DNA of 64,000 nucleotides, taken from assembly GCA_903893545.1 (NCBI GenBank), contig CAITMJ010000009.1:299045-363044 (forward strand), in the 5' to 3' direction. The notes under the pieces are model-generated. The model was not told the origin of the DNA, did no database searches, and worked only from the letters and a program-made list of their open reading frames with translations. Positions 1 to 64,000 of this stretch are shown here, one piece after another. How positions within the stretch are numbered: position 1 is the first letter of the stretch; each line of letters opens with the position of its first letter. Origin of the DNA: an uncultured Chlamydiae bacterium (lineage in GTDB: Bacteria; Chlamydiota; Chlamydiia; Chlamydiales; SM23-39). Both the position numbers and the translations under genes were made by a program.

Positions 1-3000
1 AAGGACTTTGCAGCGTCTATCTTTTAGATTCCAAAGAAGAGATCGTATTTTCTGAATTTGCCTTTTCGCAAAAGTCGGGCATTTCCTATGGACCGCTCGA
101 GCCGTACGATTTTTCCTTCAACCATCCAGCGGGGATGTGCCCCACTTGCCATGGCCTCGGCGTTTCTAGCCAGTTCGATCTAGCAAAAATCATCGACCCA
201 AACTTATCGATTGCAGAGGATTGCTGCAAGATCGGCAGCTCTTATAAAACCGTCCGCTACGGCAACATCTACGACAATCTCGCAAAAATCTATAAGTTCA
301 ACGTTCACACGCCTTGGAAAGATCTGTCAGAAAAAGCGCGCCATGCATTCCTCTACGGCACCGAGAAAAAGTGGACCAGAATGACATTCGTTCACCCAGA
401 AAAAAAGACGAGATGGGTCGAGCCGGTCCAGTGGAAAGGGGTGATTGCAGAGGCTAAAGAGAGGCTCATTGCAGCAAAGAGCGATTCTTATCGCAGGAAT
501 ATGGCCGAGCTAATGACGGAAGGTGTCTGCATCGGTTGCAATGGAGATAGAATCAAACCCTATGCGGCGGCAACAGAGCTTGGCGGCAAAAAAATTGCCG
601 AACTAACCGCCATGACTCTTGCTGAGCTCGAAGAATTTTTCAAGAATTTAACACTTTCCGATCTAGACCAGAAAATTGCGGAAGAACTCCTCAAAGAGAT
701 CCGCGATCGGATCGCCTTTTTACTTCGCGTCGGGGTCCACTACCTATCGATCGACCGAACATCGCCAACGTTAAGCGGCGGAGAATCACAACGGGTTCGC
801 TTAGCATCGCAAATCGGCGCTGGCCTTGTAGGGGCGATTTATGTATTGGATGAACCGTCGATTGGCCTGCACCCGATCGATCACCATAAGCTCATCGATA
901 CGCTAAAAAGCCTCCGCGATCAGGGCAATACAGTCATCGTGGTCGAACATGACGCCGATACGATGCTAGCAGCCGATTCTATCGTCGATGTGGGGCCTGG
1001 CGCCGGCTCTCACGGAGGCAGAATCCTTGCGCACGGAAGCGTCGATGATCTGATGAATGCAAAAGAATCGATCACGGGAGGATATCTTTCCGGCAGGCTG
1101 AAAATCGAGATCCCGACAGTTCGCCGCAAGTTAAAAAAAGGCCTCGAGATCATCGGAGCCTCTCACCATAACTTAAAAAATATCGATGTTGAAATCCCCC
1201 TCGGCGGCCTTCTTTCTGTGACGGGTGTTTCCGGGTCTGGAAAATCATCGCTCATTTCCGATATCTTAGTCCCCGCTTTAACCAACAGGCTCCATAACGG
1301 CAAAATGACCGTCGGCGACCACAAAGAAATCCGCGGTCTTGAACACCTCGATAAGATCATTGCCGTCGATCAAACGCCGATCGGTAGAACGCCTAGATCC
1401 AATGCCGCGACCTACATCAAGCTCTTCGATGATATCCGCGATCTTTTCACAGAACTGCCCGAGTCGAAAATGCGCGGATTTACGGCAGGCCACTTTAGCT
1501 TCAATGTAAAAGAGGGCTCTTGTCCTTACTGCGGCGGCCTTGGCCAGGTGAAGATCGACATGGATTTCATGGAAGACGCGGCTGTTACCTGCCCTCAGTG
1601 TAAAGGCAGGCGTTTTGATCCGGAAATTTTAGCTGTCCAGTTCAAAGGGTTGAATATCTACGATATCTTGGAACTCGATGTCGAACATGCACTCCCCTTT
1701 TTCGAAGCCTTGCCCCACATTCGAAAAAAACTCGAGGTGTTGAGCCAAGTGGGCCTTGACTATCTCACCCTCGGCCAACCATCGACGACTCTTTCTGGCG
1801 GCGAGGCGCAGCGAATCAAGCTGGCCAAAGAACTCGTCCGCCCATCGACCGGAAGAACGCTCTACATCCTCGACGAACCGACGACAGGGCTCCATTTCCA
1901 CGACATCGGCAAGCTCATCTCCATTTTACAACGCCTCGTCGACAAAGGTAACACCGTCCTTGTGATCGAGCACAACATGGATCTTGTCAAAACAGCCGAT
2001 TGGGTGATCGAACTCGGCCCTGAAGCCGGTATTCACGGCGGTAAGATCGTAGCTGAAGGAACTCCAGAGACTATCGCCAAGAAAAACACTGCGACGGCCA
2101 TTGCCTTAAAAGACGTGCTCCATCCCAAGCAGATTGTAGTAAAAAAACAAGCTGAGAGAAAAGGAAAAGAGCTCGCCTCAATCCAGATTGAAAACGCCCA
2201 GCAAAATAACCTAAAAGGACTCGATCTAGAAATCCCGCGTGGCAAAATCACCGTATTTACAGGCCCTTCCGGTTCAGGTAAATCCTCTCTTGCCTTCGAG
2301 ACGATTTATGCAGAAGGACAGAGGCGCTATACCGAAACGCTCCCCGGCTACTCGCGCCAATACGTAAAGCAGCTCCCAAAACCCAAAGTCGACCGGATCG
2401 AAGGGCTCTCTCCATCGATTGCCCTCGAGCAAAAAACGGGAGGGCTTAACCCCAGAAGCACTGTGGGCACGCTGACTGAAATCTACGATCTTCTTCGCCT
2501 TTTATACGCCCACCTCGGCACCGCCTATGATCCAGAGACAGGCGATGAGATCCGGCACATCAGCAAAGAATACGTCGTTCGAAAAGTATTGGAGCGCCCT
2601 GAAGGAGAAAAAATCCTCATTTTAACGCCGATTGCCCTCGAGAAAAAAGAGACCTTTGAAGACCTTGTCGATCGCTTTGCAAAACAGGGCTTTTTGCGCC
2701 TTCGAATCAATGGAACCCTCTATGAACTCGACCAGCCGATTCCTTTCGAAAAACACCGAAAAAATGAACTCTTTCTCGTCGTTGACCGGATGACGGTTGA
2801 CCAGAAAAATGAAAAAAGACTCTTTGAAGCGGTAGAAAAAGCAACGCAAATGTCCGATGGGATCGTCGTCGTCGCAGGAAAAGAAGATGCTTTTTTTAAC
2901 CTCGCATTTGCGGTAGAAAAAACGGGAAGATCCTATCCGCCGATTACGCCCCAAACATTTTCCTTCAACGCAGAAGCCGGCATGTGCCAAGAATGTCAAG

Positions 3001-4934
3001 GCCTCGGCATGACCTACGGCGCCCACTTTGAAGAAAACGCAACTTTGCAAAGAAAATCGATCCTAGATCTTTGCGATCGCCTCTTTAAAGACAAAGGGAG
3101 CGCGGAAAGTTATACACTCATCGAAAAATACTTCGGCAAATCGGTCGATGTCCCACTGAAAAAACTCTCCCCTGAAGAGAGGAACATCTTTTTTAATGGC
3201 GGTCCAGAAAAAACCATTAAAGGCCTCACCTTCCAATGGAAAGGGCTCCATCCCCTCTTTGCCAACGCCGCAAGGATGGCCGTCCGATCGATCCGAGAAT
3301 CGCTCCTCCCCTATTTATCGATGAGCCCCTGCCCCTCTTGCCAAGGCGCTCGCCTAAATCCACTCGCGCGCAACGTACGAATCCAAAAACTCTCGATTGG
3401 AGACTTTTGCAATCTGCCACTCTCCGATGCGCTAGAGTTTGCTAAAAAGTTAACTCCGGAGACCTTTCTTCAAGAAACACACAGCCAAATTCTCAAATCG
3501 CTCGATTTTCTTCTCTCCATTGGCGTCGGTTATCTCTCTCTTAGCCGCTCCGCTCCAACTTTAAGCGGTGGAGAGTTGCAGCGGATCCGCCTGGCCAAAC
3601 AACTCGGCTCTGGCCTTACCTCCTGCCTCTACGTCCTCGACGAGCCGACCATTGGACTCCATCCCCACAACAACGAACTTTTAAATAAAGCGCTGAAAAA
3701 ACTCTGCGACCTCGGCAACACCCTACTTCTCGTTGAACACGATCCATTGACCGTAATGCAGGCCGACTACCTCGTCGATTTCGGCCCAAAAGCGGGCAAA
3801 GATGGAGGGCATATCACTGCGTCCGGAACCATTGAGCAAATTCTCTCCAACCCAAATTCTCTAACTGGGCAATATTTAAGTGGGAAAAAGAAAATTCCAG
3901 TGCCTAAAAAACGGCGCCCCTTCTCGCCAGATATTCGGATCGAACATGCAAATATCCACAATTTAAAAGATCTAACTTTGGCCTTCCCAAAAGCGGCCAT
4001 CACGTGCCTTACCGGAGTGTCAGGTTCTGGCAAATCATCCCTCATGCGCCACCTCTTAAGACCGGCTGCGGAAAAATCGGTCAATACAAGAAGACCCGAA
4101 GAGCCGATCGACTATCTCGGCACAAAATTCTACGGACTTTCCTCTTTTGAAAAAGTAGTCTCGATCGACCAGTCTCCTATCGGACAAACCGCACGCGCCG
4201 ACGTCAGCACCTACACCGATATCCAGCCACTTCTCCGCGCTCACTACGCAGCCATGCCACAAGCCAAGATCAAAGGGCTCCAAGGGCGCCACTTCAGTCC
4301 CAACCATATCCGCGGCATGTGCCGCACTTGCTGGGGGCTTGGCTACAAAACCGTCGACCTTCAATTCCTCCCCTCCGTGCGGGTCCCTTGCGAAGCGTGC
4401 CATGGCCAAAGGCTAAACCCCATTTCCCTCGAAGTGCTCTACAAAGGTAAACACCTAGGCCAGGTTCTCGAAATGAGCGTCGAAGAGGCGTTGCAGTGGT
4501 TCTCAGAGATCCCCCGCATCGTCAAACGGCTGGCAACCCTCGCTTCAGTTGGTCTTTCCTACCTCAAACTCGGCCAGGAAGTCGCCTCTCTTTCCGGCGG
4601 CGAAGCGCAGCGGCTCCGCCTTTCCCGCGAACTTGCCAAGCGCGAATCGGGAAAAAACCTCTACCTCATCGATGAGCCGACCGTTGGCCTCCACAGCGAA
4701 GACATCGCCAAACTGCTCCCCATCTTCCAGTCTCTTGCGAACAAAAAAAACACCCTCCTCATCATCGAGCACAACCTCGACGTCATCGCAAGCGCTGATT
4801 ACCTCATCGACCTCGGCCCCGATGCGGGCATCTTCGGTGGCCAAATCATGGCTCAGGGAACTCCCGAAGAGCTCGCCAAATCAAAGCATTCCAAAACAGC
4901 CCCCTTTCTAAAAGCACACCTAAAAAACAGTTAA
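1..4934 (+). CDS. uvrA: Excinuclease ABC subunit A, double-length (tandem UvrA-UvrA) form; 5' end lies upstream of the window
   Basis: The frame of the 135..4934 ORF stays open back to nt 3 ([53 protein letters not shown]), so the listed Met is internal. Three Walker A sites are visible ([27 protein letters not shown]). There are four ABC signatures ([32 protein letters not shown]) plus CxxC zinc modules. A complete second UvrA unit begins near nt 2180 ([41 protein letters not shown]). Confidence 0.95.
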
Positions 4935-4985
4935 GGAAAAAAATAAGAAACCTCTATTGTTAGAAAAAAAAGCTCGGAGGTTCTC

Positions 4986-5357
4986 ATGGCACATCCAATG
5001 ACTTCTCGCAAACACGCGCAAATCTTTTACACCACTCTATTTCTTGTAGGCATCGCGGCTCTTGTCTACACCGATGCGTGGTGGCCCGGAATCATGCTTG
5101 TCATCGGCGTTCCCCTCGCGCTGCGGCAATATCTTTTAGGCAGGAAGTATGACATGATGATTTCACTTCTCGTCTTTGTCGGCACATTCATCACCGTTCA
5201 ATTCGATATTTCCTGGCGTATCTTTCTCCCCATTCTCTTCACGCTTGGCGCCATCTACGTCTTATGCCGCGAGCTGTTAGAGAGTGGGACTCCCACAGAA
5301 GCCGAAGAGGAAGAAGACACCAACCATGAACTCGAAGAGAAAAAGAAAAAACATTAA
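4986..5357 (+). CDS. Small hypothetical membrane protein with acidic/lysine-rich C-terminal tail
   Basis: A GGAGG sits 5 nt upstream of the ATG. The protein has three hydrophobic segments followed by an EAEEEEDTNHELEEKKKKH tail. Its TAA stop directly abuts the ATG of the next gene. Confidence 0.5.
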   Translation: MAHPMTSRKHAQIFYTTLFLVGIAALVYTDAWWPGIMLVIGVPLALRQYLLGRKYDMMISLLVFVGTFITVQFDISWRIFLPILFTLGAIYVLCRELLESGTPTEAEEEEDTNHELEEKKKKH

Positions 5358-6155
5358 ATGTCGGATAGACTCAAAGGTAAAATAGCCCTCATTACCGGTG
5401 CAGCCCAAGGGATTGGACTGGCATGCGCTCAAGCTTTTGCAAAAGAAGGAGCTTTCGTATTTCTTTCAGATGTAAATGACGATTTGGGAAAGAAAGTTGC
5501 AGATAAGATCGGTAAAGAGGCCAAATACCTTCACCTAGACGTACAACACGAGAGCGACTGGGAGTCTGCCATGAAACAAATCCCTCATCTCGATATCCTC
5601 ATCAACAATGCGGGGATTACAGGCTTTCAACCGGGATTTGGATTGCAAGATCCAGAAAATGCCTCTCTAGATAGCTGGAGAAAAGTACATGCGGTCAACT
5701 CCGACGGCGTTTTCCTAGGCTGTAAAAAAGCGATCCAAAAGATGAAGGCAAGAAGAGGTTCTATTGTAAACATCTCCTCTAGGTCCGGTCTTGTCGGAAT
5801 CCCAGGAGCCGCTGCCTATGCAGCGAGTAAAGCGGCCGTTCGCAATCATACAAAAAGCGTTGCCCTCTACTGCTGTCAGCAAGGGTACGATATTCGGTGC
5901 AACTCCATCCATCCGGCTGCGATCTTGACGCCCATGTGGGAGCCCATGCTCGGATCTGGCAAAGAAAGAGAGGAGAGACTCGCTGACTTTGCAAAAGATA
6001 TCCCCATGCACAGGCTTGGAGAGCCAAAAGATGTCGCCTATGCAGCGCTATTTCTCGCCTCTGATGAATCGAAATACATCACAGGGATCGAACTCACCGT
6101 CGATGGCGGCATCCTCGCCGGAAGCTGCGCGTCTCCTAGTCGAAAAAATGAATAA
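5358..6155 (+). CDS. Short-chain dehydrogenase/reductase (SDR) family oxidoreductase
   Basis: The cofactor motif TGAAQGIG, NNAG, and the catalytic YAASKAA (YxxxK) are all present. The length is about 265 aa. Confidence 0.85.
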   Translation: MSDRLKGKIALITGAAQGIGLACAQAFAKEGAFVFLSDVNDDLGKKVADKIGKEAKYLHLDVQHESDWESAMKQIPHLDILINNAGITGFQPGFGLQDPENASLDSWRKVHAVNSDGVFLGCKKAIQKMKARRGSIVNISSRSGLVGIPGAAAYAASKAAVRNHTKSVALYCCQQGYDIRCNSIHPAAILTPMWEPMLGSGKEREERLADFAKDIPMHRLGEPKDVAYAALFLASDESKYITGIELTVDGGILAGSCASPSRKNE

Positions 6156-6234
6156 GAATAACCAAAGTTTGAGCGCGCTCATCTGGAGTCCCAATGTGGC
6201 CATCTTGAGCTTCGTCTTCTCTATGGCGCCATCC

Positions 6235-7524
6235 TCACAGGCTTGTAAAAGAAGAGTGTCCTAGTGAAAAGCTTTCGAAGACTTCTTTCGCAGAAGGCCT
6301 ATGCTCTGGACGAGGATCTAGCATCTCATTGATTAATTTCAAAAGAAATGGAGGAGTTTGTGGATAAGTAGGCTGTTGCAGAACCCAGTCAGGAGCTAAT
6401 GTAGAAGTCCAAAGTTCCGTCTCATCCTGATCAAAATACCAATACTGTTGATGGTCTGTTGAGAAAATTTCATATAAAGAGAGCCCCATCGCCCAAACAT
6501 CTTGTTTTGATGTCATCTCTTTCTTTGCATAATATTCTGGAGGAGCAATAAAAACTGTAGTTAACCCATATGTCTCTTTGCCATACAAACGAAAAGTGCC
6601 AAAATCAGCAATGACAGCTTCGATATTTTTCTTCTCCCCCCTTTTCAAAAGCAAATTGGCAGGAGAAAGGTCTCCATGAATCCCTTTTTCGGAGATACTA
6701 GACAATCCTTCCAGCAACTGTGAGATCATGTTTAACCCTTCGCTCAAGGTAAATCGAAAAGGGCGGTTTTTTAAATAATTGAATAGGTTGCATTCGTACA
6801 TAGGCAAAAAAATAACACTTTTATGATCGTACACTCCGCCAGAAATCAGAGAAATAATCCCCCTTTTTCCAGAAAAGGATTCAAGAGCGAGGAGCTCTTG
6901 AATACACTGCAAAGAATTCTGTTCTGAACACTTCCCTGTGAATACTTTTTTAGCGACAAGTTGTGGACTTCCTTGCGGAGCTGTAAGCCATAAAACTTTT
7001 CTTATTTTCCCATAAGAGCCGGAACCAAGATAGCTCGTCTTTTTTAAATTAATAAATACATTGGTCGAGGAGTCTATTTCAGGAAAATACATTCCCGGAG
7101 CGCCTTTTACTCCTAATTTTTTCCCTGATAGATAACGCACGCCATTGCATAGAGATCTACCAATTACACAATTAGCGAACGAAACATTTTTATATAAAAA
7201 AAACGAAAAACATTCAGAAGGTATAAGATCTGATATAACCGGAATAGATTTTCTTAATAAATATGCGATGACAGATGCATTTTGAATCACTTTTTGCAGA
7301 TCCTCAGGTATCTCTGCTACAGCCCTCCAAATCGTTGGACAAACCCCAATTTTTTGTAATTCGTCTTCTTTTATAAAGACTGACGTTTCTGGGTCAGCGA
7401 CCTTTAAATGGACAAAAAACGGGCTGGCTTCTGGAATCTCGTCCTGATAATTTAACGGGACATTTGGGAACTCTTCAAAGCGTAGCTGTCTAAGGGGCTG
7501 ATCGAGTTGAGCGCGTATAGTCAT
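6235..7524 (-). CDS. Eukaryotic-like Ser/Thr protein kinase-domain protein with an unassigned ~170-aa N-terminal region
   Basis: Kinase motifs are the G-loop GSGSYGK, VAKKVF (catalytic Lys), HGDLSPANLLL (HGD instead of HRD), ADFGTF (DFG), APPEYY (APE) and DVWAMGLSLYEIF. The gene is visibly AT-richer than its neighbours. Confidence 0.8.
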   Translation of the reverse strand: MTIRAQLDQPLRQLRFEEFPNVPLNYQDEIPEASPFFVHLKVADPETSVFIKEDELQKIGVCPTIWRAVAEIPEDLQKVIQNASVIAYLLRKSIPVISDLIPSECFSFFLYKNVSFANCVIGRSLCNGVRYLSGKKLGVKGAPGMYFPEIDSSTNVFINLKKTSYLGSGSYGKIRKVLWLTAPQGSPQLVAKKVFTGKCSEQNSLQCIQELLALESFSGKRGIISLISGGVYDHKSVIFLPMYECNLFNYLKNRPFRFTLSEGLNMISQLLEGLSSISEKGIHGDLSPANLLLKRGEKKNIEAVIADFGTFRLYGKETYGLTTVFIAPPEYYAKKEMTSKQDVWAMGLSLYEIFSTDHQQYWYFDQDETELWTSTLAPDWVLQQPTYPQTPPFLLKLINEMLDPRPEHRPSAKEVFESFSLGHSSFTSL

Positions 7525-7540
7525 CGTTTACAAGGGGGGC

Positions 7541-8590
<1,050 letters not shown>

Positions 8591-8594
8591 TTAC

Positions 8595-8984
8595 TCACCT
8601 TCCTGTATTCGAAAGGGGTGGAAAGCCTTTTGATTGGACGTAGTTGTTAATGGTTGTGGCAATGCTGGTCTTGCCATGAAGTTTCGCTAAGAACAAAGTA
8701 TGCTCGAGAGTCTCACTTGAGATCTGATCGGTCTCCTGAAAATACGTTTGCAGCCCCTTATCATTTCCTTCTCGAGCAAACTCCCATAGAATCAATCGGT
8801 CCTTTAGATCTGCAGGCTCTCGAGGAGATGGGCACTGATAAAGTTCCCATGTAGCTTCAGTAGAGGCGCCTACAGCCTCAGCTGTAGCTTCAACAGCAGA
8901 GGTATTTATAGCTTCAACAGCAGAGGCGTTTGTAGCTTCGGTAGAGACCTTGAGAGTTAAAGCAACATCCATATACTTCTCCAT
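8595..8984 (-). CDS. Hypothetical protein with N-terminal degenerate Ala/Glu/Thr repeats
   Basis: This is an ORF-only call. The N-terminus (TEATNASAVEAINTSAVEATAEAVGASTEAT) is encoded by a degenerate tandem DNA repeat at about 8846-8950. No family was recognised. Confidence 0.35.
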   Translation of the reverse strand: MEKYMDVALTLKVSTEATNASAVEAINTSAVEATAEAVGASTEATWELYQCPSPREPADLKDRLILWEFAREGNDKGLQTYFQETDQISSETLEHTLFLAKLHGKTSIATTINNYVQSKGFPPLSNTGR

Positions 8985-9121
8985 TTTTACTTTTTTGAGG
9001 GCGAATTCTCAGCTAATTCGCATTTCCCTGTCAACTGCTATCAGGTAGTCAAGAAATCTCTTGCGTAATATACTGCGCGCGGATAGATTCTTGGATTTCG
9101 GTGGCCTTAAGGTGATCCCGA

Positions 9122-9139
9122 TTTGAACGATCGTTCAAA
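9122..9139. promoter_or_regulatory. Perfect 18-bp palindrome TTTGAACGATCGTTCAAA nested inside a 10-bp inverted repeat; candidate operator or 5'-UTR structure upstream of pknD
   Basis: The palindrome was read directly from the sequence. The flanking inverted repeat is TATACTGCGC (9069-9078) and GCGCAGTATA (9184-9193). It lies in the 235-bp intergenic region between divergent genes. Confidence 0.3.
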
Positions 9140-9219
9140 GATGGGCCGCCCCAATGGTCACAAAAATTTAAGAAGCTACCCGTGCGCAGTATACCTCGGA
9201 ATTTGGGATTACCTTTGAC

Positions 9220-11934
9220 GTGAGCGAGAAGAAAACTATCAAACCGACTCCCCTTCCAAAGGCGATCGGGCCCTACAAGATTTTAGAGAGCTTAGGCCGC
9301 GGCGGCATGGGCGAGGTATTCCTCGCGCTCGATCCGACGTTTGGAAGAAAGGTCGCCCTGAAGCGAATTCGCACTGAGCTGCAGAAAAATCAAACGATCC
9401 AGAGACGATTTTTGCGAGAGGCAAAGGTCGCCAGCTCCTTGACCCACCCTTCGATCATTCCCATTTTGACGATCCAGATCGAACCTCCCGATATTTACTA
9501 CACGATGCCGTACGTCGAGGGAGAAACTCTCCGGCAAATTTTGCGCAAAGCCAAAGATCAAGAGACCCATTCGATCGATTGCTCCATCCCGGCGCTCTCC
9601 CGTATCTTTTTGCAGGTTTGTGAAGCGGTTGCCTACACTCATTCCAAGGGCATTTTGCACCGCGATCTAAAGCCGGAAAACATCATCGTCGGCAAGTACG
9701 GCGAGGTGATGATTTTAGATTGGGGAATTGCCGATTTTATCGATAGCTTAGAGAGCGATGAGAGCTTGCCAGAGGTAAGAAAAGAGAGCGAAGATTTGAC
9801 CAGACCCGGCAAAATCACGGGAACTCTTGCCTACATGGCCCCGGAGAGGTTGAAAGGAAAGTCGAGCTCCGTCCAAACGGATCTCTACGCTCTTGGCGTG
9901 ATCTTGTATCAGATTTTGGCCTTGCAGCTCCCCTTTCAAAGAAAGACGATCGCCGCGTTCAAGAAAACGGTTGATAATGAACAAATCGTAGGCCCGATTG
10001 AAGCGGCTCCTTACCGAGAAATCCCCCATCAACTCGCGGCGCTATCGACAAAATGCTTGGCCAAAGATCCTTCTGAGCGGTTTCAAACGGTAGAGGAGCT
10101 TATCGTCGAGCTGAAAAAATCGATCGAGGGACGCCCCGAATGGATTTTAGCGGGAGAGCTCAACCTCAAAAATAAAGAGGATTGGCAATTTCAGGAAAAT
10201 GTCCTCTTGGCTAAACACTTGGCCATCACGCGCAACTTCGATGTGACGCAGTGGGCGGCTCTTTCGATCTCAAAAATGACGTTTGAAGAGAACTTAAGGC
10301 TCGACGCAAAGGTAAAAATGCCTTCGAAGGGAGAAGGGATTGGCTTTCTTTTGAGCGTTCCTGCGCCTGGCGAGAGTTTGGAAGAGGGATATCTTCTTTG
10401 GGTCGGATCGGAAAGTTCTCCTTCCTGTCAGCTTTTTCGGAGCAATGTTCAGGTACTTGAAGCCCCAAATATTTTCTTGCGCTCCAATGAATGGCACCGC
10501 GTCCGCATTGAAAAAATCGATGACCATCTGAAGTTCTATTTGGATGGAGAGTTAAAACTCTCGTTTGTGAGCCATTTGCCCCTTTCTGGAAAACATATCG
10601 GCATTTTGGCCAAAGACGACCGCTTTGAGATCCAATACTGCAAAATTTACGACGGCAGCCACAATGTGATGGTCGGATGTCTGGCCGTTCCCAATGCATT
10701 TTTAAGCCGCGACCTTTTCGATATCGCGCTCGAAGAATATCGACGTATCGGGCAGTGTTTTCCTGGGCGAATGGAAGGGAGAGAAGCTCTTTTTCGCGCA
10801 GGCCTTACGATTTTAGAAAAGGCTAAGCTCGAAAAGAACAAAGTGACCCAAGAAAAGCTCTTTCATCTGGCGCTGAAAGAATTTGAAAAGCTCTACCGCA
10901 CTCCCGGCGCTCCTTTCGAATACCTTGGAAAATCACTGGTCTATCAGGCGATGGGCGATGCAGAGGAAGAGTCGAAATGTTTAGAACTTGCCCTCCGAAA
11001 ATTCCCGCGCCACCCTCTTCTATCGGTCTTAAAAGAACACATCGTCTATCGGATGCATGAGAGCTCTCTTAGCAACCGAGAAGCCGCCTATCGGATCATC
11101 CTCCTTGCGATTCGGCATATTCCCGATCTTTTGAGCAATGCAGATACGCGAACCCTGATCGATAGCCTGAAAAGAAATTGGGAACCACTCCCTTTTATCG
11201 AAGGGCCCGCCGATTCGCTCGACGAAATCTCGATCCAGCTCGCCTTTTGGCTGGCAAAAGTCCCGATCCTCGTAGAAATCGCAAAAGGGCTTACAGATGA
11301 GGTTGCTCTTTGTAATGCACTCCACGCCCTTTTGGAATTAGAAGCGGTCGAAGAAGTAAAAGCTCTTTTGAAGGAAGTCAAGCTCTCGCCAGAGCGAAAA
11401 ACGAGCCTAGAAATCGCCCTTTTAAAACCCGATGAAACAGCCATTCAAAAAGCGTTGCAATGCAAAGTGGAAACGAGAACTTTTTATCACCTTCTTCGAG
11501 GAGCTTTGAAAGCTTCATCTCCAACGCTTGTCCGAAATACCATTGAAACGCTCAAAAAAAAGACACCGGAATTTATCGCCCTTGAACTCTGGAGCCTTCT
11601 TCTTGAAAAAAAATGGAAAGAAGCTTCCAGCTTAATCAAAAAAACCACTAAAAAATCATTTCTAGAAGAGAGGTCTCCTCTCCATTTTCCCTACGGATGC
11701 TGGCTCTATACGCAGGAAGGACAAGATGCCGCTCTTGCCCATTTTGGCGAGGCGCTCGATACGCCCTATCCTGCAACTCCTGCACTTCCCAGCCATTTTC
11801 TCACCGGTCGCATCAATGAGAAAAAAGGGTGGGTCGAACGGGCTTTTTGGTGGGAGAAAAAAGAGCTCTATCGGCAGATCGATCTCTTCTACAAAATCAT
11901 CGGGAAAAAGAGTGGAAAAGCCAAAAATCCTTAA
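9220..11934 (+). CDS. pknD: Ser/Thr protein kinase PknD-type (N-terminal kinase plus ~600-aa C-terminal extension)
   Basis: Kinase motifs are GRGGMGEV, VALKRI, HRDLKPENIIV, DWGIADF and LAYMAPE. The start is GTG. The gene sits directly upstream of valS, as pknD does in Chlamydia (from memory). Confidence 0.9.
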   Translation: MSEKKTIKPTPLPKAIGPYKILESLGRGGMGEVFLALDPTFGRKVALKRIRTELQKNQTIQRRFLREAKVASSLTHPSIIPILTIQIEPPDIYYTMPYVEGETLRQILRKAKDQETHSIDCSIPALSRIFLQVCEAVAYTHSKGILHRDLKPENIIVGKYGEVMILDWGIADFIDSLESDESLPEVRKESEDLTRPGKITGTLAYMAPERLKGKSSSVQTDLYALGVILYQILALQLPFQRKTIAAFKKTVDNEQIVGPIEAAPYREIPHQLAALSTKCLAKDPSERFQTVEELIVELKKSIEGRPEWILAGELNLKNKEDWQFQENVLLAKHLAITRNFDVTQWAALSISKMTFEENLRLDAKVKMPSKGEGIGFLLSVPAPGESLEEGYLLWVGSESSPSCQLFRSNVQVLEAPNIFLRSNEWHRVRIEKIDDHLKFYLDGELKLSFVSHLPLSGKHIGILAKDDRFEIQYCKIYDGSHNVMVGCLAVPNAFLSRDLFDIALEEYRRIGQCFPGRMEGREALFRAGLTILEKAKLEKNKVTQEKLFHLALKEFEKLYRTPGAPFEYLGKSLVYQAMGDAEEESKCLELALRKFPRHPLLSVLKEHIVYRMHESSLSNREAAYRIILLAIRHIPDLLSNADTRTLIDSLKRNWEPLPFIEGPADSLDEISIQLAFWLAKVPILVEIAKGLTDEVALCNALHALLELEAVEEVKALLKEVKLSPERKTSLEIALLKPDETAIQKALQCKVETRTFYHLLRGALKASSPTLVRNTIETLKKKTPEFIALELWSLLLEKKWKEASSLIKKTTKKSFLEERSPLHFPYGCWLYTQEGQDAALAHFGEALDTPYPATPALPSHFLTGRINEKKGWVERAFWWEKKELYRQIDLFYKIIGKKSGKAKNP

Positions 11935-12454
11935 GTCTGAAACGATCCTCAAAGGCTATTTCGATGTGCAGCGAGATCTGATTGAACGCGCCGACGGAAA
12001 ACAGCTCCCCTACTCCCACTGCGTCCTTCCAACACATGCGGCAGTGGTCATCGGAGAGACCTCAGATGGCCGCTTTATCCTCAACCGCGAATATAGGCAC
12101 CCAACTAGACAGTACATCTTGGGATGTCCAGGCGGTAGCCTCCACGAAGGAGAAGACCCGGTTGTCGGCGGCCTTCGCGAATTTTCTGAAGAATCTGGCT
12201 ATAGCTCCGATTCTATCGAGCTGATCGGCGTCTCCTACGCCATGCCCGCCATCTGCAATCAAAAAATTTATTTTCTTTGGGCCAAAAATGCTTACCTAAA
12301 GGGGAGTCAATCGCTCGATCCCTTTGAGTTCATTCATCCAGAGCTGAAAACAGAAAAAGAGCTGCGGCAAGAGCTTGCGTCTGGGGCCATCATCGACGGA
12401 CTTCTTCTCACAGCGCTTAGTTTTCGACGCTTAAAAATCTCCTCTACGCTATAA
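11912..12454 (+). CDS. Nudix hydrolase (ADP-ribose pyrophosphatase-like)
   Basis: The Nudix box is GGSLHEGEDPVVGGLREFSEESGY. The listed ORF start at 11726 would overlap pknD by 209 nt in another frame. A GTG at 11912 (VEKPKILKSE...) is the more plausible start, but this is uncertain. Confidence 0.7.
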   Translation: MEKPKILKSETILKGYFDVQRDLIERADGKQLPYSHCVLPTHAAVVIGETSDGRFILNREYRHPTRQYILGCPGGSLHEGEDPVVGGLREFSEESGYSSDSIELIGVSYAMPAICNQKIYFLWAKNAYLKGSQSLDPFEFIHPELKTEKELRQELASGAIIDGLLLTALSFRRLKISSTL

Positions 12455-12464
12455 TCATCCGCTT

Positions 12465-15269
12465 ATGAGTAGTATCCCCAAATCGTACGATCCAAAACTC
12501 GTTGAAGAAAAGTGGTATTCCTTTTGGAATGACAATGGGTTTTTCAAAGCTGATCCCAATTCTGGCAAAAAACCCTACTCCATCGTCATCCCCCCGCCAA
12601 ACGTCACAGGCGTGCTTCACATGGGCCATGCGCTCGTCGACACCTTACAAGACATTTTGATCCGCTGGAAGCGAATGCAGGGCTTTGAGACCCTCTGGGT
12701 GCCCGGCACAGACCACGCCGGCATCGCTACGCAAACAGTTGTCGAAAAACATCTCTTTGCAAAAACAGGAAAACGGCGAAAAGAGTTCGATAGAGAAGAG
12801 TTTCTTCGCCATGTTTGGCTCTGGAAAGAAGAGTCTCAAAGCAAAATTTTAGATCAGATCAAAAAGCTCGGCTGCTCTTGCGACTGGTCCCGCCTCCGTT
12901 TTACGATGGATGAGCATTTAAGCCGCGCGGTCAGAACTTGCTTTAAAAAAATGTACGATGATGGGTTCATTTACCGCGGCGATTACCTCGTCAATTGGGA
13001 TCCTGCGACACAGACTGCCCTTTCTGACGATGAAGTAGAACATGAAGAAAAAGAGAGTTTCCTCTGGCATATTCGCTACCCGTTTGCCGATGGAAGTGGA
13101 GAGCTCATTGTAGCCACCACCCGCCCTGAGACGATGCTCGGGGACACCGGCGTTGCAGTCCACCCGAGCGATCCGCGTTACGCGTCTGCGATCGGCAAAA
13201 AAATTCGCCTTCCCTTAACGGGCCGCCTGATTCCCGTCATTGCGGATCATTTCGTCGACCCAAAATTTGGCTCTGGCGCTGTAAAACTCACCCCTGCCCA
13301 TGACTTTAACGACTTTGAAGCAGCGGGGCGCCACCAGTTGCCGATGATCAACATTCTCACCCCCGATGCACACCTCAATGAGGAAGCGGGAGCCTTTCAG
13401 GGCCTCAGCGTCGAAAGAGGAAGAGAAGCCGTCGTAGCTGAGCTCAAAAAACAGGGCTTTCTTCTTAAAGTAGAGCCACACACTCTTCGCATCGGCCGGT
13501 CCTACCGCTCCAAAGCCATTGTTCAACCCTACCTATCTAAGCAGTGGTTTGTAAAAATGAGCCACTTTAAAGAGAAGCTGATCTCCGCTGTTCGAGACAA
13601 GCGCATTCATCTCATTCCCCCTCACTGGGAACAGACTTATTTTCATTGGATTGAAAACGTTCGCGATTGGTGTATTTCTCGCCAAATCTGGTGGGGACAT
13701 CGCATTCCCGTCTGGTATGAGAAGGCAAATCCTGAGAACACCATCTGCTACATTGGAGAAGGAGCGCCTCCCAATCCCGATCTCTACACCCAAGATAATG
13801 ACGTTCTCGACACCTGGTTTTCCTCAGCCCTTTGGCCATTTAGCGTCTTTGGATGGCCAGAGGCGACTGACGACTTAAAAACCTTTTACCCAACATCGAC
13901 GCTCATCACCGGCCATGACATCCTCTTTTTCTGGGTTGCCCGGATGATCCTCATGGGCGAATACGCCATGCACGATGTTCCCTTTAAGGAGACCTTTCTC
14001 CACGGCCTGATCTACGGCAAGTCCTACTGGCGCATGAACGACGAGGGCGCAGCCGTCTACGTCGGTCTTGAAGAGAAAAAAGCCTTTGATCTTGGAGCCC
14101 CAATCCCCCCTGGCGTTGAGAGCAAATGGGAAAAAATGTCGAAATCGAAAGGCAACGTGATCGACCCCCTTGAAATCATCGATAATTACGGCACAGACGC
14201 CCTTCGGATGGCCCTTACCTCGAGCGTGACTCACGCTCGGCAAATCGATCTCGACCTTCGCCGCTTTGAGGAATTTAAGAATTTTGCCAATAAAATCTGG
14301 AATGGGTCCCGCTTTGTCTTCATGAACTTAGAAGATTTAAGCGATGAAGAGCTTGTAGAAGGATTAGATCTTCATCTCCTTGCCTTAGAAGATCGCTGGA
14401 TCCTCTCTCTTCTAAACCGGACGATTGCCGAAATGAATAAGTCGTTGACGGAATATACTTTTGATCGGGCTGCGACCCTCTCCTATGAATTTTTCTGGAA
14501 CGACTTTTGTGCCATCTACGTAGAACTTGCAAAACCTGTACTTTTTGGAAAAACTGGGACGCCAGCAGCTAGAAAAAACAAGCAAAAGCTCCTCGCGATC
14601 CTCCTTTCAAACTCCATTCGCCTTATGCATCCGATCGCCCCCTTCATCACTGAAGAGATCTTTTCCAACTTAAAAGCCCAGTTTAAAAATATTAGCCACG
14701 GAAAAAAAACCGACCCCTATACCAAAGAGACTGTTGCCGCTCTTCTCTCCCCTGCCTGCATCCAAGCGCCCTACCCAACAGTGATTCAAGAAAAAGACAT
14801 CGATCTCCACACAGAAAAAGTCTTTGCCGCTGTCAACGAGCTTGTCCGCGCCATTCGAAACATCCGCACAGAAATGCAGATCCCTCCTCAGGAAAAAACA
14901 GACCTTCACATCACCGGCAACTATACTCTGGCCGAAGAGCACCAAGCGATCTTGCTCGCTCTAACCCCGACAGCCAAGATCGAATTTTCTACGGAAGAAA
15001 AACAAATCTTCGGCGCCAGCGTCATCATCGGGCCGATGAAACTCACCATCCCCATCCCAGAGTCTCTTCAACTACGCGAAAAAGCGCGCCTTGAAAAAGA
15101 GCTTGAAAAAGCACAAAAACTGTTAGAGTCCACTCGCGCAAAACTCTCGAATGCCGAGTTTCGATCCAAAGCGCCAAAAGAGATCGTCGGAAAGCTCGAG
15201 CTGACTGCGTCGCAAACCGATGCGCAAATCGCCGACATCCTCCAAAAACTCAAAAACCTATATTCTTGA
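12465..15269 (+). CDS. valS: Valine--tRNA ligase
   Basis: Class I motifs PPPNVTGVLHMGHAL and EKMSKSKGN are present. The protein has a CP1 editing region and a C-terminal coiled coil, and is 934 aa. Confidence 0.97.
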   Translation: MSSIPKSYDPKLVEEKWYSFWNDNGFFKADPNSGKKPYSIVIPPPNVTGVLHMGHALVDTLQDILIRWKRMQGFETLWVPGTDHAGIATQTVVEKHLFAKTGKRRKEFDREEFLRHVWLWKEESQSKILDQIKKLGCSCDWSRLRFTMDEHLSRAVRTCFKKMYDDGFIYRGDYLVNWDPATQTALSDDEVEHEEKESFLWHIRYPFADGSGELIVATTRPETMLGDTGVAVHPSDPRYASAIGKKIRLPLTGRLIPVIADHFVDPKFGSGAVKLTPAHDFNDFEAAGRHQLPMINILTPDAHLNEEAGAFQGLSVERGREAVVAELKKQGFLLKVEPHTLRIGRSYRSKAIVQPYLSKQWFVKMSHFKEKLISAVRDKRIHLIPPHWEQTYFHWIENVRDWCISRQIWWGHRIPVWYEKANPENTICYIGEGAPPNPDLYTQDNDVLDTWFSSALWPFSVFGWPEATDDLKTFYPTSTLITGHDILFFWVARMILMGEYAMHDVPFKETFLHGLIYGKSYWRMNDEGAAVYVGLEEKKAFDLGAPIPPGVESKWEKMSKSKGNVIDPLEIIDNYGTDALRMALTSSVTHARQIDLDLRRFEEFKNFANKIWNGSRFVFMNLEDLSDEELVEGLDLHLLALEDRWILSLLNRTIAEMNKSLTEYTFDRAATLSYEFFWNDFCAIYVELAKPVLFGKTGTPAARKNKQKLLAILLSNSIRLMHPIAPFITEEIFSNLKAQFKNISHGKKTDPYTKETVAALLSPACIQAPYPTVIQEKDIDLHTEKVFAAVNELVRAIRNIRTEMQIPPQEKTDLHITGNYTLAEEHQAILLALTPTAKIEFSTEEKQIFGASVIIGPMKLTIPIPESLQLREKARLEKELEKAQKLLESTRAKLSNAEFRSKAPKEIVGKLELTASQTDAQIADILQKLKNLYS

Positions 15270-15286
15270 AACAAGGAGTTCTTCAA

Positions 15287-16435
15287 TCATATTGAGCGAA
15301 ATTGTGCAGTTCTTGTCGCTTTTCCTTCAAAGGAATACCTTTCTAGTTTTTCCTGACATCCGATTCGATTAAACCGCCCCATCCATTTTATGATGTAGAT
15401 AGAGAGCTCATACTGCTCTTCTTGAGAAAGCTCGATGATGAGCTCTTGAATGGGAAATAAAGGGAGATAGTCTCCAACAAACTGATAAAAATTACGCAGC
15501 ACTGGTTCAGCTGGTATTCTTCTGGAATTTACAGCAAGTTGCAAGTCTAAAGAAGCATCTTCACAGTCCATGCGAATCCAGTCCATTTTTTCAAAGAAAT
15601 TGATCATTTCAATACGAAACAAAACTTCTCTAGGCGGATATTTTTCGACGATAAAATTGCAAAGAAGTTTTCTGCTCGAAAAGAGAAGATTCCAATCGCT
15701 GTTTTGGAGGACCTCTTTAATTTCTAAGGAAGGATAGATCTGACTGAACAGCTCTAAAAAGCGATTAAATTCTCCAGATCGACATAGAAGCGCTGTAAGC
15801 TCTACGCATTCCTTGCAAATCTCTTCATAATGCTCGGGAAAAGAGCCTTCTGCTAGTGCATCTTTAATAAAACTGAAAAATAACATAATATTTTCAGATG
15901 TTGCTTCTTCTTCCATATATGCAAGCAAATGTATTGCAAGATGCCGGAGAGTCCCGGGAGAGTATTTAGGGAAAACTTTATTCAGAGAACAATCGGGATA
16001 AATAAGAGAAAAAGCACTGTTAAATTCGCCAACAAAAACATTTAAAAATTCCAAATCATTTTCTTGATCGGCTTTCGAGATTTTATCAGAGAGAGTCCGG
16101 CAAATTTCGATTGCTTTTTCCTTGGAAAAAACAAAATCTATAGGAACTGGTTCTTGCACCGGTATCATCAGAGGAGGCAAAGAAATAAACTCCATGGATT
16201 TACTGAATCTCAGTTCCATTTGAGTCACAATTGGACTTTTGACTTCAACGGCATTCTGGTCTTTGCAGCAGCATGCAGCGCCTATGTAACTAAAAATATT
16301 TGCCACGAAATCTACGACTTGTTCCGTTCCTGTAAAGCGAGCATTTTCCTGCTCAACCCTCTCCTGAAAATTTGTGACGTCTTGCAAAGTGGGATACGGC
16401 TGCGATACATTAGAAATAAATTGATAAATCGTCAT
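15287..16435 (-). CDS. Hypothetical protein, paralog A of a tandem pair
   Basis: It shares collinear blocks with the upstream gene: FPKYSPGTLRHLA vs FPKYSHGTIHCLA, EKYPPREVLFRIEMINFFEKM vs EQYPPREVIFRIERINFFETM, and FYQFVGDYLPLFPIQE vs FYQLVGEYLPFFPIQE. The region is AT-richer. Confidence 0.6.
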   Translation of the reverse strand: MTIYQFISNVSQPYPTLQDVTNFQERVEQENARFTGTEQVVDFVANIFSYIGAACCCKDQNAVEVKSPIVTQMELRFSKSMEFISLPPLMIPVQEPVPIDFVFSKEKAIEICRTLSDKISKADQENDLEFLNVFVGEFNSAFSLIYPDCSLNKVFPKYSPGTLRHLAIHLLAYMEEEATSENIMLFFSFIKDALAEGSFPEHYEEICKECVELTALLCRSGEFNRFLELFSQIYPSLEIKEVLQNSDWNLLFSSRKLLCNFIVEKYPPREVLFRIEMINFFEKMDWIRMDCEDASLDLQLAVNSRRIPAEPVLRNFYQFVGDYLPLFPIQELIIELSQEEQYELSIYIIKWMGRFNRIGCQEKLERYSFEGKATRTAQFRSI

Positions 16436-17520
16436 ATACCGCGCGCCGCCAGAATGTGTGCAGTTCTCGCAGGGCTTTCTTTAGGGAAATAAGCTTCGAG
16501 TTTTTGGTGACATATTGTTCGATTGAACGCCTTTATCCATTCCATAATGAGTCCACAAAGCAAGCATTGCTCTTTTTGAGAAAGCTCGACGACTTTTTCT
16601 TGGATCGGAAAAAATGGAAGATACTCCCCCACCAACTGATAAAACTTAGCGAGCTCCGCTTCTAACGGTAAATATTTGGAAACTACAGCCTTTACGAATT
16701 CGATAAAAACATCTTCACATTGGACACGAACCGATTTCATTGTTTCAAAAAAATTGATCCTTTCAATACGAAATATAACTTCTCTCGGCGGATATTGCTC
16801 AATAATGAACTGACAAAGAATTTTTCTATTTGTAAAGAGAAGACCTATCTCCGTTTTCTTGAGCGCCTCATGAATTTCCAAAACAGGATATATCTGCTTA
16901 AAGAAATATAAAAAGCGACTAAATTTCCGCCCTCGATCCGGATCTTTGTTGGGAATTTCCGTGAGCTCAACGCATTCTCTGCGGATTTTTTCATAATTAT
17001 TGAAAAGCAGGTTCTTTGGCATTCCATCTGCAATTTCACTTAAAAATTGTTTAATCTTTACCGACTGCTCATCTCGTTCTATATACAAGAGCAACTCAGA
17101 CGCTAGACAATGGATGGTTCCATGGGAGTATTTAGGAAAAAATTGATCTAGAGAGCAGTTTGGATAAACGTTTGCAAAACTCTCATTAAATTTCGAAGTA
17201 AAATAATCTAAAAAATCTAGATCGTTTTTTTCTTTGGCTTTCAATATTTGACCAGAGAGAATCCGGCAAGTTTTCGTCAGGTTCTCTTTTGAAAAAGGAA
17301 AATCTCTGATCGATCTTTGCTCTACTTTTATGGGAGGAGGCAAAGGATCGCGAGGGATAGAACGAGAGATTTCTTGCTGTAAAGTGGCTACCTTTCTCAT
17401 CGTTATTTCATGGATTTGTATTTGCAAAGAATCGTTATGGGCAGGCACAATTTTTTTATTTCCAGTCGGCAACTGGATGTAATTTGCCGAAAAAGCGGAA
17501 AGACAGTTCAAAGCACTCAT
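16432..17520 (-). CDS. Hypothetical protein, paralog B of a tandem pair
   Basis: It shares the same sequence blocks listed for paralog A. Its stop overlaps the paralog A start in an ATGA junction (16432-16435). Confidence 0.6.
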   Translation of the reverse strand: MSALNCLSAFSANYIQLPTGNKKIVPAHNDSLQIQIHEITMRKVATLQQEISRSIPRDPLPPPIKVEQRSIRDFPFSKENLTKTCRILSGQILKAKEKNDLDFLDYFTSKFNESFANVYPNCSLDQFFPKYSHGTIHCLASELLLYIERDEQSVKIKQFLSEIADGMPKNLLFNNYEKIRRECVELTEIPNKDPDRGRKFSRFLYFFKQIYPVLEIHEALKKTEIGLLFTNRKILCQFIIEQYPPREVIFRIERINFFETMKSVRVQCEDVFIEFVKAVVSKYLPLEAELAKFYQLVGEYLPFFPIQEKVVELSQKEQCLLCGLIMEWIKAFNRTICHQKLEAYFPKESPARTAHILAARGI

Positions 17521-17664
17521 AGTTCTTAAATTTTTCCGTAATTATTAATTTTGTGAAACAAATCTTGAAAAGAGGCGACTATCATACCCTTTCCTTCCTT
17601 TTTTGTCTCCTGATAAACTTGTATTTGCGATTCTTCTCCCATCCATGGTAAAACCTAAGAACCT

Positions 17665-18672
17665 ATGATCCTCGCCTCCCCCGATGAACTAGAAAAAGAG
17701 CTCCCTGGCCGCGGCCCTCTTCCTTTCCGAGCAGCAGCCGCTAAAATTCTACGCAATGAGGAGCCACGGATAGCCCTTCTTTTAGGCCCATGTTCGATTC
17801 ACAATCCTGAAGAGGCTCTCGCATTTGGCCAAAAAGTCAAAGATCTGCAAGAGCGCCTTTCCCATTTCTTTCTCATTATGCGGGTGTTTTTTGAAAAGCC
17901 CCGCTCGCGCCTCGGCTGGAAAGGGCTCATGTACGACCCTTTTCTAGACAGCTCGAATAATTTGGAAGAAGGGCTCAGAAGATCGCGTAGGCTTCTCTTA
18001 GATTTAACCGATTTAAACGTCCCTTGCGCAACGGAATTTTTAGAGCCTCTCGTCGCTCCCTACCTGGCCGATTTGATCACATGGGGCCTCATTGGAGCCA
18101 GGACAAGCGCTTCTCAGCCACACCGGCAATTGGCCTCTGGCTTTGATTTCCCGATTGGATTTAAAAATGGGGTCTATGGAGAACTAGAGCCGGCATTGCA
18201 TGGGATAGCTTCAGCCCAAATACCCCATACCCACTTCTCGATCGATCGAAGCGGCAGGCTCGCCGCCGTTCAAACGACAGGCACTTCTTTAGCCCACCTT
18301 GTCTTACGGGGCAGTGAAAAAGGGGCCAACTGCGAGGAGGCGCATATTCAAGCGGCCTTGCAAGCGCTCCGGGCGCATCATTTAGAAGAGCGGCTGGCCA
18401 TCGATTGCTCTCATGGCAATAGCGGCAAAGACCCCAAGAGGCAAAAGTGGGCGTTTGAAATGGCTATTTCACAGATCGAAGCGGGCAACCGAGCTATCCG
18501 CGCGGTCATGCTCGAGAGCAACCTCTCCCCTGGCAAACAACCGCTCAGCGAAGACCTCCGTTACGGCGTATCGATCACGGATGCCTGCCTTGGCTGGGAA
18601 GAGACGGAAGAGCTCGTCTTGCGAGCAGAAGAGCGGTTATCCTTAACGTCTATGAGCTCTGTCCAAAAGTGA
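17665..18672 (+). CDS. aroG: 3-deoxy-7-phosphoheptulonate (DAHP) synthase, class I alpha (AroG/F/H-like)
   Basis: It is collinear with E. coli AroG blocks recalled from memory: GPCSIH, MRVFFEKPRS..GWKG, GARTSASQPHRQLASG, GFKNG, IDCSHGNS and ITDACLGWEETE. Confidence 0.9.
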   Translation: MILASPDELEKELPGRGPLPFRAAAAKILRNEEPRIALLLGPCSIHNPEEALAFGQKVKDLQERLSHFFLIMRVFFEKPRSRLGWKGLMYDPFLDSSNNLEEGLRRSRRLLLDLTDLNVPCATEFLEPLVAPYLADLITWGLIGARTSASQPHRQLASGFDFPIGFKNGVYGELEPALHGIASAQIPHTHFSIDRSGRLAAVQTTGTSLAHLVLRGSEKGANCEEAHIQAALQALRAHHLEERLAIDCSHGNSGKDPKRQKWAFEMAISQIEAGNRAIRAVMLESNLSPGKQPLSEDLRYGVSITDACLGWEETEELVLRAEERLSLTSMSSVQK

Positions 18673-19070
18673 TGTTTCCAAACCTCTAAGACTTCTTTCT
18701 CTTTTGTGACCACTTCGACTTTGTACGTTAAAATCCGTAAATTCTTGTCTTCAGTCGGAAAGTAAAGATCGACAAAGTCCCGCTTTCTCTCAACGGGGCG
18801 AACGAAACATTGCTCTGAATTATCCCAAAGCCGGACGGTGATGAGGAGGCTTAATTGCCGATCGAATTGACTCTTTGGAAAATCCCATTTTACAAGGAGT
18901 TTTTGCCCATTTGGCGGGTGAGCTCTTCTCGGATCTGGTGTATCTATATGCGTGCTTGCAAGGTGTTTTCCATCGATCCACTCTTGCTGCACGTAGAGAT
19001 GATTTTTATAACATCCAGAGAGAAGCAAAACCTTGAGAAAAAGGAGAGAAAAGAGTACTTTTTTTTGCAT
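18561..19070 (-). CDS. Hypothetical lipoprotein
   Basis: The N-terminus MQKKVLFSLLFLKVLLLSGC has a lipobox (LLSGC). The start was taken at the second Met (19070). The 3' end overlaps the convergent aroG by 112 nt. Confidence 0.5.
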   Translation of the reverse strand: MQKKVLFSLLFLKVLLLSGCYKNHLYVQQEWIDGKHLASTHIDTPDPRRAHPPNGQKLLVKWDFPKSQFDRQLSLLITVRLWDNSEQCFVRPVERKRDFVDLYFPTEDKNLRILTYKVEVVTKEKEVLEVWKHHFWTELIDVKDNRSSARKTSSSVSSQPRQASVIDTP

Positions 19071-19572
19071 GAAAGATCCAGAAAGCATTGCCGGTGTCGT
19101 ATTTTCTCCCGACCGATCTCAGGTCCTTCTCATTCTTCGAAGAGATGTTCCTCTCTGGGTTCTTCCCGGAGGCAGCGTCGATCCAGGAGAAACGGCAGAA
19201 CAAGCAGTCGTAAGAGAGATTTTGGAAGAAACCGGCTTAACTGTCAAAATCGATCGCCTCATCGGCCGTTATTATCCGATCAACCGACTGGCCAAGCGAA
19301 CCATTGTCTACGAATGTTCTTTGATTGCGGGCACTCTTAAAACGACAGAAGAGACTAGGGGCGCCGAGTTTTTTCCCCTCTCCGCACTTCCGCCGCAGCC
19401 GCCTCCCTATCCAGAATGGATTCAGGAAGCCTACTCTTTAAAGCTGCCGATTACGCGCGATCTTACCTCTGTCAACTACCGAACTCTTTTCAAGTACTTA
19501 CTCTTCCACCCCATTCTCGTGTTCCGGTTTCTCTTTGCCCGGGCCGGCCTTTCCATCAATACGAAGGGTTAA
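19069..19572 (+). CDS. Nudix hydrolase
   Basis: The Nudix box is GGSVDPGETAEQAVVREILEETGL. The start was taken at MKDPESIAGVVF (19069). The upstream Met at 19033 is also possible. Confidence 0.75.
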   Translation: MKDPESIAGVVFSPDRSQVLLILRRDVPLWVLPGGSVDPGETAEQAVVREILEETGLTVKIDRLIGRYYPINRLAKRTIVYECSLIAGTLKTTEETRGAEFFPLSALPPQPPPYPEWIQEAYSLKLPITRDLTSVNYRTLFKYLLFHPILVFRFLFARAGLSINTKG

Positions 19573-19632
19573 GAAAAAGAATTCACCGCAGAGGTCGCAG
19601 AGGAAAATATTGATTCTCTCTGGGGTGAATTT

Positions 19633-21030
19633 TTATTGCTGATCTGGATGGACCATTTTCTTAAGGTCGACCAGAGCGTCGAACTTTTCGGGGGAAAGGA
19701 TGCCGAGCTTGATAGCGGCGCTTTTTAAGCTGATGTCTTCCTGATAGGCTTTATGGACGATTTTAGCCGCTTGGTCGTAGCCGATTGACTCATTGAGCGC
19801 AGTCGCCAGCATGAGCGATTTTTCCACATATTCGGCGAGGCGCTTGCGGTTTGGCTGGATGCCGATGAGGCATTTATCGCAAAAGGCGTTCACGCCGTCG
19901 GCTAAGAGATGGATCGATTGGATGAGGTTATGGATCATGAGGGGTTTATAGACGTTGAGCTCAAAATTGCCCTGCGATCCTGCAATGGCAATGGCCGCAT
20001 CGTTGCCTATCACTTGGACTGCGACCATGGTCAACGCTTCACATTGGGTTGGGTTAACTTTACCTGGCATGATGGAAGAGCCGGGTTCGTTTTCTGGCAA
20101 GAAAAGCTCATGTAGGCCACAGCGAGGACCCGAACCGAGCCAACGGATGTCGTTGGCGATCTTCATCAATGCAGTCGCTGTTTGCCTGAGAGCTCCGCTC
20201 ATGCCGACGATGGCGTCGTGTGCGGCTAGCGTTGCAAATTTATTGGATGCCGTAGAAAAGAGAACGCCGGTCAGTTCGCTGATGATCTCACAAACTCTTG
20301 TGGGGAATTTAAGAGGGGCGTTAAGGCCGGTTCCAACGGCTGTGCCTCCTAGAGCAAGCTCTGAGAGGGGCTCGAGGAAAGACTCAATGGCATCGATGGC
20401 GTATTTGATTTGCGCGGCATAGCCGGAGAACTCTTGGCCGAGTGTAATTGGAGTTGCATCCATGAGGTGGGTTCTTCCCACTTTGATAAGATCGCGAAAC
20501 TCATGGGCTTTTTGATCGAGCACCTGGTGGAAGTGGGCAAGGGCGGGGAGTAGTTTTTTTCGGAGTAGAAGCGTTGCAGAGATGTGCATTGCGGTGGGAA
20601 ATGCACAGTTAGACGACTGAGAGCGGTTGACGTCGTCATTGGGGTGGATCGGTTTTTTAGAACCTAAGACTCCCCCCGCTTTTTCAATGGCTTTATTGCC
20701 AATCACTTCATTGACGTTCATGTTGGTCTGTGTGCCAGAGCCGGTCTGCCAGACGAGAAGTGGAAAATGACCATCGAGTTTGCCTTCTAGGATCTCATCG
20801 GCTGCATAGCGGATAAGATCCCGTTTTTCTTTCGAAAGGACATTTAGCTCAGCGTTGGCAATCGCTGCGGCCTTTTTGATGATTGCAAGAGCGTAGATCA
20901 CTTCGATGGGCATTTTTTCACAGCCAATGTTAAAGTTTTGGAGCGAGCGTTCGGTTTGCGCTCCCCAATACTTATCGGCCGGGACTCTGATCTCGCCCAT
21001 GGTGTCTTTTTCTATCCGCTCTTTAGTCAT
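19633..21030 (-). CDS. fumC: Fumarate hydratase class II
   Basis: The signature [15 protein letters not shown] is present. The N-terminus ([10 protein letters not shown]) and the 465-aa length are typical. Confidence 0.95.
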
Positions 21031-21042
21031 GCAAAAACCTCT

Positions 21043-21471
21043 TTATTTAATCAATAGAAGGGCAAAGACGAAGGCGAAGATCGCAAACGTCTCAACAATG
21101 GCCAAGGCAGTAAATGCTTTTCCAAAAACAGCCGGCTGTTTGGCTGAAGCTTGGATCGCTGTCGCTGCGCACTTGCCCTGAAAAACAGAGGAGAAGAGGA
21201 TGGCAAGCCCTACAAAAAGGCCGATACCAATGCCGCTTAAAGCGGTGAGATTCCCTTCCCGAATGCTGTTATTCATAATGACCATAAGCAAAAATCCGTA
21301 AATCGACTGAGAAGATGGAACGGCAGAAAGGGCGATGAACTTAGCATGTCCCTCTTCTACGCGGGTCATTGCCCCGTGAGAAGCCATCCCTGCAATTCCA
21401 CAGCCAATCGAGCTGCCTAAGCAACCAAGGCCGAGTACGATGGCAGGGCCAACCATGTCATAATTTGTCAT
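21043..21471 (-). CDS. atpK: V-type ATPase proteolipid subunit K
   Basis: This is a 142-aa Gly/Ala-rich four-helix hydrophobic protein with a conserved Glu in the last helix (AIVETFAIF). It is the last gene of the V-ATPase operon. Confidence 0.85.
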   Translation of the reverse strand: MTNYDMVGPAIVLGLGCLGSSIGCGIAGMASHGAMTRVEEGHAKFIALSAVPSSQSIYGFLLMVIMNNSIREGNLTALSGIGIGLFVGLAILFSSVFQGKCAATAIQASAKQPAVFGKAFTALAIVETFAIFAFVFALLLIK

Positions 21472-21481
21472 AAAAATACCT

Positions 21482-23389
21482 CTATTTTGTTTTTTTTAAT
21501 CGCAATGGGTTAAACAGGCGGCCGCCTCCTTCAAAAGAGTAGTGGTACCATTCGAGGAAGTTCAAACGCAAGCCGTGAATGACTCCTCCCATGATAGAAA
21601 GGCTAATGTTTGTCAGATGTCCAAATAAAATAATGACGATGCCGCCAAGAAGCCCGGCGCTGACGCCAAGGCTGTTAAAGGTGCTTGCAACCATCATCCC
21701 CGCAAGCGCTAGGGCGTAGAGACGAATGTACGAAAGGACATCGCCGAAAATTTGGACGACGTTCATGAGTTCATGGAATGCGCCCCATTTCTTTTGGATA
21801 AGAGCAAAGACAAAAGCTAGGCCGATGCCGCCATAGAGCATCTGCTCTCCCCACGCATAAGCGACTGGTTTAGAAATGAGATCCATGAAGTTGACAATCG
21901 TTGTCGCGTTGAGCATTTTTGGGAAATAGAGATAGCCTCCCCACATGAAAAGAACCCATCCCCAACCCGACCAGTTCCGCTTGATATAGCGCAAGAAGGA
22001 AAGAGAGATGTGGATAATCCCCATAAGAAGGGAGATTTCCATGAGGATGTTGTCGTAAAATGTTTCCATGGCAGCATACTTCTTATCTGAAGACGCTTTG
22101 ACGAGGAAATTGTGCCCATCGGTTGCTGTGGCGACATCTGGGAATTCTTTGACGTATTCTTCATAGACGTCATCTTTTTCTCGCAAATGGTACTCGGCTT
22201 TTTTAGAAGCCATGGCATGGATGAAGGAAAATTTGCGATAGGGGTTCTCAGGTCCAATCTCAATGCCGAAAAAGGCGGCAGTAGCCATGCCCCATAAAAT
22301 GGTGGCTGAAGAGAGGATTAAGACGAGTTTGATAAAGCGGCGGCCCAACGCATGGGCGTCTTTGTACTTATGCTTACAGTAGAGGCCCATAAGAAGGTAG
22401 ATCAGCCCATATCCGGCGTCTGCGACGATCATCGCAAAGAAAAGAGAGAAAAAAACAACGACCCAGGTCGACGGATCTTTATCGGTATAGGCAGGGGCGT
22501 CGTAGACGTTCACGATGTCCTCCCCTATTTTCCCCACGGTTTTATTTTCCATGCAGGTGGGGATGTGATCGACCGATTCAATGGCAATCTCTTCGGTGCA
22601 AACTTCAAGACCGCTGACAAGGCCGAGAAGCGCTTTTATTTTTGTCTTCGGAATCCAGGCTTCGATGGCAAAGATCGAATGGTCGAGCAAGAATCCGGCA
22701 TCGTGCTTGGTCAATGTGAGGTGAAAATCGTTCAAGAGATCGGATAGGCCGCTTTGCAAAAAAGGAAGGGTATTTGAAAAGGAGCGGATATCGCTATCTA
22801 ATTGCGCAACTCTCTCTTCGACTTCATAGAGGCGGTGGTTGAGGTCTCCGACAGGCCTGTCGATGAGAATTTCGCTCATCTTAGGGTACTGTGTCCTTTC
22901 TTTATTGATCGCGACAAAGTAATCGAGGTCATATTCAGTCGCGATATAGATCACCTCAGGCGGCAAGGCAATTTTGTTGGGCAAATCGTGTTTCATGCAG
23001 AAAAATTGCAATGTGCGGAGCCCCTCTTTCCGAATCGTAGAGATATCTTCCATCGAGAACTGGCCAAACGGAGAGACTCTTGCGATCTCGGCGATGAGAA
23101 GTCGCCTTTCTTCGAGAAACTGCTCATGCATTGCGTTTAATTCGAGAATCTTCCCTGCGAGCTGGACAGGATCATTGGGGACAGGAGGGGCTTGAAGGGG
23201 GTGGATCTCGTGCTTCTTGGCGATTTTAATCGCAGCGAGCATAGTTTTAATGTCATCGGTCAGCTCGAGCGATTTTTTGTGAGAAAGTCCAATGAACTCT
23301 AAAAAGCCTGCTCTTTGGGAGAGTTCAAAGAAGCGGTCCATTTCTTTTTTTGCGCCGTAAATCAAGTACTTATGGACTTTGACAATCAT
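21482..23389 (-). CDS. atpI: V-type ATPase subunit I (membrane a-subunit)
   Basis: The 635-aa protein has a soluble N-terminal half and a multi-TM C-terminal half with SYIRLYALALA (conserved Arg). Its start overlaps the atpD stop by 4 nt. Confidence 0.85.
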   Translation of the reverse strand: MIVKVHKYLIYGAKKEMDRFFELSQRAGFLEFIGLSHKKSLELTDDIKTMLAAIKIAKKHEIHPLQAPPVPNDPVQLAGKILELNAMHEQFLEERRLLIAEIARVSPFGQFSMEDISTIRKEGLRTLQFFCMKHDLPNKIALPPEVIYIATEYDLDYFVAINKERTQYPKMSEILIDRPVGDLNHRLYEVEERVAQLDSDIRSFSNTLPFLQSGLSDLLNDFHLTLTKHDAGFLLDHSIFAIEAWIPKTKIKALLGLVSGLEVCTEEIAIESVDHIPTCMENKTVGKIGEDIVNVYDAPAYTDKDPSTWVVVFFSLFFAMIVADAGYGLIYLLMGLYCKHKYKDAHALGRRFIKLVLILSSATILWGMATAAFFGIEIGPENPYRKFSFIHAMASKKAEYHLREKDDVYEEYVKEFPDVATATDGHNFLVKASSDKKYAAMETFYDNILMEISLLMGIIHISLSFLRYIKRNWSGWGWVLFMWGGYLYFPKMLNATTIVNFMDLISKPVAYAWGEQMLYGGIGLAFVFALIQKKWGAFHELMNVVQIFGDVLSYIRLYALALAGMMVASTFNSLGVSAGLLGGIVIILFGHLTNISLSIMGGVIHGLRLNFLEWYHYSFEGGGRLFNPLRLKKTK

Positions 23390-23994
23390 TCGGCCATCTC
23401 TTTTTTCATTTTTGATTTTGCAACTTTTGCCTGGGCCACTGCGGCAAGCTGCTGATCGCCGAGAAAAACACGAATTTTTTTGATGTTTTCCTGCGAGCGC
23501 GGAATGAGGATTTTTTCAAAGAGGTTGACTCGGATCGATACTTCGCGAAGCTCTTTTTCTAAAGCTCGTCTTTTTTCCTCTGCAATGTTTACTTTTTCCC
23601 TGGCGATCACAAGGTCTCGAATGAGTTCTGTGGCCCTATCGACCCAAACAGGGGTGTCGTAGAGAAAATAATCGGACTCTTTAAAAACGACGTTCTCAAA
23701 AATTGGGATCTCGACGCCAGCGACATTTTCATAGTGCTTTTTGACATAGATCACTTCGGCGTATTGGACCACATCGCAGGCTGTTTTATCTGCAAGAAGT
23801 AGAGAAAAATGGGCGACGGTCTCTTTGGCGCTTCCAAACTTCTCTTTGAGCTGCGAGATCTCGGTAATCACCAAACTCACTTCGAACTGAAGCATTGCTT
23901 TTTTGAGTTGCAGTGTTGGCAAATACCGCTCAAATAGCGCGAGGCGCTTCTGTTGATCTCGCAGTTCATTTTTGGTCAGCTTTAAAGTAGCCAT
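23386..23994 (-). CDS. atpD: V-type ATPase subunit D
   Basis: The 202-aa coiled-coil protein has the N-terminus LKLTKNELRDQQKRLALFERYLPTLQLKK, typical of V/A-ATPase D. It sits between the B and I subunit genes. Confidence 0.85.
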   Translation of the reverse strand: MATLKLTKNELRDQQKRLALFERYLPTLQLKKAMLQFEVSLVITEISQLKEKFGSAKETVAHFSLLLADKTACDVVQYAEVIYVKKHYENVAGVEIPIFENVVFKESDYFLYDTPVWVDRATELIRDLVIAREKVNIAEEKRRALEKELREVSIRVNLFEKILIPRSQENIKKIRVFLGDQQLAAVAQAKVAKSKMKKEMAE

Positions 23995-25304
23995 TAGCCT
24001 TCACGTTCTTTTGGCCAATACTTATCTGAAATCGATTTTTTAATCCCAATTTCTTCGAGATCAAAGCATTCAGCGAGCGTATGCCAACCGAGGTCGAGGG
24101 CTTTATCGAGCGGCAAGTTGACCGATAGGCTCATCATCCTCTCTTCAAAGAGATAGGAATAGCGGAGGAGCTTTTCATCCCAGCGGGAGAGTTTAAAGCC
24201 CATCCCCTGCCGTTCACGCGCTTTTTTCGAGTCGGCGTAGAGACGAATCATCGCGTTGGCCAAATCTCCATGGTCTTCGCGGGTCACTTTTCCGATCACG
24301 AGCTGTTTTAAACGAGAAAGCGATCCAAAGGGGTCGATCTGTCCATTGATGAGGTAGTATTGCCCTTCCGTGATATAGCCGGTGTTGTCCGGAATCGGGT
24401 GGGTCACATCGCCGCCTGGCATCGTGGTGACAGCGATGATCGTAATCGCGCCGCTTCCATCGATATCAACTGCTTTTTCATAGCGAGATGCGAGATCTGA
24501 ATAGAGAGATCCCGGGTAGCCGCGGTTCGATGGGATTTGGTCCATCGTGATGGCGATCTCTTTGATCGCATCGGCAAAAGCGGTCATATCGGTCATGAGG
24601 ACGAGGACGTCTTTTCCATCGAGGGCAAATTTTTCCGCAACAGCTAACGCCATATCGGGGACAAGAAGGCATTCGACAGGAGGGTCGACCGCGCGGTGGA
24701 TAAACATGACCGTTTTTTCAATGGAGCCTGCTTTTTCAGCGTTGTCGATGAATGCCTGATAATCGTCGAATCGAAGGCCCATGCCAGCGATGATGACGAT
24801 ATCTGCATCGGTCTGGTTGGCGATCCTCATGAGGAGCTGATTGTATGGTTCTCCAGCGACAGAAAAGATCGGAATTTTCTGCGATTTGACGAGGCAGTTA
24901 AAGACATCGATCATCGGAATATTCGTTCGGACAAGCTCTCTTGGAATGATGCGCTTGACCGGATTAAAGGATGGATTGCCGATGGGCACTTCATCGCCTA
25001 AGATGTCAGGGCCGTCATCGATCGGAGCGCCAGTTCCATTAAGCCTTCGGCCTAAAAGAGAGTCGGAAAAGCTGGCCGCAATTTCTCGTCCTAAAAAAGT
25101 CACTTTATCGCCTGTAGAAAGGCCTCTTGTATTTTCAAAGACCTGCAAGGTGACAAGATCGTCGTCGAAGCGAAGGACAGAAGCGTAGGTCCAGGTGCCG
25201 TTTTTCTTCTGGATTCTGGCAACCTCTCCAAGGCTGACTCCTTGGGCTGCGACAGTGATCAAGTTGCCGCGGAGGTCAATAATTCGGTCATACACCTTAC
25301 GCAT
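23994..25304 (-). CDS. atpB: V-type ATPase subunit B
   Basis: The 436-aa protein has the non-catalytic alpha/beta fold. It shows [18 protein letters not shown] and [23 protein letters not shown]. Confidence 0.95.
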
Positions 25305-27072
25305 GTACTTTACCCTCTTTCAAAGCGATTTTTTTCTGAATTTCCCGCAGCGCTTCTTTGTATTTCTCCGAAGCGTAAGGCAAGAAGTTGATGTTTTTTA
25401 ATTCGTTTTGCAAATTCAAAAAGAATGTGCGGGCTGCATCATGCGTGTCGAATTCAAAGCGCGTATCAAAGATCTTTTGGATGAGCGCAAACATCTCGAT
25501 TTGCCGATCGAGCGGCGAATAGGCGTCTTCTTTATCAAACGCATTTTGCTGCAAGTAGCAAAATTCATAGAGCTCGCCTTTAAGATAAGTGAGCATATCT
25601 TCAATGGCCACGCCCTCTTCTCCGACCACTTCCATCCGTTTGCCGATCTCATCGCTATCTTTTAAGATGAGCGCAGTTGCTCGAACTTTGTCTGCCCATC
25701 CCTTATATTTTGGATCCAAATCAACGCCCACTTCATTGAGATACTTAGTCCAGGAGATCAGCGGATCGATTGCGGGATAACGCCGCGCATCAGATCTTGC
25801 ACGAGAAAGACCGTGGAAGGCTCCGACGATGGCCAAAGAGGCTTGCGTCACCGGTTCTTCAAAGTTCCCACCTGCTGGGGAAACACTGCCCCCAATCGTT
25901 AGCGACCCAGTCTTGCCGTTTTTAAATTGGACTTCGCCTGCGCGCTCATAAAAAGCGGAAATCCGCGAAGGAAGATAGGCTGGGAACGCCTCTTCTCCGG
26001 GAATTTCTTCGAGGCGCCCCGACATTTCTCTCATTGCCTGGGCCCATCTAGAGGTGGAGTCTGCTAAGAGGAGAACATCGAGTCCCATCTGGCGGTAATA
26101 TTCGGCAATGGCCGCACCCATATACACAGAGGCTTCCCGCGCTGCGACAGGCATCGAAGAGGTGTTGCAGATCATCACAGTTCGCTGCATCAAAGGCTCA
26201 TTTGTATGGGGGTCGGTCAGTTCTGGGAAGGTGCGAAGCACTTCGACCACCTCGCCGGCTCTTTCGCCACAAGCGACGATGACGACGATATCGACGGCAG
26301 AATATTTCGATAAGTGGTGTTGCATCACCGTTTTGCCTGCGCCAAAAGGGCCTGGCGAGCAGAACGTTCCCCCTTTCAAGATAGGAAATTGGGTATCGAG
26401 GATCCGAAGTCCTGTATCCATCATCCGAGTAGGGCGAACTTTTCTCCCTTCGATGAGGGCATTTTTCACCGGCCAACGTTGGACCATCGTAAATTCTACA
26501 GCTCTCCCCTTCTCATCTTCTCCGCGGGCAACAACCGTATCGATGTTATAGGAGCCGGCTTTCGTAACCGAGGTGATCTTGACTTTGCCAAAAAAAGAGA
26601 GTGGAACCATGATTGTGTGAGAAAAACGCTCTTCAGGGACAGAACCCAGAGCATCTCCACGTTTAAGCACATCGCCTACTTTGGCGATCGGATGGAAATC
26701 CCAATGTTTTTTTCGATCGAGAGGTGCGATATAGACCCCTCTTGAGAGGTAGACGCCTGTCGCTTCGGCGACTTTTTGGAGCGGATTTTGCAGTCCATCA
26801 AAAATCATCGTCAAAAGGCCAGGACCTAACTCAGCTTCGAGCAAGTGGTCGGCAAATTCGACAGCCGTATTCAATTTTATGCCGCGGGTGTCTTCAAAGA
26901 CCTGGATCTTGGCGATCTGGCCTGCGATTTCAATGACTTCGGCAAGAAGCTCTACGCTTCCCACTTTTACCTTGGCCACTTCGCCCTGACGGATATTTCC
27001 ATCAAATCGAACGTGCAGGAGGTTAGAAAACGCTTCGACAACGCTTCCTGTAGCTTTTATTTTCTTATCCAT
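25297..27072 (-). CDS. atpA: V-type ATPase catalytic subunit A
   Basis: Walker A GPFGAGKT is present, along with [32 protein letters not shown]. The protein is 591 aa. Confidence 0.95.
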
Positions 27073-27844
27073 ATTTGCTCAAATCTTCTGTAGTGGCAAG
27101 CCCTTGGCTCTCATTTAGCATACTCCAAGATTCGACGATCATCAATCGAACTAAATATCCGAGGATTCGATCCATCGAGAAGTGCTCATTTTCTTCCATT
27201 TCTTCGACTCTTTTAAAGCGATATTCTAAAAGGGCCCGGTGGAGTTCTTTCGGCGTGCCTTTATTGCGTTGGTAGAGAATTTTTACCTCTTCATAATCAG
27301 AGGGGGGGACATATTCCGCAGCGTCTTTTTGCGCCAATATATCCATGACAAAAGGATCAGTTGGATCTTCGAACTGCAATTCGACTGCGACATTGCGATG
27401 GATTGTCTTTGCGCGAAGCGCCGTGAAAACAAGGCGAAGTTCCCGTTCCATCGTAAAATAGGTTTTCAAAAATCCACTGCCGAGCCGCTCCATCATATCG
27501 TTATAAAAAGCGACGTAGAGAAACGGAAAATAGCGGAGGCGATCTTGGGTCGACTCATACCGATCGAGAAAGTCGATCAAAAATTCAGGCAATCCTTCGC
27601 GAACAAGAAGCGCTTCCTCTAACTCTTTTGCGCTAAGGCGCCCTCGATTATCTAGAGGTAACCCCATCCAAAAAGCACGAATATTCGAAAGGTCGATCGA
27701 CCAGAGCAAATCATCGGCTCGTTCTAAATCCGCAGCCGAAACATTGAGAGTCAGGAGATCGTAGAGCTCTTTAAAAGAAAGCTCAGGTTTGGTTCCGATA
27801 GCAATAGGCGGCAGAGCCGTGCCAATGAAATAATACTCAGCCAT
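27065..27844 (-). CDS. Conserved V-ATPase-operon protein of unknown function (possible subunit C/d analogue)
   Basis: It is embedded between atpE and atpA, with an 8-nt overlap into atpA. This is the same slot as the hypothetical gene between atpA and atpE in Chlamydia (from memory). No motif was recognised. Confidence 0.6.
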   Translation of the reverse strand: MAEYYFIGTALPPIAIGTKPELSFKELYDLLTLNVSAADLERADDLLWSIDLSNIRAFWMGLPLDNRGRLSAKELEEALLVREGLPEFLIDFLDRYESTQDRLRYFPFLYVAFYNDMMERLGSGFLKTYFTMERELRLVFTALRAKTIHRNVAVELQFEDPTDPFVMDILAQKDAAEYVPPSDYEEVKILYQRNKGTPKELHRALLEYRFKRVEEMEENEHFSMDRILGYLVRLMIVESWSMLNESQGLATTEDLSKYG

Positions 27845-27847
27845 GCG

Positions 27848-28474
27848 CTATACCTGGAACAGAAGATCGCGGAAGTCGCGGCGTATATACGTGGCGATGA
27901 GTTCGCGGATAACCACATCTGAAATATCGATGGTCAGTTGCCGTCCCGTCATCTTGATTTGCACCCCTCCGTGAAAATCTCCGAGTTCGACCGATTGATT
28001 TTTCAATCGCTCTAAAATACTTTTCGCTAAAAGCGCATTGATCGAGCGAGCGGTAATCTCTTGTGGGATAAGGATTTCGAAGTCTTCTTCGATCCCCTGT
28101 TCTTCGAGTGAGCGCATAAAGCTTTCGATCAATTGGACGATGAGTTGTGGGCTGCTCGACTCTTTGATCACAAGGTCGGCCAGTTCTCGATTAAAAAACT
28201 CCTGTTCGACTTTTTGCTTTAAAAGTTCGATTCCCTGTCTGCAAGAAAGGTTTAAAGAAGACTCAAAGCGTCGTTTTTTCTCATCGATCTCGACATTTGC
28301 CGCTTGTTTTAAACGCTTGGCCTGCTCTTCCGCCTCTCGAATAATCTCAGAGGCCTGAAGGTGGGCGTTCTCGATAATTTCCCGAACCTCTTGTTTGACA
28401 GGTTCTAAGGTTTCCTTGCGAATCGTATCGCAGATCTTTTGGATTTTACCCTTGCCAGTCTCTAAATTTTTCAT
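27848..28474 (-). CDS. atpE: V-type ATPase subunit E
   Basis: It has a charged coiled-coil N-terminus (IREAEEQAKRLKQAANVEIDEKKRR) and a C-terminal globular part. The ATG at 28474 gives 208 aa, while the listed start at 28492 is a TTG. It is the first gene of the operon. Confidence 0.75.
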   Translation of the reverse strand: MKNLETGKGKIQKICDTIRKETLEPVKQEVREIIENAHLQASEIIREAEEQAKRLKQAANVEIDEKKRRFESSLNLSCRQGIELLKQKVEQEFFNRELADLVIKESSSPQLIVQLIESFMRSLEEQGIEEDFEILIPQEITARSINALLAKSILERLKNQSVELGDFHGGVQIKMTGRQLTIDISDVVIRELIATYIRRDFRDLLFQV

Positions 28475-28639
28475 CCTTATCGTCCTACTCAAACTTCCCC
28501 AGTTTACATCCCTGCGCTTTTTCGAGCCAGTTTCAAGTTGGGCCTAGACAAAAATTCAAGGAAAAAGATATCAGGGGAATTAAAACCTGGGCGTGCTACT
28601 TGCTCTCTCGGGAAAGTCCTTGAACCTTTGGAGAATGTT

Positions 28640-28843
28640 ATGAAAAAAATCACTGTTTTAGTAGCCATGGTTGCTATGCTCGGCAGCAATGCAGCATTTG
28701 CTCAATCGATGAATAACAAAAAACCACCATGCCCATCAGCTTCGAATGAGTTTGCTTGGGGCGTTGGCCTCTGCGGCTTAGCTGTACTCGGTGTTGTTGC
28801 TGGCTTAACTGCTAGCATGGCAAGCGGCTCTGCTTCGAACTAA
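28640..28843 (+). CDS. Small signal-peptide plus single C-terminal TM protein (family member 1 of 4)
   Basis: A GGAGA sits 6 nt upstream of the ATG at 28640. The signal peptide is MKKITVLVAMVAMLGSNAAFAQ. It is followed by the TM segment WGVGLCGLAVLGVVAGL and an S/G tail. Confidence 0.5.
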   Translation: MKKITVLVAMVAMLGSNAAFAQSMNNKKPPCPSASNEFAWGVGLCGLAVLGVVAGLTASMASGSASN

Positions 28844-28888
28844 CCCTTCGGGCCCCGGTCTTCCGGGGCCACTTTTCCCGGCGTTTTC

Positions 28889-29110
28889 ATGAAAAAATTT
28901 ATCTTTTTATCTTTGCTCGCAGCCCTCCCTTTGGTCTCACAGGAGTCTTCACTCCCCGAGTGGCCAGAGCCTGGAGAAGATGCGGCTCGATACACCACTC
29001 GCGACACCACCGCCCTTTCGATCATGGGTTGGGGAGTTGCCCTTGCAGTGGGTATCGTCTCTCTTGTCTGTCTGATCAAAAATCACCCCGCCCCATCTAC
29101 TACTAATTAA
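28889..29110 (+). CDS. Small signal-peptide plus single C-terminal TM protein (family member 2 of 4)
   Basis: The signal peptide is MKKFIFLSLLAALPLVSQ. The TM segment is MGWGVALAVGIVSLVCLI, followed by a P/S/T tail. Confidence 0.5.
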   Translation: MKKFIFLSLLAALPLVSQESSLPEWPEPGEDAARYTTRDTTALSIMGWGVALAVGIVSLVCLIKNHPAPSTTN

Positions 29111-29147
29111 ATTGCCAGAAAAAGACCGTATCATCTATCGGGAGGAT

Positions 29148-29573
29148 ATGGGAACAATAAGCCGCAGATTTCTGACCCTCTTGTTAATCTTTTCCATCGC
29201 ATCGCTCAAGGCCGAATCGACCGACGACGACCTCTACTCTCTTCCTCCGCCACCTCAAAGAAGCAACTGGAGGGCCTCTGCCTTTGCCGGATGCGCTTGC
29301 CTCGCAGTGGTCGGAGGGATCTTCGCCATTTGCTGGAGCGGCGGGGGAAGTTCTTCTAAGCCGCAAGAAAATTGTCACAAACACCATCCTTCAAATCCAT
29401 GCGATGTCATTTGCCCCAATAACGTTACAGCCGACTGCATGGCCGGCTCTTGCATTTATCACCATCAACCAGCCAATCAAAACGGCGGCTGCACGAATTG
29501 CAACAACAATTGTGAACTGATCAACAACCCCCCACCCTGCTGTGCCAATAACGGCGGAGTCCCCCCTTTTTAG
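29148..29573 (+). CDS. Small signal-peptide plus TM protein with Cys/His/Asn-rich tail (family member 3 of 4)
   Basis: A GGGAGGA lies just upstream of the ATG at 29148. The signal peptide is RRFLTLLLIFSIASLKA and the TM segment is SAFAGCACLAVVGGIFAICW. A ~70-aa tail follows, with 10 Cys plus several His. Confidence 0.5.
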   Translation: MGTISRRFLTLLLIFSIASLKAESTDDDLYSLPPPPQRSNWRASAFAGCACLAVVGGIFAICWSGGGSSSKPQENCHKHHPSNPCDVICPNNVTADCMAGSCIYHHQPANQNGGCTNCNNNCELINNPPPCCANNGGVPPF

Positions 29574-29582
29574 GAGAACACA

Positions 29583-29822
29583 ATGAGAAAGACGATTGCC
29601 CTTATTACAGCATTTAGCCTTTTGGCCTCCTCTTCTAGTTTTGCCCAAGATGACGCAGAAGATGATGAGCTCGTCCTCGCTCCTCCGAAAAAACCAGTCG
29701 CGAGCGAAATGCAAAACTGGCTGTTTGCAGGAGGCTCTGTGATCGCAGCCGCGATAGGCATCATTTTAGTCGCGCTCAACCCAGGTTCTTCTCCCGCATC
29801 TGGCCAAGAAACTCTTCCCTAA
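29583..29822 (+). CDS. Small signal-peptide plus single C-terminal TM protein (family member 4 of 4)
   Basis: A TAGGAGAA lies upstream of the ATG. The signal peptide is MRKTIALITAFSLLASSSSFAQ. The TM segment is NWLFAGGSVIAAAIGIILVAL, followed by a P/S/G tail. Confidence 0.5.
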   Translation: MRKTIALITAFSLLASSSSFAQDDAEDDELVLAPPKKPVASEMQNWLFAGGSVIAAAIGIILVALNPGSSPASGQETLP

Positions 29823-29853
29823 GCTATACTACTTTTAGACAAAGAGGCGTTTT

Positions 29854-30786
29854 GTGAACCAATTAGACCAGCTCAAAAAGATGACAACTGTCGTAGCGGA
29901 TAGCGGCGACTTTGAATCGATCAAAGCCTATAGTCCAACAGATGCAACGACAAACCCCTCTCTTATCTACGCCGCCAGCCAGCAGCCGCAATACAAACAC
30001 CTCTTGGATGAAGCCATCCGCTACGGCAAAGGAAAAATAGAGAACATCCTCGATAAGGTCTTTGTGAATTTTGGGCTTGAGATCCTCAAACTCATCCCCG
30101 GGCGCGTCTCTACAGAAGTGGACGCTCGCCTTTCTTTTGACATCGATGGGAGCATTTCCAAAGCAAAGCACCTCATTCAGCTCTATGAGTCGGCAGGCAT
30201 CGACCGAAAACGGATCCTCATCAAGCTCGCCTCTACCTGGGAAGGGGTCATGGCTGCCAAGCAACTCGAAAAGGAAGGGATCCACTGCAACATGACCCTT
30301 CTTTTTAGCCTGCCTCAAGCAATCGCGTGTGCAGAAGCAAAAGCAACCCTTATTTCCCCCTTTGTCGGCCGGATCCTCGACTGGTACAAAAAGGCAAATA
30401 ACGTCGCCTCCTACGCCCCAGAGCAAGATCCTGGAGTCAAGTCGGTCACCGAAATCTACCACTACTACAAAAAATTTGGCTTTAAAACAGTCATCATGGG
30501 CGCCTCCTTCCGCAATAAAGAGGAGATCCTAGAGCTGGCCGGTTGTGATCTTCTCACCATCGCCCCCTCCCTTCTCGAAGAGCTTAAAAAGAGCCAAGGT
30601 CCTGTCGACCGAAAGCTCGATCCCACAAAAATCCCCGCAGAGATCAAGAAAATCGCCGTGGACGAAAAGGCTTTCCGCTACCTTCTCAATGAGAATGCCA
30701 TGGCCACCGACAAGTTGGCCGAAGGGATCCGCAACTTCACAAAAGACCTCATCAAACTAGAAGCTTATATTCAAAAAATGATGTAA
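29854..30786 (+). CDS. tal: Transaldolase (TalB-type)
   Basis: The N-terminus is [35 protein letters not shown]. The active-site region is [11 protein letters not shown]. The protein is 310 aa with a GTG start. Confidence 0.95.
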
Positions 30787-30938
30787 CAGAATAAAGTTTT
30801 TATTCATATTTACTTATATTCTTATATAATTTATAATTACAGCAATTATAATTATTACGCCAATGAACTAAGTTTTTTTGTTGACGAATTTTCAAAGAAA
30901 AGGCTTACTTAAGGCCCTAATTTTTACGGAGGTATAAC

Positions 30939-31676
30939 ATGACCAGTTCAATTACAGTTTATCCCAGTTGGCAAGAACTAAAGCTCGATGAATCCATTGA
31001 TCCTCAAACGACTAAAACACTCATCGAACAGTTCAGAAAGGAGCAAGCAACGCCGATTTTTTATCGAGAATTTACCTCTCAAAGCGAGTATGAAAAAGTG
31101 GCAGCCCTTTGCAAAGGAGAAAACACAGTTACCCCTTTCAGCTTTCGGTCTTTCTTTATTACAACAAGAACAAATAATTTTAAAAACTTTTGCGAAGACT
31201 TTTTTCTGCCTACGCTAATCCATGGCGCGCTAAAAATTGATGATCTATGTTTAAAAATATTCCTATCTGTAATCAGCATAATAATAGATGTTTACACATT
31301 TCCTATTCGGGTGATTACACTGATCCCTCGCGCTATTCATAATGCAGCACATCCTAAAGAGACCCACCTCTTCTATAAATATTTGCTAGAGCAGGACATT
31401 CCTGCAGATAAACTATCCGCCGACCATGTTGATGTAAAATTTATCGTAGCAACGGAGAGCATAAATATGGTTCGCAATGAAGTACAAGTAGACAACATCC
31501 ACCGTCAAATCCCGCTTAATTTTATCGAACTACCAAAACGAGATACGGTTTCAATCTCTTTCAGCATTAATGAAATTGATCAGATAAGCCACGAACCATC
31601 AACAGCAACCATCGAAGAAATGAGCGATAGCGAATCGGAGAGTAAAGATAAGCCACTAGCTTTACCCCTCGTTTGA
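30939..31676 (+). CDS. Hypothetical protein (orphan; central hydrophobic segment, acidic Ser-rich C-terminus)
   Basis: A GGAGG sits 8 nt upstream of the ATG. The hydrophobic stretch is LKIFLSVISIIIDVYTFPIRVITLIPRAI. The gene is AT-rich with a very AT-rich upstream region. No family was recognised. Confidence 0.5.
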   Translation: MTSSITVYPSWQELKLDESIDPQTTKTLIEQFRKEQATPIFYREFTSQSEYEKVAALCKGENTVTPFSFRSFFITTRTNNFKNFCEDFFLPTLIHGALKIDDLCLKIFLSVISIIIDVYTFPIRVITLIPRAIHNAAHPKETHLFYKYLLEQDIPADKLSADHVDVKFIVATESINMVRNEVQVDNIHRQIPLNFIELPKRDTVSISFSINEIDQISHEPSTATIEEMSDSESESKDKPLALPLV

Positions 31677-31757
31677 TATTGAAGAACTCCTTCTTGTTTG
31701 TTGTCTAAACAGCTGTTGCTACCCCTAAATAAAGGCCTCCGTACACGAAAAAATCAA

Positions 31758-32049
31758 CGATAACGGCTTGGCACGGCCAAGCCTAAGGATGACGGCTCGC
31801 AAGCGAGCCTATATGATACGCTCTCTCCGGGAGCTGACAGGATAAAAAAAGAACGCTTCGCGGCAGCGCAAGAGGCCACCGGGCCCGACTGAAAGTCGGT
31901 GCTGCGCTATTTGCGCAGCAGTAGGCTTCGCCTACGCCCGGTGGCCTCTCTTCTCCTCTTATCATGCCAGTCCGCCATTACAGGCGGACGTATCCTATAG
32001 GCTCGCGAGGCGAGCCGTCATCCTTAGGCTTGCGAGCAAGCCGTTATCG
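31758..32049. other. GC-rich nested-palindrome element: ~62-nt imperfect terminal inverted repeats around a 168-nt core with a perfect four-way junction; unclassified (structured ncRNA or non-autonomous mobile element)
   Basis: The left arm (31758-31820) matches the reverse complement of the right arm (31989-32049): CGATAACGGCTTG..CAAGCCTAAGGATGACGGCTCGC..GCGAGCCTATA.GATACG. Each arm carries two local hairpins. The core contains a 14-bp stem (31871-31884 with 31936-31949) enclosing three abutting hairpins. Confidence 0.55.
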
Positions 32050-32088
32050 TGTGAATTTCTTAATAACAAGCTAGAAGCGGCAACTTGT

Positions 32089-32664
32089 ATGATTGGCGCT
32101 TATGCCCCAGTGTTGGAAATTCTCAATGATTTAGAAATAAAATATTTCGGTGTAAGATTACCATATTGTCCTGAGAAAATGCACGCCTTCCGTGAAGAAA
32201 AACAAAAAGTAAAGTTTCCACCAGAGCCGATGCCGGAATACTTTTTCGCTCTAAGTCAAAGATGTGGAATTGGAGCTTTTTACATCAACATAGAAGGGAA
32301 ATATATTGAATTATCATCAACTAATTATATGTCCTTTTATGGACCATCAGTATTCAGTCATACAAGCAACAAACATTCGAACCTTCTATACACAAAATGT
32401 TCCCAACTTTATGAAGCTGCTATGCAAGAATCTGATCCAGAACTTCTTCTACAGAAATTAGGAATATTCTTTTGGGTAAATTGCCAAGCCAAATTGTGGA
32501 GCAAAGGAGAGCCTGCTATCGGTGAGATGATCATTCGAGCCGTTCTAGCGAGCAAGGGATTAAAATTTTCCGGGTGGAAACTAGGAATCATTCCTTGGGT
32601 AGAAGTATTCAAATACATCGATGGAAATGAATTTGGGAAGAATTTCAAGAATCTTCTCCAATAG
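32089..32664 (+). CDS. Hypothetical protein (orphan)
   Basis: This 191-aa AT-rich ORF is followed by a strong bidirectional terminator. No family was recognised. Confidence 0.45.
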   Translation: MIGAYAPVLEILNDLEIKYFGVRLPYCPEKMHAFREEKQKVKFPPEPMPEYFFALSQRCGIGAFYINIEGKYIELSSTNYMSFYGPSVFSHTSNKHSNLLYTKCSQLYEAAMQESDPELLLQKLGIFFWVNCQAKLWSKGEPAIGEMIIRAVLASKGLKFSGWKLGIIPWVEVFKYIDGNEFGKNFKNLLQ

Positions 32665-32719
32665 TTATACTACCGCAGCCAGCTATTTGTCTTATTTTTG
32701 GGTAGAGAGTGAATAGAAA

Positions 32720-32752
32720 AGGCCCAGGAGAAATCCTGGGCCTTTGTTGTTT
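32720..32752. terminator. Bidirectional rho-independent terminator between the orphan ORF and rpoC
   Basis: A 9-bp GC-rich stem, AGGCCCAGG (32720-28) with CCTGGGCCT (32735-43), has the loop AGAAAT. It is followed by TTGTTGTTT on the + strand and by TTTCTATTC on the - strand. Confidence 0.75.
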
Positions 32753-35700
32753 AAACAGCTGCTGTTTCTGAAATGAAGTCGATGTCGAGTTCTTCAGCGC
32801 TTTGGGCGTCGATGAACTTATTGACCTTCTTGTGATATTCAAAACCAGTACCGCCAGGAATCATGTGGCCCATAATGAGGTTGGCCTTGATGTCGAGGAG
32901 GTAGTCGGTCTTGCTCTCGCAAGCCGCTTCGGTAAGGACGCGAGTCGTCTCTTGGAAGGACGCTGCCGAAACAAACGATTCTGTTCCAAGGGAAGCGCGA
33001 GTGATTCCAAGGAGGATCGGAGCTGCTTGTGCAGGCTTGCCCCCCTCTTCGATCGTCTTGCGGTTCTGTTCATGGAACGCTTTCTTGTCGATGTCTTCGC
33101 CATGTAGGAAGGTCGTATCGCCTGGATCGGTGATGCGCACTTTCTGGAGCATTTGACGAGCGATGATCTCGATGTGCTTGTCGTTGATGTCCACACCCTG
33201 TAGGCGATAGACTTCTTGCACCTGGTTGACCAAGTATTTTTGGAGTTCGCGAACGCCGCAAATATCGAGGATCTCCTGGAGAACGACGAGTCCTTCAGTC
33301 ATCTGCTGCCCCTTAATCACGTTATCGCCTTTCTGGACGATCAAGTGCTTATTGAGCGGGATGAGATGCTCTTCTTCCATGCCTGTGACATCGTCTCGAA
33401 CGACGACAATCCGCTTGTTCTTCTGAACGCCGCGGAAATCGACGATACCGTCAATTTTTGCGATTTCAGCAGAATCTTTTGGACGGCGAGCTTCGAAGAG
33501 TTCAGCCACGCGCGGGAGGCCGCCAGTGATGTCCTTCGTTTTGATCGCGCCACGAGGCAGTTTTGCGAGGATCATACCCGCTGCGACAAACTGTCCTTCG
33601 CGAGAGGTGATCACAGCGCTAGACGGAATCGCATAGGTACCGATGAGTTCGTTGCACTCTTTGTCTGTAAAGATCGAGATTTGCGGGTGAAGCTCTCCAC
33701 GGTGCTGCTTGACGATCAGCTCGACCTGGCCTGTCTGTTTGTTGACTTCGCGCTGGGTAGAAATCCCTTCGACGAGGTCTTCGTATTTGACATATCCTGG
33801 GCGTTCGCAAATGATCGGGCTGCTGTGTTGCTCCCACTGACCGACTTTGGTCTTTTTCTTGACTTTTGTGCCGTCAGCAAAAAGAACTTTCGTTCCGAGT
33901 TCAATCGTAAAGGATTGGAGAGGCTCGATCGATTTATTTTTCAGAAGTTTTTTGTAGTCTTCCATCGATCTTCCCTCGTCTTTGACGATCTGGAGAGAGC
34001 CGTTTTTGTTCAACGCAAGCCAATGTCCTTCTTCGTTCTGTACGACGCGAAGGTCCATATAGACGAGAATGCCATCATGCTCAGAGATGAGCTCTGGGCT
34101 AAGGCCCGCAGATGCGATACCGCCCAAGTGGAACGTTCTCATCGTAAGCTGCGTTCCCGGTTCACCGATAGACTGGGCAGCGATGATGCCGATTGCCTCG
34201 CCGAGGCCGACAAGACTGCCAGACGCAAGGTTAAGGCCATAGCACTTGGCGCAAATGCCGCGTCTGCTCTCGCAAGTAAGAGCGGAACGGATGCGGACGT
34301 TTTCAATCCCCGCGTCATCGATCGCTTCTGCTTGCAGTGCGGTAATCACATCGCCTGAACGAGCAAGAACTTTCTTGCTGTTGCCCGGCTGGTAGATGTC
34401 ATCGAGAACGGTTCGGCCGAAAATTCGGTCTTTGAGCGAAAAGAGCTCTTCCGTTCCTTGCTTGATCGGAGTGATTTCGATACCGTTGAGGGTACCGCAA
34501 TCGACACGAGTGACAATAACGTCTTGTGCAACGTCGACTAAGCGACGAGTCAAGTATCCAGAGTCAGCCGTTTTCAAGGCGGTATCTGAAAGACCTTTAC
34601 GCGCTCCGTGCGTCGAAATAAAGAATTCCATCACAGTCAACCCCTCGCGGAAGTTGGCCGTAATTGGAGATTCGATGATCTCGCCAGACGGTTTAGCCAT
34701 CAGTCCTCGAAGTGCTCCGAGCTGCTTGACCTGAGATTTGTTACCGCGAGCTCCAGAGTCTACCATGAGATAGAGAGGATTGAGATCGCCGGAGGTCGAT
34801 TCAAAGATGAGCTTAAAAAGTTCCTCAGAAAGTCTGTCAGATACTTCTGTCCAGATGCTGATGATCTTCGAGTGGCGCTCCCCTTCGGTGATGATTCCGT
34901 CTTCGTATTGTTTTTTGACAACCGCAACGCGTTTGTACGCATCTTCTAAGACCTGCTTCTTATGAGGAGGAACTTTGATGTCGCACATACCCATCGAAAT
35001 CGCCGCTTTGGTCGCTTCGGCAAAGCCCAAATTCTTCATGTTATCGAGGAACTGAACAGCCGACTCAAGACCTAGCTTTTTATAGCACTCAAGCACCAGT
35101 TCAGAGAGTCTCTTCTTGCGAAGGACGTAGTTCTGGAAGCCAAGGCCTTTTGGAACGATCGTATTGAAGATGACTCGCCCTGGAGTCGTTTCAATGATGC
35201 CCCCTTCGATGAGAACTTTGATCTTCTCATGGACGTGGATGCCGCGAGTTAAGAGTTCGCGAGGACCAGTCTTCTCTTTCCCGTGCTGATCGAACCAGCT
35301 AAAGCTGCCGCTCGAATAGACAGCCATCAAGACTTCTTCTGGACTTGCAAAAATTTTGATTTTACGTCCGAGTTTTTCCGGATGGATAACTGGGTCGTGC
35401 ATCAAGTAATAAAGACCGAGGATCATATCTTGCGCAGGAATCGCAACGGGTTTACCCGAGGAAGGCAAGAAGATGTTGTCTGGCGCCATCATCAAAAGCT
35501 TCGCTTCGAGCTGTGCTTCGATGGAAAGCGGGATGTGAACCGCCATCTGGTCCCCGTCGAAGTCGGCGTTGAATGCCGGAGTGACAAGGGGGTGAATGCG
35601 GATCGCTTTCCCTTCGATCAATACGGGCTCAAATGCCTGAATGCCGAGGCGGTGAAGCGTAGGAGCTCGGTTTAAGAGAACCGGGTGCCCTTTGATGATC

Positions 35701-36935
35701 TCTTCCAACACGTCCCAAACTTCTGGGGCTTGCTTTTGGATCATCTTCTTGGCTGAACGGATGGTGTAGACGAGTCCTAAATCTTTCAGGCGTTTAACGA
35801 TGAATGGCTCGAATAGATCGAGGGCCATTTTCTTCGGTAGACCGCACTGGTTAAAGCGAAGTTCTGGACCGACGACGATGACAGAACGGCCAGAGTAGTC
35901 GACCCGTTTTCCAAGGAGGTTTTGACGGAATCGGCCTTGCTTTCCCTTGAGCATTTCAGACAGGGCTTTCAGCGGTCGATTGCCTGCGCCCATTACTGGG
36001 TGGCCATGGCGACCGTTATCGAAGAGAGCATCGACTGCCTCTTGGAGCATCCTTTTCTCATTGCGAACGATCACATCCGGCGTCTTGAGCTTTAAAATCG
36101 ACTTGAGACGGTTATTTCGGTTGATAACGCGTCGATAGAGATCGTTAAGATCGGAGGTCGCAAAGCGGCCGCCATCCAATGGAACGAGCGGTCGTAGATC
36201 TGGTGGGATTACAGGAACGCAGGAAAGAACCATCCAATCAGGGTTGTTTGTAGAAGTCGCAAATCCTTCGACAATTTTCAAACGCTTTGCGAGCTTCATA
36301 CGCGCTTGCATCGATTTGGTCTTGCGAAGCTTATCCTTCAATTCGACGACAAGGCCGCTTAGGTCTTCTGTCTTGAGAAGTTCAGCAATCGCCTCTCCGC
36401 CCATTTTGACAGTGAACGATTCGGCGCCCCATTTATCTTGCGCTTCGCGATACTCGGTATCATTGAGGAGCTGCTTTTTCTGGAGTTCTGTAGAGCCTGC
36501 ATTGGTCACGACGTATTCTTCATAGTAAATAACCCGTTCGAGATCGGACGTGGACATCCCGAGAATGTTGCCGATGCGAGAAGGCATCGTCTTGAAGAAC
36601 CAAATATGGACGACAGGAACAGCCAAGTCGACGTGAGCCATCCGCTCTCGTCGCACTTTAGACAAAGTCACTTCTACGCCGCAACGATCGCAGACAATGC
36701 CCTTGTGCTTAATTTTTTTATATTTCCCGCATGCGCATTCCCAATCGCGAGTAGGTCCAAATATTTTCTCGCAAAAAAGACCCCCTTTTTCAGGCTTGAA
36801 CGTACGGTAATTAATCGTTTCCGGCTTCTTGATTTCGCCGCGCGACCATTGATTTCGGACTACATCGTCCGATGCAATTTTGATCGTCAACTTATCGAAG
36901 TGGGAAGCTCTTACATCCTCATCTGCATCAAACAT
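32751..36935 (-). CDS. rpoC: DNA-directed RNA polymerase subunit beta'
   Basis: The catalytic motif [12 protein letters not shown] and the zinc-binding N-terminus ([23 protein letters not shown]) are present. The protein is 1394 aa. Confidence 0.98.
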
Positions 36936-36959
36936 CTAATTTATCTCCCAAAAGCAAGA

Positions 36960-40718
<3,759 letters not shown>

Positions 40719-40769
40719 GTGGGCAACTCCATCAATTCATTAGAACGTAAGTAAAAACAAATAAGCAGA

Positions 40770-40788
40770 AGTCACCCAAAAAGTGACT
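40770..40788 (-). terminator. Candidate weak terminator/attenuator hairpin between rplL and rpoB
   Basis: On the minus strand the sequence reads AGTCAC-TTTTTGG-GTGACT followed by TCTGCTTATTTGTTTTTAC. The stem is only 6 bp. A partial terminator at this position is known in other bacteria. Confidence 0.35.
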
Positions 40789-40819
40789 CCTGCACAGCAT
40801 ACATCAAAGGCGTTTAAGT

Positions 40820-41206
40820 TTAAAGCCCTACGAGCTTAACCTTTGCGCCGGCAGCCGTAAGCTTCTTCAAGATCTCTTCGGCTTCTGCTTTTGGAGCAGT
40901 TGCTTTGATATCTTTCGGAGCGCCTTCAACCATGTCTTTTGCCTCTTTTAGACCAAGTCCTGTAACTTCACGGACGGCCTTGATGATGCTAATTTTCTTA
41001 TCATCTGGGATTGGACCTTCAAGGGTGACCTTGAATTCAGTCGACTCAGATGCTGGAGCAGCAGCAGCTGCTGCTACTGGTGCTGCAGATGCAACAGCGG
41101 CAGTAACGCCCCACTTGCTTTCTAGTTTTTCTTTGAGCTTCGCCATGTCGACGACAGAGAGTTGGCTCAGCTTTTCTACCAAATCTTCTAAGTGCTGTTG
41201 ACTCAT
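40820..41206 (-). CDS. rplL: 50S ribosomal protein L7/L12
   Basis: It has an Ala-rich hinge ([17 protein letters not shown]). The C-terminal domain reads [23 protein letters not shown]. Confidence 0.97.
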
Positions 41207-41239
41207 TTTTTTAATCTCCTAAATCAAATTTAATCTTTG

Positions 41240-41734
41240 TTACTCCGCACCGGTTGACGCTGCAATTTTTGCTTCCATTACGGAAAGTGTCTGCGCCATC
41301 GGCGATACAAGAAGGGCGAGGAATTGAGCTCTCATCTCGTTAATTCCAGGCAGTTTCGAGAGGTATACAACTTCTGATCCTGGAATGAGTTTGCCCTCTA
41401 TCTGTCCACAGAGGACTTGGAGCACATCGGAATGTTCTTGCGAAAACTTTAAAAGGGCTTTAGCAGAAGGCATTGCATCGGGCTGTTGTACGAAGACAAC
41501 GCCAATATGCCCCGCTAAGAGCGATTCATCGATCTGAATCCCTGCAACCGCAGCCGCTTTTAAGAAAACTCTCTTGCGAACGACTTCAAAATGGCCACCG
41601 GCCTTCTGCAGTTGCTCCCGAAGATCCCAAGCATGGTTGGGAGGAAGTTTTACATAGTTTACGGCAATCAGAGCAGCAGATCCGTCGATCTTATCCTTGA
41701 TTTCGTTCAAAAGTAATTGTTTTTCAGCTCTCAT
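41240..41734 (-). CDS. rplJ: 50S ribosomal protein L10
   Basis: The 164-aa protein sits between rplA and rplL. Its N-terminus is typical of L10. Confidence 0.9.
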   Translation of the reverse strand: MRAEKQLLLNEIKDKIDGSAALIAVNYVKLPPNHAWDLREQLQKAGGHFEVVRKRVFLKAAAVAGIQIDESLLAGHIGVVFVQQPDAMPSAKALLKFSQEHSDVLQVLCGQIEGKLIPGSEVVYLSKLPGINEMRAQFLALLVSPMAQTLSVMEAKIAASTGAE

Positions 41735-41748
41735 TGAAATCCCCTAAA

Positions 41749-42447
41749 TTAAGCCGTTGTCGCTGATGAAATATCGATTTTCAAACCGGGTCCCATCGTC
41801 GTCGAGATATACATCGAACGGAGGTAAACTCCTTTCGAACTCGAAGGCTTGGCCCTGTTGATCGCATTGATCAGGACTTGGAGGTTCTCGAGAAGGCTTT
41901 CCTGCTTAAAGGAGACTTTGCCGACAGCGCTATTGATATTGCCGGTTTTATCGACTTTAAACTCGATTTTACCTGCTTTTACCTCTCTGACCGCTTTAGC
42001 GATATCTACTGTAACAGTTCCCGCTTTAGGAGTAGGCATGAGGCCACGAGGGCCGAGTACTTTTCCCAATTTCCCGAGTTCGCGCATCATATCAGGGGTC
42101 GAGATCAGTGCAGAGAAATCAACCCAACCACCCTTGATTTTCTCAAGAATGTCGTCTGCTCCTACATAATCTGCTCCTGCATCGAGCGCTTCTTTCGCTT
42201 TATCGCCTTTTGCTATGACGACGAGAACGATTTTTTGCCCGGTTCCATGAGGAAGAGAGACTGTGCCTCTCACTTGCTGATCAGACTTCTTCGGATCAAC
42301 GCCCACTTTTAGGGCCATATTGACGGATTGGTCAAACTTAACAGCAGGTACTTTTTTGAGGATCGCTATCGCTTCCTCTAATTTGTACGCTTTGTTCGGA
42401 TCGACCATTTTGTCGATCTCTCGCATACGCTTGGATCGTTTTGCCAT
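41749..42447 (-). CDS. rplA: 50S ribosomal protein L1
   Basis: The 232-aa protein shows [11 protein letters not shown] and [15 protein letters not shown]. Confidence 0.95.
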
Positions 42448-42449
42448 GG

Positions 42450-42878
42450 TTAATCCTCTGTAATGTCTACGCCCATGGAGCGAGCCGTGCCCATGACTAA
42501 CATCATGGCAGCTTCTTCGGACCCTACTCTCATGTCTTCAATTTTTTGCTTCGCGATTTTGCGAACTTGAGCCTTTGTCAATTTACCAACCTTGTCTCGG
42601 TTTGGTACTTTAGAGCCCGATTCAATCCCCAACTCTTTCAAAATCATCCTAGATACAGGAGATTGACGAGTGATAAAGGTGAATGATTTATCTGCATAGA
42701 TGCTGATAACGACAGGGAGAATGTCCCCAGCCTTATCTTGCGTCTTTGCATTGAATTCCTTACAGAAAGCCATGATGTTGATCCCTGCAGATCCGAGGGC
42801 TGGGCCGATCGGAGGCGCTGGGTTGGCTTTGCCCGCAGGAATCTGCAGTCTAACTGTCTTGACTAGTTTTTTTGCCAT
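42450..42878 (-). CDS. rplK: 50S ribosomal protein L11
   Basis: The 142-aa protein shows [17 protein letters not shown]. Confidence 0.97.
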
Positions 42879-42943
42879 TTTCCTTTTTCCTTCAATGAGT
42901 TCTGGCGAATAGAGATTTCCCTACTCTCCCCATGCGAAAAACT

Positions 42944-43489
42944 CTATCCTGCATTCTCGGCTGTCGCTTGTTCGACTTGCCAGAATTCAAGATCGTCGAC
43001 GCGTGTATCTCGACCAAAGATCGAAACCATAACGCTGAGTCTTCCTTTTTCGTGGTTGACTTCTGTCACCGTTCCGATAAAGTTGATGAAAACTCCATCG
43101 GTAATTTTGACTCGGTCGCCCACATCGACTTTATGCTTCTGGACGACGCCTTTTTGGCGATCTTCCAGTTCTTTCAACATATTGCCCACTTCTTTTTCTG
43201 TGAGCGCAGCTGGCTTTTCGCCGCCTAAGAAATCGATGACGCCAGGGACATTTTTGACAAACGCCCACGACTCATCATCGAGATTCATCTTTACGAGAAG
43301 ATAGCCGGGCCACATCCGTTTTTCTGAGATCTTCTGCTGTCCTCGCTTGACCTCAGAGACATTTTCTGTCGGCATTAAAACTTCGGTAATCGTTTCGGAT
43401 AGTCCCTTGGTTTGGATCGCATCGTCCAAGGACTTTTTCACTTTTTTCTCGTGACCCGAAATCACTTGTAAGACATACCACTTATGCAT
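42944..43489 (-). CDS. nusG: Transcription termination/antitermination factor NusG
   Basis: It has an NGN domain (WYVLQVISGHEKKV) and a C-terminal KOW motif (GDRVKITDGVFINFIGTV). Confidence 0.95.
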   Translation of the reverse strand: MHKWYVLQVISGHEKKVKKSLDDAIQTKGLSETITEVLMPTENVSEVKRGQQKISEKRMWPGYLLVKMNLDDESWAFVKNVPGVIDFLGGEKPAALTEKEVGNMLKELEDRQKGVVQKHKVDVGDRVKITDGVFINFIGTVTEVNHEKGRLSVMVSIFGRDTRVDDLEFWQVEQATAENAG

Positions 43490-43503
43490 CTCTTCTTCTC
43501 TCT

Positions 43504-43734
43504 TTAACCAAATATGAAACGTGCGATAGATCCAATTCCATCGAGCACGCCCCGAATTCCAAGGTCTGCGATGTAGATCGCAAATCCAAATATAAAGGTC
43601 GCCAAAATGACCGCCTTCGTCGAGTAAAGTAGCTCCTGCTTCGGAGTCCAGGTGACCTTCTTCAGCTCATTTTGAACTTCTCGAAAGTAGGATTCCTTTT
43701 TTCTTTCTTTCGGCGCCACTGTCGTCATCGTCAT
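43504..43734 (-). CDS. secE: Preprotein translocase subunit SecE
   Basis: The 76-aa protein has the motif ELKKVTWTP followed by a single TM segment. It lies between tRNA-Trp and nusG. Confidence 0.9.
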   Translation of the reverse strand: MTMTTVAPKERKKESYFREVQNELKKVTWTPKQELLYSTKAVILATFIFGFAIYIADLGIRGVLDGIGSIARFIFG

Positions 43735-43764
43735 TCCCTTTACTCCCCTCTCTCTTCTTTTAAT

Positions 43765-43837
43765 CGAGTGCGGAGGGACTCGAACCCCCGACCAGCGACT
43801 TTGGAGATCGCTGCTCTACCAACTGAGCTACACACCC
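43765..43837 (-). tRNA. trnW: tRNA-Trp (anticodon CCA)
   Basis: The minus strand reads GGGTGTGTAGCTCAGTTGGTAGAGCAGCGATCTCCAAAGTCGCTGGTCGGGGGTTCGAGTCCCTCCGCACTCG. A cloverleaf was folded by hand, with T-loop GGTTCGAGTCC and anticodon loop CTCCAAA. Confidence 0.92.
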
Positions 43838-43880
43838 AAATGTATGGGGTTCCATCTTAGCAGAGAGAACCCCTCCAAAA

Positions 43881-45065
43881 CTACTTGATAATTTTGGATA
43901 CCGTTCCAGCGCCGATCGTACGGCCGCCTTCGCGGATCGCAAAACGGATTCCATCTTCCATCGCAACTGGGTGGATGAGTTCAGCTTCTAGCTCAACGTT
44001 ATCGCCGGGCATGACCATCTCAGTTCCCGCAGGAAGAGTCACAGTTCCCGTTACGTCCGTTGTACGGAAGTAGAACTGTGGTCTATAGCCGGAGAAGAAC
44101 GGCTTATGGCGACCGCCTTCATCTTTGGTCAAAATATAAACTGTCCCTTTGAACTTGCTATGCGGTGTGCAGGTTCCAGGAGCAGCGAGGACCATTCCGC
44201 GCTCTACATCGTTTTTCTCAATACTTCGAAGGAGAACACCGACGTTTTCCCCTGCAAGGGCTTCGTCCAAAAGCTTGTTGAACATCTCAAGACCAGTCGC
44301 AACGGAGTCGCGCGTTTCGCGGATACCGACGATTTGGATCTTGTCGTTGACCTTGATTCTACCTTTTTCAACACGACCTGTGACAACCGTACCGCGGCCA
44401 GAAATCGAGAATACGTCCTCGATCGGCATAAGGAATGGTTTATCGATTTCACGGACAGGCGTTGGGATTTTTTGGTCAACCGTTTCCATCAATTTGAGGA
44501 TCGACTGAACATATACTGGATCTCCTTCGAGAGCCTTCAAAGCGCTGCCGCGGATGATCGGCACGTTTTTGTAGCCTTTCGATTCGAGGAGTTCTGTGAG
44601 TTCCATTTCGACGAGTTCGACGAGCTCTTCGTCGCCCTTGCCGATCATGTCCATTTTATTCAAAAATACGACGATCGCAGGAACGCCTACTTGGTGAGCA
44701 AGCAGGATGTGCTCTTTGGTCTGCGGCATCGGACCATCAGTTGCTGCGACGACGAGAATAGCACCGTCCATTTGAGCCGCACCGGTAATCATATTTTTGA
44801 CGTAGTCGGCGTGACCTGGGCAGTCTACGTGAGCGTAGTGCCGCGATGCAGTTTCGTATTCGACGTGCGATGCGTTGATCGTAATCCCACGAGCTTTTTC
44901 TTCAGGCGTGTTATCGATGGAAGCGTAGTCGCGGAATTTCGCGCCGCCTCGTTCTGCAAGCACTTTCGTGATCGCTGCTGTTAAAGTCGTTTTACCGTGG
45001 TCAACGTGTCCGATCGTCCCAATATTGACGTGCGGCTTCTTTCTCTGAAATGCTTCTTTTGCCAT
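43881..45065 (-). CDS. tuf: Elongation factor Tu
   Basis: G motifs [14 protein letters not shown] and NKMD are present. The protein is 394 aa. Confidence 0.98.
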
Positions 45066-45108
45066 GCGAAAATCCTCCGTTAGGCGCTCTAAAAATTTGT
45101 TTTTACCT

Positions 45109-45180
45109 TGCCCAAGATAGGAATCGAACCTACGACCACTTGCTTACCATGCAAGTGCTCTACCACTGAGCTACCTGGGC
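45109..45180 (-). tRNA. trnT: tRNA-Thr (anticodon GGT)
   Basis: The minus strand reads GCCCAGGTAGCTCAGTGGTAGAGCACTTGCATGGTAAGCAAGTGGTCGTAGGTTCGATTCCTATCTTGGGCA. A cloverleaf was folded by hand, with T-loop GGTTCGATTCC. Confidence 0.92.
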
Positions 45181-45238
45181 GTCCCTTACAAAAGGTTATA
45201 AGTTTAATCTCTTAGGTCAATTCAATCAATCCAAAATA

Positions 45239-45457
45239 TTATTTCTGACGATAAACGATTCTCGCCTTCGTCAGATCATAAGGCGATAACTCGACGGTGA
45301 CATTGTCTCCGACATAGACTCGGATATTGCGCATCCGCATTTTTCCACAGAGATGGGCAATTACGCGCATCTCATTTTGCAGAACTACACTAAAATTCAT
45401 ATTCGGCAACAGTTCTTCAACTTTGCCTTCCATTACGATCGTCTCTTCTTTGGCCAT
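45239..45457 (-). CDS. infA: Translation initiation factor IF-1
   Basis: The 72-aa S1-like protein shows [33 protein letters not shown]. Confidence 0.97.
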
Positions 45458-45561
45458 AACACTTTTAGATGGAAATGCCTCTTATGAAACACCATGTGTC
45501 CATTAATTGTCAAATGACTTTTCTCTTTTTTTTTAAAAACTTTCGGGTAAACTACTAGGCC

Positions 45562-54537: not shown

Positions 54538-55137
54538 TTATCGAGAAGAAAAAACGAAAACACTGTCGTCTTCTTTCTCGTCGTTTGTTTGGCCTGAAGT
54601 AGGCGCTGTAGAAATAGCAGGTGTAGACGATTTACGAGCGACAGGAGAGAAGGAGAAAATATCATCATCGTTCGATCGACTAGACATAGGCGACTCTGTC
54701 GCGCAAATAATCGGCATCGTTGCCGGATTTGGCAACTGATACTTTGGCAATTTCGGCACTGCTAAAAACCAACCCTTTTGGACAGCTGGAGGGGTTGTAA
54801 TCAGGTTGCTCTGATTGAGTGGAGAAGCCGTTGAAAAATCAAATTTTCGCTCAGGAGGAATCATCACCTGAAGAGCAATTGTAGAGACTTTCTCGCTAAC
54901 AGTTGTAGACTGTGAACGATCTGTTCTTTCAAATTTAAAGAAAGTTTTACTATCATCGATTCGAAGCGGCTTGATGAGCGTGGCCCTCGGAGACTTAATG
55001 CCCCCTCTATTATCGGCTTTCTGTTGATTCGGATTTGCAATAGTTATAGCGCTTGTTGCCCTATCAGAATCCTGCTGACCCTGTGGCGGATGGACTAAAA
55101 CACTATATTCAGAACTAGCTCGAAGGCGAGACAGCAT
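54538..55137 (-). CDS. Hypothetical Ser/Thr/Pro-rich protein (orphan)
   Basis: A strong RBS, TAAGGAG, sits 7 nt upstream of the ATG. The composition is low-complexity and S/T/P-rich. It is flanked by an extremely AT-rich spacer and followed by a terminator. Confidence 0.6.
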   Translation of the reverse strand: MLSRLRASSEYSVLVHPPQGQQDSDRATSAITIANPNQQKADNRGGIKSPRATLIKPLRIDDSKTFFKFERTDRSQSTTVSEKVSTIALQVMIPPERKFDFSTASPLNQSNLITTPPAVQKGWFLAVPKLPKYQLPNPATMPIICATESPMSSRSNDDDIFSFSPVARKSSTPAISTAPTSGQTNDEKEDDSVFVFSSR

Positions 55138-55207
55138 AAAAATCTCCTTAAAATAATTTATTAAGACTATATTATAATAATATTAAGAATTAAAAACAAT
55201 AGTATAA

Positions 55208-55492
55208 TTAATTTTTGACTAACTTTGAATCTATCTCGTCAAAGTCAAATTGACAATCATCCGATGAAGTTGTTTTTTTAACAGGAGAGAAAATACGCTG
55301 CTGGATAGAGCGCATGCGTGGATCTGTCTGCTGTGTTAAATCTTTTTTTAAATTCGGAAGACTACCATAGTACTTAAGCCTGATCGACTTAGCCGAAACC
55401 TCTGCATCGGAGGTCGGCGTCATAGGTAATGACTGAGAACGCTGTAACGGGGGCATAGGCTCAAACATGAGCAAAATTTTAACCCCTGTCAA
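55208..55492 (-). CDS. Hypothetical small protein (orphan)
   Basis: This is an ORF-only call. The listed start is a TTG 2 nt after the upstream stop, and an ATG alternative lies at 55468. No family was recognised. Confidence 0.35.
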   Translation of the reverse strand: MTGVKILLMFEPMPPLQRSQSLPMTPTSDAEVSAKSIRLKYYGSLPNLKKDLTQQTDPRMRSIQQRIFSPVKKTTSSDDCQFDFDEIDSKLVKN

Positions 55493-55494
55493 AA

Positions 55495-56670
55495 TTAAAA
55501 TCCATAATTAAGATCGAATTCCCAGTAGTGGGTCCGTTCCTTGGCGAACTGACCTTCTAGGGAGTATCCGTGGTGGAAACCTACAAACAGCCTTAGCTTC
55601 CGGCCGATCCCCTGCAGCTTAGACAGCTCATAGCCAAAGCGATAAGTGCCGTCAAAGTTCCAATTGAGCTGTTGCAAATTGCGCCAGTGGAGCGCCAAAA
55701 AGAGCGTTCCATAGAGTTTTTGATAGTACGATTTATGACCCAAAAAGCGGGCTTCCGTGCCGTAATCGATATACATCGGCTTCCATAAGTAGGTTGGATC
55801 GCTATGCACAATAGCCCCCGGCACCGCATAAAAGCGGATTGCTTCTGAGGCCTGATAAGAAGCTGCAAACTCTACGTATTCATTACTTGGATTGACTCGG
55901 ACTACATCTGGGTGGTTTACCATGTATTCATCCCCTAAGTGGCCAGAGATATGATAAACTCTAAAGCGGAACGACCATTTATCTTTTGCATACGTGAGAG
56001 GAATCCCTACATAAAAGTCCGTATTGACCAGCTCTGTGCCGCCGCCGACATTTGGGTTGGGGTTTAAGTTAAATACAGACCAAATGCCAGACTCGATCCC
56101 GATCTGCATATCTCCGCCGTAGAATAAATCGATCCAACGATAGACTGCAAAATCATCGCCCAAAGCGATATTTGCCGTTTGAGGGCCGATCACTTTGTCC
56201 CCTGCTCGGTATCCGAGAATATAAGTCACATTTCGAGGATCTGCAACGAGCGGCTGAAAGAGTTCCGTCATCTGTGGAAACCAGACGCCTGTCGTCTGCG
56301 GCCGGCGCACATATTTCTCTCTTAGCTCTTCATCTTCTGGGGGCACTCCTTCAAGAACATAGACCTCTTGAACTCCTGGCACATCCTTGATGAATGCAAT
56401 CATGGATTTTTCGAGCATTTTATTTTTCGGTAGATTCGCCAGCCAAACCTTGCGTTTTTTCACGATCACGATGACTTTGTATTCGGCGTAATGCATATCG
56501 ATCAAAGCTTGCAAATACCCTTCGAAATAAGGGTCTGTCGCATATTTGACTTCTGCCGGCAGTCCATCGGTGCGCGTCATGAAGACGGCAACCTCTTCTT
56601 TGTCTTTATTTTCCTCTTCTGCAAAGAGCAAAGAGCCGAGTAAAGAGAATGCAAGAACAAAAGGGCGCAT
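55495..56670 (-). CDS. Putative outer-membrane beta-barrel protein with N-terminal BON-like domain
   Basis: The signal peptide is MRPFVLAFSLLGSLLFA. A BON-like segment follows (YLQALIDMHY...VWLANLPKNKMLEKSMIAFIKDVPGVQEV). The C-terminal two-thirds has alternating aromatic/Gly strands and ends in the terminal aromatic signature LNYGF. Confidence 0.6.
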   Translation of the reverse strand: MRPFVLAFSLLGSLLFAEEENKDKEEVAVFMTRTDGLPAEVKYATDPYFEGYLQALIDMHYAEYKVIVIVKKRKVWLANLPKNKMLEKSMIAFIKDVPGVQEVYVLEGVPPEDEELREKYVRRPQTTGVWFPQMTELFQPLVADPRNVTYILGYRAGDKVIGPQTANIALGDDFAVYRWIDLFYGGDMQIGIESGIWSVFNLNPNPNVGGGTELVNTDFYVGIPLTYAKDKWSFRFRVYHISGHLGDEYMVNHPDVVRVNPSNEYVEFAASYQASEAIRFYAVPGAIVHSDPTYLWKPMYIDYGTEARFLGHKSYYQKLYGTLFLALHWRNLQQLNWNFDGTYRFGYELSKLQGIGRKLRLFVGFHHGYSLEGQFAKERTHYWEFDLNYGF

Positions 56671-56685
56671 AGAAACCTATGTGTA

Positions 56686-57954
56686 CTAAAGCCCTTCTAT
56701 ATCTGTCCGCCCTTTTTCTGCGAAAGAAATTCTTTTTAAAAGAAATGCGCCGCTATAAAAACAAAACGCGCCGCCAAGACAAAGAACTTGAATAGGCCCA
56801 ACCGTTACTGCAAGCAAACTCCCTATCCCGGGCCCGATCGTCCCTCGAAGGCCGGCCATCACCACATTGACCCCGGTATAGCGAGAGCTCTCCTCTTTGC
56901 CAGCAAATAGTGGCCCTGACAGGTTCCACACTAAATGACTGCCGCCCTGCCCCACCCCGTATAAAAAATAGGCGACATAAAACCAAAAGAGGCCAAATGG
57001 TGAAAATGCGAGCAGTACCGGGAAAAGCCCCATCGATAAAAATACCGCGCTAGAGATCTTCAAAATCGGCGTTTCCTTGAACCACCGAGCCCAGATAGGA
57101 GAGCTAAGAGCAAACCCGAGGCCCTTCGCAACCGAGATTGCTGCGGCCATCTCCATATAGCTGACCCCCAGCCAATCGACGGCTAAAAGAGGCAGGGCCG
57201 GCTGGATGAGCATCACGCCAAAGCCGCAGAGCATAAAACCCCACTGAAATAACGAAAAGTCTGGGCGGCTGCGCATCAGCTCTAAGCTATCGCGCCAAGG
57301 CCTCACCACCAACTCTTTTAATGTCGGCCTTATCGCCTCTTTTTCAGGTACATCTTCAACCTTGACCCTTGAAAGGACCCCGAGCGCCACCATTCCCACA
57401 AGCGCTGCTCCGAAAAACAAAAATTTCCAAAGCCCCGGTTCCTTATCTAACACCCCGCCCATGCCAAGAGAGAGTATGACCCCCTCAACATAAGCAAACG
57501 TCGCGCTCCAAGAAAAAACCCGCTCTCGCTTCCCCTCTTTTAGGTTCCGTTTCAAGATCTCGAGCCACGCTGGAGCCCCTGCCCTGTAAAAGAACATATA
57601 ATTGACGGCGGCAAAGATCACATACCAGATGCTGTCCATCCAAGGACAGAGCAAAAAAGGCGCCCGCATCAAAAAGCCGGCCCACATGGCATTCGACTTC
57701 AGCTTCCCGCCCCGTCCTTGCAACCCTGCGCTCCAATAGAACGACAAAATCGTGACAAGGGGTTTTAGCGTCATGAGAAGAGAGATCGCAAACGCGGACG
57801 CGCCGAGATCCTTATATAAGATAAAACTCAAAAACCCATAGAGCGTAAAAAGAGGCTCATTGAGTAAATTCGTCCATAATAGAGCGAGGCTGGTCTGTTT
57901 TTGCCGCGCATGGTCATCGATCCCATCTTTCATGGCCAATAATGATACCCTCAA
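56686..57954 (-). CDS. Major-facilitator-type multi-pass membrane transporter
   Basis: The 422-aa protein has about 12 hydrophobic helices in a 6+6 layout with a central charged loop. The substrate is unknown. Confidence 0.6.
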   Translation of the reverse strand: MRVSLLAMKDGIDDHARQKQTSLALLWTNLLNEPLFTLYGFLSFILYKDLGASAFAISLLMTLKPLVTILSFYWSAGLQGRGGKLKSNAMWAGFLMRAPFLLCPWMDSIWYVIFAAVNYMFFYRAGAPAWLEILKRNLKEGKRERVFSWSATFAYVEGVILSLGMGGVLDKEPGLWKFLFFGAALVGMVALGVLSRVKVEDVPEKEAIRPTLKELVVRPWRDSLELMRSRPDFSLFQWGFMLCGFGVMLIQPALPLLAVDWLGVSYMEMAAAISVAKGLGFALSSPIWARWFKETPILKISSAVFLSMGLFPVLLAFSPFGLFWFYVAYFLYGVGQGGSHLVWNLSGPLFAGKEESSRYTGVNVVMAGLRGTIGPGIGSLLAVTVGPIQVLCLGGAFCFYSGAFLLKRISFAEKGRTDIEGL

Positions 57955-58090
57955 TCCCCCATTTTTCCCACCAATCCTTTAGGGGGCTCACTACCAACCT
58001 CTTATAATTGTAAGTAAACTATTTGCTACTGACAAATTATTCATCGGATTGCGCTTTTAGAGGGAGTCGGCAGACGCTAAAAAAGGCACA

Positions 58091-58119
58091 TCGCCAAAAA
58101 TAACATTCCGGCATATAAT
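58091..58119 (+). promoter_or_regulatory. Candidate sigma70-type promoter of the tRNA(CAT) gene
   Basis: TATAAT at 58114-58119 lies 13 nt upstream of the mature tRNA 5' end. TCGCCA (4/6 match to TTGACA) lies 17 nt further upstream. Confidence 0.3.
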
Positions 58120-58132
58120 TGACTTTTTAATC

Positions 58133-58205
58133 GGGGCAATAGCTCAGTGGTTAGAGCAGCGGACTCATAACCCGTAGGTCCACAGTTCAAGTCTGTGTTG
58201 CCCCA
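58133..58205 (+). tRNA. tRNA with CAT anticodon (elongator Met, or Ile2 if lysidine-modified)
   Basis: The sequence is GGGGCAATAGCTCAGTGGTTAGAGCAGCGGACTCATAACCCGTAGGTCCACAGTTCAAGTCTGTGTTGCCCCA. It has a perfect 7-bp acceptor stem, a 5-bp T stem and anticodon loop CTCATAA. There is one A-C mismatch at 31:39. The D-arm and T-loop resemble E. coli ileX (from memory), so its identity is ambiguous. Confidence 0.88.
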
Positions 58206-58373
58206 CATTTCTTTCCGAGTTTATCGCACTAAAAATGAACTGGTTATGCAACAGCATCAAAACCAGCCCAAATTGCGATTTCTCTCCGTGGACCATTTGT
58301 GGACCACTCGCTTACAACAATTGGCGATAACCCCAGCAGCTAACCTTTGAAAACTAAAACCAAAGGTAGCTTC

Positions 58374-59441
58374 ATGAAAGGCATCGACAAACGCACCCAC
58401 AAAGACGGGACGATCTCCTACCGCGCCCGAGTTCGAATCAAGGGACATCCAGTCCTCATCCAATCGTTCGCGTCCAAAACCCTCGCGACGAAATGGAAGC
58501 GCGACACCGAATCAGCTGTTGAACAAGGCAAATATGCATATGACAAACCTGGAAGCAAACATACTCTTGCCGACCTCGTCGATCGCTATATTGAAAGAGT
58601 CTTACCCACCAAACCCAAGAACGCCCGCAATGTGCACCAACACCTTCTCTGGTGGAAACAAGAGCTAGGAAGTTACCTCCTCTCAGACATCAAACCTAAT
58701 CTCATCGCTCAAAAACGCGATGATCTTCTTTCAAATCTGACCTGCAAAGGCAAATCACGTTCCCCCACCACTGTAGTTCGCTACCTTGCCAGTTTGTCTC
58801 ATGCCTTCGCTATCGCGGTTAGGGACTGGGAATGGATCCAGGAAAACCCCATCATGAAAATCTCAAAGCCGAAAATTTCCAATGGAAGAACTCGCTTTCT
58901 CAACGATGATGAAAAGGAAAAGCTGCTATTTGCTTGCCGAGAAAGCGAATCAAAAGGACTCTACCCAATTGTTATACTAGCTCTTTCAACTGGCATGAGG
59001 AGAGGCGAAATCATGAATCTCAAATGGGGCGATATAGATTTAGCCCAAGGTTCAATCCTCTTACAAGCCACAAAGAATGGTGAGCGGCGTTTCATTCCTC
59101 TTGTCGGAATAGCTCTAGATCTTTTGCGTTCAAAATACGCCAATCAAAACCTAGGCTCTCTCGTATTTCCTGCTCCACATTCTCCATGTAAACCTATCGA
59201 CATTCGTTCTGCTTGGGAAAGGGCTCTGAGCAAAGCCAATATTTTCAACTTCCGCTTTCATGACCTTCGGCATACGGCCGCTTCCTACTTAGCCATGAAT
59301 CAAGCGAGTCTGCTAGAAATTGGAACTCTGCTTGGCCATAAAACTGTCCAAATGACCAAGCGGTACGCCCATCTCTCCAATGCTCATCTGTATTCCATAA
59401 CATTAACTCTCACCGATAAGTTGTTCAGTAATCAGAAATAA
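58374..59441 (+). CDS. int: Tyrosine recombinase / phage-type integrase
   Basis: It has an N-terminal SAM-like arm/core-binding region. The catalytic residues are in context: MRRGEI (Arg), FHDLRHTAAS (HxxR) and GHKTVQMTKRYAH (His...Tyr). The ATG is at 58374, whereas the listed start at 58347 is a TTG. Confidence 0.9.
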   Translation: MKGIDKRTHKDGTISYRARVRIKGHPVLIQSFASKTLATKWKRDTESAVEQGKYAYDKPGSKHTLADLVDRYIERVLPTKPKNARNVHQHLLWWKQELGSYLLSDIKPNLIAQKRDDLLSNLTCKGKSRSPTTVVRYLASLSHAFAIAVRDWEWIQENPIMKISKPKISNGRTRFLNDDEKEKLLFACRESESKGLYPIVILALSTGMRRGEIMNLKWGDIDLAQGSILLQATKNGERRFIPLVGIALDLLRSKYANQNLGSLVFPAPHSPCKPIDIRSAWERALSKANIFNFRFHDLRHTAASYLAMNQASLLEIGTLLGHKTVQMTKRYAHLSNAHLYSITLTLTDKLFSNQK

Positions 59442-59550
59442 TCATAAATTTTTAATTAAAAACACATTACTGATTATTTAGCAACAAACAGAAAGTGTAA
59501 CGAAAACAATAAATATGCTAGACTAGCTGGAACTTAAATAAGCTTTCTAA

Positions 59551-62500
59551 ATGAAAAAAAATGATTTAACACTGGTTCGACCAGATCTAGCATCACAGAT
59601 TCATCCTCACAAAAATCTAAGCTTATCGACTAAAACTATTTCGTCAAAATATACAGGAGCAATCTGGTGGATTTGTGACAAGGGACATGAATGGAAAGAA
59701 TCCCCATACAATAGATGTAAGCAAACTGACTCTAGTTGTAAATTTTGCAAATTTTCGTTGGCATCCACTCATCCTAAACTTCTAAATTTATGGCATCCTA
59801 CAAAAAATACTGATTGTTCTCCTTACACAATAACAGCAAAAACTCATAAGAAAATTTGGTGGAAATGCCCTATTGCCGATGAACATGAATGGGAAGCTCC
59901 ACCATACAATGTTGCAAGACCAAAAAATACAACCGGATGCCCTATTTGCAGAGGATTTAAAGTTATCAAGTCTAATTGTCTTGCCACAACGCACCCAGAC
60001 GTAGCCTCTGAATGGGATCATGTAAAGAATGAGTCCCTGACTCCATATGACGTCACTGCTGGCAGCGGACGCAAAGTCCATTGGAAATGCGCTAATGGAG
60101 TAGATCATACATGGATTGCTCCTGTAGGCGCCCGTACTTCTCGATCAGAAAAAAAACACGGCAAATGTCCATTCTGTCAGGGACAAAGAGTTGCTTTATC
60201 GAATTGCTTAGCAACGCTTTTCCCAGATATTGCAAAGGAATGGGATCCTGAAGCTAACTCCAATACACCATATGATGTAAGCCCTGGTAGCGGTCAGAAG
60301 GTCGCTTGGGTTTGTAAAATTGATTCTACTCATAAATGGATTACAGCAGTCTCGTCTCGAGCAGGCAGAAGAGATAACACTGGATGTCCTTATTGTAAGG
60401 GCAAAAAGACATCTCCAACAAATTGCTTAGCAGCTCTTTATCCAGATATCGCAAAAGATTGGGATTTTGAGAGCAACTCTATAACTCCCTATGAAGTAAC
60501 AGCCGGTAGTGGCCGAAAAGTAAGTTGGATATGTAAAAAAGACTCATCGCATAAGTGGAAAGCAACAGTAAGTGATCGAGTGCATGGGACAGGATGTCCA
60601 TATTGCCGGGGTCAAAAAGTTGCTTCATCAAATTGTTTAGCTATACTTTACCCAGAGCTTGCTAAAGAATGGGATCCTTCTGCCAATCAAAAAACCCCTT
60701 ACGATGTGACTCCTGGAAGTAACGATAAAATAGTCTGGAGATGTCGAAGGGACCCTTCTCACGTGTGGGAGTCTACAATAAAAAATCGAGTGAAGGGAAG
60801 AGGATGTTCATACTGTAACCTTGGTTGGACAATAGAGAATATTCGCCACTTTGTACAATCTCTAATTCCTTATCTGGATCGAATTTCTCCAGCCGGGCTT
60901 TATGTTCTGTTTCAGCAAAATGGTTTGCTGAGTATTGACAGCCTTAGTAAAGGAAAATCATTTGTGCAAGCTCTTAAAACGGGTCGCTTTCCTAAGGATG
61001 AACTTGAGAAATTTGTCGGCGGTCTTCCTTCCTTAGTAGATCAATTTTTAAATAATCCAGATTCGTCCTTAGAAGATAATTCACAAGCTTCTAGTAATTG
61101 CTTATCTGAAAATGAATTGATATTTGAAGACGACTTCCCAATTGTTGAAACAAAAGATATTTTATCCGCTTTAGACAGCAAACTTTTTTCAAATCTTGAT
61201 AATGAAGCTATTGATTTCTTTATCAAGGAAGCTGTAGCCAAAATTTGGCAACACACCTTTTCTAATGAGACTGAGGCTATTCGGCAACTTGAGCAGTATA
61301 ATAATACTGGTGCCTATCCACAAGAAGTAAAAAAACTTTTTTTATCCGATTATGTAGGTGCAAAAGAATTGCAAATACCTTCTGGATATAACTTTAAAGT
61401 AAATGGAGACATTTCCCCTCCTAATCTAATGCAGCGGTTTACTGCTTATATTGTGAAGTCACGTAGAAGATTAGGAAACTGGTCAGGAACAGGTGCAGGC
61501 AAAACACTATCTGCCATTCTTTCTAGCAGAGTAATCGACGCTCATTTTACTCTTATTTGTTGCCCAAATAATGTAGTGAACGGATGGGAAAATAAGATAG
61601 GAACTATCTACCCAGATAGCATCATTTTTATCAAAGATACTAAGACATCTATACCGCCAAATAAACATGCATACTTGATACTCAACTACGAATTTTTCCA
61701 ACAGCCGCAGTCTGAAAGCAAGCTTAAAGATCTCATAGAACGTCAAAAAATAGACTTCATTGTCATCGATGAAATTCACTACTCAAAACAACGCATTGTC
61801 GAAGACATGTCAAAACGCAAAAAGGTCATTTCAGCACTATTATCAGAAGCTGCGGCTAAAAATGATAACCTCCATGTTTTAGGCATGTCTGCTACTCCAG
61901 TGATTAATAATCTTTTTGAAGGTAAAACGCTGATCGAGCTTATCACTGGCTTTATTCATGATGACTTACGCACCATTCCATCCGTAGGTAATTGCATAGC
62001 ATTATATCAGAAGCTGGTATCAACTGGAATCAGGTGGCTTCCTCGCTATCAACAGAAAATAGATGTAAAAACGATTGAGGTAGATTGCAGTTCTCATCTT
62101 GAACAAATTAAAAATGTTAGCCTGCAAGGTTCTATGGTCGATCTTGAGGCTGTTCTAACTCAAGTAAAGATTCCAATAATTCTAGAAAATCTTAAGCCAA
62201 AAACCATTGTGTATACCCATTATCTCAAAGACATTCTGATTCCATTAAAGGAAGCTATTGAGAATCATGGCTGGAAAACCGCAATTTTTTCAGGTGACGA
62301 TAAAAGCGGCCTAGAAGAATTTATCAAATTTGATGCTGATATTCTGATTGCTTCAAGCTGCCTAGGAACTGGTATTGACGGATTACAGCATGTGTGTAAT
62401 CGAATCATCATCAACACATTGCCCTGGACCCATGCCGAATTTGAGCAATTAAAAGGCAGAATTTATCGACAAGGGCAAAAAAACGATTATGTTGATATCT

Positions 62501-63336
62501 TTGTGCCCCTCACTTACGCGAGTATCAATGGAGAACGGTGGTCTTGGTGTGATTCAAGATGGAATCGTATCCTATTTAAAAAATCAATTGCCGATGCTGC
62601 TGTTGATGGAATCATCCCAGAAGGGCACTTAAGAACTCCTGCTCAGGCATATCAAGATACTATGAACTGGCTAAAGCGGCTGGAAGAAGGTGATTTGCAT
62701 GAGATTGAGCGACGAAAGATTGATCTTCGGCTCTCAGATGAAGTTATCCAAAGGGGCGTAAGGAAGTTTGGCGATTTTTCTAAAATGAATCATCAGTTAA
62801 ATTCTACAAACAGCACTATAACTCATAAAAGATTCCAAAAAAGTCCAGAGGATTGGGAGTATTATCATGCTATGTACCGCGAAGCACGGAAAGAGTGGGC
62901 GATCGTTCCTTATCAAGAAGCAATCAAATGGTGTAAAGCGCGACCTCATCTAGTAATTGGAGATTTTGGCTGTGGAGAGGCATTACTTGCCAAAGAGGTA
63001 GAAAACAAGATTTATTCTTTTGATCATGTAGCGATTAATGAAGATGTCACATCTTGTGATATAGCTCATGTCCCACTAGATGATGACTCTTTGGATGGGG
63101 GAATTTTCTCTCTTTCATTGATGGGAACTAACTACGTAGATTACATAAAAGAGGCTCATCGATGCTTAAAACTCGACGGACACCTTTGGATTGCAGAAGC
63201 AACCTCTCGATTCCAAAATCTTATCGGATTTGAAGATGAACTCGCTAAAATTGGGTTTGATATTGTTCGTATCCAAATAAAAGGCGATTTCACTTTTTTA
63301 CGGGCTATCAAAAGCGATAGACGCTCAATTTCCTAA
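59551..63336 (+). CDS. Giant fusion protein: 6x CxxC zinc-ribbon repeats, linker, SNF2-family ATPase and Rrp8-like (Methyltransf_8-type) SAM methyltransferase
   Basis: Zn-ribbon repeats span aa ~8-423. SNF2 motifs are GTGAGKT (61486-61506), CPNNVVNGW, VIDEIHY (61762-61779), MSATPVINNLFE, SSCLGTGIDGL and QLKGRIYRQGQ (62446-62478). The C-terminus (IGDFGCGEALLA...VTSCDIAHVPLDDDSLDGGIFSLSLMGTNYVDYIKEAHRCLKLDGHLWIAEATSRF) is collinear with eukaryotic Rrp8/NML as recalled from memory. Confidence 0.85.
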   Translation: MKKNDLTLVRPDLASQIHPHKNLSLSTKTISSKYTGAIWWICDKGHEWKESPYNRCKQTDSSCKFCKFSLASTHPKLLNLWHPTKNTDCSPYTITAKTHKKIWWKCPIADEHEWEAPPYNVARPKNTTGCPICRGFKVIKSNCLATTHPDVASEWDHVKNESLTPYDVTAGSGRKVHWKCANGVDHTWIAPVGARTSRSEKKHGKCPFCQGQRVALSNCLATLFPDIAKEWDPEANSNTPYDVSPGSGQKVAWVCKIDSTHKWITAVSSRAGRRDNTGCPYCKGKKTSPTNCLAALYPDIAKDWDFESNSITPYEVTAGSGRKVSWICKKDSSHKWKATVSDRVHGTGCPYCRGQKVASSNCLAILYPELAKEWDPSANQKTPYDVTPGSNDKIVWRCRRDPSHVWESTIKNRVKGRGCSYCNLGWTIENIRHFVQSLIPYLDRISPAGLYVLFQQNGLLSIDSLSKGKSFVQALKTGRFPKDELEKFVGGLPSLVDQFLNNPDSSLEDNSQASSNCLSENELIFEDDFPIVETKDILSALDSKLFSNLDNEAIDFFIKEAVAKIWQHTFSNETEAIRQLEQYNNTGAYPQEVKKLFLSDYVGAKELQIPSGYNFKVNGDISPPNLMQRFTAYIVKSRRRLGNWSGTGAGKTLSAILSSRVIDAHFTLICCPNNVVNGWENKIGTIYPDSIIFIKDTKTSIPPNKHAYLILNYEFFQQPQSESKLKDLIERQKIDFIVIDEIHYSKQRIVEDMSKRKKVISALLSEAAAKNDNLHVLGMSATPVINNLFEGKTLIELITGFIHDDLRTIPSVGNCIALYQKLVSTGIRWLPRYQQKIDVKTIEVDCSSHLEQIKNVSLQGSMVDLEAVLTQVKIPIILENLKPKTIVYTHYLKDILIPLKEAIENHGWKTAIFSGDDKSGLEEFIKFDADILIASSCLGTGIDGLQHVCNRIIINTLPWTHAEFEQLKGRIYRQGQKNDYVDIFVPLTYASINGERWSWCDSRWNRILFKKSIADAAVDGIIPEGHLRTPAQAYQDTMNWLKRLEEGDLHEIERRKIDLRLSDEVIQRGVRKFGDFSKMNHQLNSTNSTITHKRFQKSPEDWEYYHAMYREARKEWAIVPYQEAIKWCKARPHLVIGDFGCGEALLAKEVENKIYSFDHVAINEDVTSCDIAHVPLDDDSLDGGIFSLSLMGTNYVDYIKEAHRCLKLDGHLWIAEATSRFQNLIGFEDELAKIGFDIVRIQIKGDFTFLRAIKSDRRSIS
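59572..60819 (+). repeat. Six tandem ~70-aa coding repeats (zinc-ribbon/treble-clef-like, DUF4379-like)
   Basis: The repeat consensus is NCLA..(Y/F/H)P(D/E)(I/V/L)A.EWD...N..TPY(D/E)V(T/S).GS..KV.W.C....H.W.......R......GCP(Y/F/I)C.G.K. Units start near aa 8, 68, 141, 217, 290 and 360. Confidence 0.8.
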
Positions 63337-63343
63337 CTGGAAA

Positions 63344-64000
63344 TTAAAGCTGTTTGATTCCTTCAATAAAACTTAGCAAATGGTTAACATTAACAACAAA
63401 AACTGTTTTTTCATAGCTTCCTGACTCTGTGAGTATTTCCTGCTTTCCAACATCCCATTTCACTGAATCTGAAAAATTAAAACCCAAATAATTTTCCTGT
63501 TGAAAATTACAAAAGTCTTGCAAATCCCCATCAGCATCGATCTGCTCTGGCTTAAATTCAATTGAATAAAGCTTCGCATTTGTTACAATTACAGGAAGGA
63601 ATGTGACAAGCTCTGAAAGAAACTCCCGCTTTTGGTGTAGCTTCCAAATATATGCTTCCAAGTTTTTGAAGGTTTGCCGCGTGAATCCATGTAATATCTC
63701 TTCTCTGCCCGCTCTCTCAGCTAGTTCCGGCGCAAAATCTACTTTACCCTTCTTAGCTCTCTGAAACGCACCTTGATTTTCTAAAACTTCAAGACAATAA
63801 GGAAAAGTTTTTAATTTAGATTTTAGCATGGCTTGTGGATTGATCTGTATTGTTCTCAATCCTGCATTTTGCTGTATTAAACAACCTTCATTTCTATATT
63901 CTGTAGATCTCAAAAAATAAAAGGAGTAGAAAGATCTTTTACATTCAAATAAAAAACGGAGACGAAATGTCGAAAGCAAGCAATCAATCTCAATCCTTTC
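63344..64000 (-). CDS. Hypothetical protein, probably 5'-partial (frame open to the window edge); possible PD-(D/E)xK-type nuclease motif near the edge
   Basis: The reading frame continues past the listed TTG start (63979) to nt 64000 (ERIEIDC...). The segment EIDCLLSTFRLRFLFECKRS fits a D-x13-ExK restriction-endonuclease-like pattern. An internal ATG alternative is at 63829. The gene is convergent with, and 7 nt from, the giant gene. Confidence 0.45.
   Translation of the reverse strand, partial: ERIEIDCLLSTFRLRFLFECKRSFYSFYFLRSTEYRNEGCLIQQNAGLRTIQINPQAMLKSKLKTFPYCLEVLENQGAFQRAKKGKVDFAPELAERAGREEILHGFTRQTFKNLEAYIWKLHQKREFLSELVTFLPVIVTNAKLYSIEFKPEQIDADGDLQDFCNFQQENYLGFNFSDSVKWDVGKQEILTESGSYEKTVFVVNVNHLLSFIEGIKQL

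Follow-up and report, generated by a model that had tools for sequence, protein, structure and literature searches.

In REP and REPIN repeats and their RAYT genes (REPtrons), GC hairpins that carry a short tag are arranged in inverted, fold-back groups; one small enzyme gene lies between inverted repeats, and gene-less doublets are scattered through intergenic regions. Miniature elements derived from insertion sequences (IS-derived MITEs) are likewise small, non-coding, multi-copy and palindromic. Tn5 and Tn10 are members of the IS4 family, whose transposases typically leave a 9-bp target duplication. The inverted terminal repeats (ITRs) of AAV and other parvoviruses place short palindromes in a long stem around a multi-way junction, the inner part of which occurs in two orientations. 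For chloroplast non-coding DNA, recurrent hairpin-associated small inversions are described, in which short spacers bounded by perfect short inverted repeats have changed orientation recurrently and homoplasiously (for example, PMC12928735 and PMC6342102).

Here, we analysed a window, by which we mean the whole 64,000-nt stretch of DNA from an uncultured member of the Chlamydiae, in which an earlier note, made from the sequence alone, had drawn attention to a cloverleaf-shaped junction of perfectly paired helices. The element around this junction is similar to each of the systems above and differs from each in definable ways. Its hairpin tags are CAGGAT, AAGGATGA or ACGATAA, and not the GTAG or CGTC of REP and REPIN sequences (a GTAG start of the third junction hairpin is found only in the copies of the host genome, G000, and is not conserved). 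Unlike in REPINs, each arm has three to four units, the centre is a three-hairpin junction, and the gene between homologous arms encodes a GxxExxY protein of the PD-(D/E)XK type, whereas RAYTs are Y1 HUH transposases. With IS-derived MITEs it shares, in the genome G324, termini identical to those of an autonomous IS and a 9-bp duplication; however, IS termini are missing from most copies, the interior is a conserved nested palindrome and not random filler, and the motif arrays and the four-way junction are common to another kind of cassette. In contrast to AAV ITRs, which have two inner hairpins and a three-way junction, the element has three inner hairpins in a four-way junction, is chromosomal and internal, is not accompanied by a Rep gene, and has young copies of uniform orientation. 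Finally, the spacer that flips comprises three hairpins and lies inside a mobile bacterial repeat, unlike that of the chloroplast inversions. We consider it probable that the junction lies at the centre of a non-autonomous mobile palindrome of environmental chlamydiae, worn, gene-less and related to GxxExxY cassettes, and that it is not an RNA gene or a tRNA mimic. A conspicuous structure that looks designed would then be explained as selfish DNA and not as a new RNA gene.

A four-way junction at the apex of a nested palindrome

The host genome (1.63 Mb in 35 contigs) carries the element in the neighbourhood of a V-type ATPase operon with DUF2764, a transaldolase gene and rpoC/rpoB. The element is flanked by two ORFs on the same strand, one of 245 aa (no Pfam match) and one of 191 aa (partial AvrB_AvrC match). 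The latter (32089–32664, +) lies directly downstream and belongs, as does the element itself, to a lineage-specific stretch between tal and rpoC; its match to the avirulence-protein family AvrB_AvrC (E 6e-8) is confined to the C-terminal third of that family.

Read directly from the sequence, the junction at 31871–31949 is gap-free, with 0 mismatches and 0 unpaired junction bases, and its outer stem comprises 14 bp (AGAGGCCACCGGGC/GCCCGGTGGCCTCT, 31871–84/31936–49). RNAfold returned the structure that the earlier note had drawn, a 14-bp stem enclosing three abutting hairpins within 79 nt. All drawn helices were predicted, except that hairpin 1, drawn with 5 bp and a 5-nt loop, came out with 6 bp and a 3-nt loop. 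Both strands were folded against shuffled controls, as had been suggested: as RNA, the + strand reaches −62.9 kcal/mol (z −10.6; 0 of 200 shuffles as good) and the − strand −63.3 kcal/mol (z −10.1; no shuffle as good), and with DNA parameters the segment reaches −40.1 kcal/mol (z −11.5; again no shuffle as good). With z of about −10 to −11.5, and with the junction strongly maintained in homologous copies, the judgement that such a structure is unlikely to arise by chance was well founded; the junction is far beyond chance.

A tRNA cloverleaf has a 7-bp acceptor stem, D, anticodon and T arms, and conserved T-loop and D-loop bases. ARAGORN found no tRNA or tmRNA between 31500 and 32300, the outer stem has 14 bp, and junction bases are absent, which agrees with the earlier assertion that the structure is not a tRNA. 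Likewise, no Rfam family matched at E ≤ 1 anywhere overlapping 31737–32070 (cmscan, permissive filters). On these ARAGORN and cmscan results, identity with a tRNA, a tmRNA or an Rfam family was rejected.

The supposition that the junction forms the core of a larger element also proved right. It is the apex of a nested palindrome of ~330 nt (31737–32070), which folds at −196.5 kcal/mol (z −16) and in which the inverted repeats 31757–31820 and 31989–32050 pair with each other. The parts of the element are as follows.

31737–31754, +: relic of an IS4-family terminus, CTCCGTACACGAAAAAAT, with one substitution and one deleted base relative to the consensus CTCTGTACACGACAAAAAAT
31755–31870, +: left arm, four motif units of the type (C/A)(A/G)GAT(A/G)A with a GC hairpin after each (sequence, local folds of all copies, homologous arms and termini at GxxExxY genes)
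31765–31783, 31794–31809, 31820–31834 and 31854–31868: left-arm hairpins
31871–31949, no strand: four-way junction (K), stem 31871–84/31936–49 (folds, covariation, covariance-model matches in relatives, conservation)
31885–99, 31900–20 and 31921–35: junction hairpins 1, 2 and 3
31885–31935, no strand: three-hairpin cassette of 51 nt, in other copies present as its reverse complement with respect to the asymmetric flanks (flip/flop)
31950–32051, +: right arm (inverted repeats I1, I3 and I6; whole-element fold)
32052–32070, +: right terminal extension TGAATTTCTTAATAACAAG, truncated (copy–flank comparison; common to the 'T' segments of the C8, C10 and C19 arrays)

The terminus relic directly abuts the first arm motif of the palindromic module, an arrangement that recurs in the copies on contigs C30 and C19; no right IS terminus matching 31737–31754 was found in the window copy. 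The consensus CTCTGTACACGACAAAAAAT bounds the complete G324 copies and about 30 IS copies with 9-bp duplications. The left-arm motifs (CAACGATAAC, TAAGGATGAC, TATATGATAC and GACAGGATAA) have mirror images in the right arm, and the final one, GACAGGATAAAAAAAGAA, is followed by an A-rich spacer that leads to the junction. On the other side, a CT-rich spacer ends in the mirrored motif TTATCATG, and the right-arm hairpins (31970–31989, 32000–32016 and 32027–32042) are separated and ended by three more mirrored motifs (TATCCTA, CATCCTTA and GTTATCGTG). Because one spacer is A-rich and the other CT-rich, and because each half has different hairpins, the flanks are asymmetric and provide a reference orientation for the junction. 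Considering its single recognisable IS terminus and its location in the lineage-specific tal–rpoC stretch, we regard the window copy as an old relic that is probably immobile.

Copies in related genomes and compensatory change

Besides the window copy, G000 has full copies at C30:11–309, C10:5896–6191 and C8:11–316 and half copies at the ends of C19, C8 and C10, so that several copies lie at contig ends. A search of relatives for the same junction topology, another suggestion of the earlier note, recovered 15 or more copies in six genomes and one metagenome contig; the element is thus present in at least five genomes besides G000, plus that contig. Relatives with the same architecture are G006 (five junctions), G324 (at least four; MGLY01, 'Chlamydiae bacterium RIFCSPHIGHO2_12_FULL_49_9'), G338 (three) and the metagenome contig Ga0207043_1013. 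In G152, which belongs to another family of the same order, a stand-alone junction of the same topology (G152:C3:151961–152039, L220) sits in an AT-rich spacer 3′ of enolase; its outer stem is GCCGCATC, its hairpins are TGACT/AGTCA, AGCGCT and GCAAAC/GTTTGC, and recognisable arms are absent. The same-genus genomes G001–G005 have no copy of the element. The junction pattern had 0 matches in a collection of viral contigs, and a phage or viral origin was rejected on this result.

Covariation was assessed in 12 copies, each oriented from hairpin 1 to hairpin 3. Standard pairs account for 94.5% of the cells, and both sides have changed in 14 of the 32 pairs. These values were reached in 0 of 500 shuffles, pairing fell to 29–41% when the partners were slid by 1–3 columns, and an alignment of eight copies gave the same picture. 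The earlier note had named helices broken by non-compensatory substitutions as the outcome that would speak against it; instead, the alignments indicate that all four helices have been kept by compensatory change. Hairpin 3 is the most variable (GTAGGC, GCAGGC, GCAAGC and GCAAAAAC), G338 has another hairpin, of 9 bp, in place of hairpin 1, and CCACC/GGTGG in the outer stem has become GCGCC/GGCGC in G324. Identity in the junction exceeds that in the flanking 125 nt within G000 (91% versus 83%), within G006 (79% versus 64%) and between genomes (78% versus 60%). By this measure the junction is the best-conserved interior segment, and its higher conservation could reflect some further function.

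A small hairpin insert, CCCCACCCC..(A/T-rich hairpin)..GGGG(A/C)CCCCGG, recurs at G006:C76 (L244), where it interrupts junction hairpin 1, at G338:C10 (L254) and at G338:C44 (L398), within the arms of a GxxExxY cassette; possibly, it represents an even smaller mobile hairpin.

A scan of the genome collection with GGCCACCGGGCNCGAC was unspecific and gave only GC-rich chance matches, and a paired-stem scan recovered mostly GC-rich palindromes without relation to the element, along with another REP-like repeat from Chthoniobacterales. The latter is a different, multi-copy nested palindrome of ~150 nt (GTAGCACAGGCATCTTGCCTGTGGGGCCACCGGGCGTCTCGCCCGGTG...loop...mirror) in Chthoniobacterales and Verrucomicrobiae MAGs (L161, L163, L169, L171, L175, L176, L180, L181, L185, L195, L201, L203 and L207), with a GTAG start as in REP elements and with arms that are themselves built of small hairpins. 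The 11-mer GGCCACCGGGC is common to this palindrome and the chlamydial junction stem, possibly by chance.

Homologous arms around GxxExxY genes

When the G006:C5 locus was used as a BLAST query, multiple 58-nt segments of about 90% identity were found in G215. At G215:C5, two inverted arms enclose a stretch of about 600 nt with the coding sequence of a PDDEXK_3 protein, which is split here by a small insertion. There are five PDDEXK_3 genes in G000, two in G006, eight in G215 and five in G338, several of them on tiny contigs, and all 10 of the full-length genes examined are bracketed by inverted repeats of tandem short motifs. In these cassettes, the left arm holds the start codon and the ribosome-binding site, and the right arm encodes the last residues. 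The type of arm motif tracks the protein subtype: CAGGAT, ACGATAA or ATGATAT arms accompany ...LEYRRVHHPA...PVPF proteins, and CCACAGAG arms accompany those ending in ...GIRRxR. At their outer ends, CAGGAT-type cassettes (AAGG(G/A)ACAGGAT...) match the modules (AAGGAACA(T/G)GATAACGG...), and the arm of the G215 cassette is identical to that of the G006:C5 module at 47 of 52 positions. Judged from these alignments, arms and termini are common to modules and GxxExxY cassettes.

In G000, intact GxxExxY genes lie on contigs C2 (111586–112044), C25 and C13. The C2 protein matches TIGR04256 'GxxExxY protein' at 128 bits (cut-off 35) and retains an intact PD...ExK together with the GxxExxY glutamate, residues that do not vary between two paralogues. 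In the window element, the junction occupies the position of the gene, and there is no GxxExxY gene between the arms. None was detected in the 79%-complete assembly of G324 either, despite its junction modules. We found no clean empty site for a gene-carrying cassette, the slot being variable in sister species. A 2012 survey of PD-(D/E)XK proteins listed the function of PF13366 as 'Unknown' (PMC3424549). Our full-text literature searches yielded neither a functional study of GxxExxY or PDDEXK_3 nor a paper on GxxExxY cassettes bounded by repeats, and the class as used here is informal. The GxxExxY protein had no significant PDB relative by sequence and no PADLOC match, and an AlphaFold model from two paralogues (mean pLDDT 37) was not used.

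A second element family brackets another GxxExxY subtype. Its copy at G000:C34:51970–52302 has CCACAGAG-repeat arms, a GCGGGG..CCCCGC hairpin and an internal TGA, and the family also occurs at G002:C133 (L239) and G324:C30 (L257, right end). It is represented in sister genomes by gene-less foldback elements, one of which occupies the same intergenic slot as the junction element on G000:C10.

Since its arms and termini are common to GxxExxY cassettes, the junction module is best read as a gene-less derivative of such a cassette, MITE- or REPIN-like, and the cassette as its probable origin. The full-length form would be a ~0.5-kb cassette in which inverted CAGGAT-type arms surround one small GxxExxY (PD-(D/E)XK, PDDEXK_3) nuclease-like gene. 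Where the gene is missing, short spacers and the 79-nt junction would link the arms into a palindrome of ~300 nt, with complementarity kept at the DNA level. In a single-stranded or cruciform state, which may well occur in vivo, each strand would form a long branched hairpin with the three-hairpin cloverleaf at its tip. Spread would depend on enzymes acting in trans, by way of an IS4-family MITE shell in G324; elsewhere, the likely agents are GxxExxY proteins, which would bind to the motif arrays and provide for the mobilisation or maintenance of the two forms. The junction may have been kept for serving this mobilisation or maintenance, beyond the self-correction of a palindrome. The earlier proposals of a recombination or cruciform substrate and of a protein-binding scaffold are compatible with this scheme only if the junction is taken as the centre of a mobile DNA palindrome with iterated-motif arms.

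One could go further and suppose that the junction is a branched-DNA feature for the GxxExxY nuclease itself, a speculative extension that we rate as rather unlikely. A minimal PD-(D/E)XK enzyme would read the CAGGAT iterons on both arms of the folded or cruciform element and then use or cut the branched centre, gene-less copies would stay mobile, or be maintained, by virtue of the compact junction that took the place of the gene, and the flip/flop states would be the in vivo footprint of the hairpin or cruciform state. If true, a 79-nt oligonucleotide and the GxxExxY proteins of this genome would offer a biochemical entry to a very large uncharacterised family, and the elements would represent an apparently undescribed, nuclease-only class of mobile element. 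Independently of this extension, the tie to GxxExxY/PDDEXK_3 gives concrete DNA substrates for probing the function of the protein.

Mobility and an IS4-type shell

At G006:C38, the copy amounts to 403 nt inserted between a pair of genes that share an ATGA overlap in G010 and have 6 nt between them in G007; a target duplication is not visible, and the ends reach past the palindrome. At the G006:C5 locus, the spacer measures 450–610 nt in G006 compared to about 130–160 nt in G338 and G324. By these comparisons, a multi-copy element has been inserted at one of the loci compared, and sister species do not have it. The genes next to the copies encode no transposase, Rep or recombinase, and we rejected them as candidates for the mobilising enzymes.

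In G324, the palindromic module lies within a ~455-nt unit bounded by CTCTGTACACGACAAAAAATGATTT... and its inverse, and 9-bp direct repeats (ATAAAATCG and ACTTACGTC) flank the termini (CTCTGTACACGAC...) of two copies. The same 20-nt terminus bounds a 1222-bp IS in a Methylomarinum genome, whose single 372-aa ORF matches DDE_Tnp_1 and the NCBIfam model 'IS4 family transposase' (NF033591, 246 bits, cut-off 152), and 9-bp duplications are found at about 30 insertions of this IS and also at several short derivatives. At its right end, the G324 unit matches IS ends from contig edges of two Parachlamydiales MAGs over 45 nt without a difference, and its left end resembles the other IS end. As expected of an IS4-derived MITE, both termini of the G324 unit match an autonomous IS, with a target duplication of 9 bp at two copies; in the window copy, only the left terminus does. 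Judging by these ends and flanks, one lineage (G324) moved with IS4-type termini and 9-bp duplications. No cognate IS4 transposase was found in G000, G324, G338, G006, G332 or G152, a weak negative given the incomplete assemblies and the lack of a positive-control genome. Nor was a complete chlamydial parent IS found, only the IS ends at contig edges and a solo end adjoining an IS256 transposase.

These data bear on the main rival to an origin from GxxExxY cassettes, a purely IS4-driven history, in which the module is the passive filler of an IS4-family MITE, a transposase acting on the CTCTGTACACGAC termini did all the spreading, the likeness of the arms to those of GxxExxY genes dates from a single ancestral capture, and the nuclease has no present role. 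Such a history fits the complete termini and 9-bp duplications of G324, where no GxxExxY gene was found, and the existence of other short MITEs from the same IS family; it also fits the one terminus fused to the module on G000 contigs C9, C30 and C19 and the degenerate GACAAAAAT remnants in G006 copies. However, the G000 copies are one-terminus only, yet multi-copy, and no IS terminus occurs within 4 edits in G000:C10, G338 or the metagenome-contig copies. The module termini are, moreover, those of the GxxExxY cassettes, and the IS4 transposase was not found in six module-bearing genomes. We therefore give this history a small share of the probability, larger than that of a functional RNA or of hairpin-primed replication.

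An origin from GxxExxY cassettes would make the element unusual among bacterial miniature elements, in that vehicles of two unrelated kinds (a GxxExxY-type cassette and a MITE shell of the IS4 type) have carried one module. Equally unusual are an interior four-way junction kept by compensatory change across genera and the repeated flipping of the junction cassette.

The 20-nt IS terminus, CTCTGTACA(C/T)GACAAAAAAT, is near letter-for-letter the same across distant phyla, and the sequence just inside it differs (L261–L380, in Methylococcales, Legionellales, Thiotrichales, Coxiellaceae, Chlamydiota and other MAGs). One Methylomarinum chromosome has dozens of copies of the 1222-bp IS. In G000, an element of ~200 nt with IS4-like termini (CTCTGTAGATGGCAAAAAATG ... 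GTCGTGTATGGAG) occurs as two tandem copies (C18:145950–146180) just 3′ of a gene ending ...AVKLAMKKC; its arms carry ACGATAA motifs, and its centre is a simple hairpin. A solo IS terminus lies at C21:240793.

Pairing at the DNA or the RNA level

Wobble pairs are the usual intermediates in RNA helices. The 384 paired cells of the alignment include 360 Watson-Crick, 3 G.T and 10 A.C pairs; the imbalance of 10 to 3 is weak evidence of a strand bias, the copies not being independent and three rows being near-identical. The near absence of wobble pairs, the equal folding of both strands, the presence of copies in any orientation relative to neighbouring genes and the lack of CsrA favour pairing at the DNA level, and selection on the RNA of one strand is the less likely reading.

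A structured non-coding or cis-regulatory RNA (a terminator, stabiliser, insulator or protein sponge) carried by chance on the repeat would agree with the strong covariation and with the conservation of the junction above its flanks, and the position of the window copy between two same-strand ORFs makes co-transcription possible. It would be difficult to reconcile with strands that fold alike, with nearly missing G.U pairs, with a cassette that is inverted relative to its flanks in at least a third of the copies, and with the lack of a fixed orientation towards neighbouring genes; in addition, the element has no Rfam match at E ≤ 1, and there is no U-tract 3′ of the junction. The CAGGAU motifs do look like CsrA sites. 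However, CsrA (PF02599) is absent from G000, while control genomes match, and with it falls the only idea of an RNA that the GGA-containing motifs had prompted; a sponge RNA of the CsrB/RsmZ type was rejected, since the genome does not encode the CsrA/RsmA partner. Altogether, we consider an RNA function very unlikely. The viral tRNA-like structure that the earlier note had also mentioned is not supported, given Watson-Crick pairing on both strands, the flipping cassette, the variable orientation relative to genes and the Rfam result.

A sub-threshold match to the Rfam family CsrC lies at 32564–32760 (+), inside and past the 191-aa ORF (23 bits versus a gathering score of 61, E 3e-4); it is probably due to chance, because the genome has no CsrA.

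Inversion of the junction cassette

In the window copy, hairpin 1 adjoins the A-rich left spacer. In the copies on C30, C10 and C8, by contrast, the 51 nt inside the stem are reverse-complemented and the flanks are unchanged (in BLAST, the core aligns on the minus strand and the flanks on the plus strand); depending on the state, the loop of hairpin 1 reads TGAAA or TTTCA. Both states are found in G006 (C53, C38 and C136 versus C5 and C76), which, together with the G000 copies, indicates that the cassette has been inverted repeatedly. An assembly artefact is unlikely, because reads cover all 79 nt and both states occur in independent assemblies. The four young, near-identical copies of G324 are all in one state, from which it follows that inversion is occasional and not tied to each round of movement. 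Most likely, the 51 nt would invert at the perfect 14-bp inverted repeat that encloses them, through template switching or recombination at the stem, to give the flip and flop forms.

Replication or resolution through hairpin intermediates, with a flip/flop in each round as in parvovirus ITRs or poxvirus telomeres, is hardly credible: small palindromes in a long stem with flip and flop forms are formally AAV ITR-like, but the copies are chromosomal and internal to contigs of 98–364 kb with unrelated neighbour genes, the uniform G324 copies speak for occasional flipping, viral contigs have no matches, and no Rep-type gene adjoins any copy.

Arrays at contig ends

Elements of this kind matter for genome work, as they break assemblies, come to lie between translationally coupled genes and yield spurious ORFs. 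In G000, tandem or nested arrays of half-elements occupy C8:1–560, C10:1–300 and C19:16980–17315, all at contig ends. They mix pieces of the junction element with pieces of the CCACAGAG-type element and are joined through a recurring GCCACC|TCAGAGCGA, which is present both inside the junction stem (GGCCACC|) and in a repeated flank (ATGCCACC|).

Follow-up and report, generated by a model that had tools for sequence, protein, structure and literature searches.

The locus described here, at the right end of a 64,000-nucleotide stretch of DNA (the window), covers the leftmost 5.8 kb of an integrative island of 12.35 kb. The island has inserted into a tRNA-Met(CAT) gene of an environmental chlamydia, an uncultured member of the Parachlamydiales/Chlamydiales. 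We are highly confident that the island is real, with its att sites and its horizontal transfer. The best overall explanation, toward which we lean, is that this integrative island carries a large protein that acts on double-stranded DNA as an immunity enzyme.

Results

The part of the island past position 64000 was read from a second assembly (extended contig L001), which differs from the window by 2 SNPs in 12.3 kb. The tRNA gene (positions 58133 to 58206, plus strand) was called by ARAGORN, and the equivalent L001 stretch scores 69.7 bits against the Rfam tRNA model. It is a hybrid: its 5′ part comes from the host, whereas the portion 3′ of the anticodon loop comes from the island. We found the 3′ part three times in direct orientation (L001 6438-6486, 18791-18839, and 20022-20070). 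The displaced original half lies at the far end of the island, at attR, and 1.2 kb past attR is a copy that is older still; the 3′ part of the hybrid gene is 73% identical to these displaced copies. When the host 5′ half is joined to the displaced 3′ half, the resulting tRNA has exact matches in two Chlamydiales metagenome-assembled genomes. At attL, the block GCGGACTCATAACCCGT in the anticodon stem-loop (58159 to 58175, plus strand) is identical over 17 bp to a block at attR (L001 18786-18802, equivalent to window positions 70512-70528, beyond the window). Predicted strand exchange must fall within this 17-bp identity block.

An earlier note, made from the window, had proposed site-specific integration anchored at this tRNA gene and had named a search for a downstream attR repeat as decisive. 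The 17-bp repeat in L001 bears the proposal out, as does a relative with left-side synteny to the window (L004), which lacks the island proteins. The cargo is AT rich, as that note had also claimed: GC content is 39.8% at 58207 to 64000 and 47.9% in the remaining window, a drop of ~6 standard deviations relative to other 5.8-kb windows (mean, 47.9; standard deviation, 1.3; minimum, 44.7). The tRNA gene, integrase, 3.8-kb gene, convergent gene, and repeat all lie where they had been placed.

Copies of the island are present in two other genomes (L019 and L101). Nucleotide identity between the island copies is 91 to 95%, compared with only 72 to 77% for host core genes (tuf-rpoBC of the L101 host), indicating recent horizontal transfer. 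The left flanks of the sister islands differ, consisting of purine genes in L019 and another mobile element in L101; the L101 island is a tandem copy, with homology beginning at L001 6435 (window position 58161). We conclude from these sequence comparisons that transfer of the island between distantly related hosts is recent.

The gene next to the tRNA gene, int1 (58374 to 59441, plus strand), encodes a tyrosine integrase of 355 amino acids from its ATG; the longest open reading frame begins at 58347. It matches Pfam Phage_integrase (107.6 bits; 7.9e-31) and Int_N, and the R..HxxR..H..Y residues are readable in its translation. A conserved 46-nt block, the proposed P′ arm (58285 to 58330, plus strand), lies 68 nt upstream of the int ATG and contains the repeat GTGGACCA-TTT-GTGGACCA (58288 to 58306). 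A second copy of the block, at L001 18656-18701, is 85% identical over 46 nt, with 1 mismatch in the dimer. The two copies are similarly spaced, one 113 nt to the right of the attL block and the other 109 nt to the left of the attR block. The GTGGACCA dimer occurs twice in the extended contig against a chance expectation of 0.00 matches, and it is 100% conserved in L019 and L101, the surroundings of which are only 84 to 86% identical. We therefore propose that the dimers are putative arm-type integrase binding sites. Thus, the repeat behaves like the recombinase site that the earlier note had suspected, but the tie that the note drew to GGTCCAC in the tRNA did not hold. That heptamer, in the island-derived T-arm/variable region (58177 to 58183, plus strand), reads GGTCCCT in the sister islands L019 and L101, whose arm repeats stay intact, and for this reason its resemblance to the arm repeat is probably a coincidence.

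In the mechanism that we propose, int1, a lambda-type tyrosine integrase, would have recombined attP with the tRNA anticodon stem-loop. The attP core would be a tRNA copy running from the anticodon loop to the 3′ end, flanked ~110 bp off each side by the tandem GTGGACCA arm-type sites. The new tRNA 3′ part would thus derive from the island, and the old one would remain at the distal end as attR. Known tRNA-targeting islands with lambda- or P4-type tyrosine integrases share these features: an integrase that adjoins the tRNA gene, an own tRNA 3′ copy that rebuilds the gene and leaves the displaced part as a far-end direct repeat, arm-type repeats beside the core, older tandem remnants at the same tRNA, deviant base composition, and absence from a relative. 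Unlike those islands, this one resides in an environmental chlamydia and has a second, paralogous integrase (int2), 55% identical to int1 and in the opposite orientation; the profile libraries revealed in it no recognizable excisionase gene and no gene for replication or transfer.

Scans with Pfam, PHROGs, PADLOC, and NCBIfam agreed in finding no phage, ICE, or transposon structural genes, so the rest of the island is not an ordinary prophage, in line with the earlier expectation. Profile scans identified an AbiE-like pair (AbiEi_2 and NTP_transf_8), which the PADLOC AbiE models do not recognize, and a HEPN_AbiU2-like gene. The slot next to int2 holds the HEPN-like gene here and, after a sharp breakpoint, type I CBASS (patatin plus cyclase) in the sister copies; the L019 slot matches CBASS phospholipase (3e-160) and cyclase (6e-113). 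GC content at third codon positions (GC3) is 29 to 34% in the cargo genes, compared with 42 to 50% in int1, int2, p351, p97, and p240. The cargo is of the conflict/defense type rather than transfer or virion genes. In this respect the island resembles defense islands and cargo hot spots that carry AbiE and CBASS, but its largest cargo gene and the adjacent nuclease gene match no PADLOC system.

The largest cargo gene (59551 to 63336, plus strand; 3,786 nt; 1,261 amino acids) matches, in Pfam, six copies of DUF4379, then ResIII/Helicase_C/SNF2-rel, and Methyltransf_8. The six DUF4379 treble-clef zinc fingers (residues 1 to 424; 59551 to 60822; 304.7 bits over 6 stretches) are proposed to be a nucleic acid recognition module. 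Such arrays have been treated in the literature as DNA-binding modules of endonucleases. The array is ~40% identical to those of relatives, whereas the protein core is 48 to 85% identical, and some relatives have INT_rpt-like repeats in place of the zinc fingers; by these comparisons, the array is decoupled from the core. An AlphaFold2 (AF2) model of residues 425 to 1261 (mean pLDDT, 81.4) has an all-helical linker of no recognizable family (residues 425 to 625; 60823 to 61425), and within this linker no nuclease-like alpha/beta fold was seen. The linker is followed by a Snf2-fold SF2 ATPase (residues 626 to 1010; 61426 to 62580), identified by Pfam (ResIII, Helicase_C, and SNF2-rel) and Foldseek. 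Its motifs are intact (Walker A [GTGAGKT], DEIH, SATP, and QxxGRxxRxGQ), with residues invariant in 25 to 40 homologs. The best Foldseek matches were Mot1, Ino80, ISWI, Chd1, CSB, RapA, and SsoRad54.

The C-terminal domain (residues 1074 to 1261; 62770 to 63336) is a class I S-adenosylmethionine (SAM) methyltransferase of the Rrp8/nucleomethylin type. It scores 162.6 bits against Methyltransf_8 (cutoff, 27) and matches PDB entry 2ZFU with an E value of 1.6e-35, or 2.7e-51 using a profile; Foldseek aligned it to 2ZFU with a TM score of 0.84, an rmsd of 1.4, and 37% identity. Its SAM-binding motifs are intact and invariant across the family. We considered a DNA amino-methyltransferase and rejected it on the Pfam, PDB, and Foldseek results, and the methylase of restriction-modification type anticipated in the earlier note was likewise not borne out.

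The domain is a clear member of the family of eukaryotic Rrp8/nucleomethylin, an m1A methyltransferase of large-subunit rRNA, but here it is fused to a Snf2 motor and a zinc-finger array and occurs on prokaryotic mobile elements. An RNA substrate is conceivable, since the only characterized relatives (Rrp8/NML) methylate rRNA and since every DUF4379 protein with a solved structure is part of the kinetoplastid mitoribosome or helps to assemble it (mS66 and mt-SAF33). On such a reading, RNA-binding zinc fingers would deliver an Rrp8-like m1A rRNA (or tRNA) methyltransferase, 37% identical to human nucleomethylin/RRP8, while the ATPase remodeled a ribonucleoprotein, with an outcome such as altered translation or resistance to an antibiotic or toxin. 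We consider this quite unlikely. Apart from 2ZFU, the top 50 PDB matches of the large protein were all Snf2-family ATPases, mostly solved on DNA or nucleosomes, and included no DEAD or DEAH RNA helicase. Moreover, DUF4379 arrays are fused elsewhere to restriction-type and homing endonucleases, and ribosome-modifying housekeeping enzymes are not usually scattered patchily over mobile elements. We conclude that the large protein probably acts on DNA.

Downstream and convergent is a candidate PD-(D/E)xK nuclease gene of the NERD/Card1-like type (63344 to 64000, minus strand), detected by alignment and profile search. It begins 7 nt past the large-gene stop codon; the window holds its C-terminal 218 codons, and in the extended contig it continues to window-equivalent position 64141, for a total of 265 amino acids. 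The predicted catalytic residues (E21, D53, and E66-x-K68) lie at or past the window end. In an alignment of 50 sequences, four residues are invariant (G17, E21, D53, and K68) and two more almost invariant (E51 and E66); 15 of the 50 relatives match Pfam NERD, and the family profile matches Card1/Can2-type nuclease domains (8bao [1.8e-4] and 7bdv). The candidate itself matched nothing in Pfam, PADLOC, NCBIfam, or PHROGs, falling below the detection limit of every library used. The nuclease motif suspected earlier is thus a conserved E...D...ExK signature like that of NERD and Card1/Can2 nucleases; in contrast to Card1/Can2, the protein has no CARF or other sensor domain, and no match was found for its C-terminal half (conserved PVIVTNAxLY).

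The earlier note had combined the ATPase, methyltransferase, and nuclease into one restriction-like system. In a two-gene version, the methylase would mark self DNA, and the Snf2 motor and NERD nuclease would restrict unmarked DNA. Stop codons 7 nt apart, unusually low GC3 in both genes, and the conserved catalytic residues are consistent with this, as is retention of the pair in L019, L101, and L015, the last of a different backbone. At the same position, related elements carry other, unrelated convergent genes (369 and 278 amino acids), which could be alternative effectors. However, among 92 loci of the large gene, the nuclease family adjoins it in only 3, and no other downstream partner is conserved; L016 has the nuclease gene without the large gene. 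The two genes are convergent and so do not form an operon, and the nuclease gene comes after int2-p240-p97-p351 on the minus strand. We regard the two-gene system as quite unlikely. Given adjacency in 3 of 92 loci, the combination is, by sequence, lineage specific rather than a conserved system.

Clustering of neighbors in the 92 loci identified no recurring partner besides integrases, which lie upstream of the large gene in 8 loci, one being a tRNA-Ser island. By gene neighborhood, the large gene is stand-alone, without a conserved partner. Its family, which bears only the name "zinc-ribbon protein," is spread patchily across bacterial phyla and archaea, on plasmids and islands. No PADLOC system and no publication matched it; PADLOC and NCBIfam gave only subthreshold matches, to the generic helicase C domain of DrmD, BrxH, and similar proteins.

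Discussion

Like the single-polypeptide helicase-methylase restriction enzymes (Type ISP, such as LlaGI) and the Snf2-plus-methylase systems DISARM, BREX, and Hma, the large protein is carried on mobile DNA and combines a module for DNA recognition with an SF2/Snf2 ATPase and a SAM methyltransferase. It differs from them in having no nuclease domain in cis (AF2 model), an Rrp8-type rather than a gamma-class N6-adenine methylase, and a zinc-finger array in place of a target recognition domain. Their defining partner genes are all absent beside the large gene, and its matches to DrmD, BrxH, and HmaA span only 50 to 130 residues, with 34 bits against NCBIfam cutoffs of 610 to 950. Without a cis nuclease or a conserved partner, a restriction mechanism is not evident.

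The protein might instead serve the element, as an anti-restriction or establishment factor: a processive orphan methylase that the Snf2 motor would pull along the element's incoming DNA, in the manner of phage P1 DarB and of large helicase-methylase fusions found on plasmids and in phages. The architecture is analogous, a giant, solitary, element-borne fusion of SF2 motor and methylase without a nuclease. Full-length homologs are encoded by a mobilizable cyanobacterial plasmid and by plasmids of Rhodococcus, one beside an FtsK/SpoIIIE transfer gene; relatives are encoded on three IMG/VR contigs; and several chlamydial integrative elements of differing backbone have retained the gene. Viral Snf2-methylase giants are among the fold matches, which are restricted to the ATPase. 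However, the methylase class differs from that of DarB and is not the DNA amino- or C5-methylase that blocks restriction, and packaging or leading-region expression is not evidenced for the large protein. Sequenced phage isolates match the zinc-finger array only. Homologs are also chromosomal, with no mobility genes in the fetched flank in an archaeon (L008-L010) and only a Y1 transposase nearby in a cyanobacterium (L011), and by base composition the large gene belongs with the exchangeable cargo, not with the backbone of the island. We think it unlikely that the protein serves the element. Its presence on plasmids and on some viral contigs is as compatible with an anti-defense role as with defense.

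We favor an enzyme that works alone and whose most likely substrate is double-stranded DNA. The fast-evolving, swappable zinc-finger array would select the target, the Snf2-type motor would track along or distort the duplex, and the base thus exposed would be modified by the Rrp8-like methyltransferase. The adjacent NERD-type nuclease may be an optional effector in this chlamydial lineage. From the gene's context, immunity is plausible and the most likely role, although no known homolog ties the family to defense and we hold the defense assignment itself only tentatively. The island is a good place to test the role of this widespread, unstudied giant protein.

Integration of the island at tRNA-Met

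ARAGORN placed a tRNA-Met(CAT) gene at 58133-58206 on the + strand, and the equivalent stretch of L001, the locus used below as the continuation of the window, scored 69.7 bits in Rfam. By its anticodon, the tRNA may be an elongator Met or an Ile2 (lysidine) species. The next gene is a tyrosine recombinase, int1 (ORF 58347-59441; Phage_integrase, 7.9e-31), whose likely ATG at 58374 gives a protein of 355 aa (58374-59441). The order of tRNA and recombinase described in the earlier note was thus recovered. Also as described there, a 3.8-kb gene (3,786 nt, 59551-63336, + strand, 1261 aa; "the large gene") is followed by a tightly convergent ORF, which leaves the window and whose stop is only 7 nt from that of the large gene. 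The cargo had been called AT-rich, and GC content is indeed 39.8% to the right of the tRNA versus 47.9% in the remaining 58 kb; 5.8-kb windows outside the island have a standard deviation of 1.3% and a minimum of 44.7%. On a shorter scale, GC content drops to 38% at 54500-55500, between a GT10 fucosyltransferase-like gene and a DUF1207 gene. This interval holds two called genes on the - strand (199 and 86/94 aa), both Ser/Pro/Thr-rich and neither with a precomputed Pfam match on record. Scans of 58-64 kb for promoter-like sites (no commoner than in shuffles) and terminator-like sites (~2 standard deviations over the shuffle mean) were uninformative.

The exact 1261-aa protein is recorded on a 57.6-kb contig of a metagenome-assembled genome (MAG), GCA_947444285.1, the source of L001. 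Since L001 and the window differ by 2 substitutions across 12,274 shared bases, we used L001 as the continuation of the window (window position = L001 position + 51726). The closest named relatives of the EF-Tu encoded in the window are 90-92% identical and come from MAGs labelled Chlamydiales or Parachlamydiales.

The earlier note had proposed looking downstream for a repeat of the tRNA 3' end and, in related genomes, for an empty site. The repeat was found, as was a relative without the island. The tRNA segment between anticodon loop and 3' end is present in L001 in three copies of direct orientation, at 6438-6486 (the intact gene), 18791-18839, and 20022-20070, and the 12-mer core of this repeat occurs 3 times versus 0.05 expected. 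The two distal copies are 96% identical to each other and each 73% identical to the copy in the intact gene, from which their T-arms differ by paired, compensating changes that are readable in the sequences. A 17-bp block common to attL and attR, GCGGACTCATAACCCGT, corresponds to the anticodon stem-loop. When the 5' half of the window tRNA is joined to a distal 3' half, the resulting 73-nt sequence matches two other Chlamydiales MAGs exactly. In one of these, L004, synteny with the window was shown for the left flank (MFS transporter, DUF1207 protein, and 580-aa gene; 68-71% identical in nucleotide sequence), the ancestral-type tRNA is intact, and no island proteins were found. Judged by these sequences, the island extends from ~6433 to 18839 of L001 (12.35 kb; window 58159 to ~70565), with only its left 5.8 kb inside the window, and is the source of the 3' part that the tRNA now has.

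An older 1.2-kb remnant (L001 18840-20021, outside the window) separates the second tRNA 3' half from the third; it contains a truncated peptide deformylase gene (81-aa fragment), a gene for a 139-aa YchJ/SEC-C protein, and a 128-aa ORF. From this arrangement we conclude that tRNA-Met is here an integration hot spot, repeated use of which has left stacked remnants. L004 carries at the same tRNA a 1.2-kb insert of its own, unrelated to the L001 remnant, together with a degenerate 3' half.

Two further observations concern tRNA-like sequences. The minimum-free-energy fold of the hybrid tRNA at 58133-58206 is not a cloverleaf, in that island-derived AGGUCC pairs with GGACU of the anticodon stem. 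A cloverleaf is predicted for the reconstructed ancestral tRNA, but the hybrid still scores 69.7 bits in Rfam, so the difference in fold may mean nothing. Outside the window, the island-side sequence of attR (L001 18740-18832) resembles a degenerate whole tRNA (GGGGAGTTAGCTGCTGGGAAGTGGCGGCAGTGCTGCGGA plus a 3' half), with a fold energy no better than that of shuffles (z = -0.36). A 19-nt piece of this stretch, AAGTSGCGGCAGTGCTGCG, is repeated 139 nt upstream, right before the distal arm-site block described next.

A direct repeat between the tRNA and int1 had been suggested as a possible recombinase site. The repeat is present, as the dimer GTGGACCA-TTT-GTGGACCA at 58288-58306, and sits in a 46-nt block. 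A second block, 85% identical and containing the dimer with one mismatch, is found at L001 18656-18701. The distal block is separated from the attR block, to its right, by 109 nt, and the window copy from the attL block, to its left, by 113 nt. After circularization, the core would hence have one dimer on each side, placed symmetrically and in the same orientation, with 11-bp spacing within each dimer. Symmetric flanking of the core is the arm-type site layout of lambda-like integrases. The dimer is unchanged in the sister islands L019 and L101, although the surrounding int1 region is just 84-86% identical there. We propose that the dimers are the arm-type sites of int1 and that the anticodon stem-loop is its core, in keeping with the suggestion of a recombinase site. 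The predicted attP junction contains GCAGTGCTGCGGACTCATAACCCGTAGGTCCACAGTTCAAG, and the predicted empty attB would consist of the tRNA 5' half, then CTCATAACCCGTCGGTCTCTGGTTCAAATCC, then the flank from L001 18840 onward. The core of the repeat had also been related to GGTCCAC within the tRNA. That heptamer exists (58177-58183), but the link fails: L019 and L101 have GGTCCCT, so we rejected the tRNA-internal heptamer as a binding site and regard the match as chance.

Sister islands and recent transfer

The L019 copy of the island, on a contig of 2.28 Mb (ERZ25039522), has 92.5% nucleotide identity over the stretch that runs from the tRNA to the second integrase gene, int2. The island is again behind tRNA-Met, with a different left flank of purine biosynthesis genes, and an IS element interrupts this sister copy only. 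In L101 (GCA_964440435.1, contig CAYTRZ010000004.1), the island lies behind a tRNA 3' half only, downstream of another mobile element, and homology begins at L001 6435, within the anticodon loop. At L101 9788-13036, a 1.8-kb deletion has removed the zinc fingers of the large gene and left the rest of it in frame with the N-terminal two-thirds of int1, as one ORF of 1011 aa. The tandem mobile element of L101 encodes an AAA_25 protein, a DnaG-type primase, a resolvase, and a Gp49/HTH pair.

The L101 island is 91-95% identical to that of the window, whereas tuf-rpoBC on the L101 contig is 72-77% identical and neighbouring genes are 64-66% identical. Sequence divergence of this kind indicates recent transfer of the island between distantly related hosts. 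With its tRNA-adjacent integrase, distal repeat of the tRNA 3' end, absence from a relative, and mobility, the island shares the features of tRNA-integrated genomic islands that use tyrosine integrases. We conclude that it is a newly found example of a well-known, textbook kind of element.

An integrative backbone with exchangeable cargo

From left to right, the island consists of int1, the large gene, a gene for a 265-aa protein (- strand; the convergent ORF), p351, p97, and p240 (- strand; named by length in amino acids), int2 (- strand), a 335-aa gene, and an AbiEi_2/NTP_transf_8 pair. Int2 is encoded on the - strand and is 55% identical to Int1. The p351, p97, and p240 proteins had no match in Pfam, PHROGs, PADLOC, or NCBIfam; our impression from their sequences is that p97 is an excisionase-like HTH protein and p351 a winged-helix protein. 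The same four databases revealed no virion, conjugation, or transposase genes anywhere in the 12.35 kb. The earlier note's statement that phage, ICE, and transposon structural genes are missing therefore holds for the whole island; its remaining genes are not those of an ordinary prophage, and we rejected prophage and ICE readings for want of structural and transfer genes.

The product of the 335-aa gene has a weak match to HEPN_AbiU2 (E = 0.0013, under the Pfam cut-off), and the matched region includes RDRVAAH, which fits Rx4-6H. The adjacent, overlapping AbiEi_2 (31.4 bits; cut-off, 21) and NTP_transf_8 (43.4 bits; cut-off, 26.3) genes lie outside the window. This AbiE-like pair is not matched by the PADLOC AbiE models, and its toxin is not of the PF08843 type. 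In L019, the 335-aa gene is replaced by genes for a patatin phospholipase (PADLOC E = 3e-160) and then a CD-NTase (6e-113), which together are a type I CBASS. The same patatin gene replaces the 335-aa gene in L101, whose contig ends right after it.

Upstream of int2 is a 22-bp motif whose 3' edge marks the precise point at which homology to the sister islands ends and CBASS takes the place of the HEPN-like gene. The motif, AAAAATGGCGTCAGTGGAAAA, can be written AAAAATGGCG(C/T)C(G/A)GTGGAAAA. It is found at L001 14119-14140 and 16077-16098 (window 65845-65866 and 67803-67824, outside the window), at L019 16278-16299 and 18236-18257, and at L077 1554-1575 (- strand). One copy lies ~75 nt upstream of int2 and the second in a hairpin loop between p240 and p97; the motif is also kept upstream of an int2 orthologue that is 78% identical. 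It may be a site for int2-dependent exchange of cargo, somewhat like an integron attI site. GC content at third codon positions is 29-34% for the large, 265-aa, and 335-aa genes, 37% for AbiEi_2, 46% for NTP_transf_8, 42-50% for the integrases, p351, p97, and p240, and 51-58% for the flanking host genes. We conclude that exchangeable conflict genes have been loaded onto a small integrative backbone.

Domain architecture of the large protein

The large protein comprises six DUF4379 treble-clef zinc fingers (aa 1-424), a ResIII/Helicase_C/SNF2-rel ATPase (aa 626-1010), and a Methyltransf_8 domain (aa 1074-1251; 162.6 bits versus a Pfam cut-off of 27). The Pfam SNF2-rel match is just under its cut-off (23.5 versus 24.9). 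An AF2 model of aa 425-1261, built from 40 homologs (mean pLDDT, 81), predicts an all-helical linker between fingers and ATPase and contains no nuclease fold. By Foldseek, the best PDB matches of the modelled ATPase are Snf2 enzymes (Mot1, Ino80, ISWI, Chd1, CSB, RapA, and SsoRad54; E down to 1e-15); with two RecA lobes and Snf2-type motifs and fold, it is modelled as a member of the Snf2 family. The methyltransferase belongs to the Rrp8/Methyltransf_8 family by both sequence and fold: its model superposes on human nucleomethylin/RRP8 (2ZFU) with a TM score of 0.84, an rmsd of 1.4 Å, and 37% identity, and a sequence search agrees (2ZFU, E = 1.6e-35). The Walker A, DEIH, SATP, QxxGRxxRxGQ, and SAM-site motifs are invariant in the family.

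The finger array behaves differently from the core. It is ~40% identical to that of relatives whether the core is 48% or 85% identical, and some relatives have INT_rpt-like repeats in its place or lack an array. This decoupling, with swapping or loss of the array, fits a target-recognition module. Short-range hypervariability of the array was not seen: L001 and L019 differ by 3-5% evenly over fingers, linker, Snf2, and methyltransferase regions, and by 1.6% in a 63-residue connector.

DUF4379 arrays are parts of restriction-type endonucleases of giant viruses (PMC5513546), and CapR/DUF4379-like arrays are DNA-binding modules of phage homing endonucleases (PMC12350094). Because the fold is of Snf2 type and finger arrays are otherwise fused to DNA endonucleases, the large protein would be expected to act on duplex DNA. 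An RNA- or ribosome-directed enzyme is the contrary possibility, and bearing on it is the fact that the only solved DUF4379 structures (PDB matches of 59551-60822) are the kinetoplastid mitoribosomal proteins/assembly factors mS66 and mt-SAF33. We consider such an enzyme improbable. Two of the three modules, fingers and methyltransferase, have characterised relatives in eukaryotic ribosome biogenesis.

Comparison with known defence systems

The cargo had been read as a restriction-like or anti-phage module; its restriction-modification form is not supported. No DNA N6A, N4C, or C5 methyltransferase families were found with Pfam, NCBIfam, and PADLOC, and the only methyltransferase present is Rrp8-like. 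Unlike type I, type III, and ISP restriction-modification enzymes, the large protein thus has an Rrp8-like Methyltransf_8 domain only, and it also lacks a nuclease in cis or a conserved nuclease partner, the NERD-like neighbour (see below) being present at 3 of 92 loci. It partially matches the helicase C-domain of DrmD, BrxH, and HmaA, at 34 bits versus NCBIfam cut-offs of 610-950, and none of the core genes of DISARM, BREX, or Hma (DrmA/B/C/M, PglX/Z, BrxC, and HmaB/C) is among its neighbours. The claim that the combination matches no named system stands, since PADLOC and NCBIfam gave only short helicase C-domain matches far under the curated cut-offs.

Distribution and neighbours of the large gene

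At E <= 1e-5, a homolog search retrieved 2012 proteins; of the best 120, nearly every one is full-length and has all three modules. Members come from cyanobacteria, Actinobacteria (Rhodococcus), Planctomycetes, Chloroflexi, Ktedonobacteria, Babelales/Babeliaceae, Chlamydiae/Simkaniaceae, Heimdallarchaeota, and other archaea, and are annotated merely as "zinc-ribbon domain-containing protein" or helicase. We found no literature on the zinc-ribbon/Snf2/Rrp8-like architecture and no entry for it in the 2023 PADLOC database. It appears that nobody has studied this large family.

Full-length copies are borne on a Crinalium plasmid and on Rhodococcus plasmids. Phage origin of the large gene was rejected: sequenced phages match the finger array only. 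IMG/VR gave 3 loci. One viral contig (L014 1787-16131; IMG/VR UViG_3300009481_000013) has a tmRNA gene and 22 tRNA genes; this tRNA array encloses, at 7992-10996, a split relative of the large protein that matches its zinc-finger and Snf2 parts but not its methyltransferase.

To survey neighbourhoods, we assembled 92 loci with genes for relatives of the large protein (80 found by scanning metagenomes, the others genomic, plasmid, or viral; 61 with at least 1 kb downstream) and applied ORF calling, hmmsearch with a profile of the 265-aa nuclease candidate, and all-against-all clustering of neighbours. The sole neighbour family recurring across unrelated loci was tyrosine integrase (8 of 92, usually upstream on the same strand). 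No conserved partner genes were found over the 92 loci, every non-integrase cluster being made up of near-identical contigs. Because no partner but integrases recurs, we view the large gene as a stand-alone unit on integrative elements and plasmids. One of the eight integrase loci is a tRNA-Ser island: L082 36-6671 has tRNA-Ser(GGA), a tyrosine integrase, and, 2 kb on, a 41%-identical relative of the large gene. This independent tRNA island, from a distant lineage, bears the same cargo. The large protein might serve the element itself, as an anti-restriction or establishment methylase; we think this unlikely, though less so than the RNA-directed alternative.

The convergent gene is a nuclease candidate

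The earlier note had seen a possible nuclease motif in the convergent gene. An indexed search gave 7 close homologs of the 265-aa protein, and an exhaustive HMM search gave 111 cluster representatives. In an alignment of 50 sequences (20-33% identity), only G17, E21, D53, and K68 are invariant, with E51 and E66 nearly so. By sequence, the E21/D53/E66-K68 pattern is the E...D...ExK signature of PD-(D/E)xK nucleases, and its conservation in 50 sequences makes the proposed motif well founded. Pfam NERD is matched by 15 of the 50 relatives (best, 1.3e-5), and the 265-aa protein itself matches no family model; among the profile matches are two nuclease domains, one in a DUF1887/Card1-type protein (8bao, 1.8e-4) and the other in Can2. 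An AF2 model from the 7 close homologs was unusable (pLDDT, 38). Most of the catalytic region of the gene is beyond position 64000.

ATPase, methyltransferase, and nuclease had been grouped as one module. The nuclease family, however, adjoins the large gene at only 3 of the 92 loci, the chlamydial islands L001, L019, and L015, and in L016 a nuclease-family gene occurs where the large gene is missing. The convergent place downstream of the large gene is taken, in related chlamydial elements, by unrelated genes for proteins of 369 aa (L005) and 278 aa (L007), with no similarity to the 265-aa protein and no Pfam or PADLOC match. We conclude that the nuclease is at most a lineage-specific add-on to the large gene. 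The adjacency in these three islands could reflect a genuine two-gene, restriction-like pair in this lineage, to which we assign a low probability.

Possible function and significance

We tentatively favour a role of the large protein in immunity, on four grounds: the company it keeps (AbiE-like pair, HEPN-like gene, and CBASS), its cargo-like base composition, its patchy distribution across phyla, and its fast-changing recognition module. On the duplex-DNA reading, the fingers would choose the site, the motor would expose a base, and the Rrp8-like domain would methylate it. The cargo protein is a new variant among the helicase-methylase enzymes of mobile DNA, and nothing yet shows a new mechanism.

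A bolder form of the immunity reading, which we regard as a long shot, is that the large protein represents a new class: a single-polypeptide, DNA-tracking base methyltransferase whose target is set by a modular, fast-diversifying finger array and whose mark lies outside known restriction-modification (e.g., N1-methyladenine). N1-methyladenine is the chemistry of the only characterised relatives of the methyltransferase. The motor would open double-stranded DNA for marking, and the mark would label self or, by blocking base pairing, poison the invader. Immunity would then come about by enzymatic DNA damage, and optional nucleases such as the NERD-like neighbour might finish the job.

The island is an unusually well-resolved example in environmental chlamydiae, with att core and putative arm sites mapped and insertions stacked at one tRNA. 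It also shows alternation of HEPN-like and CBASS cargo in one slot and recent transfer between hosts with ~75% core-gene identity. To our knowledge, few mobile elements and defence islands have been described in the phylum Chlamydiae, and genetic tools are scarce, which could make a functional integrase/att pair valuable. The unusual architecture of the large protein combines a motor of the chromatin-remodeler type with the fold of a eukaryote-type rRNA methyltransferase. If DNA is modified, this would be a new enzyme class in prokaryotic epigenetics or immunity; if RNA is modified, it would be a mobile ribosome-modifying enzyme. Both outcomes are testable with one gene.

Follow-up and report, generated by a model that had tools for sequence, protein, structure and literature searches.

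Locus and integrative island

The window, i.e. the whole stretch of 64,000 nucleotides of a Chlamydiota MAG that was analysed, carries close to its end an open reading frame on the + strand (59551..63336, ATG start). It encodes one continuous protein of 1261 aa, as the original prediction had proposed. Features of the locus are given in window coordinates, which equal those of the extended locus L001 + 51726:

58133..58206, + strand: tRNA-Met (CAT), integration site of the island (ARAGORN)
about 58164-58212: attL core, equal to the 3' half of the tRNA-Met, with 49-nt copies downstream
58285..58330, + strand: 46-nt repeat (repeat family D3; L001 6559-6604 and 18656-18701)
58347..59441, + strand: tyrosine integrase of the island (Pfam Phage_integrase, E 7.9e-31)
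59551..60825, + strand: DUF4379 array of six treble-clef zinc-finger units (aa 1-425; Pfam DUF4379 x6)
60826..61425, + strand: all-alpha domain of unassigned affiliation (aa 426-625; AlphaFold pLDDT 85)
61426..62730, + strand: SNF2-family ATPase motor, followed by a conserved linker (aa 626-1060; Pfam ResIII, Helicase_C)
62731..63336, + strand: Rrp8/Methyltransf_8 class I SAM methyltransferase (aa 1061-1261 plus stop codon)
63344..64000 and on beyond the window end, - strand: 265-aa cargo gene of unassigned function (L001 11618-12415)

The island measures ~12.4 kb, is inserted at the tRNA-Met, and has attL/attR repeats and two integrases. Further 49-nt copies of the tRNA-Met 3' half follow in L001 at 12.35 kb and 13.6 kb downstream, past the window end. 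The 46-nt repeat, a candidate integrase arm site, has a second copy (85% identical) close inside the distal end of the island. A 9.7-kb block of the island recurs at 92% identity in L003, a different genome with a dissimilar upstream flank, and this homology starts exactly at 58133. Related integrases were found within about 7.6 kb of the SNF2-Rrp8 gene in six other Chlamydiota-type loci (40-56% identity, 92% in L003). AbiE and AbiU2-like genes share the island with the SNF2-Rrp8 gene, which is cargo of this mobile integrase island. The 265-aa cargo gene gave no match in Pfam, PADLOC or PHROGs, was seen only in L001 and L003, and is not a conserved partner. For the SNF2-Rrp8 gene itself, dN/dS against a 96% identical copy was 0.10 (0.07-0.14 domain by domain), and it is therefore counted as functional and under purifying selection.

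Domain architecture

The protein is ordered DUF4379 x6, all-alpha domain, SNF2-family ATPase and Methyltransf_8/Rrp8, with Pfam matches to DUF4379 (six units, E 9.9e-93), ResIII (aa 628-783), Helicase_C (aa 878-975) and Methyltransf_8 (aa 1074-1251). DUF4379, Helicase_C and Methyltransf_8 were thus recovered as had been expected beforehand; the SNF2 profile (SNF2-rel_dom, PF00176) reached 23.5 bits at a cut-off of 24.9. All SNF2 and methyltransferase motifs quoted in the original prediction were found intact and at their expected places in the translation.

The N-terminal array (PF14311, 304.7 bits in total) has six units of the pattern W-x-C ... H-x-W ... C-x2-C with six CxxC pairs, their cores lying at aa 39-66, 103-133, 178-209, 253-282, 326-352 and 396-422. 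The first unit starts right at the N-terminus with no leader ahead of it, and the net charge of aa 1-425 is +24. What had been called a zinc-ribbon array is indeed a zinc-finger array, its fold type being the treble-clef finger of DUF4379 rather than the ribbon. In PHROGs, the region matches phage HNH and other endonuclease families. Copy number varies from 2 to 14 across the family, with none in one protein of >1000 aa, and the units have no positional orthology and undergo concerted evolution. Other members carry DUF723, INT_rpt, HNH_repeat, sigma-70 region 4 or RNAP alpha-CTD modules in place of the array, and some have no N-terminal array at all. The proposal that the array stands in for a target-recognition domain (TRD) gains no support, in its stated form, from this pattern of variable, concerted, swapped or missing units. 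The substitute repeats are of the DNA-binding type found in homing endonucleases; the N-terminal modules are those with which enzymes that act on DNA bind it. The array might conceivably bind RNA, since a DUF4379 protein, mt-SAF33, belongs to an assembly intermediate of the trypanosome mitoribosome (6sga).

The all-alpha domain was modelled as two helical bundles with a disordered acidic linker between them, and structure search returned no PDB neighbour at E<1 for aa 426-625. Residues W426, F434, G458, L538, D550, W566 and F597 are invariant in both family alignments, and Y451, Q456 and L607 additionally in the 23-sequence alignment.

In the motor, motifs I, Ia, II (DExH), III, V and VI are intact, with residues invariant across 23 and 40 homologues (GTGAGKT aa 646-652, CPNNVVNGW aa 671-679, DEIH aa 740-743, SATPVINN aa 780-787, QLKGRIYRQGQ aa 966-976). 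Because the PF00176 score falls just below the cut-off, sequence alone leaves the SNF2 label borderline; several homologues exceed the cut-off (P0117 with 26.1, P0161 with 35.9 and the viral L087 with 39.9 bits). The AlphaFold model (aa 420-1261; pLDDT 81.8) settles the motor as SNF2-family by fold, as had been claimed, because its top 50 structural neighbours in the PDB, RRP8 aside, are all SNF2-family proteins or SNF2-containing complexes. They include Mot1, Ino80, ISWI, Chd1, RapA, CSB, ZorD and the Sulfolobus SNF2 core (SsoRad54), with a TM score of 0.65 for the motor against both Ino80 and ISW1, and the model has SNF2-type helical inserts after motif III and after the first strand of lobe 2. 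The best PHROGs match of the motor was phrog_62 'DNA helicase' (E 1.2e-35), followed by weaker matches to profiles some 2270 positions long, of which one is annotated as DNA methyltransferase. Translocation on dsDNA is proposed for the motor on the strength of this modelled fold.

The C-terminal domain is a Rrp8/NML-like class I methyltransferase, in agreement with the original prediction: Methyltransf_8 (PF05148) scored 162.6 bits at a cut-off of 27 (E 1.6e-47), and human RRP8 (2zfu) was matched in sequence with E 1.6e-35 and in structure with TM 0.85 and an rmsd of 2.2-2.5 A (AlphaFold model). SAM motifs I-IV are intact (GDFGCGEA aa 1137-1144, FSLSLMGTN aa 1186-1194, AEATSRF aa 1215-1221), with DFGCG, FDH, CD and SLSLMG conserved. 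The domain retains the N-terminal extension peculiar to Rrp8 and is 41-47% identical to Rrp8 of diverse eukaryotes. The label 'eukaryote-type' is correct in part only: fusion proteins of prokaryotes and viruses make up a large clan within the Rrp8 family (2886 representatives at E<=1e-3), and in an unrooted tree a eukaryotic clan with 21 of 25 eukaryotic Rrp8 and none of 84 fusions was obtained in 36 of 40 bootstraps, the domain from the window falling in the fusion clan outside eukaryotic Rrp8.

A scan of the entire 1261-aa protein gave no [DNS]PP[YFW] motif, as had been noted before, Pfam gave no N6_Mtase or Eco57I match, and canonical DNA-methylase signatures numbered 0 of 3. Neither Pfam, PADLOC nor PHROGs detected a nuclease domain in the protein.

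N1-adenine methylation, of rRNA and not of DNA, is the one activity of Rrp8 proteins known from biochemistry. The protein could on this basis be an RNA-directed, Rrp8-like N1-adenine methyltransferase of rRNA or tRNA, with the ATPase remodelling RNA or ribonucleoprotein and the zinc fingers binding RNA; altered host ribosomes might then resist a ribosome-targeting toxin or antibiotic. The identity to authentic eukaryotic Rrp8 with its extension and SAM motifs, the missing DNA-methylase motif and the mitoribosomal mt-SAF33 fit such an enzyme. We regard it as unlikely, however, given that structural comparison of the motor yielded SNF2 dsDNA translocases exclusively and no DEAD, DEAH or Ski2 RNA helicases, and that the modules which replace the array elsewhere are the DNA-binding ones of homing and restriction endonucleases.

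Distribution and gene neighbourhoods

The same architecture was found in >2000 protein clusters, and relatives with 40-66% identity occur in 193 of about 185,579 species genomes, covering about ten bacterial phyla and archaea. No name or description of the architecture was found in Pfam, NCBIfam, PADLOC or the searchable literature, and PADLOC and NCBIfam hold no model for it. It is thus undescribed in these sources, as had been surmised, although the family is common and merely unnamed.

The closest relatives (57-71% identity) belong to Chlamydiota or Simkaniaceae; further ones come from Dependentiae and Berkiella. Together with the chlamydial host and the familiarity of SNF2 and Rrp8 from eukaryotic nuclei, this is in line with the earlier idea of a secreted, host-directed nucleomodulin of an amoeba-associated chlamydia, acting on host chromatin or rRNA. 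That idea is hardly credible in view of the same architecture at 45-52% identity in free-living organisms without a eukaryotic host (cyanobacteria, planctomycetes, myxobacteria, Chloroflexota, actinobacterial plasmids, archaea), the position of the gene in an integrase/Abi island rather than an effector locus, and the lack of an N-terminal extension ahead of the first zinc finger.

The family is horizontally transferred and not specific to chlamydiae. Full-length copies were located on three plasmids, one of them adjoining an FtsK/SpoIIIE translocase with an SSB gene 7 kb away. Very large viral contigs harbour variants that have diverged; no full-length copy was found among 50,697 phage records. 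One natural copy (L022) has no methyltransferase; this copy and the mitoribosomal DUF4379 protein (6sga) were counted against a DNA-methylase reading.

At 14 loci in Myxococcota, an MmeI-type Type IIG RM enzyme is encoded in one operon with the gene, which lies 6-13 bp after it or overlaps it, and the operon is kept while this partner, a complete Type IIG enzyme of MmeI-type/DrmMI-like character, diverges to 48% identity. Such an operon with a DNA restriction enzyme and the patchy horizontal spread are unlike a ribosome-biogenesis factor and speak further against an RNA-directed enzyme; the genomic context argues for a DNA-associated role, unlike rRNA N1-adenine methylation.

Most family members have no partner gene. 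As further signs of a conflict setting, Dsr1, HerA, MzaA, PIN and Uma2 genes are scattered in other neighbourhoods. Enrichment in defence islands, as read off the neighbourhoods alone, appears modest, because most neighbourhoods outside Chlamydiota and Myxococcota consist of ordinary housekeeping genes. Many loci are solitary insertions between such genes, and the motor's structural neighbours include RapA and Mot1, as would suit a domesticated nucleoid or transcription factor, i.e. a RapA/Mot1-like SNF2 remodeller that methylates protein or nascent RNA and has no conflict role. Vertical inheritance would be expected of a housekeeping gene, however, whereas this one occurs in 193 species genomes only, is clearly transferred horizontally and travels on islands, plasmids and viral contigs, which makes such a role very unlikely.

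Comparison with known systems

Type ISP enzymes (LlaGI, LlaBIII) likewise combine an SF2 translocase and a methyltransferase in a single polypeptide, but differ from the present protein in domain order and in having an Mrr/PD-(D/E)XK nuclease, an NPPY/F motif and a C-terminal TRD. Membership was rejected, as the protein has no nuclease and no NPPY/F and ends in the Rrp8 domain.

DISARM (DrmD SNF2 with DrmMI) and BREX (BrxHII SNF2 with PglX) each combine an MmeI-like methylase with an SNF2 helper. The MmeI-type/DrmMI-like neighbour in the 14 Myxococcota loci is shared with these systems, whereas DrmA/B/C, PglZ and BrxC genes are missing and the neighbour encodes a Type IIG enzyme in full. NCBIfam DrmD models scored 33.6-34.4 bits on the window protein, at cut-offs of 610 and 950, over about 60 residues around motif VI, and PADLOC matches to the DISARM SNF2 component were confined to 60-130 residues of lobe 2. 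No drmA, drmB or drmC was detected in the island, and no such cluster among 81 loci. A DISARM assignment was rejected on these scores and the missing drmA/B/C.

Of the earlier proposal of a type ISP/DISARM-like defence enzyme, the outline of a translocase-methyltransferase conflict enzyme stands, with the SNF2-like motor, the AbiE/AbiU2-like island and the Myxococcota MmeI-type operon; the type ISP/DISARM affiliation falls, there being no nuclease, N6-adenine motif, TRD or DrmA/B/C neighbours.

DUF4379-array endonucleases (the putative restriction endonuclease ISTM_159 of a marseillevirus; phage HNH-type phrog_559 and phrog_681) share the N-terminal array followed by a DNA-acting catalytic domain, their effector being a nuclease instead of an SNF2 motor and methyltransferase. 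In marseilleviruses, DUF4379 arrays are fused to a restriction endonuclease (PMC5513546).

Eukaryotic Rrp8/nucleomethylin, the 25S/28S rRNA m1A methyltransferase, shares Pfam family, SAM motifs, N-terminal extension and fold (TM 0.85) with the C-terminal domain, but is a protein of 300-700 aa that lacks a motor and begins with a basic region of low complexity, and forms a separate clan in the unrooted tree.

The SWI2/SNF2 ATPase-DNA methylase dyad of 'polyvalent' proteins of phages and conjugative elements, with phage P1 DarB as archetype, was described by Iyer et al. 2017 (PMC5512222), in whose text 'Rrp8' is nowhere mentioned. Shared features are an SNF2-type motor and a SAM methyltransferase in one polypeptide, mobile-element carriage, horizontal spread, and matches of the motor to large phage helicase/methylase PHROGs. 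The window protein differs in its Rrp8/Methyltransf_8 methylase, that of the dyad being of the N6-adenine (Eco57I/D12-like) type, in its DUF4379 array and novel alpha domain, and in that no copy turned up on catalogued phages and nothing points to virion packaging. DISARM (DrmD with DrmMI) and BREX (BrxHII with PglX) are further known cases of the dyad. The best reading is a variant of this dyad in which a Rrp8-family methylase replaces the usual N6-adenine one.

Proposed function

Nucleic-acid methylation in conflicts between genome and mobile elements, rather than action as a chlamydial effector, is the most likely role. With a probability of roughly 55%, the protein is a single-polypeptide, ATP-driven, DNA-tracking methyltransferase that is carried by mobile elements and used in conflicts between genome and invading DNA. 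The basic, interchangeable zinc-finger modules would anchor the enzyme on DNA by multivalent, weakly specific contacts; the SNF2 motor would move along duplex DNA without strand separation, stripping bound proteins and straining the helix; and the Rrp8-type domain would transfer methyl groups from SAM to the bases that the motor presents. We infer that DNA is the substrate, that methylation would be coupled to translocation, and that the mark would either protect DNA or harm it. Counted against a conflict enzyme is the lack of a nuclease or other effector, so that the protein cannot carry out classical DNA restriction. The known rRNA activity of Rrp8 proteins, the missing DNA-methylase signatures, the modest defence-island enrichment and the lack of a PADLOC or NCBIfam model also weigh against this reading.

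Harm could arise by toxic methylation, in which N1-methyladenine or another ring-nitrogen lesion in foreign DNA blocks replication and no nuclease is needed. This would account for the missing nuclease and amino-methylase motif, and it agrees with the Rrp8-like active-site scaffold, the company of abortive-infection genes and the strong conservation of a family that is yet mobile. No module for self/non-self discrimination was identified, however, nor any demethylase or repair gene among the neighbours, and enzymatic m1A in DNA has no known precedent; toxic methylation is accordingly held to be improbable.

For the DNA-tracking methyltransferase, fungal DNMT5, a eukaryotic protein with a RING domain, offers a comparison. 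It is an SNF2 ATPase fused to a cytosine-5 methyltransferase, and its activity needs ATP hydrolysis. Its C5-cytosine methylase belongs to an unrelated methyltransferase family; as an SNF2-methyltransferase fusion, it provides a mechanistic analogy for motor-assisted base access.

Target gene, domains and selection

The open reading frame proved to be real and lay where the original prediction had placed it, with all motifs quoted from its translation found at their expected positions. Screening of the protein against Pfam returned the following features:

59551-63336, + strand: target gene, ATG start, 1261 aa
six DUF4379 treble-clef zinc fingers (Pfam E 9.9e-93)
aa 628-783: ResIII (Pfam)
aa 878-975: Helicase_C (Pfam)
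aa 1074-1251: Methyltransf_8 (Pfam E 1.6e-47; 162.6 bits versus a cut-off of 27)

Of the domains expected, DUF4379, Helicase_C and Methyltransf_8 were found, and SNF2-rel_dom came slightly below its threshold (23.5 versus 24.9 bits). Human RRP8 (2zfu) matched the methyltransferase at E 1.6e-35. The (D/N/S)PP(Y/F) motif had been described as not visible, and a pattern search for [DNS]PP[YFW] over the entire protein indeed gave zero occurrences; likewise, no canonical DNA-methylase domain was found in it using Pfam. Comparison with a 96% identical copy from another genome yielded a dN/dS of 0.10 overall (zinc fingers 0.14, middle domain 0.10, motor 0.07, methyltransferase 0.14), and the gene is under purifying selection.

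Predicted structure

Residues 420-1261 were modelled with AlphaFold from a 40-sequence alignment (mean pLDDT 81.8, pTM 0.65) and the model was searched against the PDB. The modelled methyltransferase superposed on RRP8 with a TM score of 0.85, and the other entries among the top 50 were all SNF2-family dsDNA translocases or remodellers, namely Mot1, Ino80, BAF/RSC, ISWI, Chd1, SMARCAD1, CSB, Rad54, E. coli RapA, Zorya ZorD and the Sulfolobus SNF2 core. Since every structural neighbour in the top 50 besides RRP8 belonged to this family, the motor is, as far as the model goes, SNF2-like and not a DEAD/DEAH-type RNA helicase; both enzymatic halves proposed in the original prediction thus found support in the predicted structure. 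The fold of the motor bears on the main rival explanation, an RNA-directed m1A enzyme, for which Rrp8 biochemistry speaks, as does the fact that one mitoribosome assembly intermediate contains a DUF4379 protein, and which is opposed by the SNF2 fold and by the genomic contexts of the family. The conserved region between fingers and motor (aa 426-625) was confidently modelled as two helical bundles (pLDDT 85), for which the PDB search gave no neighbour at E<1.

Relation to eukaryotic Rrp8

Until now the Rrp8-type methyltransferase has counted as an rRNA enzyme of the eukaryotic nucleolus, and nucleolar Rrp8/nucleomethylin is chromatin-associated in humans. The Rrp8-type domain alone (METHYLTRANSFERASE) was searched against 1.84 billion cluster representatives, resulting in 2886 matches at E<=1e-3 and 344 at E<=1e-30. 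Long prokaryotic and viral proteins with a helicase joined to this methyltransferase (fusion proteins) scored between 1e-79 and 1e-37, and authentic Rrp8 proteins of 300-700 aa appeared from about 1e-39 at 41-47% identity, from Diphylleia, a choanoflagellate, a haptophyte, insects, amphioxus, an echinoderm and a toad. The phylogeny against eukaryotic Rrp8 that had been proposed as a check was built by neighbour joining from 125 domains. In this unrooted tree 21 of the 25 eukaryote-classified domains form a group that excludes all 84 fusion proteins (36/40 bootstraps), and viral methyltransferase domains sit inside the fusion clan. Giant viruses were considered as a bridge to eukaryotic Rrp8 and rejected, the viral domains being further from the eukaryotic ones than the bacterial domains are (distance 1.50 versus 1.37). 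Clean separation at 41-47% identity makes the origin of the nucleolar enzyme a tractable phylogenetic question.

Distribution and carriage

A search of 5.8 billion proteins with the target gave 2012 hits; among the best 120 of these, almost all were full-length with the domain order of the target. Scanning one genome per GTDB species, relatives were found in 193 species, covering Chlamydiota, Verrucomicrobiota, Planctomycetota, Cyanobacteriota, Dependentiae, Myxococcota, Chloroflexota, Acidobacteriota, Gemmatimonadota and Pseudomonadota as well as archaea (Thermoplasmata and others), at 38-71% identity to the window protein except for the single 96% copy. The architecture is neither rare nor chlamydia-specific, and occurrence in free-living bacteria and archaea contradicts the earlier suggestion of a secreted, host-directed nucleomodulin. 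High conservation across phyla combined with patchy occurrence indicates that the family has spread by horizontal transfer.

Three plasmids were found to carry full-length copies: Crinalium pCRI9333.01, R. pyridinivorans pSID and a plasmid of Rhodococcus sp. WAY2. The pSID copy has an FtsK/SpoIIIE translocase as its neighbour, and genes for a RES-domain protein and an SSB lie at a distance of 5-7 kb; among catalogued phages no copy was found. Diverged viral relatives (31-39% identity) on IMG/VR contigs of up to 501 kb and 26-37% GC keep Walker A and methyltransferase motif I and carry N-terminal DUF723, INT_rpt or DUF4379 repeats. On two IMG/VR contigs of the 265-501 kb range (GC 26-27%; L093 606-7543 and L095 10227-11501), paralogues with INT_rpt, DUF723 or DUF4379 repeats adjoin SNF2-Rrp8 homologues, and contigs with this multigene pattern look like putative giant-virus genomes. 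When BFVD was searched for a viral SNF2-Rrp8 fusion, the best 50 matches consisted of SNF2 helicases of a generic kind and DarB-like fusions of the Eco57I type.

Public names of relatives at NCBI are generic ('zinc-ribbon domain-containing protein' or 'DEAD/DEAH box helicase'), the target's own protein cluster carries no source name, and the literature searched on DUF4379, Methyltransf_8, Rrp8 with bacteria or defence, and related subjects contained no account of the family. A large and well-conserved family without a name is now defined; it comprises more than 2000 protein clusters, and its members include plasmid copies as well as diverged variants from large viral contigs.

Two atypical copies were noted. 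In a Chlamydiae metagenome-assembled genome (L022 10001-13093, protein P0071) a stop codon lies in the linker just ahead of the methyltransferase, a domain absent from the following 10 kb as well; this natural copy is either a motor-only variant or decaying. Protein P0081 is without the methyltransferase, and a swap for a ThiD-type hydroxymethylpyrimidine kinase effector was dismissed, the match covering only 29 residues, sub-threshold and within the zinc-finger array.

N-terminal array and exchangeable front ends

The number of DUF4379 units per protein ranged from 2 to 14 (mode 6), and six proteins of more than 1000 aa had no such array, among them an island deletion derivative (P0011, see below). 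Units within one protein were 50% identical, versus 44-48% for same-position units of orthologues, and the best match of a unit lay at the same position in 17-35% of cases versus 17% by chance; the units are therefore interchangeable modules in concerted evolution, not a fixed reading head. The array of the target is basic (net charge +24). A TAL-like programmable reader was rejected on the grounds of missing positional orthology, concerted evolution and the array dN/dS of 0.14 between close copies, and of the TAL_effector, DnaJ and similar Pfam entries among the homologues, those of the re-scanned protein P0008 turned out to be short sub-threshold matches.

Using PHROGs, the array region was aligned with phage HNH and other endonuclease families, and in marseilleviruses a restriction endonuclease is fused to four DUF4379 domains (PMC5513546); independent evidence thus ties DUF4379 arrays to DNA-acting enzymes. 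In total 157 plasmid records were matched, many of them (Bacillus, Rhodococcus, Piscirickettsia, Streptomyces) by the zinc-finger array alone. On Bacillus mycoides plasmid pl523 (L085 3995-5254) a stand-alone array of about 420 aa adjoins a site-specific integrase.

Other members of the family have the array replaced by INT_rpt, DUF723, HNH_repeat, sigma-70 region 4 or RNAP alpha-CTD modules, or by nothing. As arrays vary or are missing, the selected unit is 'motor + Rrp8-type methylase' with an exchangeable front end. Four metagenomic proteins of 1013-1196 aa (P0150, P0181, P0172, P0211) join the methyltransferase to a different SF2 helicase, which is N-terminal, has the Walker A sequence 'AAPNAGKT' or 'AAPGAGK' and is followed by about 650 uncharacterised residues; by their sequences (Pfam was run on P0150 and P0211 only) they look like an independent helicase-Rrp8 combination.

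Gene neighbourhoods

Clustering of 1092 ORFs from 81 loci revealed no universal partner gene, and the idea of a family-wide conserved partner was dropped. The sole strong neighbour association is an operon in Myxococcota, where 14 loci have, upstream of the target homologue and on its strand, a gene of about 1070 aa, in most of them immediately adjacent (gap of 6-13 bp or apparent overlap). Its product is a complete MmeI-type Type IIG restriction-modification (RM) enzyme with MmeI_N, hel, Mtase, TRD and C domains all present (PADLOC REase_MTase_IIG, E 6e-227) and also some likeness to DrmMI. The pairing is kept although the partner diverges to 48% identity, and the myxobacterial target homologues have three zinc fingers with all ATPase and SAM motifs intact. 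This two-gene operon can be seen as a minimal analogue of BREX/DISARM logic.

At 32 loci, 148 neighbours included one each of Dsr1, HerA, MzaA, Type II methylases and PDC candidates, a few PIN, Uma2 and HTH genes, and many housekeeping genes; at one locus a Type I R subunit abuts the target homologue. Given the RM operon in Myxococcota and mixed neighbours elsewhere, the link to defence is real in some clades and modest overall, as a rough estimate from family counts over the 148 neighbours.

Proposed function

A DNA-tracking methyltransferase of genome conflicts is suggested by three kinds of evidence, namely the fold of the SNF2 motor, front ends that bind DNA and are of endonuclease type, and mobile carriage taken together with the RM operon; in this enzyme the SNF2 motor would track dsDNA with the Rrp8-type methyltransferase behind it. 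Among published concepts the nearest is the 'DNA methylase-helicase dyad' (PMC5512222), in which phages, plasmids and conjugative transposons combine a SWI2/SNF2 ATPase with an N6-adenine methylase; its archetype is DarB. The present family is a widespread, unnamed and novel variety of the SNF2-methylase dyad, whose methylase is of the Rrp8 type, whereas that of the described dyad is an N6-adenine methylase; PMC5512222 holds no mention of Rrp8. A methylase of this type behind an SNF2 dsDNA motor on mobile elements is unexpected and bears on the origin of eukaryotic Rrp8.

The alternative of the original prediction, a Type ISP/DISARM-like translocase-methyltransferase, stood in part. A translocase-methyltransferase conflict enzyme agrees with the SNF2 fold, the RM operon and the mobility, but membership of either system does not hold: unlike Type ISP enzymes the target has no nuclease, NPPY motif or TRD, and DrmD models reached only about 34 bits on it versus cut-offs of 610-950, with DrmABC absent.

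If DNA is the substrate, none of the three canonical methylations is possible, because their catalytic signatures are missing. With the amino-methylase signature and canonical Pfam domains absent and the active site Rrp8-like, a non-canonical ring-nitrogen mark such as m1A is conceivable. That the SNF2-fed Rrp8-type domain methylates DNA at a ring nitrogen (N1-methyladenine or similar), as a replication-blocking weapon or a novel protective mark, we consider unlikely, at roughly one chance in seven. Such a mark would be a fourth enzymatic DNA methylation chemistry, in prokaryotes and giant viruses, and would suggest that eukaryotic nucleolar Rrp8/nucleomethylin descended from such a DNA-tracking conflict enzyme.

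Integrative island in the window

The GC content of the window is about 0.49 and falls to 0.38-0.42 from 58 kb on, where the following features are located:

58133-58206: tRNA-Met, island insertion site
58347-59441: tyrosine integrase, between tRNA-Met and target
58133-64000, continuing in L001 (the source-contig locus, which runs past the window end) to ~18839, window-equivalent ~70565: integrative island, ~12.4 kb

Beyond the window, the island holds four genes that matched no family library searched, a second tyrosine integrase, a weak HEPN/AbiU2-like gene and an AbiE pair (NTP_transf_8 + AbiEi). A 49-nt copy of the tRNA 3'-half recurs 12.35 kb and 13.6 kb downstream in L001, an attL/attR signature that delimits an integrative element of about 12.4 kb; the third copy, 1.2 kb further, suggests a tandem or remnant insertion. 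In a different genome (L003, OY970364.1, labelled 'uncultured Verrucomicrobiae') homology begins exactly at the tRNA and extends over 9.7 kb at 92% identity, the upstream flank being without similarity. A recent move of the element between lineages would explain this, as would a label that mirrors the GTDB placing of Chlamydiia in Verrucomicrobiota. Only L001 and L003 contain the 265-aa gene that adjoins the target; the genes of 351 aa and 97 aa look like element backbone.

Six other Chlamydiota-type loci have a related integrase within about 7.6 kb of the target homologue, and the AbiE pair was seen again in one locus (L007). In a third genome, P0011, encoded on an NCBI contig of 93,231 bp, is an island deletion derivative in which a truncated integrase (residues 1-258, catalytic C-terminus gone) is joined in frame to the motor-methyltransferase at 'ALKTGRFP' (target aa ~474), the entire zinc-finger array being removed. 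From the recurring integrases, the AbiE pair, the L003 block and this derivative it follows that the gene is recurrent cargo of a chlamydial integrative-element family; within the window it serves as a marker of a defence-type integrative island of a Chlamydiota genome, and it is most likely not a host-directed effector.

Elsewhere in the window, a 710-aa ORF (51337-53469) had no NCBIfam match at E<=1e-5, and two ordinary chlamydial features, from which the phylum of the host was recognised, were recorded:

135-4934: duplicated UvrA, 1599 aa, chlamydial PRK00635 type
9220-11934: PknD-type Ser/Thr kinase
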